In this document: in pieces, positions 1-32,000 of the stretch
Layout: every line of letters begins with the position of its first letter
How positions within the stretch are numbered: position 1 is the stretch's first letter
NCBI RefSeq assembly: GCF_000018785.1
Contig: NC_010163.1
Location: 240,001 to 272,000, forward strand
DNA length: 32,000 nt
From: Acholeplasma laidlawii PG-8A
Lineage (GTDB): Bacteria; Bacillota_I; Bacilli_A; Acholeplasmatales; Acholeplasmataceae
Direction of reading: 5' to 3'
Notes under the pieces: generated by a model
What the model saw: the letters and a program-made list of their open reading frames with translations, nothing else
The model's database searches: none
What the model was told of the DNA's origin: nothing
Translations under genes and position numbers: made by a program

Positions 1-1
1 T

Positions 2-73
2 ATCATGTCAGCCGCAAGTGATTTTGAACAATTATTTGATTTTGTAGAAAAATTGGAAATTGATTATAAATAA
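2..73 (+). CDS. 3' end of an unidentified CDS entering from upstream of the window (23 codons then TAA)
   Basis: Frame 2 is open from the window edge (..IMSAASDFEQLFDFVEKLEIDYK*) and is followed by a hairpin terminator. It is too short to identify. Confidence 0.3.
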   Translation: MMSAASDFEQLFDFVEKLEIDYK

Positions 74-86
74 TAAGATAAAAAAT

Positions 87-114
87 AGAGACAATTTAAT
101 CGTCTCTGTTTTTT
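87..114. terminator. Bidirectional rho-independent terminator between the upstream + strand CDS and mnmM (- strand)
   Basis: Stem agagac(87-92)/gtctct(102-107). An A-run lies on the left (a T-run for the minus strand) and a T-run lies at 109-114. Confidence 0.6.
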
Positions 115-127
115 ATAATGTATGTAT

Positions 128-652
128 TTAGTATGTATAAAAATAAATTAGCGGTGCATCTTTTTTTGTAATATGAGGAAGTCTTATGACTTCATACTTA
201 ATATCTTGTTTATCTAAAAAAGATTGTAGAGCGACTTGTTCAATTATGCCTTCAGTATGGCCTGGGTAAGCAACAATCAAGACAAATCCTTGATTTTTTT
301 CATGTAAGGATTTTAAAGTGTTTACAGTAGATATGTGGTGAGTAGTAATACTTTTATCACCTTTTGGTAGGTAACCCAGATTAAAGATGACACCATCATA
401 ATTTGAGATGAGTTTTGTTATATGTTCATGTGATGTATGATGGTATGTAATATTGTCTAAATCTTTCGTGAGAGATCTAGTATTATCTAGTGCCTCTTGT
501 TGAATATCAAATGCATGTACATGTTCTACTCTAGATGCCAAAAACAAAGTATCATGACCATTACCACAGGTAGCATCAACAATCGTCATATGTGGTTTAA
601 TATGTTTTAATAAGATATTGTGTGCGAGATCAATTACGTTTGCTTTCTTCAT
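128..652 (-). CDS. mnmM: Class I SAM-dependent methyltransferase, YtqB/MnmM family (tRNA mnm5s2U34 methyltransferase)
   Basis: 174-aa ORF with the SAM-binding motif VDATCGNGHDT. Size and architecture match YtqB, and it overlaps the ytqA-type gene by 23 nt as in the conserved ytqA-ytqB pair. Confidence 0.8.
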   Translation of the reverse strand: MKKANVIDLAHNILLKHIKPHMTIVDATCGNGHDTLFLASRVEHVHAFDIQQEALDNTRSLTKDLDNITYHHTSHEHITKLISNYDGVIFNLGYLPKGDKSITTHHISTVNTLKSLHEKNQGFVLIVAYPGHTEGIIEQVALQSFLDKQDIKYEVIRLPHITKKDAPLIYFYTY

Positions 653-1574
653 AGTAAGCTCCTTGAAATAGCCCTAATTTTCTTAATCGCTTATCAATTT
701 CATTAGAAACAACAAACTTCTTTTTTGTCCAAAGTGGCGCGATTAACATCTCTTCTGGTGCATCACCAGTGACACGGTGAACAATGATATCCGGTCTTAA
801 CCAAAGAAGTTGGTCAGTTGTAATATCAACATACTCTTCAAGTGTTAATAACTCCCAAGGGTTTTGTATGTAATCATAACCCATCTTTGTTTTTTCCATT
901 AAGTGAAGCATATGGATTTTAATGCCTTGAATAGGTAGCGTATTTAAGTGTTTAACAGTATCTAACATCATCTTTTTATCTTCTGTTGGAAGACCGTTAA
1001 TAATGTGTACAACCACTTCAATACCACGTTTATGTAACCTTAAAACCGCATCATCAAAGGTTTTTAGGTCGTGAGCACGATTGATCAAATCACTAGTAGA
1101 CTGGTGTATCGTTTGAAGTCCTAGTTCCACTTGAACAGGCATTCTAGTATTTAGTTCTTCTAAGTAATCTAAAACATCCTCAGGTAATGAATCAGGTCTA
1201 GTACCTAGTGATATCATCACGATTTTTGGATCAAGTGTAATTGCTTCTTCATAAATTTCTTTTAATCTAGGAAGTGGTGCATGGGTGTTTGTGTTTGCTT
1301 GGAAGTAGGCAATGTATAAGCCGTCTTTCCATTTTTTATGCATTTGTTGTTTGATGTTTTCAAACTGCACTTTTAAAGAATCTCTTTTATCTCCGGCAAA
1401 GTCACCTGAACCCATCCAAGAACAAAAGGTGCATCCACCGGATGCAACTGTTCCATCAATGTTTGGGCAAGTAAAGCCTGCGTTTAAAGCAACTTTAAAC
1501 ACTTTTTGATTATAAGTTTTTCTGTAATAATTATTTAATGTGTTGTAATGTTTTTCTTTTGTTAGTAAGTTCAT
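630..1574 (-). CDS. mnmL: TIGR01212-family radical SAM protein (YtqA/MnmL)
   Basis: 314-aa ORF with the Cys cluster CPNIDGTVASGGCTFCS typical of YtqA-type radical SAM proteins. It lies directly upstream of ytqB and overlaps it. Confidence 0.8.
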   Translation of the reverse strand: MNLLTKEKHYNTLNNYYRKTYNQKVFKVALNAGFTCPNIDGTVASGGCTFCSWMGSGDFAGDKRDSLKVQFENIKQQMHKKWKDGLYIAYFQANTNTHAPLPRLKEIYEEAITLDPKIVMISLGTRPDSLPEDVLDYLEELNTRMPVQVELGLQTIHQSTSDLINRAHDLKTFDDAVLRLHKRGIEVVVHIINGLPTEDKKMMLDTVKHLNTLPIQGIKIHMLHLMEKTKMGYDYIQNPWELLTLEEYVDITTDQLLWLRPDIIVHRVTGDAPEEMLIAPLWTKKKFVVSNEIDKRLRKLGLFQGAYYEESKRN

Positions 1575-1646
1575 AGTTTCACCAATATTAATTTTATCAT
1601 AACTGTCCTATTATGTTATAATAATTTAAGAAGGAAGTATAACAAT

Positions 1647-2414
1647 ATGTACCAAAGATTTAAAAGAGCTCTGTTAATACCAAGTGAATTATACTTATAC
1701 CTAAAAGACTCATGGCTAAATGTTTGGGTTTACTTTTTTTTAATGCTCATGCTTACTGCACTACCTTTTATGATGATAAGCTGGGCAAACAATGGATTTA
1801 GTGATCGTAATAAAATAGAAATTAAAGATCAATTTGTTGAAAAACTAAGTGGAACTCACATCATAGTAGATGGTGAACTGATCGTTGAACAAGCATTTTT
1901 AAATCAAGATAAATACATGAATATAGATATCTATACGATTGGTATTGTCAATACACCAACAAGTCCAGAATACCAAGGTATTCGCATCATTTTAGTCAAA
2001 GATGGTGTAAAACTATATACCTTTGGTGTACTTGCTAAAACATATAGTTATGATGAGTTAGGTCTATCTAATTTTAATTTCTCAGATTATTCTTTAACAA
2101 ACATTGATAAATTCATTAGAGCTATGAATCTCATCGCCATAGAATATAGTGGGCCAACCAAAGTGTTTAGTAGTTTTGTTACACTGTTGTCATCGGCAAT
2201 AGAACTGATATTCTTTGTATTTATTTCTGCCACCTTTTCTAGAACACTCATTCCATTTAAATTCAAATTTAAAATAGCTATTTATGTGTTAACACCCTAT
2301 GTGGTGATGAGTTTGTTTGCATTATTTTTAGGTAGTGGATTATTTATATTTTTAGGAATCATTTTAATGATGATTTATATGCGTATAGCTTTTTCAAAGC
2401 TTAAAATGATATAG
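1647..2414 (+). CDS. Polytopic membrane protein, DUF1189-like (tentative)
   Basis: 255-aa ORF. RBS gaaggaag at 1630-1637 and an extended -10 (TGtTATAAT) at 1614-1622. N-terminal pattern F..ALL.PSE.. followed by a TM helix, with 3-4 C-terminal TM helices. Confidence 0.55.
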   Translation: MYQRFKRALLIPSELYLYLKDSWLNVWVYFFLMLMLTALPFMMISWANNGFSDRNKIEIKDQFVEKLSGTHIIVDGELIVEQAFLNQDKYMNIDIYTIGIVNTPTSPEYQGIRIILVKDGVKLYTFGVLAKTYSYDELGLSNFNFSDYSLTNIDKFIRAMNLIAIEYSGPTKVFSSFVTLLSSAIELIFFVFISATFSRTLIPFKFKFKIAIYVLTPYVVMSLFALFLGSGLFIFLGIILMMIYMRIAFSKLKMI

Positions 2415-2424
2415 GAGTGAAATC

Positions 2425-5400
2425 ATGTCAACCAAGTTTGATCTATTCTTACAACAAGCACAATTAAATACACACCCATTATCTACTGCATATTTAAATT
2501 CAGTTACTGTAAAGGTACGAGAAAAAACCTTAATATTTGATATAACATTTGATGAATTGATGTTACCAAGTGAAATGAGTTTATTTACCAATCAACTACA
2601 AACATTGTTTTTAAAAAAGGATGTTGTTTCACGTGTAGACTACCAGTTCACATTTAAACAAGCAGATTTATCAGCACACTATAAAACTTATTATGAAGCT
2701 TTAATTCATAAAGCTTCTGAAATTTTTCAACCCGTACTTATTTTTAAAAATTACACAGTTGAATATGAAAATAACATCTATACAATTTTAATTGAAAAAG
2801 ATAGTAGAGGGTTAAAAAAATATCTACCAGAATTAAAGAAATACTTTAAAAAACATGGTTTAGATGTTGATTTTACACTGAAGGTTAATGAGGATTTAAT
2901 CCCGGTTGCTGAACAAGTAAGACAAACCATTGAATCTCAAAAAGAGAGTATGGAGCGTCTAGTTAAAACAGCTGATGCTGTCATTTTAGATAAAAAGACA
3001 ACATTTAATAGAAAATCTAGTCCATCTGCTGTAGCTATTAGTGAAATACCTAAGAGTGCCTATGAACTTGATAAATACCAAAATGAAAAAGGCGATGTAA
3101 ACTTTTTAATTGAAGGTGAAGTGTTTAAAACTGAGGTTAGAGAACTTAAGAATACAAACCTTTTAACGATGTCTATTTTTGACAAGGATGATGCAATTAC
3201 AGTCAAAAGATTTGTAAGAGCACCTAAAGATGTTGCTTTAGCCAAAGAAGTTAAAGTTGGAGATATTATCCAAGTATCTGGTCGTGCAGAATATGACACT
3301 TTCCAAAAAGAAGTCACAATCATGGCAACAGCCTTTTATCAAATCGAGCGACCTAAAAAGTTTGAACGTATCGATAAAGCAAAAGAAAAGCGTGTCGAGT
3401 TTCATATCCATACCAAAGCATCACCTATGGATGCAGTCACCTCAATTACCGATTATGTAGAAACCCTAGAAAGTTGGGGACATAAAGCTTTTGCGATTAC
3501 TGATAGAAATGGTTTATATGCTTATCCTGAACTACATAAAGCAATTAAAGGTAAAAAGATTAAACCAATATATGGTGTTCAACTAGATTATGTTGACGAT
3601 GAAGCTTTTTGGGTTGCTAAAGACTATCATGAAGATATTTTACTTAAAGAAGCAGTCTACACGGTTTTTGATATTGAAACCACAGGTTTTTCATTTACAA
3701 GAGATAAAATCATAGAAATTGCTGCATATAAAGTCAGAGGTGGATTTATTGCAGAACGTTTTGAAGTCTTAATTAATCCTGAAGAGCAGTTAAGTGAAAC
3801 TACAAAACGTATTACAAATATTACAGATGAAATGGTTGAAAACGAAAAAACCATTGAAGAAGTATTACCGACCTTCTTAGAATTTATTAAGGGCACTGTA
3901 TTAGTTGCTCATAATGCATCCTTTGATATCGGCTTTATCTATGAAAAATCTAGATTACTTGGTCTACAACATGAACCGTTTGCAGTTATAGATACTTTAA
4001 ATATTGCAAGATACTTTTATAACAACACGAATAAAGAAAAGAACCATGCAAGATTCTATGTCAATGATGCTGGCAATATTCCCGATCTAAAAAGATTTAA
4101 CTTAAAAGCTTTAACGAAGTTCTTTAAAGTCAATCTAGAAGCACATCACCGTGCTATCTATGATGCCTATGCAACTGCAGAAGTGTTTTTAAACATGCTA
4201 CAAGATTTCTATAAAGAAGAAATATATAGTTATTTTGAATTACAAGCATCCCTTGATATGAATGAAGTATGGCGTCATCCAATTCCCAAATACGCCACTG
4301 TTCTAGCTCAAACTCAAGAAGGTTATAAAAACTTATTCAAATTGGTATCTGATGCCTTAACTACACACTTTGACGGTGGCCCAAGATTATTAAAATCTGC
4401 CTTTCTAAAATATAGAGAAGGTTTATTAATTGGTAGTGGAACCGAACATAGTGAAGTATTTGAAGCTGCACTTAATTTAAATGATGAACAATTAAAAGAA
4501 GCAATCTCATTTTATGACTATATTGAGGTACAACCACTTAATGCATACCTGCATCTAGAAAAAGAAATCGGTGCACTCGGTAGAGAAGTCATTCAAGCAG
4601 CAATTAAAAAGATTATTACCTATGCAAAAGAGCAAAATAAAATAGTGATCGCATCTTCTAATGCCCACTATTTAAATCCAGAGGATAAAAAATATAGAGA
4701 AATATACATTCAAACAAAATCTGTTGGTGGTGGACTACACCCACTTGCAAACTATGAAACTTCACCAGACCAACATCTTCTAACAACCACTGAAATGTTG
4801 GATGCATTCTCATTTTTAGATCAACAAACAGCTTATGAGATAGTAGTTACGAATACGAACAAGTTAAGTGATATGTTTGAGAATGTACGAGCTTTTCCTA
4901 AAGAACTGTACTCTATTAAAGATCACGCATTTAAAGATACATTAGGTATTCCTTCAATTAAAGAACATGTTGAAGAAATGGTTATGAATGAAGCTAAAAG
5001 ATTATATGGTGATCCAATACATCCATATGTATTAGGTAGAGTTCAAAGAGAATTAACCAATATTATTGATAACCAATTTGCACCCATTTACTTTATTTCT
5101 CATTTATTAGTTAAAAAATCATTAGATGATGGCTACTTAGTAGGTTCTAGAGGATCTGTTGGATCTTCACTTGTAGCAACCTTAATGAATATTACAGAAG
5201 TCAACCCTTTAAGACCGCATTTCCGTTGTAAGAAGGGTGAATATGCAGTTTTTAAATTAACCGATGAAGAAATCTATGAACAAGGTGTAGATGCTAGAGA
5301 TGAACCGTTCATCGAAGTATTAAAACATGTCAAATCAGGTTATGACCTACCAGATATGAAGTGTCCTATTTGTGGGGAACTCATGCATAAAGATGGTCAT

Positions 5401-6939
5401 GATATTCCGTTTGAAACCTTCTTAGGTTTTGATGGGGATAAAATTCCTGATATCGACTTAAACTTTAGTGGAGATTATCAATCTAAAGCACATGATTATG
5501 TTAGAGAACTATTAGGTGAAGAATATACCTTTAGAGCAGGAACCATTCAAACAGTTGCTGAACGTAACGCATTTGGTTATGTTAAAGGTTATTTAGAATA
5601 CCTAGGTAAAGATGCAAGAAGTGCATATATTGAGCGTCTAGCTAAAGGTATTGAAGGTGTGAAACGTTCAACTGGTCAGCACCCTGGTGGGATTGTTGTT
5701 GTACCAAAGGATAAATCTATTTATGATGTCACACCAATTCAATATCCAGCAGATGATGTCAATAGTGCATGGAAGACAACACATTTTGATTACCATGCCT
5801 TTGAAGATAACTTACTAAAACTAGATATTCTAGGTCACGATGATCCAACCATGATCAAATTCTTAATGGACTATGTTAAAGAGCATCCAGAGGATTTCCC
5901 TTTTGATAATGCACAAGACATTCCACTGGATGATCCAAATGTCTACCGTTTATTCCAAGATACCTCGGTGATTGGATTAAAAGATAAAGATGATGTTTAT
6001 GGTGATATTGCAAGTTATGCAATTCCAGAATTTGGTACACCATTTACAAGACAAATGTTACAACAAACAAGACCTTCAACATTTGCAGGTTTGGTTAAAA
6101 TATCTGGTCTATCACACGGTACAGACGTGTGGTTAAAAAACTCACAAGAACTTGTATTAGGTTCAACCCAATTTGGGAAAATTTCATTCGATGACATTAT
6201 TGGTTGTCGAGACGATATTATGGTGGAGTTATCTGACCGTGGTATGAAAGAAGCTAAAGCATTTGAAATTATGGAGTTTGTCAGAAAGGGTAAACCTTCA
6301 TCAAACCCTAAAAAATGGGCTGAATATGAAAATGAGATGAAAGCAAGTAAGATACCTGATTGGTATATATGGAGTGCATCTCAAATTAAGTATATGTTCC
6401 CTAAAGCGCATGCGACTGCATATGTGATTATGGCAATGCGTATTGCATGGTTTAAGGTCTATAGTCCATTGTTATTCTATTCAAGTTTCTTTAGTAAACG
6501 TGCTGTGCAATTTGAGCATGACATTATGGTTGCAGGTACAAATGCAATTAGAAACAGAATTAATACTTTAAGAAATGACAATAACATTACTGCAAAAGAC
6601 CAGGATGTGATTGTGACACTTTTAGTCGCACTTGAAATGACTAAGCGTGGATTTAAGTTTTTACCGGTCAACATTAAAAAATCACACGCTAAAGAGTTTG
6701 TGATGGAAAAAAATGGATTACGTATGCCTTTTTCAAGTATTGATGGCCTTGGGTTACAAGCTGCAATCAATATTGTTGAAAATAGAGAAGAAAAACCTTA
6801 TAATTCAAAAGAAGATGCAAGAGTACGTGGAAAGTTAAACAAGACAGTATTTGAAAGATTAGATTTAGCTGGCGCATTTGATGACTTAGCAGATGTAAGT
6901 AGTGAACTTGATCATGGGTTATTTGCTCATAAATACTAA
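2425..6939 (+). CDS. polC: DNA polymerase III alpha subunit, Gram-positive PolC type
   Basis: 1504-aa ORF with RBS taggagtg. It carries the DEDDh exonuclease motifs (FDIETTG, HNASFDIGF, HHRAIYDA), split PHP, KDGHDIPFETFLGF, PDIDLNFSG, GQHPGGIVVVP and KLDILGHDDPT. Confidence 0.97.
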   Translation: MSTKFDLFLQQAQLNTHPLSTAYLNSVTVKVREKTLIFDITFDELMLPSEMSLFTNQLQTLFLKKDVVSRVDYQFTFKQADLSAHYKTYYEALIHKASEIFQPVLIFKNYTVEYENNIYTILIEKDSRGLKKYLPELKKYFKKHGLDVDFTLKVNEDLIPVAEQVRQTIESQKESMERLVKTADAVILDKKTTFNRKSSPSAVAISEIPKSAYELDKYQNEKGDVNFLIEGEVFKTEVRELKNTNLLTMSIFDKDDAITVKRFVRAPKDVALAKEVKVGDIIQVSGRAEYDTFQKEVTIMATAFYQIERPKKFERIDKAKEKRVEFHIHTKASPMDAVTSITDYVETLESWGHKAFAITDRNGLYAYPELHKAIKGKKIKPIYGVQLDYVDDEAFWVAKDYHEDILLKEAVYTVFDIETTGFSFTRDKIIEIAAYKVRGGFIAERFEVLINPEEQLSETTKRITNITDEMVENEKTIEEVLPTFLEFIKGTVLVAHNASFDIGFIYEKSRLLGLQHEPFAVIDTLNIARYFYNNTNKEKNHARFYVNDAGNIPDLKRFNLKALTKFFKVNLEAHHRAIYDAYATAEVFLNMLQDFYKEEIYSYFELQASLDMNEVWRHPIPKYATVLAQTQEGYKNLFKLVSDALTTHFDGGPRLLKSAFLKYREGLLIGSGTEHSEVFEAALNLNDEQLKEAISFYDYIEVQPLNAYLHLEKEIGALGREVIQAAIKKIITYAKEQNKIVIASSNAHYLNPEDKKYREIYIQTKSVGGGLHPLANYETSPDQHLLTTTEMLDAFSFLDQQTAYEIVVTNTNKLSDMFENVRAFPKELYSIKDHAFKDTLGIPSIKEHVEEMVMNEAKRLYGDPIHPYVLGRVQRELTNIIDNQFAPIYFISHLLVKKSLDDGYLVGSRGSVGSSLVATLMNITEVNPLRPHFRCKKGEYAVFKLTDEEIYEQGVDARDEPFIEVLKHVKSGYDLPDMKCPICGELMHKDGHDIPFETFLGFDGDKIPDIDLNFSGDYQSKAHDYVRELLGEEYTFRAGTIQTVAERNAFGYVKGYLEYLGKDARSAYIERLAKGIEGVKRSTGQHPGGIVVVPKDKSIYDVTPIQYPADDVNSAWKTTHFDYHAFEDNLLKLDILGHDDPTMIKFLMDYVKEHPEDFPFDNAQDIPLDDPNVYRLFQDTSVIGLKDKDDVYGDIASYAIPEFGTPFTRQMLQQTRPSTFAGLVKISGLSHGTDVWLKNSQELVLGSTQFGKISFDDIIGCRDDIMVELSDRGMKEAKAFEIMEFVRKGKPSSNPKKWAEYENEMKASKIPDWYIWSASQIKYMFPKAHATAYVIMAMRIAWFKVYSPLLFYSSFFSKRAVQFEHDIMVAGTNAIRNRINTLRNDNNITAKDQDVIVTLLVALEMTKRGFKFLPVNIKKSHAKEFVMEKNGLRMPFSSIDGLGLQAAINIVENREEKPYNSKEDARVRGKLNKTVFERLDLAGAFDDLADVSSELDHGLFAHKY

Positions 6940-7033
6940 TTGTATAAAATTACACATATTAAAGACTTATTTATTTAAAATGTTAAAATAAAGTTATAAT
7001 AATCTTGAAAAATGATGAAGAGGTGAAACGAAT

Positions 7034-7774
7034 ATGCGTAGTTCAAATCCAGTATTTACAAACTTGGAAAAACAAGCATTTACTGATAACTTAGAAGTTG
7101 CAACAAAATCAGGTATTACATTAAAAACGATTACTCTTGTAGTCATATCCTTAATCACTGGTTTTGCATCTATCTTCTTAGCACAAGTGATGCCAGAAGG
7201 TTTATTATTTGGTATTTTAATTAGTTCAGGTATCTTTGCATTCATATCAGTATTACTTGCAATGTTTGTACCTAAACTAGCTGCACCTATGAGTATTTTA
7301 TATGCAGTACTACAAGGTTTTACATACGGACTTTTAACTTGGGTGTTAGAAATGTACTTCCCAGGTGTTGCTTCCATTGCACTCCTTGGTACAGCACTTG
7401 TATTCGGTGTGATGTTCACACTATATAATACAGGTTTATTAAGAGGGTCTAACCTTTTAAGATCTGTTGTATTTGGTGCATTATTAACTGTATTAGTTGG
7501 ATCTTTAATCGTTGGTATTGTAGGTTTAGTCAATCCTGAATATATTAATGGATTCTTCTCATACGAAGTTACAATAGCAATCAGCTTAATTTTAATCGTT
7601 ATGGGTGCTTTAATGTTAACTCTTGACTTTGACCGTGCTGATAGTGTTGTAAAAATGGGACTTCCAAAACACTATGAATGGACTGTTTCTTTAGGTTTTA
7701 TGGTAACATTAATATGGATATATTATAATATCCTAAGATTAGCAGTTACAGTCATGGGTAGAAATAATAATTAA
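7034..7774 (+). CDS. Bax inhibitor-1/YccA-family (COG4760-like) integral membrane protein
   Basis: 246-aa ORF with RBS agaggtga. It has the characteristic MRSSNPVF N-terminus and about 7 hydrophobic helices. Confidence 0.7.
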   Translation: MRSSNPVFTNLEKQAFTDNLEVATKSGITLKTITLVVISLITGFASIFLAQVMPEGLLFGILISSGIFAFISVLLAMFVPKLAAPMSILYAVLQGFTYGLLTWVLEMYFPGVASIALLGTALVFGVMFTLYNTGLLRGSNLLRSVVFGALLTVLVGSLIVGIVGLVNPEYINGFFSYEVTIAISLILIVMGALMLTLDFDRADSVVKMGLPKHYEWTVSLGFMVTLIWIYYNILRLAVTVMGRNNN

Positions 7775-7799
7775 AACGTTGATATAACAGCAGTAAAAT

Positions 7800-8008
7800 A
7801 TATTCAATTCTTAACAAGCGATAAAGTGGGATAGTGGAAGCCACTTAAGAAACATATATTTGAATTCGGTTATGGAGTGAAGGGGTAAAATCCTTTCCGT
7901 AGATCTTACGTTACAAGAAATTAAGTGCCAAGATTTTTCTTGGAACTAAGGTGGTACCGCGATTGATCGTCCTTAGCGTATATTTATACGTCTAAGGACT
8001 TTTATTTT
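7800..8008 (+). promoter_or_regulatory. T-box riboswitch leader controlling pheS-pheT (candidate Phe UUC specifier at 7865-7867)
   Basis: Conserved T-box sequence aaggtggtaccgcg at 7948-7961. The UGGU bulge is complementary to ACCA-3'. The terminator stem gtccttag(7969-7976)/ctaaggac(7992-7999) plus T-run 8000-8008 overlaps the antiterminator. The leader lies directly upstream of an aminoacyl-tRNA synthetase operon. Confidence 0.88.
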
Positions 8009-8034
8009 AAATTTGATAAGGAGAATTATAGAAA

Positions 8035-9048
8035 ATGAAGGAAAAAATAGATTCGATTGTTAAATCATTAAATGATAAAATCCATCCGGATTTAACATTA
8101 AATGATTTAGAAGCATTAAGAGTTGAGTATCTAGGAAAAAATGGTATTTTAACATCTCAAATGTCTCTAATTAGAACTTTACCAAATGAAGAAAAACCTA
8201 AGTTTGGTCAATGGATCAATGATGCAAAGGTTGCAATAGAACAAGTAATTAGTGATCAAAAAAACATATTACTTACAATAGCAATGAATGAACAATTAAA
8301 AAAAGAAACACTTGATGTTACAATGCCAGGGTTAAACTTTAAAAAAGGTAGCTTACACCCATTAACATTAGTGACTCAAGATTTAGAAGATTACTTTATT
8401 GGTTTAGGCTATAAAGTTGCTGAAGGTCCAGAACTAGAGTTAGATAAATATAACTTTGAAATGATGAATCTAGCAAGTGATCACCCTGCTAGAGAAATGC
8501 ATGATTCTTTTTATGTAACTCAAAATACATTACTAAGAACACATACATCTCCAATTCAAGCACGCTATATGGAAAAATCAAAGGGGCAACCAATCGCAAT
8601 TATTGCTCCAGGTAAAACCTATAGAAGAGATCCAGATGATCGTACGCACTCACACCAATTTATGCAATGTGAAGGTTTAGTCATTGATAAGGATGTGACA
8701 TTTGCACACCTTAAAGAAACGCTACTTGGTATGGCACGTCATATCTTTGGTGAAGAAAGAACGATTCGTTTAAGACCATCTTACTTCCCATTTACTGAAC
8801 CATCTGTTGAAGTCGATGTATCTTATGTGGACAGTGATGGTAAAACAGAGTGGATCGAAGTTTTAGGTGCTGGTATGGTACACCCAAATGTGTTAACTAT
8901 GGGTGGATATGATCCTAAAGTATACCGTGGGTTTGCTTTTGGGATTGGACTTGAACGTATTGCCATCTTAAAATATAAAATCGATGACATTCGTCAATTT
9001 TATACTAATGATCTACGCTTCTTAAATCAATTTAAAGGAGTCTTATAA
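8035..9048 (+). CDS. pheS: Phenylalanine--tRNA ligase alpha subunit
   Basis: 337-aa ORF with RBS aaggag. Class II aaRS motifs are present ([35 protein letters not shown]). Confidence 0.97.
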
Positions 9049-11402
9049 TGTTTATATTAGATAATATATTAAAACAATTTATTGAAGTACCAAATGATTT
9101 ATATGAAAAGACCAATCAACAAATCATCGAAGTCGATGATTATTTAGCATTAAATTCATCGACTAAACTTGTAGTAGGTTATGTTGAGACATGTGTTAAA
9201 CACCCAAATGCCGATACTTTAAGCAAAACTACAGTTAATATTGGTAGTGAAGTTTTAGACATCGTTTGTGGGGCACCAAACGTGCGCAGCGGGCAATATG
9301 TTATTGTTGCTCAAGTAGGTTCTGTATTACCAGGTAATTTTGAAATTAAAGCAGCAGTCGTTCGTGGTGAAACATCAAACGGTATGATCTGTTCATTAAA
9401 AGAATTAGGATTTGATGAAAAACACGTACCAGCTCAATATAAAGATGGCATCTACAATTTTAGCCAAAAGGTAACACCTGGTGAGGATGCACTTAAAGCA
9501 CTTGGTCTTGATGGAATGAAACTACTTTTAGGATTAACACCTAATAGAGGGGATTTATTATCTCACTTAGGGTTTGCTTATGATTTAGCTTCAATGACTA
9601 ATAAAAAGGTACATATTCCAAAACCAACATTTAAAGAAGCAGCACATAAACATGATGTTCAAGTCGTACTCGACACAAATAACTGTTTAACATATGATTT
9701 AAGAGTTATGGATGTTGTGATTAAAGAAAGTCCATGGTGGTTAAAAAACGCACTAATTCAAAGCGATATTCGTCCGATTAATAACGTTGTAGATATTACA
9801 AACTACATCTTAATTACTTACGGTACACCACTTCATGCATTTGATGCAAACAAAGTGAATTCAAATACAATTTTAGTACGTCAAGCGCATCAAGGTGAAG
9901 AAGTTGTTACATTAGATGAAGTTTCACGTGTATTAGAACCGTCAGACATCGTCATTACAGATGGTAAAAAACCAATCGCACTTGGTGGTGTGATGGGCTT
10001 ATTAGAATCTGGTATTGATGATCATACAACAAAAATCATGCTTGAAGCAGCACAGTTTAATCCAAGTGTGATTGCTAAAACATCTAAACGTTTAGATTTA
10101 AGAAGTGATTCATCACTACGCTTTGAACGTGGTATTGATCAAAAAAGAGTACGTATTGGTTTAGAAGCGGCTACTCAACTACTTGTTGAGTTAGCAGATG
10201 CTAAAGTGTATTCAGGTATTTCATCAAAAACAAATGTAAAAGAAGAAAACCCTTGGGTTGAACTATCCTTAGAAAACGTAAATGGTTTATTAGGTACTAA
10301 GTTAAATGATAATGAATTACATGATATACTTGCTCAGTTAAACTATGAAACAAAAATAGATAACAAAACATTATTAGTTCAAGCACCTGGTTATAGAAAA
10401 GATATCTTAATTGAAGCAGATGTTATTGAAGAAGTCTTACGTGTTTATGGGTATCACCATATTGAAGGTAAGAAACTTCAACCAAACTTATTAGGTGAAC
10501 TATCTTATAGTCAAAAAATGAATAGGGCACTTAAACAAACATTAGTGGGTTTAGGCTTAAATGAAGTGATTAACTATAGTTTAGTATCAGAATCAGATAT
10601 TGAGTCATTTGCTAAAGTTGGCGAATCAGTAAGTATTTTAATGCCTCTAAGTGATGACCGTAAGATTTTACGTCAATCCTTAATACCAGGGTTACTAAAG
10701 AACTTAAACTATCATTTATCAAGACAAATGTCACACATTACACTATTTGAAATGGGTCACGTCTTTGCAAAAGATGTCGAAAAAAATCATTTAGCAGTAT
10801 TAATCAATGGTAATTTACTAGATTCTAACTACTTAAAACGTGATATTAAATCAGACTTCTATACATTAAAAGGTATCTTAGAACACATTGGTGTGACACT
10901 AAATGTCTCATTTGATGTGAAACAATCTTCTAATGTAGCTGCCCTACACCCTGGTATCCAAGGCGATGTTTATGTAGGGGATTTACTTGTTGGGGTCATT
11001 GGTAAAACACACCCATTAACTGATGAAGCTTATGATATTAAAGATGCTTATGTATTAGAATTAGACTTATCTCAACTAATTACAACAAAAGCACCAATGA
11101 TTTTTGAAAGTATTTCTAAGTATCCATCCATCCAAAGAGATATCTCATTTGTAGTATCTAAAGACTATCCAATTAGTGATATTTTAGGTATTATTAAACA
11201 AACAGCTAGAAAACTATTAACCAACATTGAAGTGTTTGATGTGTATAGTGGATCAAATATTGAAGAAGGATATCACTCACTAGCAATCTCAATGACATTT
11301 AATAATAAAGAAAAAACATTAGAAAAATTAGATGTAGAAAAAGCACTCAAATCCATTCAAAACAGATTAGAATTCAATTTTAAAGCAGTATTTAGAGCAT
11401 AA
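9048..11402 (+). CDS. pheT: Phenylalanine--tRNA ligase beta subunit
   Basis: 784-aa ORF with a TAATG overlap with pheS. It has the tRNA-binding OB domain (KHPNADTLS..VCGAPNV), the B3/4 and B5 domains, and a C-terminal FDX-ACB domain. Confidence 0.96.
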   Translation: MFILDNILKQFIEVPNDLYEKTNQQIIEVDDYLALNSSTKLVVGYVETCVKHPNADTLSKTTVNIGSEVLDIVCGAPNVRSGQYVIVAQVGSVLPGNFEIKAAVVRGETSNGMICSLKELGFDEKHVPAQYKDGIYNFSQKVTPGEDALKALGLDGMKLLLGLTPNRGDLLSHLGFAYDLASMTNKKVHIPKPTFKEAAHKHDVQVVLDTNNCLTYDLRVMDVVIKESPWWLKNALIQSDIRPINNVVDITNYILITYGTPLHAFDANKVNSNTILVRQAHQGEEVVTLDEVSRVLEPSDIVITDGKKPIALGGVMGLLESGIDDHTTKIMLEAAQFNPSVIAKTSKRLDLRSDSSLRFERGIDQKRVRIGLEAATQLLVELADAKVYSGISSKTNVKEENPWVELSLENVNGLLGTKLNDNELHDILAQLNYETKIDNKTLLVQAPGYRKDILIEADVIEEVLRVYGYHHIEGKKLQPNLLGELSYSQKMNRALKQTLVGLGLNEVINYSLVSESDIESFAKVGESVSILMPLSDDRKILRQSLIPGLLKNLNYHLSRQMSHITLFEMGHVFAKDVEKNHLAVLINGNLLDSNYLKRDIKSDFYTLKGILEHIGVTLNVSFDVKQSSNVAALHPGIQGDVYVGDLLVGVIGKTHPLTDEAYDIKDAYVLELDLSQLITTKAPMIFESISKYPSIQRDISFVVSKDYPISDILGIIKQTARKLLTNIEVFDVYSGSNIEEGYHSLAISMTFNNKEKTLEKLDVEKALKSIQNRLEFNFKAVFRA

Positions 11403-11470
11403 CTTGATTTCTATTTCACCATATGAAAAATTATCAAAATCTTGTATAATAACAAGTGAGGAATAATATT

Positions 11471-12487
11471 ATGCTAATTTATGATTTAACATACGAAGAA
11501 TTAGAAGAATTCATCGTAGAAAACGGCTATAAGAAATTTAGAGCCGATCAAATTTGGAACTGGCTCTATAAACAAAAAATAGAGGCGTTCAGTGAAATGA
11601 ATAACATCCCAGAGGACATCATTAAATTATTGAATGATAATTATACCTTTGCAGGACTTGAAACAGTGATCAAAAATACCAGTGCAGATGGTACAATTAA
11701 GTTTTTATTTGACTTAAAAGATGCGAATCTAATTGAAACGGTATTAATGAGTCATAACTATGGCATGAGTGCCTGTGTGACTACTCAAGTAGGATGTAAC
11801 ATTGGATGTAGTTTTTGTGCATCTGGTGTATTAAAGAAAAAAAGAGACTTAACAGCAGGTGAAATTGTTGCACAAATCATTCGTGCAGAAAAAGAATCTG
11901 GTGTGAGAGTGTCTAGTATTGTTATTATGGGTATTGGTGAACCATTTGATAACTATAAGAACTTTGTTAAATTTATTAGCATTGTAAATCACCCTAAAGG
12001 ACTAGCAATTGGTGCAAGACATATTACAGTGTCTACATCTGGTTTAGTACCTAAGATTAAAGAATTTGCTCATTTAGGTATTCAAGTAAACTTAGCGGTT
12101 TCGCTACATGCACCGAATAATGAAATTAGATCTAAATTAATGAAAATCAATGATAGATTCAAAGTTGAAGAAGTCGTAGATGCAATCAAATACTATATTC
12201 ATGTTACTAACAGAAGAGTTACAATTGAATATATTATGATTCAAGATTTAAATGATAGTGTAGAAACTGCAGTAGAATTAGCTAAACTCTTAAAGGGTAT
12301 GAATGTCTATGTGAATTTAATTCCATATAACACCGTTAAAGAAGCAGATTATCAAAGATCAAGTCTTGAGAATCGTTTAGCATTCCACAAGACTTTAAAA
12401 GAACATAAAATCACTGCAATTTTAAGAAAAGAACAAGGTCATGACATTAATGCTGCTTGTGGCCAATTAAGAAGTCAAAATCTATAA
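11471..12487 (+). CDS. rlmN: 23S rRNA/tRNA (adenine-C2)-methyltransferase RlmN (radical SAM)
   Basis: Carries [16 protein letters not shown] and a C-terminal ACGQL motif. I prefer ATG 11471 (AGGA at 11459-11462) over the GTG at 11456, which lies within the RBS. Confidence 0.93.
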
Positions 12488-12503
12488 GGAGATACTTACA
12501 TTT

Positions 12504-13457
12504 TTGAATAAAGCACGTGTAATTAAATTAATCGGAGGCTTATATAGCTTTAAAGACCTTAAGACGCAAACAGTGTATGAAGGTTATGCAAAGGGTAAAT
12601 TTAGAAAGGTGAGAGTGGATAAAGACTCAAGCTTTAATAAGAACATCACAAAAAGCACTAAAAAAGATGTCAAAGACATCGTTTTAAGTCCTAAAGTTGG
12701 TGACATTATCCATTATAGTTTTGAATCTGATCAGTACATGATTACTGAAGTGCTTGAAAGAAAAAATGAACTTATTAGACCAGATGTTGCAAACATTGAT
12801 CAAGTATTATTGGTCTTTTCGGCCATGAGACCGGATTTTAGTTTTAATTTATTGGATAAATTTCTAGTGATATTAAAACATCATGAATTAACACCTGTTA
12901 TTGTGGTATCTAAAGTAGACTTAATGACGGATGAAAATTTAAAATCTCTTAAAGAAGATTTAAAATTTTATGAACCATTTTACGATATACATTATGTTAA
13001 TAGTAAAGCACGCATTGGTATTGATACATTAGATGGTATATTTGAAGATAAAATCACGATTTTAGCAGGTCAAACAGGCGCAGGCAAGTCAACACTTTTA
13101 AATGCACTTAGACCTGAACTAGAATTAAAAACTCAAGAAATATCAGATGCTCTTGGTCGTGGAAAGCACACAACCAGACATTCTGAACTCTACGAGTTTG
13201 GTGGTGGGTATATTTGTGATACACCAGGATTTAGTAAAGTAGACTTTGAATTTCATGATTATACGACACTAAAAGACTACTTTGTAGACTTTGCTAAGTA
13301 TAGTGATCAGTGTAAGTTTGGTCATAGTTGTTTACATATCAACGAGCCTAATTGCATGGTTAAAGAAAAAATCAAATCAAAAGAAATATTACAATCAAGG
13401 TATGATAGTTACTTAAATTTCGTAGAAATATTAAAAAATAGAAAAGAAAAGTATTAG
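12504..13457 (+). CDS. rsgA: Ribosome small-subunit-dependent GTPase A
   Basis: 317-aa ORF with a TTG start 12 nt after aaggag. It has circularly permuted GTPase motifs (VSKVDL, GQTGAGKSTLLNAL, DTPGF) and a C-terminal Zn cluster C..H.C.H..EP.C. Confidence 0.93.
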   Translation: MNKARVIKLIGGLYSFKDLKTQTVYEGYAKGKFRKVRVDKDSSFNKNITKSTKKDVKDIVLSPKVGDIIHYSFESDQYMITEVLERKNELIRPDVANIDQVLLVFSAMRPDFSFNLLDKFLVILKHHELTPVIVVSKVDLMTDENLKSLKEDLKFYEPFYDIHYVNSKARIGIDTLDGIFEDKITILAGQTGAGKSTLLNALRPELELKTQEISDALGRGKHTTRHSELYEFGGGYICDTPGFSKVDFEFHDYTTLKDYFVDFAKYSDQCKFGHSCLHINEPNCMVKEKIKSKEILQSRYDSYLNFVEILKNRKEKY

Positions 13458-13468
13458 GAGGGGACAAA

Positions 13469-14101
13469 ATGAAAGTTGCACCGTCGATATTGACAGCAAA
13501 TTTTATACGCTTGGAAGACGAGCTTAAATCCATCGAGGAAGGTTCGGATTATATTCATGTGGACGTTATGGATGGCCACTTTGTACCAAACATTAGTTTT
13601 GGACCAGCGATAGTTTCGCAAATTGGTGAACTCACTAAACTACCAATGGATATTCATCTTATGGTAGAGCACCCATTAGATTGGATTGATAAAGTAATCT
13701 TTCCAACTACAGAATTTATTACAATCCATGCGGAATGTAACAGATTTAAAGAAAGTATTCGCAGAATTCTTTATTTAGGTAAAAAAGCTGGTTTAGCAAT
13801 TAAACCAAGCACAGATGTAGATTTTATTAAACCATACTTAAGTCAACTAGACCTTGTATTAGTCATGGGTGTTGAACCTGGATATGGTGGACAATTATTC
13901 ATCCAAAATCAATTGAAAAAAATCGAAGAACTTGCACAACTTAAAGAAGAAAACGGATATCACTACGAAATTCAAGTAGATGGTGGTATTAACGTTTCTA
14001 CAGCAAAACAAGTCAAAGATGCAGGAGCAACCATAGTTGTTGCAGGTACATTTATCTTTAATTACGAAGATCGTAAAGAAAGAATCGAATCACTTAAATA
14101 G
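13469..14101 (+). CDS. rpe: Ribulose-phosphate 3-epimerase
   Basis: 210-aa ORF with RBS aggagggg. Motifs: PSILTANF, HVDVMDGHFVPN, VMGVEPGYGGQ, VDGGIN. Confidence 0.95.
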   Translation: MKVAPSILTANFIRLEDELKSIEEGSDYIHVDVMDGHFVPNISFGPAIVSQIGELTKLPMDIHLMVEHPLDWIDKVIFPTTEFITIHAECNRFKESIRRILYLGKKAGLAIKPSTDVDFIKPYLSQLDLVLVMGVEPGYGGQLFIQNQLKKIEELAQLKEENGYHYEIQVDGGINVSTAKQVKDAGATIVVAGTFIFNYEDRKERIESLK

Positions 14102-14103
14102 TC

Positions 14104-14706
14104 ATGAACGTCTATTTGATCGTACATCCTGTACCAAATAACTTAAAACAAATCATTAAAAAGCCCGCTTATGTGATCGCAGTCGATCAAGGGCTTTTTG
14201 ATGCTTATAAACAGGGTGTATTTGTTGATTTAGCAATAGGAGACTTTGATTCCTTAAGTGATATCAGTCTACTCGACAAAGTCTCTTATAAACGCTTAAA
14301 TCCGGTTAAAGACATAACAGACACTGAAGCAGCGCTCCAATATGCATTAAGTTTAAATCCGGCGCACACCTATATATTAGGTGGTATTGGTGGATCTAGA
14401 CTAGAACATAGTTATGCAAATCTTTTATTGTTATTTGATTATGATGATGTAAGTATCATAACAAGTGAATCAAGCGTTGTTAAATATCGTGAAGGTATCC
14501 ATCATACTAAATTTACCGGGTTTATTAATATTTTCAGTCAAAATCAGGCGATTATTACGTTAAACGGTTTTAAGTATGAACTAGATAGCTATAAGTTAAA
14601 AAAGTTTGATAGATTGGGTATCTCAAATGAACTTGAAAGCAGTGAAGGCACTATCAAAGTACACAGTGGATCTATTCTTGTAGTATATACGAAAAAAGAA
14701 CAATAA
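14104..14706 (+). CDS. thiN: Thiamine diphosphokinase (thiamine pyrophosphokinase)
   Basis: 200-aa ORF with the GDFDS motif (AIGDFDSL) and GGIGGSRLEH. It occupies the conserved position after rpe. Confidence 0.85.
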   Translation: MNVYLIVHPVPNNLKQIIKKPAYVIAVDQGLFDAYKQGVFVDLAIGDFDSLSDISLLDKVSYKRLNPVKDITDTEAALQYALSLNPAHTYILGGIGGSRLEHSYANLLLLFDYDDVSIITSESSVVKYREGIHHTKFTGFINIFSQNQAIITLNGFKYELDSYKLKKFDRLGISNELESSEGTIKVHSGSILVVYTKKEQ

Positions 14707-14709
14707 AAA

Positions 14710-14727
14710 AAGGCATCTAAATGCCTT
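14710..14727. terminator. Shared hairpin terminator between convergent thiN and rpmB
   Basis: Stem aaggcat(14710-14716)/atgcctt(14721-14727) with a 4-nt loop. The A-run on the left is a T-run for rpmB; the T-tract for thiN is weaker. Confidence 0.7.
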
Positions 14728-14753
14728 AGTTTATCTACAATATGTGGTTTGAA

Positions 14754-14942
14754 TTAAACGCGCTCTAACTCTAATTTCTTTAAAGCTTTCGCTGAAATTT
14801 TAACTCTTTTGACATTTCCATTTTCATCTTTGATACGGACAGTCTGTAAGTTAGCCTTCCATGTACGACGGCTTGCGTTTAACGCATGACTGCGTTTATT
14901 ACCAAATGATGTAGTTTTACCAGTTACATAGCACTTTGCCAT
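14754..14942 (-). CDS. rpmB: 50S ribosomal protein L28
   Basis: 62-aa [36 protein letters not shown].., the canonical L28 sequence. RBS aaggagtg lies upstream on the minus strand. Confidence 0.96.
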
Positions 14943-15078
14943 AGTATCACTCCTTTTATTGCCTTATTAAGTTTAACATATTAAATTATAAAAAGCAATA
15001 AAAAACTTGATAAAATAAATAATGAAAAATTTCATACTATTTACACATTTAACGCAAAAAGCTTGAACTTATAAAATA

Positions 15079-15087
15079 TGATATAAT
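15079..15087 (+). promoter_or_regulatory. Candidate extended -10 promoter P1 (TGaTATAAT) upstream of fakA/yloV
   Basis: Perfect TGnTATAAT. The upstream TTGAAC (15063-15068) is only 13 nt away, so it is probably not used as a -35. Confidence 0.4.
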
Positions 15088-15118
15088 ATATAGGTAAATC
15101 GTATGTATTAGATTATGA

Positions 15119-15146
15119 TTGCTTTTTAAAAAAAGTATGATATACT
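15119..15146 (+). promoter_or_regulatory. Candidate sigma-A promoter P2 for fakA/yloV (TTGCTT-16 nt-TATACT with TG at -15/-14)
   Basis: -35 TTGCTT at 15119-15124, TG at 15138-15139, -10 TATACT at 15141-15146, about 90 nt upstream of the ATG. Confidence 0.5.
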
Positions 15147-15239
15147 AAATAACGTTCAAGACTGGTTTCTTACCATCTAGAAGAAAATAAAACTTAATCA
15201 ATCATTCATCGAAACATTTTGGTGAATCGGAGGAAAATT

Positions 15240-16922
15240 ATGTCTAATAAGAAAATTAGCGGTGACCTGTTTAAAAAAATGGTTACTAATGGTGCAATCC
15301 ACTTAAAAAATAACCACAAAGAAGTAGACCACCTTAATGTGTTTCCGGTACCAGATGGTGACACGGGAACAAATATGCAAATGACAATGATGGCGGGTGT
15401 TAAAGAAGTATCCCAAGATCAGTCAAATTCTATCGTTGATGTATCAAAAATATTATCTAGAGGATTATTAATGGGCGCTAGAGGTAACTCTGGTGTTATC
15501 CTATCACAATTCTTTAGAGGACTCTATTCTGAAATTTCTAAAATCAATAATGGCTCACTAACAATTAAAGAATTTATTCAAGCACTTGTTGGTGGTTACC
15601 AAATGGCATATCGTGCTGTTATGGATCCTGTTGAAGGAACCATTTTAACTGTGGTTAGAGAATCAGCGGAAAGAGTTTTAAAAGATCAAAAAAAATATAC
15701 ATCAATCGAAGACGTTTTAAAAGCTTACTTAATGCAAGCTAAAGAAACACTTATCAAAACACCGGAATTACTTCCTGTATTAAAAGAAGCTGGTGTAGTT
15801 GATAGTGGTGGTGCTGGTTTCATTAAGATTATTGAAGGTATGTTAATGGCACTTGAAGGAGAAATCCTAAGTGAATTAGATGCTATTCAATCAATGCCTC
15901 AAGCAAACCTTGATTATGTGGGTGCACATAACCTTGGTGAAGTGGATATCAAGTTTGGTTATTGTACAGAGTTTATCGTTCAATTATTTGATTGGGAAAA
16001 CTTTGATATTAACAGCGTTAGAAATCCACTAGAACAAATGGGTGATTCATTAGTTGTAGTAACTGACGAAGATTTACTAAAAGTTCACGTTCATACTAAC
16101 CAACCAGGTGTTGCATTAACTCTTGCTCAAAAATTTGGTGAATTGAAAACGATCAAAGTAGATAACATGCGTACACAACATGGTAACATTACAGGTCAAG
16201 ACCATTCAGGTCATGATCATTCACAAGCTGTACCTGAACTAGCACCGGTGAAAAAACCACGATCTAAATATGGTTTAATTGCTGTTGGTCAAGGTGAAGG
16301 CGTAAAAACTGCATTTAAAGAATTAGGCGTAGATATGATTATTGATGGTGGTCAAACAATGAACCCACCTACAGAAGATTTCATTAAAGCAATTGAAGCT
16401 GTTAATGCTGATAATGTCATTATTTTACCTAATAACTCAAATATTATATTAACGGCTGAACAAGCTGCAAGTTTAACTGAAAACCAAAATGTATCTGTAT
16501 TAAAAACTAAAACTGTAGCTCAAGGTTACTCAGCAATGATATCATTTGACCCAACTGCAACCATCGAAGAAAACACTGATGTGATGATGGATGTTGTCAA
16601 TGAAATGAAATCCGGTGAAGTGACATATGCAGTTAGGGATACTGAAATGCATGGCGTTCAAGTTAAAAATGGAGATTACATCGGTATTTCTAAATCTAAG
16701 ATCATCGTATCTTGTAAAGATAGATATGAAGCAGTAACAAGTTTATTAGAATCAATGATTACTGAAGATTCAGAAATAGCAACACTGTTCATTGGTAACG
16801 GCGTTAGTGAAGATGAAGTTGAAAAGGTAGTTGAGTTTGTTGCATCTATTAATGAAGACTGTGAAGTCGAAACAATTAATGGTAAACAAGATGTATACTC
16901 ATACATCATTGCAGTAGAATAA
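15240..16922 (+). CDS. fakA: DAK2 domain-containing protein, YloV/FakA (fatty acid kinase ATP-binding subunit) family
   Basis: Motifs NVFPVPDGDTGTNM, GARGNSGVILSQ, DSGGAGF, the central FGYCTEF..VHVHTN metal-site region, and a C-terminal DegV-like domain. ATG 15240 follows ggagga. The TTG at 15219 in the ORF track lies upstream of the RBS. Confidence 0.88.
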   Translation: MSNKKISGDLFKKMVTNGAIHLKNNHKEVDHLNVFPVPDGDTGTNMQMTMMAGVKEVSQDQSNSIVDVSKILSRGLLMGARGNSGVILSQFFRGLYSEISKINNGSLTIKEFIQALVGGYQMAYRAVMDPVEGTILTVVRESAERVLKDQKKYTSIEDVLKAYLMQAKETLIKTPELLPVLKEAGVVDSGGAGFIKIIEGMLMALEGEILSELDAIQSMPQANLDYVGAHNLGEVDIKFGYCTEFIVQLFDWENFDINSVRNPLEQMGDSLVVVTDEDLLKVHVHTNQPGVALTLAQKFGELKTIKVDNMRTQHGNITGQDHSGHDHSQAVPELAPVKKPRSKYGLIAVGQGEGVKTAFKELGVDMIIDGGQTMNPPTEDFIKAIEAVNADNVIILPNNSNIILTAEQAASLTENQNVSVLKTKTVAQGYSAMISFDPTATIEENTDVMMDVVNEMKSGEVTYAVRDTEMHGVQVKNGDYIGISKSKIIVSCKDRYEAVTSLLESMITEDSEIATLFIGNGVSEDEVEKVVEFVASINEDCEVETINGKQDVYSYIIAVE

Positions 16923-16945
16923 TTATTAATCTATAAATTAAATAT

Positions 16946-16999
16946 AATGGAAGCAATTTAAACCAAAGTGAAAACTTTAGTGTTGCTTCCATTATTTTT
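16946..16999 (+). terminator. Rho-independent terminator after fakA
   Basis: 11-bp stem aatggaagcaa(16946-16956)/ttgcttccatt(16983-16993), an inner helix in the loop, then tattttt. Confidence 0.7.
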
Positions 17000-17008
17000 A
17001 TCATGATA

Positions 17009-17037
17009 TTGATTTTCTTATCTTAAAATGATAATAT
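17009..17037 (+). promoter_or_regulatory. Sigma-A promoter of tRNA-Leu (TTGATT-17 nt-TAATAT, TG-extended)
   Basis: TTGATT at 17009-17014, TG at 17029-17030, TAATAT at 17032-17037, 11 nt before the mature tRNA 5' end. Confidence 0.6.
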
Positions 17038-17048
17038 TTATAAGGTAT

Positions 17049-17134
17049 GCTCGGGTGGTGAAACGGTATACACGCTACCTTGAGGTGGTAGTGGGAGAAA
17101 TCCTGTGAGGGTTCAAATCCCTTCCCGAGCACCA
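17049..17134 (+). tRNA. tRNA-Leu (anticodon GAG), CCA encoded
   Basis: Acceptor gctcggg/cccgagc. Anticodon stem ctacc/ggtag with loop ttGAGgt (G37). Long variable arm tgggagaaatcctgt. T arm gaggg-ttcaaat-ccctt. Discriminator A followed by CCA. 86 nt in total. Confidence 0.93.
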
Positions 17135-17148
17135 TAAAATTATAGATG

Positions 17149-17180
17149 GGTCTAATACATTTGTTGTATGGACCTTTTTT
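17149..17180 (+). terminator. Terminator after tRNA-Leu
   Basis: Imperfect hairpin ggtc.aataca / tgtat.gacc (17149-17174) followed by TTTTTT at 17175-17180. Confidence 0.6.
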
Positions 17181-17416
17181 ATTAGGCTTTCCGTAAAAAT
17201 GAGTAAACGTCAATTACTAATGATTTAGATAATAAGTACCTTAGGGTTGCTTGCAGAGCAATCAGCTCAAATGGTGGCGTACTAGATAATGAAGTAATGA
17301 ATGAAAAGGGTAAAATAGTTCAAAGATATTGGATAAACCTTTCTTAAATATTGGTAGGGTTAGAAGTTATATGAGTGACTACTTATATTTAAGGTTTTAT
17401 TCTAAATATATAAGTA

Positions 17417-17425
17417 TGGTAAAAT
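17417..17425 (+). promoter_or_regulatory. Extended -10 promoter element (TGgTAAAAT) for the DUF2130 gene
   Basis: A TGnTAAAAT match 36 nt upstream of the ATG at 17462. RBS aaggggg at 17450-17456. Confidence 0.45.
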
Positions 17426-17461
17426 GGTTTTAATAGGTTAATTATTTTAAAGGGGGTACAC

Positions 17462-18801
17462 ATGTCAAAGTTAAAGGTTAGAATCGTAGATCCACATACG
17501 CTCATGCTTGAAGAAACTGGTCAAGTTGGAGACACGATAGACTTAAAATCTCTTCATTCTGTGGATGAAACTTTCATCATGGAACGTATTAAATCTCAAC
17601 AAGATGAAACTTATAATCGCTTACTACAAGGTGTTATCAAAGAAAACCACTCACAAATTCAATTAAAACTTAATGAACAATTAAGAAACTTTGAACTAGA
17701 AAAAAATAAACTGATACAGGATAAACGAGACTTGGAAGGTAGATTGTCTTCTCAAGTCGAGTTAAGTAAAAAGAATGAACAAATTCTTACAAATGCTCTT
17801 AAATCAGAATTTGAATTAGAACGTCAAAGATTGAATAATGAAATTCAAACAATTGAACTTAAAATTAAGCAAAATTTGGAAAATACCTATAAAGACCAAA
17901 TAAATCAAAAAGTTACTTTAATTCAATCTCTACAGGCTGAGAAAGAAAAAATGATTATAGAACATCAGCTACAATTAAACCAAAAACTAGCAAAATTAAA
18001 TGATGATATTTCTATAAAAGAAAAAGAAATTGAAGCATTAAAGAGAGAAAGAAGTTCAAGAAATATTAAAACTATAGGTGAGAATCTAGAAATCTGGTGG
18101 ATGAGCAGTTCAAAAATGTGTCTCTTTATGGATTTAAAACCTCTACATTTACTAAAGATAACTTGGTCATCAAAACAGAAGGTGATTCTAAAGGTACAAA
18201 AGGTGACTACATTTTTAAAGTATTTAACAATGAGTCCCATGATATCTTATTAACAAGTGCCATGATAGAAATGAAGAGTGAAGCACTAGAATCTGAAAAC
18301 AAAAAGAAAAACTCAGATCACTATAAGAAATTAGATGATGACAGAAATAAGAAAAAGCTAGAATATGCAATCTTAGTAAGTGAGCTAGAGTATAATTATG
18401 AATCAGATGCTCCTATATTTTCTGTACCAGGTTATGAAAAAATGTATGTTGTTAGACCTCATTTTTTCATCACCTTATTAGGTATTTTAGAATCTATCGG
18501 TATGAAGTATGCCGACATTATAACAAACAAAGAAATCCAAAAAATAGAGTTCCAAGAATCAGAAAAAATTCTTCAGGATTTTGAAAAGTTCAAAGAAGAC
18601 ATTATTGGAAACTCTATTAGACATATAACAACACAACTAGAGAACATAAAAACTAAAACAAATACCATTATTTCCAGTGTAGAAGCTATACAAGAAAGTG
18701 TTCGTGTTATTTTAGATTCCCACTTAAATACAGTGAGAAGTAAAATTGAAAATTATTCTATTAGACGTGTCGTTAAACATATTGATAAAATACAAGATTA
18801 A
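17462..18801 (+). pseudogene. DUF2130-family protein (N-terminal coiled coil plus C-terminal PD-(D/E)xK-like domain), interrupted by a 1-nt frameshift near 18098-18100
   Basis: Two overlapping ORFs (17462-18253 and 18097-18801) join into one protein of about 446 aa. The junction reads ..IGENLEIW|(C)DEQFKNV.. if one base is restored in tgg-tg_-gat-gag. The C-terminal part carries GDYIF...IEMKSE. Confidence 0.75.
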
Positions 18802-18811
18802 TCATTTAAAC

Positions 18812-18842
18812 CAGCCTAGTTTATTTTAAATTGGGCTGTTTT
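18812..18842 (+). terminator. Weak terminator after the DUF2130 gene
   Basis: 5-6 bp stem cagcc(18812-18816)/ggctg(18834-18838), a 17-nt loop, then tttt. Confidence 0.35.
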
Positions 18843-18898
18843 CTTTAAATATTCATCTATTCAAAATTTTTTTCATACAAAATTAAGTAGAATATAGT

Positions 18899-18912
18899 TG
18901 AAAGCGTTTTTA
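18899..18912 (+). promoter_or_regulatory. cre-like 14-mer TGAAAGCGTTTTTA at the predicted start site of the lipoprotein/phosphodiester-glycosidase operon
   Basis: 13/14 match to the cre consensus TGWNANCGNTNWCA. It begins 5 nt after a TAGAAT -10 (18888-18893) and is nearly identical to the site at 21283-21296. Confidence 0.45.
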
Positions 18913-18935
18913 TTACATAAAAGAGAGGGATTAAA

Positions 18936-19538
18936 ATGAAGAAAATATTATTAATGATATTACTTTCATTTACACTGGTACTTGTAGCATGTACTGGTGA
19001 TAACGAAGGTGATAAGGATAATGAGCCAACAGCTCAAGAAATTTTTGATCGAAAATTCGAGTTTTTAGAAGCGAATAACTATGATCTAGAAATTAAAATT
19101 AGAGATCATCAAACACTATTAGATACAGTGGTTCAAATGTCTTTTGATGGTACTAAAATCAGATATGTAGATGCAGATTATATAGCATATTATGATAACT
19201 CTGGTGCTAAATCAAAGATGTATGTGAAACAAGGCGATGAATATGTTGTAAGTGAATCAAATTTCAAATCTTCAAGTTTATTATATTATGGATTTGAATT
19301 TGACCAGTTTGATGCTAATGGGGATACGATGTTTATTATGAAGTCTGACCAATACAGTACACTTGATTCATTTATTGGATTAGAAGATGGTGTGACAAGT
19401 ATTTCTAGTCTTCAAGTTAGAGTGGATGAAAATCATTTAACACAAGTAATATTTGATATCACAGTCGGTGAAACTGTATATTTAGTGACATTAACTATCT
19501 CAAATATCGGACAAGTTTCACTTGTCTTACCGGCATAA
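18936..19538 (+). CDS. Lipoprotein of unknown function
   Basis: 200-aa ORF with RBS agaggga. It has a signal peptide with the lipobox LVAC|TG (MKKILLMILLSFTLVLVAC). I recognise no domain. Confidence 0.75.
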   Translation: MKKILLMILLSFTLVLVACTGDNEGDKDNEPTAQEIFDRKFEFLEANNYDLEIKIRDHQTLLDTVVQMSFDGTKIRYVDADYIAYYDNSGAKSKMYVKQGDEYVVSESNFKSSSLLYYGFEFDQFDANGDTMFIMKSDQYSTLDSFIGLEDGVTSISSLQVRVDENHLTQVIFDITVGETVYLVTLTISNIGQVSLVLPA

Positions 19539-19554
19539 GTAGGGGGCTAACTAT

Positions 19555-21117
19555 ATGAAAAAAATATTAATCACAATATTTGTATCTATCATGCTTATTT
19601 TATCTTTTACACCAAGTACTCAAGCTCAAGAACTTTTCAGATTTGAGCACCAACTTAGTGAAAGAAGATATGTAGATGGTATCGAACACATTAAACGTGT
19701 AGGTACGATGACTTATGGTGAAGAAGTCACTTCACAACATTATAACTATTTAGGGGTTAACGTTAAAACAACTGATTATAATATCATAGCTAGTGATAAC
19801 TATAGACCTTATGAATGGGGTATGTCTAATTTAGTTGCACATATTGAAACTGCTAAACAAAGATTTCCTCATCTAGATTTTGTTGGTGGTGTTAATGGTG
19901 ACTTTTATGATATCAATAATACCGGCCGTGCATCTAATACACATATTGTAAATTTTGAAGTTAAGCACCGTGGACCAACGAATGGACGAAATGCAGTAGG
20001 GTTTACAGATGATGGCGATATGGTTTATGGCACCCCATCATTTTTAGGGCAACATTTAAACATATTAAATGAATATAAAGAACTTAAGATGAGATTAAAG
20101 ATTGATCGTATCAATCAATTACCTCAAAATGATTTAGAAATCGCTATTTTCCACCAAAACTATGCATCAGAAATTCCTGCTGATTTTCATAAAGTGATCA
20201 TTAACGCTAGTGATTTAAAATCAGATGCAAGTGGTAACATCAACTATTCTAAAGGGGTCTTAGATTCAAAAACAACTGATGCTCATACAATGGAAGAAAA
20301 GACTTTTGTTTTAGTGGGTAAGGCATTCCAAGATGATAACTTAATTACCAGTTCAGATACCATCTTAGTTCAAGAACTATTAGGAAATGGTTTTGAAAAT
20401 GTTAGAAACGCTATTGGAACCGGCCAATTACTCGTTAAAGATGGTGCTGTACAACATGCAGCATTTAAGAGTTTACCAAGTAATAATATGGCACACTTTA
20501 GACACCCTAGAACAGCTATCGGCCAAAAAGCCGATGGTACAGTATTCTTTATTGTAGTTGATGGTAGAGATGCTTTATCAGGTAAATACGGTGTTAAATA
20601 TAGCGAATTAGGTGAACTCATGAAAATGCATGGTGCTGTCACTGCCTTTAACTTAGATGGTGGTGGTTCATCAACCATGTTACTAAGAAATAGTGAAACA
20701 GGTGAGTATGAGGGATTAAACACATTCTCTGATGGTCATATGCGTTCAATTTCAAACGGTTTACTATTTGCAAGAGGAGACCTTGAACCTGTATTTGTAG
20801 AAATACCTTACCCAGATACAAGAACTCCATTTGAAGCACCAACTGGATTATTTATAGATTCTGAAGGTGTATTCCACTTTACTGGTAATAGTGAACATAT
20901 GGAATATGTGTTAAAAATCAATGGTAGAGAACAATATTTAACAAAAGAAACAATTTCTTTACTACTTGCACCTGGGCAACATGAAATTCAAGTTCGTGTT
21001 AAAGGTAATGCTGAATATTCTACCTCACCATTTAGTGAATCTTACACATACAATGTACACAAAAATGATGTAAAAATCATTCTTGATCTCATTAGAAACA
21101 TTGCTCAAGGTAATTAA
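19555..21117 (+). CDS. Secreted phosphodiester glycosidase family protein (NAGPA / DUF2233-like) with a C-terminal Fn3-like module
   Basis: 520-aa ORF with RBS aggggg. Sec signal peptide ends ..STQA|QE. Family motifs: GGVNGDFYD, HPRTAIGQKADGTVFFIVVDGRD and FNLDGGGSSTM. Confidence 0.85.
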   Translation: MKKILITIFVSIMLILSFTPSTQAQELFRFEHQLSERRYVDGIEHIKRVGTMTYGEEVTSQHYNYLGVNVKTTDYNIIASDNYRPYEWGMSNLVAHIETAKQRFPHLDFVGGVNGDFYDINNTGRASNTHIVNFEVKHRGPTNGRNAVGFTDDGDMVYGTPSFLGQHLNILNEYKELKMRLKIDRINQLPQNDLEIAIFHQNYASEIPADFHKVIINASDLKSDASGNINYSKGVLDSKTTDAHTMEEKTFVLVGKAFQDDNLITSSDTILVQELLGNGFENVRNAIGTGQLLVKDGAVQHAAFKSLPSNNMAHFRHPRTAIGQKADGTVFFIVVDGRDALSGKYGVKYSELGELMKMHGAVTAFNLDGGGSSTMLLRNSETGEYEGLNTFSDGHMRSISNGLLFARGDLEPVFVEIPYPDTRTPFEAPTGLFIDSEGVFHFTGNSEHMEYVLKINGREQYLTKETISLLLAPGQHEIQVRVKGNAEYSTSPFSESYTYNVHKNDVKIILDLIRNIAQGN

Positions 21118-21212
21118 TATTAGGCATAAAAACATATTAATATTTAAACCTATCTATGCTACACTTATGCAGTAAACTATTTAAAATTTTATCTTTAAAC
21201 ATATATGATGAA

Positions 21213-21226
21213 TGAAACCGTTAAAC
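21213..21226 (+). promoter_or_regulatory. cre-like 14-mer TGAAACCGTTAAAC upstream of murR
   Basis: 12/14 match to TGWNANCGNTNWCA. It is inverted relative to the site at 21283-21296, with 56 nt between them. Confidence 0.35.
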
Positions 21227-21282
21227 CTCACACAACCGCCTCTTAAATATCATTTAGAAGAAAAAAGTGAATGTGTGATTAA

Positions 21283-21296
21283 TAAAAACGGTTTCA
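21283..21296 (-). promoter_or_regulatory. cre-like 14-mer TGAAACCGTTTTTA (minus strand) over the -35 region of the murR promoter
   Basis: 13/14 match to the cre consensus. It ends 4 nt before the extended -10 at 21301-21309. Confidence 0.45.
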
Positions 21297-21300
21297 CTCA

Positions 21301-21309
21301 TGTTATAAT
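21301..21309 (+). promoter_or_regulatory. Extended -10 promoter (TGtTATAAT) of murR
   Basis: Perfect TGnTATAAT 35 nt upstream of the ATG at 21344. RBS tgaggtg at 21328-21334. Confidence 0.55.
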
Positions 21310-21343
21310 ATAGATGAGGAAGATAAATGAGGTGTAGTGATAA

Positions 21344-22189
21344 ATGAGTGTAATGTTAAACATGCTGAAAAATAAAGAAGCACTAAGTATGGCTGAACGT
21401 ATTGTTCTTGATTATTTAATTGAGAATAAGACGTTGCTCAAAGATTTTAGCGTGGAGAAAATTGCAGAGGCGGCTTACACATCCCCGGCATCGGTTGTAA
21501 GAATGTGTAAAAAGTTAGGTTATAATGGTTTTAAAGACTTTAAAATCGATTTTATTCTTGCAAACTCTAAAGTAGAGATTCCTGAAACAAGTGAATACAC
21601 TGACGTTATTTTAATTAAAGATCAAAACAATGGAAAAAAGGCAATTGAAAATAATATTCGAGCACTAGAAGAAACCATTAATCTATATGATGAAAAAACG
21701 TATACCAAAGCTGCATCCTTAATTATGAATGCTAGAAAAATCTTAATCTTTGGTAAAGGATCAAGTTTCTTAGTATGTAAAGACTTAGAAATGAAATTAA
21801 GACGTATTAATAAATTTTGTGTGGCACAAGGTGAATCACATGACCAATTTGTGGATGCATCCTTTATTAATAATAAAGACGTCGTAATTTTCATATCAAA
21901 CTCTGGTAAAACTAAAGAAATTATTTCCTCAGCATTACTTGCTAAAGAAAATAAAACACCAATTATTAGTATCACAAGAATTGGTTCAAGCATCCTTGCC
22001 GACATTTCGGATGTTGTGTTATACACTTCAGCATTAGAATCAGAATTTAGAAGTGCTGCGATGACTTCACGTATTTCTCAGATGTCCGTGGTGGATGCAC
22101 TTTATGCAAAATGTGCATACACAGATATAGATCGTTCGATTCAAGCACTTGAGACAACATATAGAACAATTAAAAAATTTAAAAGATAA
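21344..22189 (+). CDS. murR: MurR/RpiR-family transcriptional regulator (N-terminal HTH_6 plus C-terminal SIS sugar-phosphate-binding domain)
   Basis: 281-aa ORF. It has the HTH segment (SVEKIAEAAYTSPASVVRMCKKLGYNGFKDFK) and SIS motifs (IFGKGSSFLV, VVIFISNSGKTKE). The murR symbol is assigned by context with anmK only. Confidence 0.8.
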   Translation: MSVMLNMLKNKEALSMAERIVLDYLIENKTLLKDFSVEKIAEAAYTSPASVVRMCKKLGYNGFKDFKIDFILANSKVEIPETSEYTDVILIKDQNNGKKAIENNIRALEETINLYDEKTYTKAASLIMNARKILIFGKGSSFLVCKDLEMKLRRINKFCVAQGESHDQFVDASFINNKDVVIFISNSGKTKEIISSALLAKENKTPIISITRIGSSILADISDVVLYTSALESEFRSAAMTSRISQMSVVDALYAKCAYTDIDRSIQALETTYRTIKKFKR

Positions 22190-22197
22190 TTCAAATG

Positions 22198-22228
22198 AGG
22201 GCACCTATAAAATAGGTGCCCTTTTTTT
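22198..22228 (+). terminator. Strong rho-independent terminator after murR
   Basis: 11-bp stem agggcacctat(22198-22208)/ataggtgccct(22212-22222) followed by TTTTTT at 22223-22228. Confidence 0.85.
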
Positions 22229-22300
22229 GAAAACATTTTTCTAAGTGTGAAAGAATCTAACGAAATTAAGCGCTTACAAAAATATAGTAAGACTTTACTA

Positions 22301-22319
22301 TATAATGAAAACGTAACCA
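22301..22319 (+). promoter_or_regulatory. -10 box TATAAT (22301-22306) of the anmK operon, overlapped by the cre-like 14-mer TGAAAACGTAACCA (22306-22319)
   Basis: This is the only good -10 between the murR terminator and anmK. The 14-mer is a 12/14 match to the cre consensus and covers the predicted +1. Confidence 0.45.
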
Positions 22320-22335
22320 AAATACGAGGTGGCAT

Positions 22336-23484
22336 ATGAACCAATCGAAACTTGCTTGCGGTATTATGAGTGGTACATCATTAGATGGTATAGATGTTGC
22401 AATAGCAACAATTTCAGGTACTGGTCTTAATACAAAAATTGAACTCATCGTAGCAGAAACTTTTCCTTATCCCAAGGATATCTTAGAGAAAGTGAAACTG
22501 GCTATTGATAATGAACTAAGGGTAAGAGACGTATCGAGTCTCAATTTTGAACTTGGTAGACTTTATGCAGACTGTGTGATTAAGTTATGTAAAGACAACA
22601 AGCTAAGTCCTTCAAGTTTGAGTTTTATCGCATCGCATGGACAAACTGTCTACCACCAAGGTGCTACACAAGATGGAAGTAATCCAAACACACTTCAATT
22701 AGGTAGTGGATCTGTGATTGCAGGGTTAACCCAAACAACTGTCGTCTCTGACTTTAGAGTAGCAGATATGATTGCAGGTGGCCAAGGGGCACCCCTTGTT
22801 CCTTTTGTAGATTATATTTTACTATCAAATAAAGATAAAACACGTATCATTCAAAATATTGGAGGTATCTCTAATATTACAGTATTACCAAAGACTCAAC
22901 ATGAAAAAGATGTATACGCCTTTGATACAGGTCCAGGTAATATGATGATTAATTATGCGATGGAATATTTCTTTAATAAACCTTATGATGCATTCGGCGA
23001 GACTGCTAAAAAAGGAAACCTTATTAAGGCATTATATGATGAAATACTTCAACACCCATTCTTAAAACTACAACCACCTAAATCATGTGGTAGAGAAGAA
23101 TTTGGTGTGAGTTTCACAAAAGAGTTAATAAAAAGATATCATAATCATACAAGAGAAGACATCTTACATACACTCACCGTAGCGACAGCAGACACGATGG
23201 TTAAAGCTATAGAACAATTTGTTTTAAATAAACACGAAGTAGATGAACTGATTATTTCCGGTGGTGGTGTTCATAACACCTTTATGATGGATCAATTAAA
23301 GAAAAAACTACACCCAATACACGTCTTATCCACAGATGATATTGGTTTGTCAAGTGATTTTAAAGAGGCTCTAGCATTTATTGTTTTAGCCAATCAAACA
23401 ATGTATCAAGAACCGTCCAATCTACCTACAGCAACTGGTGCAAAAAAAGCTGTCGTACTTGGTAATGTTTCTTACTACAGATAA
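22336..23484 (+). CDS. anmK: Anhydro-N-acetylmuramic acid kinase (anhydro-sugar kinase family)
   Basis: 382-aa ORF with RBS gaggtgg. Motifs: GIMSGTSLDGIDVA near the N-terminus, NIGGISN, FDTGPGN, and GGGVHN near the C-terminus. Confidence 0.88.
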   Translation: MNQSKLACGIMSGTSLDGIDVAIATISGTGLNTKIELIVAETFPYPKDILEKVKLAIDNELRVRDVSSLNFELGRLYADCVIKLCKDNKLSPSSLSFIASHGQTVYHQGATQDGSNPNTLQLGSGSVIAGLTQTTVVSDFRVADMIAGGQGAPLVPFVDYILLSNKDKTRIIQNIGGISNITVLPKTQHEKDVYAFDTGPGNMMINYAMEYFFNKPYDAFGETAKKGNLIKALYDEILQHPFLKLQPPKSCGREEFGVSFTKELIKRYHNHTREDILHTLTVATADTMVKAIEQFVLNKHEVDELIISGGGVHNTFMMDQLKKKLHPIHVLSTDDIGLSSDFKEALAFIVLANQTMYQEPSNLPTATGAKKAVVLGNVSYYR

Positions 23485-23499
23485 AAAAAGGGGCTAAAC

Positions 23500-24798
23500 A
23501 TGAATAAAAAATTAAAATTAGTAATTATTGGTGCAGGATCAAGTTACACACCAGAATTATTTAAACACATCATATTAAACTATGAAGATTTAAAAGTAAC
23601 TGAGATTGCACTAGTTGATTTAGAGGATAATCAAAACAGATTAAACATTATAAATGATTTTGCACACAGAATGTTTAAGAAGCATAATATTTCAATGGCT
23701 ATTTCTCAATCAATAAATAGAAGAGAAGCTTTAGTTGATGCAGACTTTGTACTTATTCAAATTAGAGTGGGACGTATGGAAGCAAGGTACTTCGATGAAA
23801 CTGTTCCTGCACAATTTGAAATGTTAGGACATGAAGCAATTGGTATCGGAGGGATGTTTAATGCACTAAGAACTATCCCAGTAATCTATAAAATTATTGA
23901 AGATATTAAAGAACTTGCACCTAAGGCATGGGTTATTAATATTAGTAATCCTACTGGAATCATTAGTGAAGCAGTATTTAGATTTGCAGAGTTTGAACGC
24001 TACATGGGGTTATCAAGTAGTCCAAATCAAGCAACAAAAAGTATCATTGAAAAATTAGGTGCAAAACCTTCTGAAGTTGTGCCTTATTTTGCGGGATTAA
24101 GTGAATTATCATTTATCTCAAAAATATATCATAAGAGTAAAGATAAACTGCCTAAACTATTAGAAGAAGACTTTTGTCCATCTAAAAGATTTATGGCACC
24201 TGAAAACCTAAAACAGCTTAAATTATACCCGCATCCAAACTTAAAGGTCTATTATCAATATGATATTGCAGTACCTGAGTTTTTAGAACATATTAGAAAT
24301 AATCAGATACGTACAAATGAAGTTATTCAAATAGATGAAGAATTATTTAAACAATATAGTGACCCTTCAGTAGGTGAAGTACCTAAAGATATTGAGAAAA
24401 GATTAGGTCATGATTATGCAGAAACAGCGATCCAAATCATTGATTCTATGGTGAATAATAAAAAGAACTATCACGTCATTAATACAGTCAATCGTGGCCA
24501 TATTGTAGGAATTCCAGATGAAACATCTATAGAAATCACTTCACGTATTACAAATAAGGGTCCGATTCCGGTCCATATTGGTGAACTACCACTCCAAATA
24601 CGTGGTATCGTTCAACATCTAAAAGCTTATGAAGAATTATTATGTGATGCGATATATGAAAAGAATTTGAATAAAGCATTACTTGCATATCAGGTACATC
24701 CTTTATCTAAATCATTTATTACAACTAAACATGCATTTGATGCATTATATGAAAAACATAAAAACTTACTAACATACTATGGAGCGTACAACAAATGA
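23500..24798 (+). CDS. Glycoside hydrolase family 4-like NAD-binding protein, divergent (6-phospho-glycosidase LicH/CelF-like fold)
   Basis: 432-aa ORF with RBS aagggg. Rossmann motif KLVIIGAGSSYTPE and WVINISNPTG are present. It appears collinear with LicH as I recall that sequence, but GLCN becomes GLSS and GLNH becomes GLSE. Confidence 0.8.
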   Translation: MNKKLKLVIIGAGSSYTPELFKHIILNYEDLKVTEIALVDLEDNQNRLNIINDFAHRMFKKHNISMAISQSINRREALVDADFVLIQIRVGRMEARYFDETVPAQFEMLGHEAIGIGGMFNALRTIPVIYKIIEDIKELAPKAWVINISNPTGIISEAVFRFAEFERYMGLSSSPNQATKSIIEKLGAKPSEVVPYFAGLSELSFISKIYHKSKDKLPKLLEEDFCPSKRFMAPENLKQLKLYPHPNLKVYYQYDIAVPEFLEHIRNNQIRTNEVIQIDEELFKQYSDPSVGEVPKDIEKRLGHDYAETAIQIIDSMVNNKKNYHVINTVNRGHIVGIPDETSIEITSRITNKGPIPVHIGELPLQIRGIVQHLKAYEELLCDAIYEKNLNKALLAYQVHPLSKSFITTKHAFDALYEKHKNLLTYYGAYNK

Positions 24799-26009
24799 AA
24801 CTAAACTATTTTGGAACTGATAAACCACTGAATTACTTTAATACAGATAAACAAGTCGTGATACCTGAAAAATTTAACTTAAAACCATTTAGAGCATTTT
24901 GGATATCTAATGTCTTAAATATTGATTTACCAAATATGAAAGATCCATCTTATAAAGATAAAGTCATAGAAATGCTAGACACCGCTAAAGCATATAACAT
25001 GACAGCAATCTTTTTTCAAGTGCGTACAACAAATGATGCTTTCTATAAATCCAAGTTAAATCCATATTCTAGATTCTTAACTGGAAAAGAAGGGGAAGTA
25101 CCTTTATTTGATGTATTAGAGTTTGTTATTAAGGAAGCTAAAAATAGAAGTTTAGAAGTTCATGCTTGGTGTAATCCATATCGCGTAAGTATGAAAACTG
25201 ATATGACTAAGTCTGAGTATTTAAGTACACTGGATGATTTAAACTTTGCTAAAAGACATCCAGAGTTTGTGATAACTGATAAAAATGGTCAACTTATCTT
25301 AAACCCTGCAAAAGAAGAGGTGAAAACTTTCATTATCGATTCTATGCTAGAAATTGCAGACAACTATGATGTAGATGGTATTCACTTTGATGATTACTTC
25401 TATCCATATGCAGGTTTAAGCGATAGCGATAATGATGCATCTGATTTTGAACAAAGAACAGATAAATCACTAACTCTAGGAGATTTTAGAAGAAATCAAA
25501 TTACGGATGTTATAAGAAACTTAAACAAAGCATTAAAAGAAAAACATCCTAATTTAAGATTTGGAGTATCTCCATTTGGTATATGGAAAACTAAAAAAAG
25601 TGATGAATTAGGTTCTAATGTAGATCCACAATGCAGTCAATCTTATGATAATCAATATGCAGATAGCTATTTATGGATAAAAGAAGGCATAATTGACTAC
25701 ATCGTACCACAACTTTACTGGGATTTTGAGCATAAACTAGCACCATTTGCTGATTTGGCTTTATGGTGGGCAGAGGTATGTAAAGGTTCTAATGTGGATT
25801 TATATATTGGTCATGGTCCATATAGATATGGTGAAAAAGGTGGATATGAAAATCCATATGAAGTCGTAAATCAGCTTAAATTTGCTAATCAATTTGATAA
25901 TGTAGTTGGTAATGTATTCTTTACTTACAAGACATTTATCGATGAAACAAAACAACAACAAGGTATGCATCTTGTTAAAAAATTACTGAATGGAAGTGAG
26001 GATGTTTAA
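24795..26009 (+). CDS. GHL10 / DUF187 (YngK, Cwp19 catalytic-domain family) glycosyl-hydrolase-like protein, no signal peptide
   Basis: 404-aa ORF with an ATGA overlap with the GH4 gene. Motifs: FRAFW, HAWCNPYRV, DGIHFDDYFYP, FGVSPFGIW and VPQLYW. It visibly resembles the C-terminal domain of the next ORF across these motifs. Confidence 0.8.
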   Translation: MKLNYFGTDKPLNYFNTDKQVVIPEKFNLKPFRAFWISNVLNIDLPNMKDPSYKDKVIEMLDTAKAYNMTAIFFQVRTTNDAFYKSKLNPYSRFLTGKEGEVPLFDVLEFVIKEAKNRSLEVHAWCNPYRVSMKTDMTKSEYLSTLDDLNFAKRHPEFVITDKNGQLILNPAKEEVKTFIIDSMLEIADNYDVDGIHFDDYFYPYAGLSDSDNDASDFEQRTDKSLTLGDFRRNQITDVIRNLNKALKEKHPNLRFGVSPFGIWKTKKSDELGSNVDPQCSQSYDNQYADSYLWIKEGIIDYIVPQLYWDFEHKLAPFADLALWWAEVCKGSNVDLYIGHGPYRYGEKGGYENPYEVVNQLKFANQFDNVVGNVFFTYKTFIDETKQQQGMHLVKKLLNGSEDV

Positions 26010-29000
26010 TGAAGAAAGTAATTTTACTATTATTAACACTCGTATTAACATTAACTTTAATACCGACAAACGAAGCACATGCTTATCCAGAACCTGAGGT
26101 TCTAACTTCACCTGGTGAATTTAGAGCAACCTGGATAACCCATTTTATTGGTAGTATGCCTGCATACTCAACAGAACAAGATTTTAAAAGTGAAGTAAAC
26201 TCCATATTAAATAATATGGAAGCGAATAATTTAAATGTCGCAATCGTACATTTTAGAACACATAATAATGCACTTTATAAATCTGAAATTAACCCAGTTG
26301 CAAGTTGGTTTGCAACAGTAGACTTTGATGTCTTTGATCCAATGGCTTACTTTATTGAAGAAGCACACAAAAGAGGGATTGAATTTCATGCATGGTTAAA
26401 CCCTTACCGTGTACTTTCTACGTATCAAAGAGGTACCATTCCGGCAAGTAACCCACAAAGTAACCCTGCAAACCTTTTATCAAACAAGGAAGGTACTGCA
26501 CACATTTTAAACCCTGCATTACCAGTAGTACGTGAGCACGTTGTAAATACGATATTAGAAATTATTGAAAACTATAATGTGGACGCAATCCACTTTGATG
26601 ATTATTTCTACATGGAAATGAACAACGGTGGTATTTTAAATGACCCAGACCAAGCTTTATTTTTATCCAATCCATTAGGTCAACCAAATACTGTTGCTGG
26701 CAAAAGTAACTGGAGACGTACTCAAATTAACACTTTCATTGAACAGGCATCTCAAGCTATTAAAGACTTTAACCAAGCCAATAATCGCTATGTTCAGTTT
26801 GGGATATCTCCAACAGGTATTTATAGAAATGGTGATGGTGAAGTTACCTATGACCAAGACGGAAAACCTATTACAAATGGTTCGAAAACACAAGGTCAAG
26901 AACACTATGCATCTTATTTATTTGCTGATACAGTGCACTGGATTAGTGAAGGTTGGTTAGATTATATTCTTCCTCAAAGTTATTGGGCGAGTACCCATTC
27001 ACTTGCAGGATTTGATAAAGTCATGGGATGGTGGGATAAAGTTGTAAGATACTTAGATGTTAATCTATATTCAGGCATTGGACTTTACCTTGCAGATGCA
27101 GGCATTGCTTCAAACGTCTATTCATGGCGTGATAATCCAGAAGAATTTAGTAATCAAATGGAATTTTTACATTCTTTAGAATCAAATCAAGGATTTTCAA
27201 TTTATTCTTATAACATGATAAGAGATGCAGGTTTAAACTTTAATAGACCTTCACAAGCAAACCTATTTAATGCAAGAGATGATCATTTTCAAACAAAAAC
27301 TGTTTTACCACCATTAAAAAGTATGACACCGGTGCATCTGCCTGCTGTTTCAAATGTGATACATAATCCTGCAAATGGGTTATTAACGTTTGATGCACAG
27401 AGTGATGCTAAATTCTACTATATCTATAAATCCAGTAATCCATTAAACTATGTGGATGCTGAAATTATTGATGTTATACCAAATGATGGTCAAACTACAA
27501 TTACTTGGAATTCTAATGACACATCCACTACAAACAATTATGGTGTACGTTCTATTTCTTATACCAATCATTTAAGTCCTGCATTTGAAAGCAGTATAGA
27601 CGCACCATCGCATGAGTTTACTGGTACATTTGATGGTGTTAGATTTACATCACAAGTAGAACTAGAACTTAGTAGTGCGTATGATATCTTTTATAGTTTA
27701 GACGGTAATACATGGGAAAGTTATACAACGCCTATTCGTATTATCACAAATGGCCTAAATACAATCTACTATAAAGCAGTGGATAATTTAGACAATGAAT
27801 CTTTCGTAAAAGTTTTAAATTTCTATACGGAAATTAAAAATGAAGTACTACCAACAATTGCAATTAATGGTACACCATCTGGTACAAGTTACTTAGTAGG
27901 TACTAAAATTGAGATAACATCACCTGAGCATAATATTTGGGTCAAGATAAATCATGGCAGTCCAGGTACTTGGGTACCGTACGAGGGTCCTATCACTTTA
28001 ACATCAACAGGTAATTATGCAGTATTTGCTAAAACAATTGATGATGGTGGTATTGAATCTGCTGAAATTCAACAAAATTTACGTATTGTCTCAAGTTACA
28101 CTACACCAACACTTGAAATAGCAGGTGATGGTGTAGATCCAAACTATGACTGGTTAGAAATTACCATTAACTTCGATCAAAATGCACCCGAACCAAGATA
28201 TCGAATGAATGGAGGAGCTTGGATACAATATGTAGAACCGATTTTATTTGAACAAGTTGGTCATTATACTATGGAATATCGTAATGGACCACTAGAGCCA
28301 ATATATAGTAAAACGTTTAACATTGTAGAAGGTCCAGGAGAAGTTACTGTTGACATTGAAGGTAACTTAGTGGAAGGTACATATATTGGACCTGTCACAG
28401 TTACTTTAACGCCTAATCAATCAACAGATAAAATAGAATATAGATTATATAATGGTCAAAATTGGACTGCATGGTCTAATTACACATCACCAATTGAGAT
28501 TGCTACAACAGCAAATCATAGAGTGGCTTACCGAGTAACATCTCAATCAGGTATAGTTTCTGATGATGTAGAAATTAGAGTACCAGTATCTATTCCAATT
28601 ACCGAAGACAATCCATTCGTCATTAGAAATGGACAAAATGTCTATTACTATCAAACAAATACACCGGTTGCACTACCAACAACATACACAGAAAAAGATA
28701 AAGAAATACGTGCTGTTTGGGTTGCTACTGTAGCGAATATTGATATCACACAGTATGATAATGAAGCAAACTACAAGAACCAAATTATTAGTATACTAGA
28801 ACGTATGAAAGAACTTAAATTCAATACGATGTTCTTCCAAACAAGACCAATGAATGATTCATTCTATCCATCTGAATATGCACCAATGTCAAGATTCTTA
28901 TCTGGTACAGAAGGTGTAGGCGTAGGTTGGGATGTCTTAGAATTCTTAATTACTGAAGCACATGCACGTGGCATAGAAGTCCACGCATGGATGAATCCTT

Positions 29001-29995
29001 ACCGTGTAGCGAGTGGTTCTACAGCATCTATTGAAGATCAATTAGCACTACTACATGATTCAAACTTTGCAAAACAAAATCCATCATATGTAGTTCAAGA
29101 TAAGGGCGGTGCACTTATCTTAAATCCAGGGATACCTGAGGTTAGACAGTATTTATATAATATCGTCGATGAGATAATGGAAAACTATGCAATAGATGGT
29201 GTTCATTTTGATGATTACTTCTATAGTTATAGTGGAACAGAAGACAGTCAGGATGCAGATGCATTTCTAAATTACAATCCAAATAATTTATCACGTGATG
29301 ACTGGCGCCGTGAAAATGTTAACATGTTTGTGAAAACTATTTATGAACGTGTTGAAGCACATAATGAAGCAAATGATATGCATGTGAAGTTTGGTATTTC
29401 TCCATTTGGAATTTGGAGAAATAAAACTCAAGATGCTCTTGGTTCTAACTCGCAAGGTCTATCTAGCTATTCAGCTCAATATGCAGATTCTAGAAAATGG
29501 GTTAAAGAAGGCTGGTTACACTATATTATTCCTCAACTATACTGGCAATTTGATCACTCAACAGCACGTTTTGCAGATTTAGTGGACTGGTGGGTTGACG
29601 TGGTTAAAGATACCAATGTGGACTTAATTATTGGACAAGGTTTCTATAGATATGCAGAAAACTCCAATAATTGGACAAATGAATCTGAGTTCTTAGAACA
29701 ATTAAGATATATGTCACAATATGATGAAATCATTGGTAGTTCTATTTTCTCTTATAAAACGCTAAATTCTAATCATGCACTAGTTAGTGCAGCACTTGCT
29801 AGATTAGAAGGGCATTATTGGACTAAAAATGTAGAACATACATGGGAAACACATATGAATGATGAAGACCCGACACCAGAACCTACACCAGATACACCAG
29901 CAAACTTTGATATTGTTATATTTATATCAACAGTTTCATCATTTGTAGTATTATTGGGTGTTGTTATATTCATTGTTGTAAAGAAGAAGAAATAA
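26009..29995 (+). CDS. Large surface protein: signal peptide, GHL10 domain, Fn3-like module, four beta-sandwich repeats, second GHL10 domain, Pro/Thr linker, C-terminal TM anchor
   Basis: 1328-aa ORF with a TAATG overlap. Signal peptide ends ..NEAHA|YP. GHL10 motifs occur twice (HAWLNPYRV/DAIHFDDYFY and HAWMNPYRV/DGVHFDDYFY). The linker is DEDPTPEPTPDTP and the anchor is FDIVIFISTVSSFVVLLGVVIFIVVKKKK. Confidence 0.85.
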   Translation: MKKVILLLLTLVLTLTLIPTNEAHAYPEPEVLTSPGEFRATWITHFIGSMPAYSTEQDFKSEVNSILNNMEANNLNVAIVHFRTHNNALYKSEINPVASWFATVDFDVFDPMAYFIEEAHKRGIEFHAWLNPYRVLSTYQRGTIPASNPQSNPANLLSNKEGTAHILNPALPVVREHVVNTILEIIENYNVDAIHFDDYFYMEMNNGGILNDPDQALFLSNPLGQPNTVAGKSNWRRTQINTFIEQASQAIKDFNQANNRYVQFGISPTGIYRNGDGEVTYDQDGKPITNGSKTQGQEHYASYLFADTVHWISEGWLDYILPQSYWASTHSLAGFDKVMGWWDKVVRYLDVNLYSGIGLYLADAGIASNVYSWRDNPEEFSNQMEFLHSLESNQGFSIYSYNMIRDAGLNFNRPSQANLFNARDDHFQTKTVLPPLKSMTPVHLPAVSNVIHNPANGLLTFDAQSDAKFYYIYKSSNPLNYVDAEIIDVIPNDGQTTITWNSNDTSTTNNYGVRSISYTNHLSPAFESSIDAPSHEFTGTFDGVRFTSQVELELSSAYDIFYSLDGNTWESYTTPIRIITNGLNTIYYKAVDNLDNESFVKVLNFYTEIKNEVLPTIAINGTPSGTSYLVGTKIEITSPEHNIWVKINHGSPGTWVPYEGPITLTSTGNYAVFAKTIDDGGIESAEIQQNLRIVSSYTTPTLEIAGDGVDPNYDWLEITINFDQNAPEPRYRMNGGAWIQYVEPILFEQVGHYTMEYRNGPLEPIYSKTFNIVEGPGEVTVDIEGNLVEGTYIGPVTVTLTPNQSTDKIEYRLYNGQNWTAWSNYTSPIEIATTANHRVAYRVTSQSGIVSDDVEIRVPVSIPITEDNPFVIRNGQNVYYYQTNTPVALPTTYTEKDKEIRAVWVATVANIDITQYDNEANYKNQIISILERMKELKFNTMFFQTRPMNDSFYPSEYAPMSRFLSGTEGVGVGWDVLEFLITEAHARGIEVHAWMNPYRVASGSTASIEDQLALLHDSNFAKQNPSYVVQDKGGALILNPGIPEVRQYLYNIVDEIMENYAIDGVHFDDYFYSYSGTEDSQDADAFLNYNPNNLSRDDWRRENVNMFVKTIYERVEAHNEANDMHVKFGISPFGIWRNKTQDALGSNSQGLSSYSAQYADSRKWVKEGWLHYIIPQLYWQFDHSTARFADLVDWWVDVVKDTNVDLIIGQGFYRYAENSNNWTNESEFLEQLRYMSQYDEIIGSSIFSYKTLNSNHALVSAALARLEGHYWTKNVEHTWETHMNDEDPTPEPTPDTPANFDIVIFISTVSSFVVLLGVVIFIVVKKKK
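27611..28582 (+). repeat. Four tandem protein-level repeats of about 65-85 aa (chitobiase/hexosaminidase C-terminal or Fn3-associated-like beta-sandwich) inside the 1328-aa ORF
   Basis: Recurring pattern hydrophobic-x-L/I-x...(I/W)xY..(N)GG/G.W..Y..PI......G.....A.D..G..S across aa ~535-605, 615-692, 700-772 and 780-858. The repeats are diverged at the DNA level. Confidence 0.6.
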
Positions 29996-31038
29996 TGGAT
30001 AGAATTAAATCGTTTTTACAAAAAGGTGTGGATGAAGCGCGTTTTCCTGGCGCACATTATGCACTAATTACAAAAGATAATTTGATCACTGATTTTGTTG
30101 GGTATAAACAACTATACCCAACAAAAGAAGTGCTAAGTGGCGATGAAATATATGACGTTGCATCTCTTACAAAAGTCATATCAACAACAACGCTTATATT
30201 AAAGTTGGTGGATGATAACTTACTTTCTTTAGATACGAGGTTGCAATCAATCTTGGGTAGGTACAAACATCCACATACAACCATAAAAGAATTGCTCATT
30301 CACGCTTCAGGGTTACCTGCTGATGTACCAAAAATTAGAACGGTAAAATCTAAAGAAGCAGTAATGGATATTATTTTTAGTATGGATCTAATTTATGAAC
30401 CAAATACTAAAGTTGTATACTCTGATGTTGGTTTTATCTTACTTGGAAAAGTGATAGAAAAAATGTATGGCATGCCAATTGATGAAGCTGCCCAAAAATA
30501 TATCTTTAATCCTTTAGGTATGTTTGATTCAGGGTATAGACCCGAAGTAGATAGAGTAGCACCAACAGAAGATCATGACGATGATTTTTCAAAAGGACTA
30601 CTTAAAGGTAAAGTGCATGATGAAAAATCCTATTTATTAGAGGGGTTAGCGGGTCATGCAGGTTTATTTTCTACGGTGTATGACATTGGTTTATTTATTC
30701 AAAGTATATTAAATGATAAATTTGTGTTAAGTAAGGATATGACAGATAGACTATTCTTACCTCAAATTACCGATGACTCCTTAGGTTATAAGGTAACTAG
30801 AACACTTGGTTACTTAAAGCCGTATGAAGATAGTTTTGCAGGATCAAAAAGTGATTTTGATAACACAATCGGGCACACTGGTTTTACTGGGTGTCATATG
30901 TTTATTGATAAGAAAAATGACATTGGATTTGTATTATTATCTAATGCTGTTCATCCAAAACGTAGTTTAAATAGAATTATCGGTTTAAGAAATGAATTAG
31001 GCAATATAATTTATGAGATGAAAGTAGAGAAAAAATGA
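29995..31038 (+). CDS. Serine hydrolase of the beta-lactamase/PBP-like family (AmiE/YbbE-like), no signal peptide
   Basis: 347-aa ORF with a TAATG overlap. It has the SxxK motif ASLTK (Ser57, nt 30163-30165), YSD in place of YxN, and GHTGFTG (H-T-G box). Confidence 0.8.
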   Translation: MDRIKSFLQKGVDEARFPGAHYALITKDNLITDFVGYKQLYPTKEVLSGDEIYDVASLTKVISTTTLILKLVDDNLLSLDTRLQSILGRYKHPHTTIKELLIHASGLPADVPKIRTVKSKEAVMDIIFSMDLIYEPNTKVVYSDVGFILLGKVIEKMYGMPIDEAAQKYIFNPLGMFDSGYRPEVDRVAPTEDHDDDFSKGLLKGKVHDEKSYLLEGLAGHAGLFSTVYDIGLFIQSILNDKFVLSKDMTDRLFLPQITDDSLGYKVTRTLGYLKPYEDSFAGSKSDFDNTIGHTGFTGCHMFIDKKNDIGFVLLSNAVHPKRSLNRIIGLRNELGNIIYEMKVEKK

Positions 31039-32000
31039 AGAAAATATTTGCAATATTTAGTTTAGTATTGGTTAGTTTGATTACAGCATGTACTGCAATA
31101 GAAAAACCTGATGAAATTACATTAAGTTTAAGTAGTGGTCCAATCCAATTAGAAGTTGGTAAGACTCATCAGTTATCTATTACTACAAATGATACTTTAG
31201 GTTATGATATTAGTTCATCTAATCATGAAGTAGTAACCGTATCAAATACAGGGTTAGTTACTGCCTTAAAAGAAGGTACTTCAGTAGTTACTGTAACATC
31301 TAAGACTAATGAAGAAGTATCTAAAAGTGTCAACATCCATGTAACTAAAACATATAACTTAGTGATTGAAGAGCCATCCACATATTTATGGGCTGGACAA
31401 ACACTTCAATTAAGTTTTGAAACATCTGGTGAGGAAGTTACATTTAAATCAGACAATGAAGCTGTTGCAACAGTGGATAATAACGGTTTAGTTACGGCAG
31501 TAAGTCCAGGTAACTTTAAAATTACAATGACATTAGCATCAGATATTTCTGTTAAAGCAGAAATTAGTTTAGTAGTGTATGATGAAACATCAACCATTTT
31601 ACTAGAAGGTGACTCTAAGTTAAATGTGGGTCAAACAACAAAGTTAAGTGCCATTTTAGGTCCTGAAACTGCAGCACCTGCTTTAGCATGGTCATCTAGT
31701 GATGAGTTCGTTGCTACAGTAGATGATGAAGGTACAATCACCGCACATAAATCTGGTGCTGTTACAATTACAGCAACTTCATTAACCTCTACAGAGGTGA
31801 GTGCAACGCATTCGATTCTAATTGTTAATGAACTAGTAGTCGATGGTGAAGCAAAAACTGGTGATAAAGTCGTCGTTGAGGATTTAGAATTTGAGTTTGG
31901 AACGACTTTATTTAATACTTTAGAAGCAGCACTTGATACTGCAACTGATGGCGCGCATATTTATTTAAAAAATCTTGAACTTTTAACACTTACTATACTA
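31035..32000 (+). CDS. Lipoprotein with three Big_2 (bacterial Ig-like group 2) domains, 5' partial (continues beyond the window)
   Basis: ATGA overlap with the upstream gene. The frame is open for all 322 codons to the window end by manual translation. Lipobox LITAC (MKKIFAIFSLVLVSLITAC). Three repeats of the G.T.QL....(S)SN..VATVD..G.VTA...G...ITA pattern. Confidence 0.8.
   Translation, partial: MKKIFAIFSLVLVSLITACTAIEKPDEITLSLSSGPIQLEVGKTHQLSITTNDTLGYDISSSNHEVVTVSNTGLVTALKEGTSVVTVTSKTNEEVSKSVNIHVTKTYNLVIEEPSTYLWAGQTLQLSFETSGEEVTFKSDNEAVATVDNNGLVTAVSPGNFKITMTLASDISVKAEISLVVYDETSTILLEGDSKLNVGQTTKLSAILGPETAAPALAWSSSDEFVATVDDEGTITAHKSGAVTITATSLTSTEVSATHSILIVNELVVDGEAKTGDKVVVEDLEFEFGTTLFNTLEAALDTATDGAHIYLKNLELLTLTIL

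Follow-up and report, generated by a model that had tools for sequence, protein, structure and literature searches.

What use would an organism without a cell wall have for a set of genes directed at peptidoglycan? The question is raised by positions 21344-32000 of a 32-kb stretch of Acholeplasma laidlawii PG-8A DNA (the window). The first-pass annotation assigned this region to the handling of peptidoglycan and anhydro-MurNAc and supposed a wall-less, Acholeplasma-type host. Both suppositions held: the window was 100% identical to LS483439.1, the same locus was present in A. laidlawii strain 8195, and the family assignments, including AnmK and Cwp19-like GHL10 domains, point to peptidoglycan and anhydro-MurNAc.

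A. laidlawii belongs to the Mollicutes/Acholeplasmatales lineage. Mollicutes are described as being without cell walls (PMC10805103, PMC10868615), and some MAGs assigned to Acholeplasmatales/Izemoplasmatales encode peptidoglycan synthesis (PMC12786226). Since A. laidlawii, according to the Mollicutes literature, is wall-less and makes no peptidoglycan, the substrate would have to come from other bacteria, as walls or as wall debris. The locus is best read as an extended MurNAc catabolic system of the Bacillus subtilis type, used on foreign peptidoglycan. A full-text literature search found no published description of this gene combination as a unit, and within that search the earlier statement to this effect appears correct.

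Organization and regulation of the locus

Every open reading frame and junction described earlier for region 21344-32000 was recovered by ORF reading, including the proposed operon of translationally coupled plus-strand genes behind a murR gene with its own terminator. The RpiR/MurR-family regulator gene (21344-22189, plus strand; HTH_6 PF01418, 5e-16; SIS PF01380, 1e-25) is followed directly on its 3' side by a predicted intrinsic terminator (22197-22223, plus strand; 12-pair stem with 6 GC pairs, TTTTT tail) that isolates murR from the operon. The six plus-strand genes after it are joined by a 15-nt gap between anmK and the GH4 gene (23484/23500) and then by overlaps of 4, 1, 1 and 4 nt: ATGA between the GH4 and GHL10 genes (24795-24798), TAATG with a 1-nt overlap at 26009 between the GHL10 gene and that of a 1328-aa protein, a 1-nt overlap at 29995 between the latter and the PF00144 gene, and ATGA between the PF00144 and Big_2 lipoprotein genes (31035-31038). 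All predicted families (HTH_6 with SIS, AnmK, GH4, GHL10, PF00144 and Big_2) were recovered in a Pfam profile search with strong E-values. The upstream host block lacks the PASTA kinase, as claimed before: rlmN (11456-12487) is directly adjoined by rsgA (12504-13457), with no PP2C/PASTA-kinase pair between them.

The regulator fell below every NCBIfam equivalog cut-off, including those of the MurR equivalog models, on which it scored 98 bits (cut-off 408) and 161 bits (cut-off 378); each of the four relatives sampled at this site had an rpiR gene where murR stands. A candidate operator (21202-21307) consists of a 21-nt inverted pair with arms at 21202-21222 and 21287-21307 that are 86% complementary, the second arm abutting the murR -10 box, and a related motif (AATGAAAACGT, 22304-22314) lies across the anmK -10 box. 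The number of copies of the motif within the window did not reach significance, and motif conservation reached A. hippikon only, with no conserved operator definable.

Upstream of the regulator, a secreted 520-aa phosphodiester glycosidase of the NAGPA family (19555-21117, plus strand; PF09992, 6.5e-35; N-terminal signal peptide) is paired with a predicted lipoprotein of 200 aa (18936-19538, plus strand), which is itself preceded by a terminator-like site (18812-18838). The Pfam search gave no family for the lipoprotein, and its matches, all to lipoprotein signal regions, were confined to the N-terminal 33-58 residues. The NAGPA gene also adjoined the murR operon in A. hippikon and Tenericutes bacterium GWC2_34_14 (loci L005 and L006), where it was preceded by a gene of 197-212 aa. 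The 200-aa lipoprotein is likely to play an accessory role in the locus; that the NAGPA enzyme uncovers glycan strands from phosphodiester-linked wall polymers is speculative.

GHL10 proteins

The first GHL10 protein (24795-26009, plus strand; PF02638, 7e-65) has no signal peptide and is a predicted cytoplasmic, Cwp19-like enzyme that would cut imported glycan oligomers. It matched Cwp19 (5oq2) at 2.5e-85 and kept 12 of the 13 active-site residues proposed for this lytic transglycosylase, the reference for all residue counts given here. The second (26009-29995, plus strand) is a 1328-aa surface protein with GHL10 in two stretches (1.3e-102), arranged as a signal peptide, GHL10, about 430 aa of beta-rich repeats of the CHB_HEX_C/OmpL47 type (OmpL47-type barrel domain match, 2.4e-22), GHL10 and a C-terminal transmembrane anchor, in which a hydrophobic helix is followed by KKKK. 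Its N-terminal domain kept 11 of the 13 residues and its C-terminal domain, which matched Cwp19 at 2e-89, all 13; W36, W127, R132, D195-D196-Y197, S250, Q295, Y297 and G328 (Cwp19 numbering) were kept in all three GHL10 domains. Orthologues of 1288-1355 aa were present in all relatives sampled. The likeness to Cwp19 proposed earlier was thus borne out, the domains being close relatives with the proposed active site intact.

We take Escherichia coli DigH (YddW) to be a further member of the GHL10 family. DigH has been described as a hydrolase that acts specifically on denuded (peptide-free) glycans, its bond specificity being undetermined (PMC12288456), and the glycosidic specificity of the family appears not to be settled. 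The logic of DigH, in which an amidase acts first and peptide-free glycan is then cleaved, matches the presence of Amidase_2 and GHL10 genes in one operon, whereas DigH is periplasmic and, when the cell divides, works on the septal wall of that same cell. Cwp19 of Clostridioides difficile is a GHL10 lytic transglycosylase (PDB 5oq2; PMC6016235, PMC5765458) that turns peptidoglycan into 1,6-anhydro-muropeptides and reducing-end products (PMC6016235); its TIM-barrel GHL10 domain matched at 290-304 bits. Cwp19 is an autolysin that CWB2 repeats fix to its own wall, whereas the A. laidlawii surface protein has a transmembrane anchor, two GHL10 domains of predicted activity in one chain and a third, cytoplasmic copy beside it.

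AnmK and the GH4 protein

The cytoplasmic AnmK, a 1,6-anhydro-MurNAc kinase (22336-23484, plus strand; PF03702, 3.6e-104), scored 591.6 bits on NCBIfam equivalog NF007142, well above the model's cut-off (435). Its closest PDB sequences were levoglucosan kinase (225 bits) and AnmK (194 bits), which places it as close to the fungal levoglucosan kinase as to proteobacterial AnmK.

The GH4-family protein (23500-24798, plus strand; PF02056 Glyco_hydro_4 and PF11975 4C) belongs to the 6-phospho-beta-glycosidase branch, its nearest PDB entries being the 6-phospho-beta-glucosidases 5c3m and 1s6y (2e-88). GLSSSP stands in place of GLCNVP at the first site (Cys to Ser) and GLSE in place of GLNH at the second (His to Glu); the Cys is present in 103 of 120 clade members and the His in 99. 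The protein probably does not work as a canonical GH4 glycosidase and is possibly inactive or changed in function. The trimming role once assigned to it is doubtful because both canonical metal ligands have been lost in this copy.

PF00144 hydrolase and the Amidase_2 lipoprotein

The PF00144 serine hydrolase (29995-31038, plus strand; 7.7e-46) resembles AmiE/YbbE, of which PF00144 is presumably the family, and YfeW/PBP4B. Its best NCBIfam match was PBP4B (125.7 bits, under the cut-off of that model), it carries SLTK and HTG motifs, and it is cytoplasmic, having no signal peptide. Once muropeptides have been imported, it would trim their stem peptides or take them off. The gene was missing from A. 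hippikon.

The gene at 31035-32000 (plus strand) had been called a Big_2 lipoprotein. It does encode a lipoprotein (lipobox LITAC) with three Big_2 stretches, but the window holds only the N-terminal third (322 aa) of a 1009-aa protein, which continues with a Beta_helix (residues 343-469) and an Amidase_2 domain (residues 794-927, 1.4e-18; full gene, L001:11041-14070). By its domain content this protein is a predicted extracellular MurNAc-L-Ala amidase. It was missed at first because the window truncates the gene, the catalytic domain lying about 2.4 kb beyond base 32000. Orthologues of 999-1174 aa carried Amidase_2 in all relatives sampled. All extracellular proteins were lipid- or transmembrane-anchored and had no wall-binding modules, in line with the earlier remark on the C-terminal helix of the large GHL10 enzyme.

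Genes downstream of the window and conservation

Beyond locus L001 the sequence of the string comes from A. laidlawii strains other than PG-8A (87-96% nucleotide identity); loci L001 and L011 overlap, and the string is therefore contiguous. Strain 8195 encodes two binding proteins (a 523-aa lipoprotein and a membrane-anchored protein of 971-974 aa), four ABC permeases, NamZ, GH3 NagZ, a BadF/G sugar kinase, MurQ and NagB, 15-25 kb downstream on the same strand. MurQ (TIGR00274, 367.8 bits against a cut-off of 302), NagB (257.6 against 236.9) and the GH3 beta-N-acetylhexosaminidase NagZ (207.7 against 207) passed their models, and a signal peptide was looked for and not found in NamZ and NagZ. 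DUF5696, Yip1 and TPR/NHL proteins and an unassigned protein of about 812 aa are further parts of the locus.

The first-pass annotation had stated that NagZ, MurQ and a permease were absent, which is true inside the 32-kb window and does not extend to the string as a whole; its view that the locus is non-canonical, with GHL10 domains replacing these functions, fails. That view arose from where the window ends, and the cluster is less exotic than first read, since the standard enzymes lie just beyond. It is likely that region 21344-32000 and the NAGPA pair form the regulatory "front-end" part of a peptidoglycan utilisation locus of about 45 kb.

Gene order was kept in A. hippikon, Tenericutes bacterium GWC2_34_14, two Izemoplasmatales-type contigs and other Acholeplasmataceae/"Tenericutes" contigs. 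In some relatives FAD-type D-lactate-dehydrogenase-like and ETF genes adjoin murR, and some add a MalK-type ATPase, a PIG-L deacetylase and an MR_MLE epimerase-like gene.

Alternative explanations

The tethered amidase and lytic enzymes might instead be an offensive weapon that lyses living walled neighbours on contact, with catabolism secondary. A wall-less producer has no wall to damage and would be immune to its own lysins, the enzymes sit on its surface rather than being freely secreted, and Cwp19 drives autolysis of C. difficile (PMC6016235). This explanation is nevertheless unlikely: no toxin-delivery or adhesion apparatus was identified, an outer membrane shields Gram-negative prey, the literature searched contained no report of a lysis phenotype, and the importers, catabolic enzymes and sugar-phosphate-type regulator point to nutrition.

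It is very unlikely that the locus is a functionless relic of a walled ancestor's recycling pathway, even though the Acholeplasmatales and Izemoplasmatales have walled Bacilli as their ancestors (PMC10868615), the murR, murQ, nagZ, namZ and amiE-like core resembles the B. subtilis recycling operon (PMC8054146) and the GH4 active site has decayed. More than 25 genes keep intact frames and order across two orders at only 45-60% amino-acid identity, the GHL10 active sites are intact, MurQ, NagB and AnmK pass equivalog cut-offs, and dN/dS between strains was about 0.12-0.27 (few substitutions, small counts). The wall-independent anchors of the surface enzymes suggest adaptation to a wall-less cell.

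Equally improbable is another polymer as the substrate. Candidates would be chitin or its oligosaccharides, an anhydro-glucan (the kinase then serving as a levoglucosan kinase), and a glycan of a host or of the cell's own surface. Structures of levoglucosan kinase did give the kinase a slightly better score than those of AnmK, the GH4 and GH3 families are generic, and a Deinococcus enzyme of the GHL10 family is reported to act on starch (PMC9967864). However, MurNAc chemistry is specific to MurQ, NamZ and Amidase_2 functions, all three of which lie in this one conserved string, the cytoplasmic and C-terminal surface GHL10 domains scored about 290-300 bits against Cwp19, far above a generic family match, and the D-lactate-dehydrogenase-like genes adjoin the locus in relatives.

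The self-contained pathway of the first-pass annotation, in which three GHL10 domains, GH4 and the AmiE-like protein replace NagZ, MurQ and a dedicated transporter, is hardly credible. Those genes are indeed absent from the window, but the idea is already contradicted by the co-directional permeases, binding proteins, NamZ, NagZ, kinase, MurQ and NagB downstream, and the GH4 copy is without both metal ligands.

Proposed pathway and comparison with known systems

For use of foreign peptidoglycan, taking the family assignments and cellular locations as found, we infer the following substrates and order of steps. Outside the cell, membrane-tethered enzymes would attack sacculi: a first step may be the removal of phosphodiester-linked wall polymers by the secreted NAGPA enzyme, the Big_2/beta-helix/Amidase_2 lipoprotein would strip stem peptides, and the anchored double-GHL10 protein would cut glycan strands in a Cwp19/DigH-like manner, giving 1,6-anhydroMurNAc-ended fragments and some reducing-end fragments. 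Two ABC importers, one with the 523-aa lipoprotein and the other with the 971-974-aa membrane-anchored protein for binding, would take up glycan oligomers or muropeptides. In the cytoplasm, the GHL10 paralogue would shorten the oligomers, NagZ (GH3) would remove terminal GlcNAc and NamZ terminal MurNAc, and the PF00144 hydrolase would trim residual peptide or take it off. AnmK would convert anhMurNAc to MurNAc-6-P, the BadF/G kinase would phosphorylate reducing-end MurNAc and GlcNAc, MurQ would cleave the lactyl ether to yield GlcNAc-6-P and D-lactate, and NagB would feed glycolysis. The separately transcribed RpiR/MurR regulator is presumably released by MurNAc-6-P.

The B. subtilis peptidoglycan-recycling/MurNAc-catabolic operon has the order murQ-murR-murP-amiE-nagZ-namZ (PMC8054146). 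Homologues of MurQ, MurR/RpiR, GH3 NagZ, NamZ (GH171) and the PF00144 protein in one co-directional locus are shared with it, as is the conversion of MurNAc-6-P to GlcNAc-6-P and D-lactate as end product. Because its host is wall-less, the A. laidlawii locus cannot serve self-recycling, unlike that of B. subtilis. NagZ, NamZ and the PF00144 protein are without signal peptides in A. laidlawii, whereas the B. subtilis enzymes are secreted, and no MurP PTS was seen, its place being taken by two ABC importers, AnmK and the BadF/G kinase. The surface double-GHL10 protein, cytoplasmic GHL10, Amidase_2 lipoprotein, NAGPA, GH4, DUF5696, Yip1, TPR/NHL and ~812-aa proteins go beyond the B. subtilis set. 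With the E. coli AnmK-MurQ-MurR anhydro-MurNAc pathway the locus shares AnmK, MurQ and an RpiR-type regulator with a SIS domain, but the regulator fails the MurR equivalog models, uptake is by ABC transport and not by AmpG or MurP, and the anhydro-sugar would be of foreign origin.

Tannerella forsythia scavenges MurNAc and muropeptides with NamZ1/2, MurK, AmpG and MurT (PMC7670621, PMC5790795). On the reading proposed here, both systems let an organism that cannot make MurNAc harvest it from the peptidoglycan of its neighbours by NamZ-type and kinase enzymes. Tannerella builds its own wall with the sugar, an anabolic use, whereas Acholeplasma has no wall and its use of MurNAc must therefore be catabolic. 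Judged from its genes, the string appears designed for stripping and cutting foreign peptidoglycan, importing it and burning it.

Gene content beyond the window and the core pathway

By gene content, the core of the locus is the murQ-murR-murP-amiE-nagZ-namZ logic of Bacillus subtilis, a variant of a known pathway and not a new one. The first-pass annotation had described a peptidoglycan and anhydro-muropeptide harvesting operon at 21344-32000 and called it non-canonical for want of NagZ, MurQ and a permease. The non-canonical label had to be given up, since a GH3 NagZ, MurQ and four permeases are encoded downstream in the same string.

The genes beyond the window were read in a stretch running about 10 kb past its end (L001) and in an overlapping locus of A. 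laidlawii strain 8195 (L011). The walk used homologues of a 971-974-aa binding protein and then a 180-aa NamZ fragment, whose search matched fragmentary proteins only; the homologue P0243, on a 122.6-kb contig, carried it on. L001 and L011 overlap, and the genes therefore form one contiguous, co-directional string. Its distal part was read in other A. laidlawii strains than that of the window, positions 19995-32000 of which are 100% identical to LS483439.1.

The first gene past the window's last one (L001:14221-16659) encodes a protein of 812 aa that has a signal peptide and a C-terminal anchor and reaches the gathering threshold of no Pfam family; a strong promoter-like site precedes it and a terminator follows. 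A 523-aa lipoprotein binding protein comes next, then the 971-974-aa membrane-anchored binding protein, composed of an N-terminal transmembrane helix, about 550 aa of CBM35-like sequence and SBP_bac_1 (L011:2784-5708; L001:18502 onward). Beyond the binding proteins the order is two ABC permeases, a TPR/NHL-like anchored protein, a Yip1 membrane protein, an 860-aa N-terminally anchored DUF5696 protein, two more permeases, DUF624, NamZ, a GH3 enzyme, a BadF/G-type kinase, a MurQ-type SIS protein, a GNAT acetyltransferase, NagB and a ROK-like protein; PIG-L, a MalK-type ATPase and an MR_MLE enzyme follow in the one relative where this end was read.

Among these, the 812-aa, Yip1, 860-aa DUF5696 and NHL/TPR-like anchored (605 aa) proteins are conserved surface or membrane proteins that are family orphans or uncharacterised (L001:14221-16659; L011:7549-12583). 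In the relative, a related Acholeplasma contig, the genes beyond the ROK-like gene encode PIG-L, an HTH_30 protein, the MalK-type ABC ATPase and the MR_MLE-family enzyme (L010:18730-20444); the last might act on the stem peptide as an L-Ala-D/L-Glu epimerase.

The B. subtilis-type core genes MurQ, NagZ and NamZ all lie within the same locus in strain 8195. NamZ matched at 9.4e-85 (NamZ_N) and 5.8e-42 (NamZ_C), the GH3 beta-N-acetylhexosaminidase (NagZ) scored 207.7 against a cut-off of 207 (NF003740), the MurNAc-6-P etherase MurQ 367.8 against 302 (TIGR00274) and NagB 257.6 against 236.9 (TIGR00502). Both NamZ and the GH3 enzyme of A. laidlawii are without signal peptides. No PTS gene, and so no MurP, was found within the approximately 45 kb of the string; in its place stand four BPD_transp_1 permeases and two binding proteins, with a MalK-type ATPase in relatives.

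Operon organization and the regulator

The open reading frames and junctions annotated earlier between 21344 and 32000 were reproduced, and all of the annotated Pfam families were recovered by Pfam search. On the + strand, the RpiR/MurR-type regulator gene (21344-22189) is separated from anmK (22336-23484) by a 146-nt gap, counted from the murR stop, that contains a terminator and a promoter region. The GH4 gene (23500-24798) follows anmK after 15 nt, and the remaining + strand junctions are overlaps: ATGA between the GH4 and GHL10 genes (24795-26009), a 1-nt TAATG between the GHL10 gene and the gene for a 1328-aa double-GHL10 protein (26009-29995), 1 nt between the latter and the PF00144 gene (29995-31038), and ATGA between the PF00144 gene and the Big_2 lipoprotein gene, which starts at 31035 and continues beyond the window end. 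The terminator after murR (22197-22223; 12 pairs, 6 of them GC, with a T-tract) was the strongest among the 13 kb scanned. Upstream, rsgA directly follows rlmN with no phosphatase/PASTA-kinase pair between them, in agreement with the annotated lack of a PASTA kinase. Also upstream, a 263-aa open reading frame without a family (17462-18253) overlaps a 234-aa one (18097-18801) on the + strand in a different frame. The 234-aa frame aligns to no more of the 255-position DUF2130 model than positions 53-253, and the stretch 17462-18801 could represent a DUF2130 gene with a frameshift or a wrongly placed start.

The regulator combines HTH_6 (PF01418, 5e-16) with SIS (PF01380, 1e-25), the MurR-type architecture. 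In the NCBIfam search it fell below the MurR equivalog cut-offs (NF012026, 98 bits vs. 408; PRK11337, 161 bits vs. 378), and from the gene context we infer an effector of the MurNAc-6-P type. A 21-nt inverted pair (21202-21222 / 21287-21307) flanks the murR promoter and is a candidate operator; a related motif, AATGAAAACGT, at 22304-22314 overlaps the -10 box of anmK. The candidate motif was found 4 times in the window against 2.3 expected, a count reached by 22 of 100 shuffles and not above chance, and its conservation ends at A. hippikon. The inverted pair and the anmK motif look suggestive as candidates, and no operator for the RpiR regulator is established.

GHL10 domains and the AnmK-type kinase

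Three GHL10 domains had been annotated, two of them in one protein, and this was borne out. PF02638 matched the cytoplasmic copy at 7e-65 and the surface protein at 1.3e-102. The catalytic domain of Cwp19, the GHL10 lytic transglycosylase of C. difficile, matched the cytoplasmic protein with 290 bits (2.5e-85) and the C-terminal domain of the surface protein with 304 bits (2e-89). Among the 13 residues proposed for the Cwp19 active site (PMC5765458), 12 are kept in the cytoplasmic protein, 11 in the N-terminal domain of the surface protein and all 13 in its C-terminal domain. Cwp19 turns peptidoglycan into 1,6-anhydro-muropeptides and some reducing-end products (PMC6016235). That AnmK accompanies the GHL10 domains of A. 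laidlawii, a host producing no anhydro-muropeptides of its own, would indirectly support lytic-transglycosylase chemistry for these domains. A further likeness is offered by E. coli DigH, which we take to be a GHL10 family member. DigH degrades peptide-free (denuded) glycans (PMC12288456), an action that fits a locus in which amidase and GHL10 genes share one operon, if the amidase acts before the GHL10 enzymes.

The AnmK protein is a full-length family match (PF03702, 349 bits, model positions 4-366 of 367) and passes the NCBIfam equivalog NF007142 (591.6 bits; cut-off 435). Against PDB entries, it gave 225 bits with the fungal (Lipomyces) levoglucosan kinase 4zxz and 171-194 bits with proteobacterial AnmK (3cqy, 194); in sequence the kinase is about as close to the one as to the other. 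It is the gene context (MurQ, NamZ, Amidase_2), not the kinase sequence, that favours anhMurNAc as the substrate.

The GH4 protein

The family assignment of the GH4-like enzyme stood, with both GH4 domains present (PF02056, 2.3e-47; PF11975, 3.3e-35) and a dinucleotide-binding motif, IIGAGSSYTPE, aligned to TIGGGSSYTPE of PDB entry 5c3m; the canonical metal-ligand Cys and His did not. The protein falls in the 6-phospho-beta-glycosidase branch (5c3m and 1s6y, 2e-88), and it has GLSSSP at residues 170-175 and GLSE at 199-202, where 6-phospho-beta-glucosidases have GLCNVP and GLNH. The Cys of CNVP and the His of GLNH are presumably essential Mn2+ ligands, as in the GlvA and BglT structures. Enzymes of this branch require NAD+, Mn2+ and a 6-phospho substrate (PMC10628242). 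When 120 members of the clade were aligned, the first-site Cys proved to be present in 103 and the second-site His in 99; Ser and Glu at the two metal sites occur only in the A. laidlawii-like subclade, with A. hippikon intermediate. Loci with a canonical GH4 carry a BadF/G kinase gene between anmK and GH4, which is missing from that position in Acholeplasma loci. We infer that this kinase works together with GH4 as a coupled step, and that A. laidlawii is losing or altering it.

Two other roles were considered for GH4 and rejected. It is not the missing NagZ, because a cytoplasmic GH3 NagZ and MurQ are encoded downstream. Nor is it an etherase, because GH4 chemistry depends on a free C3-OH and MurNAc has none. 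In GCA_001729655.1, a draft A. laidlawii assembly, gene calling splits GH4 into two open reading frames; a pseudogene was rejected, the split being traced to two homopolymer-length differences (A6 to A5, L002:3512; T5 to T6, L002:4286) in otherwise identical DNA, probably a sequencing error.

The PF00144 hydrolase, the amidase lipoprotein and the adjoining NAGPA gene pair

The hydrolase annotated as AmiE-like has the PF00144 fold (7.7e-46), with SLTK (SxxK) and HTG motifs in the translation. It does not look like a secreted AmiE orthologue: it is without a signal peptide, and its best curated match in NCBIfam was PBP4B/YfeW, under the cut-off. An identical protein is encoded on 18 public contigs, and the gene is missing from the A. 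hippikon locus.

The Big_2 lipoprotein was correctly named and incompletely seen. At its full length of 1009 aa, read in L001 past the window end, it holds four Big_2 stretches, a right-handed beta-helix region and an Amidase_2 domain (PF01510, 1.4e-18, residues 794-927). This domain belongs to a MurNAc-L-Ala amidase family, and its motifs VHDTA, HQHF and KHCP (His, His, Cys-Pro) supply the residues that we take to be zinc ligands.

At 18936-21117, a gene for a 200-aa lipoprotein and one for a secreted NAGPA-family phosphodiester glycosidase form a pair that adjoins the murR operon in three lineages. The pair might possibly strip phosphodiester-linked teichoic acids from MurNAc; a literature search found no bacterial NAGPA with a characterised function.

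Conservation and host

The host proved to be of the wall-less Acholeplasma type that had been proposed from the DNA: A. laidlawii belongs to the order Acholeplasmatales of the Mollicutes, which are without cell walls (PMC10868615, PMC10805103). The named sources of the 120 nearest relatives of the GH4 protein are nearly all Acholeplasma, Acholeplasmataceae, 'Tenericutes' or Izimaplasma/Izemoplasmatales, with two generic Bacillota labels. All named matches of the 971-974-aa binding protein come from Acholeplasma, Acholeplasmataceae, 'Tenericutes' or Izimaplasma-Izemoplasmatales assemblies; its identity across Acholeplasmataceae and Izimaplasma is 57-61%, a higher conservation than that of the locus enzymes. 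Gene order is kept in A. hippikon, Tenericutes bacterium GWC2_34_14, an Izemoplasmatales MAG and further contigs: rpiR, anmK, (BadF/G kinase), GH4, GHL10, double-GHL10, (PF00144), Big_2/Amidase_2, an approximately 800-aa protein without a family and two binding proteins, onward to NamZ. Between strains, L001 and L003 (another A. laidlawii locus) show 3 base differences, L004 (a further one) shows too few substitutions for firm values, and indels upset a position-by-position comparison; given such low counts, dN/dS at the level of strains is not firm.

Upstream of the locus, relatives carry NAGPA and/or an FAD-linked oxidase of the D-lactate-dehydrogenase type, in some cases accompanied by ETF alpha and beta, and one carries a PF01832 glucosaminidase. 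The oxidase gene lies directly upstream of murR in Tenericutes bacterium GWC2_34_14 (L006:3291-6686) and in a further relative (L007:3238-6706), in both with ETF alpha and beta, and in A. hippikon (L005:6357-7760). None occupies the murR-upstream position in A. laidlawii. D-lactate is a by-product of MurQ, and the oxidase may dispose of what MurQ releases; a gene of this type next to the locus would fit MurNAc catabolism.

Proposed working of the locus and its meaning

With the families and cellular locations observed for its products, and with substrates and step order as we read them, the locus would begin with a surface-tethered attack on foreign sacculi by the Amidase_2 lipoprotein, the double-GHL10 protein, perhaps NAGPA, and the family-orphan anchored proteins. 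Glycan fragments would be imported by the ABC systems and cut by the cytoplasmic GHL10, NagZ, NamZ and PF00144 enzymes to monosaccharides and peptides. AnmK and the BadF/G kinase would then yield MurNAc-6-P and GlcNAc-6-P, which MurQ and NagB would lead into glycolysis, while the RpiR regulator, on its own transcript, would sense a sugar phosphate.

Compared with the B. subtilis operon, entry is by ABC transport and a kinase route instead of a PTS, and NamZ and NagZ, secreted in B. subtilis (PMC8054146), are cytoplasmic in A. laidlawii. The A. laidlawii locus also adds a large extracellular module, and its host, unlike B. subtilis, has no wall. A full-text literature search, with the A. laidlawii genome paper (PMC3165704) outside its scope, turned up no account of a locus like this one from Acholeplasma, Izemoplasma or any other Mollicute, which agrees with the first-pass annotation's view that the gene combination was undescribed as a unit. 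Since A. laidlawii can be grown in culture and manipulated genetically (PMC10805103), the proposals for the locus are testable.

The boldest reading, which we consider improbable, is that free-living wall-less Acholeplasmataceae and Izemoplasmatales are specialist wall eaters, epibiotic predators that lyse living Gram-positive neighbours on contact and feed on their sacculi, using the more than 25 genes of this conserved stretch, which is about 45 kb long. If predation were true, wall loss would permit potent amidases and lytic transglycosylases to be carried on a naked membrane without self-harm.

In its two-domain surface enzyme and the cytoplasmic paralogue the locus would also provide natural test cases for GHL10, and it links DUF5696, the 971-aa binding protein, the approximately 812-aa anchored protein and bacterial NAGPA to peptidoglycan breakdown. 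Peptidoglycan recycling loci are usually read as housekeeping of the cell's own wall; a complete set for extracellular attack, import and MurNAc catabolism, conserved in two wall-less orders, would separate peptidoglycan catabolism from self-recycling. For free-living relatives of the Mollicutes, otherwise called generic fermenters, it would point to a nutritional niche on wall debris or living prey.

Follow-up and report, generated by a model that had tools for sequence, protein, structure and literature searches.

The textbook mechanism of the GH4 enzymes combines a transient oxidation by NAD+, an Mn2+ bound by a Cys and a His, and a Tyr base, and this Tyr (BglT 241, ChbF 258, GlvA 265) is said to deprotonate C2, as reportedly described by Yip et al. 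in 2004 and Rajan et al. in 2004. For BglT, the Mn2+ ligands are Cys162 and His192 (PMC10755693), and for ChbF, nine residues form the -1 subsite (R96, E112, T113, N150, C172, N173, H203, Y258, and R282), with Tyr258 being one of them (PMC13197890). ChbF cannot cleave GlcNAc6P-GlcNAc before ChbG has taken off the N-acetyl group (PMC13197890). NAD+-dependent glycosidases without a metal are found in families GH109 and GH188, with GH109 acting on GalNAc (PMC10755693). Cwp19, which typifies the GHL10 family, works as a lytic transglycosylase and leaves 1,6-anhydroMurNAc ends (PMC6016235). Literature searches on GH4 in peptidoglycan recycling, on MurQ or AnmK in Acholeplasma, and on residue details of Gan4C returned nothing relevant, and no paper was found on the variant GH4 clade described here; a preprint on an ‘unusual MurNAc route’ in mycobacteria (PMC13041923) was set aside as having no bearing on this GH4.

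The window analyzed here, a stretch of 32,000 nucleotides from Acholeplasma laidlawii PG-8A (NC_010163.1, positions 240,001–272,000), contains a GH4-family gene whose start codon lies 15 nt downstream of anmK (Table 1). Both belong to a conserved operon in which anmK and GH4 are followed by genes for a cytoplasmic GHL10 protein, a secreted protein with two GHL10 domains, a beta-lactamase-like protein, and a Big_2/amidase lipoprotein. AnmK scores 591 bits against its NCBIfam equivalog model (cutoff, 435), and the GH4 stop codon shares an ATGA with the start of the cytoplasmic GHL10 gene, a 4-nt overlap. The beta-lactamase-fold protein presumably resembles AmiE of B. subtilis, a MurNAc-peptide amidase. 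At another locus (L015), the full-length Big_2 lipoprotein gene encodes 1009 aa with an Amidase_2 domain at the end, and a gene for an ABC binding protein lies downstream in the locus. The predicted products of this murein-digestion locus include secreted GHL10 lytic transglycosylases, an amidase, and a NAGPA-type phosphodiesterase. Within the operon, AnmK is the only enzyme that makes a phosphosugar, and neither the operon nor the rest of the window codes for a kinase acting on the GlcNAc 6-OH.

Table 1. Features of the anmK–GH4 locus and of the GH4 gene in A. laidlawii PG-8A, with positions counted from the first nucleotide of the window.
Feature	Position	Strand	Remarks
NAGPA (phosphodiester glycosidase) domain protein, secreted	19555..21117	+	member of the conserved locus
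MurR/RpiR-type regulator	21344..22189	+	HTH_6 and SIS domains
Strong terminator	22197-22223		3' of the MurR/RpiR-type regulator gene
Promoter-like site	22227-22256		upstream of anmK
anmK (anhydro-N-acetylmuramic acid kinase)	22336..23484	+	Pfam 3.6e-104
GH4-family ORF	23500..24798	+	432 aa, 0 internal stops
Rossmann NAD+-binding motif IIGAGSSYTPE	23527..23559	+
Asp40	23617..23619	+	invariant
Arg96	23785..23787	+	-1-subsite residue, kept
His111-Glu112-Ala113 for Gln-Glu-Thr	23830..23838	+	Glu112 kept, Thr replaced by Ala
Asn150 of the NPxG motif	23947..23949	+	-1-subsite residue, kept
Ser172-Ser173 for Cys-Asn	24013..24018	+	Cys = metal ligand, Asn = subsite
Glu202 for the metal-ligand His (BglT His192, ChbF His203)	24103..24105	+	codon GAA
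Region FCPSKRFMAPEN	24172..24207	+	7-residue deletion relative to canonical relatives
His245-Pro-Asn247	24232..24240	+	Asn247 for the catalytic base Tyr (BglT Tyr241, ChbF Tyr258)
Arg271 (ChbF Arg282)	24310..24312	+	-1-subsite residue, kept
GHL10 protein, cytoplasmic	24795..26009	+	signal peptide absent
Secreted protein with two GHL10 domains	26009..29995	+	C-terminal membrane anchor
Beta-lactamase-fold protein, cytoplasmic	29995..31038	+	PBP4B/YfeW-like
Lipoprotein with Big_2 repeats	31035..32000	+	5' part

Pfam, HMMER alignments, and the AF2 fold agree with the preliminary description of this DNA that the ORF is collinear with GH4 6-phospho-beta-glucosidases. Two Pfam domains were matched far above their gathering scores (Glyco_hydro_4, PF02056, 2.3e-47; Glyco_hydro_4C, PF11975, 3.3e-35), and the AF2 model (pLDDT 95.1; Foldseek TM 0.92–0.95 to 1S6Y and 5C3M) predicts an intact GH4 fold, with an LDH-like Rossmann N-domain and a GH4 C-domain. 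BglT (1UP6) and Gan4C (5C3M, 1S6Y) were the best matches in sequence and fold (phmmer, 2e-88 and 1e-55), the Foldseek TM ranges for solved 6-phospho-beta-glucosidases were 0.92–0.95 and 0.89–0.94, and by the top PDB and database matches the 6-phospho-beta-glucosidases are the nearest relatives. On a neighbor-joining (NJ) tree, the variant clade to which the protein belongs is nested within the canonical Mollicute group. Gly11, Ser14, Asp40, Glu112, and Glu345 were invariant in an alignment of 72 homologues, and the NAD+ site appears to be kept, including Asp40, which we take to be the NAD-ribose-binding Asp and the counterpart of GlvA Asp41. The GGAS and GAAS variants of the Rossmann motif were rejected as a sign of NAD+ loss because canonical sequences have the same variants.

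Both metal-ligand positions are substituted. In HMMER alignments to 5C3M, 1S6Y, and 1UP6, GLSSSP falls on GLCNVP and AGLSEL on AGLNH(M/L), and a residue count along the 1UP6 chain places Ser172 (codon TCA, 24013–24015) and Glu202 in the columns of BglT Cys162 and His192, bearing out what was first noticed at these two codons, as well as the reading GHEAIGIGG in place of GQETxGxGG. Each of the two codons is two bases from any Cys or His codon, so neither residue is a single-base error. No nearby Cys/His pair that would restore the canonical metal site was found, the only Cys residues (226 and 382) lying outside all subsite motifs, though two new His residues (111 and 245) could form a different site. 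By these alignments the canonical metal ligands have been lost, which is a statement on the ligands rather than on metal binding. A further loss had escaped the preliminary description: the PxPY motif reads PHPN, with Asn247 (24238–24240) in the position of the catalytic Tyr. The loss of this Tyr makes the same chemistry with a different metal less likely, and the protein, if it is still active, cannot use the mechanism of every studied relative.

Relative to ChbF, and in its numbering, five of the nine -1-subsite residues are changed (T113A, C172S, N173S, H203E, and Y258N) and four are kept (R96, E112, N150, and R271, the last in query numbering). The changed residues would surround C2/C3 and the metal, with the two Arg, the Glu, and the Asn anchoring the other end, where Arg96 probably contacts the 6-phosphate; the non-phospho GH4 MelA is without Arg96. 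The 7-residue deletion falls in the loop corresponding to ChbF 231–240, a proposed shaper of the +1 subsite. Among 150 representatives of the nearest 50%-identity clusters, about 130 kept both the canonical Cys and His, and 114 had the full Q/C/H/Y set. A PROSITE-type GH4 pattern (in a version that matches E. coli ChbF and MelA) does fail at its terminal Cys as first described, though not at that position only, with Ser156, Met169, and Ser172 all failing, and since no more than 106 of 388 collected homologues match the pattern, its failure counts for little by itself.

In 13/13 non-redundant variant loci, the GH4 gene was flanked by anmK on one side and the gene for the cytoplasmic GHL10 on the other, and the same gene order was found in L001–L013, L015, L020–L023, and L025. 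Every variant-site GH4 that groups with the query and has a known context lies directly 3' of anmK, in line with the linkage first noticed. The Ser/Glu state does not define this link: most members of the anmK-linked GH4 family have a fully canonical Cys/His/Tyr site, and the Ser/Glu state is late, derived, and confined to one sublineage, with the NJ tree running from C/H through C/D or C/E and S/D to S/E. In L020–L023, the same operon slot is filled by a GH4 of the canonical Q/C/N/H/Y type, each time separated from anmK by the gene for a NagK-like (BcrAD_BadFG) kinase, and L020 has a PIG-L deacetylase in addition; the non-Mollicute locus L055 has RpiR, PTS-EIIC, a canonical GH4, and AnmK beside a secreted GHL10. 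A kinase or PTS was present in 5/5 canonical loci compared to 0/13 variant loci. The kinase or PTS beside the canonical GH4 (in L020 also PIG-L) therefore argues for a glycone that is 6-phosphorylated and possibly de-N-acetylated, as with ChbG/ChbF. Haploplasma modicum keeps the operon and anmK and has no GH4. Using tblastn with E. coli queries, no NagZ, MurQ, or MurP was detected within 10 kb in about 20 Mollicute loci, and NagZ had no match in the window, nor did the GH4 ORF have a GH3 Pfam match; the ‘missing NagZ’ of the preliminary description holds at the scale of these loci. NagZ-like genes occur near several distant non-Mollicute GHL10 loci, which by analogy may link GHL10 to a GlcNAc-releasing step elsewhere and was counted in favor of the reading that follows.

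Most likely, the anmK-linked GH4 performs a NagZ-equivalent step on a 6-phosphorylated GlcNAc-anhMurNAc disaccharide. The earlier idea of a stand-in for NagZ is thus retained for the anmK-linked family as a whole, but not with plain GlcNAc-anhMurNAc as the substrate, given the kinase/PTS pairing of the canonical members. The A. laidlawii protein would be a derived member of this lineage performing the same step with a rebuilt pocket, a tentative reading with a probability of about 0.42. From gene content, we infer a pathway in which secreted GHL10 lytic transglycosylases and amidases would cut foreign murein to GlcNAc-1,6-anhydroMurNAc units that would be imported (with the ABC binding protein encoded downstream), the non-reducing GlcNAc would receive a 6-phosphate and, in some lineages, lose its N-acetyl group to the PIG-L enzyme, the beta-1,4 bond would be split by GH4, and the released anhMurNAc would be converted to MurNAc-6P by AnmK. 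In the A. laidlawii sublineage, the kinase and deacetylase genes are missing from the operon and the GH4 pocket has been rebuilt around C1–C3 of the glycone; because ChbF requires prior deacetylation by ChbG, a GH4 without a deacetylase would need an altered C2 region. The enzyme may still cleave a beta-hexosaminide by NAD+-dependent oxidation and elimination, on an N-acetylated glycone unable to chelate the canonical metal, with His111, His245, and Glu202 taking over acid/base or metal-holding roles.

Several observations were counted against the NagZ-equivalent reading. The catalytic Tyr is gone and any replacement base is putative, and the locus has no kinase for the GlcNAc 6-OH, yet the probable phosphate-binding Arg pair is conserved, a pair that suits a MurNAc-6P ligand equally well. 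The orthologues carry varied sets of residues, with further subsite loss in one group (P0119), the H. modicum operon does without GH4, and two single-base indels break the gene in one A. laidlawii draft assembly.

Residues specific to the variant clade, and the selection acting on it, bear on whether the protein is a catalyst at all. His111 was present in 15/15 clade members and in 0/212 canonical sequences, His245 in 13/15 (Ser, Asn, or Cys in canonical sequences), an acidic residue (Glu or Asp) at 202 in 14/15, and Asn247 in 12/15, with His111 and His245 adjoining subsite residues in sequence; His334 was rejected as a clade-specific residue, as it is common in canonical sequences as well. 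With a dN/dS of about 0.12–0.25, the A. laidlawii form is a derived version under purifying selection, and the conserved new residues and low dN/dS speak for a site that has been rebuilt and against one in decay. A sequencing artefact or pseudogene was rejected based on the 100% identical gene of A. laidlawii NCTC10116 (LS483439.1), the two-base codon differences, the retention of the variant state in at least 10 90%-identity clusters, and the dN/dS.

It is unlikely that GH4 catalysis has been lost and that the protein persists as a non-catalytic sugar-phosphate/NAD-binding partner (e.g., of AnmK or the cytoplasmic GHL10) or as a sensor, even with all three hallmark catalytic residues replaced. 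At the key positions, orthologues in identical synteny differ widely, with at least seven sets of residues (C/H/D, C/E/A, C/D/N, S/D/N, S/E/N, S/Q/Y, and S/P/D), and the P0119 group, having also lost Asn150, Arg96, and Arg271, is without most of the -1 subsite, which looks like a relaxed constraint on catalysis. The residues were lost together with the kinase and deacetylase that are the partners of GH4, the GH4 and GHL10 genes are translationally coupled, H. modicum does entirely without GH4, and an unrelated Clostridium/Sarcina clade (P0148/P0270) has a Cys/His-less GH4 with no sugar genes around, for which the idea that Cys/His loss is always tied to murein was rejected. Against a non-catalytic role stand the strong purifying selection, the persistence of the full-length protein in species whose copies share as little as about 50% identity, and the strict retention of the NAD+ motif and Asp40, and the conservation of His111, His245, the acidic residue at 202, and Asn247 themselves fits a working site.

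A new GH4 catalytic centre (His111, His245, and Glu202, with Asn247 for Tyr) that processes an N-acetylated peptidoglycan sugar directly seems rather improbable. In one form, GlcNAc(6P)-beta-1,4-anhMurNAc would be cleaved without the Mn2+/Tyr machinery and without prior de-N-acetylation, and in the boldest form, D-lactate would be released from MurNAc-6P by an NAD+-assisted analogue of MurQ; either, if true, would be without a known counterpart among GH4 mechanisms. It is likewise doubtful that the protein is directed at MurNAc-6P in general, with the old 6-phospho-glucose pocket binding the product of AnmK and the enzyme being a MurQ-like etherase (releasing D-lactate) or a 6-phospho-N-acetylmuramidase, for which oxidation of the C3-OH would not be needed. 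The phosphate and C4–C6 end of the pocket is the one that is kept (Arg96, Arg271, Glu112, and Asn150, with Arg96 lacking in MelA), and AnmK is the sole source of a phosphosugar in the operon. Four of the five subsite changes (T113A, C172S, N173S, and Y258N) shrink side chains and a carboxylate takes the place of a cationic metal, which may let the pocket accommodate a 2-acetamido and a 3-O-lactyl group, and the loss of the Tyr base and metal would be sensible if the substrate is not oxidizable at C3 (PMC8054146). A FAD D-lactate dehydrogenase of the GlcD type is found in most loci, in some of them along with ETF, so a D-lactate-releasing step belongs to the pathway, and murQ is absent from the roughly 20 Mollicute loci. 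However, loci with a canonical site in the same slot likewise combine the D-lactate dehydrogenase with a lack of murQ, which therefore does not set the variant apart, and murQ may sit elsewhere in the genome. The S/Q/Y subgroup retains the Tyr base, implying a glycone with a free 3-OH, H. modicum has anmK and no GH4, and ether cleavage or muramidase chemistry is unprecedented in the GH4 fold.

A divalent-cation and NAD+-dependent 6-phospho-beta-glycosidase that binds its metal through harder ligands (Glu202, one or both of His111 and His245, and Ser172) is very improbable: the other-metal proposal of the preliminary description is backed to some extent by the clade-specific His111 and His245 next to subsite residues and by the Glu/Asp at the His203 position in 14/15 members (good ligands for Mn2+/Mg2+), and the phosphate anchors and NAD+ site are retained and the A. 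hippikon orthologue (H/C/H/D) still has both Cys and His, but the canonical E1cB step is left without its Tyr base, five of the nine subsite residues differ, a possible +1-subsite loop is 7 residues shorter, position 203 offers no possible ligand in the S/Q and S/P subgroups, and the operon has no kinase for a 6-phospho-glycoside.

The locus offers a GH4 lineage in which the Mn2+ ligands and the Tyr base were replaced stepwise under purifying selection, with canonical orthologues in the same slot of sister taxa, and thereby a natural series of evolutionary steps that may tell which parts of the mechanism can be done without and how an enzyme can become specific for 2-acetamido sugars. Comparison of the loci points to a peptidoglycan route not described so far, with a kinase or PTS and a GH4 6-phospho-beta-glycosidase that would stand in for NagZ upstream of AnmK. 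Acholeplasma and its relatives, themselves without a wall, have a complete and conserved locus for digesting the walls of other bacteria, which is relevant to their ecology.

Among the known systems, MurQ (the MurNAc-6P etherase) and MupG (a 6-phospho-N-acetylmuramidase) both act on the phosphosugar made by AnmK, and murQ is normally under a MurR/RpiR-type repressor, like the regulator upstream of anmK, but the folds of MurQ (SIS) and MupG (DUF871 TIM barrel) are unrelated to GH4, and a MurQ-like role for the GH4 protein is a minority hypothesis. GH109 and GH188, in which bound NAD+ oxidizes C3 without a metal site, provide a precedent for a metal-less GH4, though they are of the GFO/IDH/MocA type, use a catalytic His and Tyr, and have a C-terminal domain that is not homologous. 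NagZ (GH3) holds the same proposed position in the pathway, the release of GlcNAc from GlcNAc-anhMurNAc before AnmK; its fold and mechanism are unrelated and it has no sequence similarity, such that a functional analogy alone is proposed, and whereas NagZ takes the disaccharide unphosphorylated and uses no cofactor, in the canonical operons at least the GH4 route seems to depend on an earlier 6-phosphorylation. Gan4C (5C3M, 1S6Y), the GH4 6-phospho-beta-glucosidase of Geobacillus, is a close fold match, and relative to BglT of Thermotoga maritima (1UP6), Cys162, His192, and Tyr241 have become Ser, Glu, and Asn. The monoacetylchitobiose-6-phosphate hydrolase ChbF of E. coli and Salmonella belongs to the same beta-specific GH4 subgroup, is collinear, and has the NAD+ motif, Arg96, Glu112, Asn150, and Arg282 in common with the query, whose presumed substrate is likewise a beta-1,4-linked hexosamine disaccharide. 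In the query, however, Cys172, Asn173, His203, Tyr258, and Thr113 of ChbF are replaced and the 231–240 loop is shorter, and the A. laidlawii operon is without PTS, kinase, or deacetylase and is set in a peptidoglycan rather than a chitin context, while ChbF with its PTS and ChbG parallels the ancestral anmK–GH4 operon with its phosphorylating step and deacetylase.

The ORF directly downstream of anmK (the GH4 ORF) has an uninterrupted reading frame that matches both GH4 Pfam domains (2.3e-47 and 3.3e-35), with the Geobacillus 6-phospho-beta-glucosidases 5C3M and 1S6Y as the closest solved structures (2e-88), followed by Thermotoga BglT (1e-55). With 72 homologues as input, AlphaFold2 gave a model (pLDDT 95.1) that superposed on 1S6Y and 5C3M with a TM of 0.92–0.95, and the GH4 fold is therefore intact. 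The gene is 100% identical to the copy in A. laidlawii NCTC10116 (LS483439.1). An otherwise identical copy in an A. laidlawii draft genome (GCA_001729655.1; contig L016, 3506-4804) has lost one nucleotide in the codon-3 poly-A run and gained one at nt 781, which scrambles residues 3–260; the gene is either a pseudogene in that strain or affected by sequencing errors at homopolymers.

In alignments to 5C3M, 1S6Y, and BglT, GLSSSP of the query aligned with GLCNVP and AGLSEL with AGLNH(M/L), placing Ser172 and Glu202 in the columns (by counting along chain 1UP6) of Cys162 and His192, the Mn2+ ligands of BglT (PMC10755693). The alignments agree with the preliminary description that both metal-ligand positions are altered, though the change is larger than these two ligands. 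The -1 subsite of E. coli ChbF comprises C172, N150, H203, Y258, T113, E112, R96, R282, and N173 (PMC13197890). An alignment of ChbF, the query, and about 270 homologues mapped these nine positions to R96, E112, A113, N150, S172, S173, E202, N247, and R271 of the query, with five replaced and four, including both arginines, retained. One replacement removes the Tyr at C2 (BglT Tyr241; PxPY reads PHPN), which we take to be catalytic. The arginines are presumably phosphate-binding, and as the non-phospho GH4 MelA is missing Arg96, we infer that this residue helps to bind the 6-phosphate. Further, a 7-residue deletion takes out part of the loop matching ChbF 231–240, proposed to form the +1 subsite. 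The TCA and GAA codons of Ser172 and Glu202 are each two substitutions from any Cys or His codon. A PROSITE-like GH4 signature (a weak criterion) fails at three positions, not at its terminal Cys only as first described. The protein is thus plainly GH4 in fold and descent, yet fails the catalytic hallmarks of the family.

Features of the A. laidlawii murein locus, in gene order
Feature	Position	Strand	Remarks
Lipoprotein gene			beside the NAGPA gene, at the upstream end
Secreted NAGPA-domain protein	19555-21117		
MurR/RpiR regulator	21344-22189		
Strong terminator	22197-22223		after the MurR/RpiR gene
Promoter-like site	22227-22256		between terminator and anmK
anmK	22336-23484		95% identical to AnmK of strain 8195
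GH4 ORF	23500-24798	+	432 aa; 15 nt after anmK; ribosome-binding site AGGGG
Ser172 codon (TCA)	24013-24015	+	BglT Cys162 column
Glu202 codon (GAA)	24103-24105	+	BglT His192 column
Cytoplasmic GHL10 gene	24795-26009		start overlaps GH4 stop (ATGA)
Double-GHL10 protein			1328 aa; secreted, membrane-anchored
Beta-lactamase-fold protein			cytoplasmic; AmiE/PBP4B-like
Big_2/Amidase_2 lipoprotein			1009 aa

A. laidlawii is a wall-less Mollicute, and it possesses a complete, conserved peptidoglycan-degrading locus. It occupies 18936-32000 and continues beyond the window; from its gene content it reads as a system digesting foreign peptidoglycan, which suggests that A. laidlawii feeds on cell-wall material from other bacteria. 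Further downstream, as read in contig L015, are an 812-aa protein without assignment and a pair of large solute-binding proteins of ABC type. Cwp19, a GHL10 enzyme, acts as a lytic transglycosylase and makes 1,6-anhydroMurNAc ends (PMC6016235), which explains the linkage to AnmK. The cytoplasmic GHL10 protein, used as a query, recovered >120 Mollicute clusters (Acholeplasmataceae, Izimaplasma, and related MAGs) at 57–100% identity, an unusually high conservation and far above that of the neighbouring GH4; the protein is intracellular, though its family is known as extracellular lytic transglycosylases. Just 226 bp (21118-21343) separate the NAGPA gene and rpiR in A. laidlawii, where A. oculi, A. 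hippikon, and several MAGs have a GlcD-type FAD D-lactate-dehydrogenase-like gene, preceded in some loci by ETF alpha and beta genes. Upstream, a DUF2130 gene is split into overlapping ORFs in different frames (17462-18253 and 18097-18801); it is one 444-aa frame in strain 8195 and in contig L001, and the split is a frameshift or assembly error in the type-strain sequence.

The same operon, with GH4 following anmK and preceding the gene for cytoplasmic GHL10, is shared by A. oculi, A. hippikon, and numerous Acholeplasma/'Tenericutes' metagenome contigs. Residue states at ChbF positions 111/172/203/258 were H/S/E/N in the A. laidlawii group, H/S/D/N in A. oculi and P0012, H/C/D/N in P0011 and P0013, H/C/E/A in P0015, H/C/H/D in A. 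hippikon, Q/S/Q/Y in the P0100 group, and N-or-S/S/P/D in the P0119/L025 group, from which Asn150, Arg96, and Arg282 are also gone. In a neighbour-joining tree the H-type proteins formed one clade, nested within canonical Mollicute 6-phospho-beta-glucosidases, with His lost first and Cys last; the S/Q/Y group branched separately, which this simple tree method may have produced artefactually. Of the 150 closest cluster representatives outside it, the Q/C/H/Y state is found in 114, and Cys and His are both retained in about 130. His111 was present in 15/15 clade members and 0/212 canonical sequences, alongside further conserved new residues (His245, 13/15; acidic at 202, 14/15; Asn247, 12/15). 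As these residues are fixed, the C-terminal domain is nearly invariant inside the clade, and dN/dS of the query against its orthologues is 0.12–0.25, the gene appears not to be decaying. A small separate GH4-like clade from Clostridium/Sarcina (P0270, at L018 8001-9365; relatives P0148 and P0168) also lacks Cys, His, and Tyr (D/S/N/N or D/S/N/K), so the triad has been lost in GH4 more than once; the genes neighbouring P0270 are unrelated to sugar use.

The variants co-occur with anmK, but the linkage is not exclusive to them. Many of the GHL10 clusters lie on contigs that match in length those with canonical GH4 hits, and direct inspection showed that canonical GH4 genes of sister taxa occupy the same operon. 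The order in contig L020 is PIG-L ... NAGPA, ETF-beta, ETF-alpha, FAD D-lactate-dehydrogenase-like, RpiR, AnmK, NagK-like kinase, canonical GH4, GHL10, GHL10x2, beta-lactamase-like, and amidase; the kinase (BcrAD_BadFG; NCBIfam NagK_SO3507, 1e-15) and GH4 span 9024-11314. Three further loci (L021, L022, L023) have kinase then GH4 in the same way, each with subsite R/Q/E/T/N/C/N/H/Y/R, and the non-Mollicute contig L055 encodes RpiR, PTS-EIIC, canonical GH4, and AnmK, adjoining a secreted GHL10, with PTS-EIIC and GH4 next to each other at 912-3867. A phosphorylating step thus adjoins GH4 in 5/5 canonical anmK-linked loci versus 0/13 non-redundant variant loci, 5 and 13 being all loci compared. 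In the S/Q/Y-type locus L006 (1328-4133), three genes lie further upstream: one of 471 aa with weak ROK similarity, one for a PIG-L deacetylase of BshB type, and one for a GDSL esterase. They could encode a kinase, deacetylase, and O-acetyl esterase for murein fragments. Haploplasma modicum (L014, 9989-12410) keeps the operon with a 46-bp anmK-to-GHL10 gap and no GH4; it has no D-lactate dehydrogenase, and its rpiR is preceded by a 301-aa ORF that could not be annotated. Homologues of MurQ and NagZ were found in none of the Mollicute loci examined; among distant GHL10 loci of other bacteria, several have NagZ-like genes and one has MurQ.

The missing GH4 in H. modicum, the varied residue states, and the P0119 group would fit a non-catalytic pseudoenzyme, an unlikely reading of a gene with the constraint seen here. 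An enzyme directed at MurNAc-6P is less likely again: the conserved arginines, a presumably enlarged C2/C3 pocket, D-lactate dehydrogenase in most loci, and no murQ nearby speak for it. A MurNAc glycone is incompatible with GH4 chemistry, its C3 being etherified (PMC8054146). Canonical chemistry with a re-ligated metal is the least probable of the named readings, which together leave part of the probability unassigned.

The leading reading (probability roughly 0.4) is that the query would have retained NAD+-dependent beta-hexosaminidase activity, now fitted to an N-acetylated glycone that would be incapable of chelating the canonical metal. Canonical GH4 cannot handle such a glycone, as ChbF does not cleave GlcNAc6P-GlcNAc before ChbG takes off the N-acetyl group (PMC13197890); the metal-independent GH109 and GH188 enzymes offer mechanistic precedent (PMC10755693). 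The A. laidlawii protein is a derived member of the anmK-linked lineage; its operon has lost the kinase and deacetylase, and the protein itself the Mn2+ ligands and Tyr base, stepwise.

A literature search returned no paper on GH4 in peptidoglycan recycling or on this Acholeplasma locus. The kinase/PTS-GH4-AnmK module is itself apparently an undescribed alternative to NagZ. The earlier proposal that the query replaces NagZ on GlcNAc-beta-1,4-(anhydro)MurNAc survives as a role at the family level, with the substrate, judged from gene arrangement, probably a phosphorylated disaccharide. The arrangement of kinase or PTS, optional deacetylase, GH4, and AnmK parallels that of PTS, ChbG, and ChbF, and on this ground the GH4 linked to anmK is a putative 6-phospho-beta-hexosaminidase that would split 6'-phosphorylated GlcNAc-anhMurNAc, the NagZ-equivalent step.
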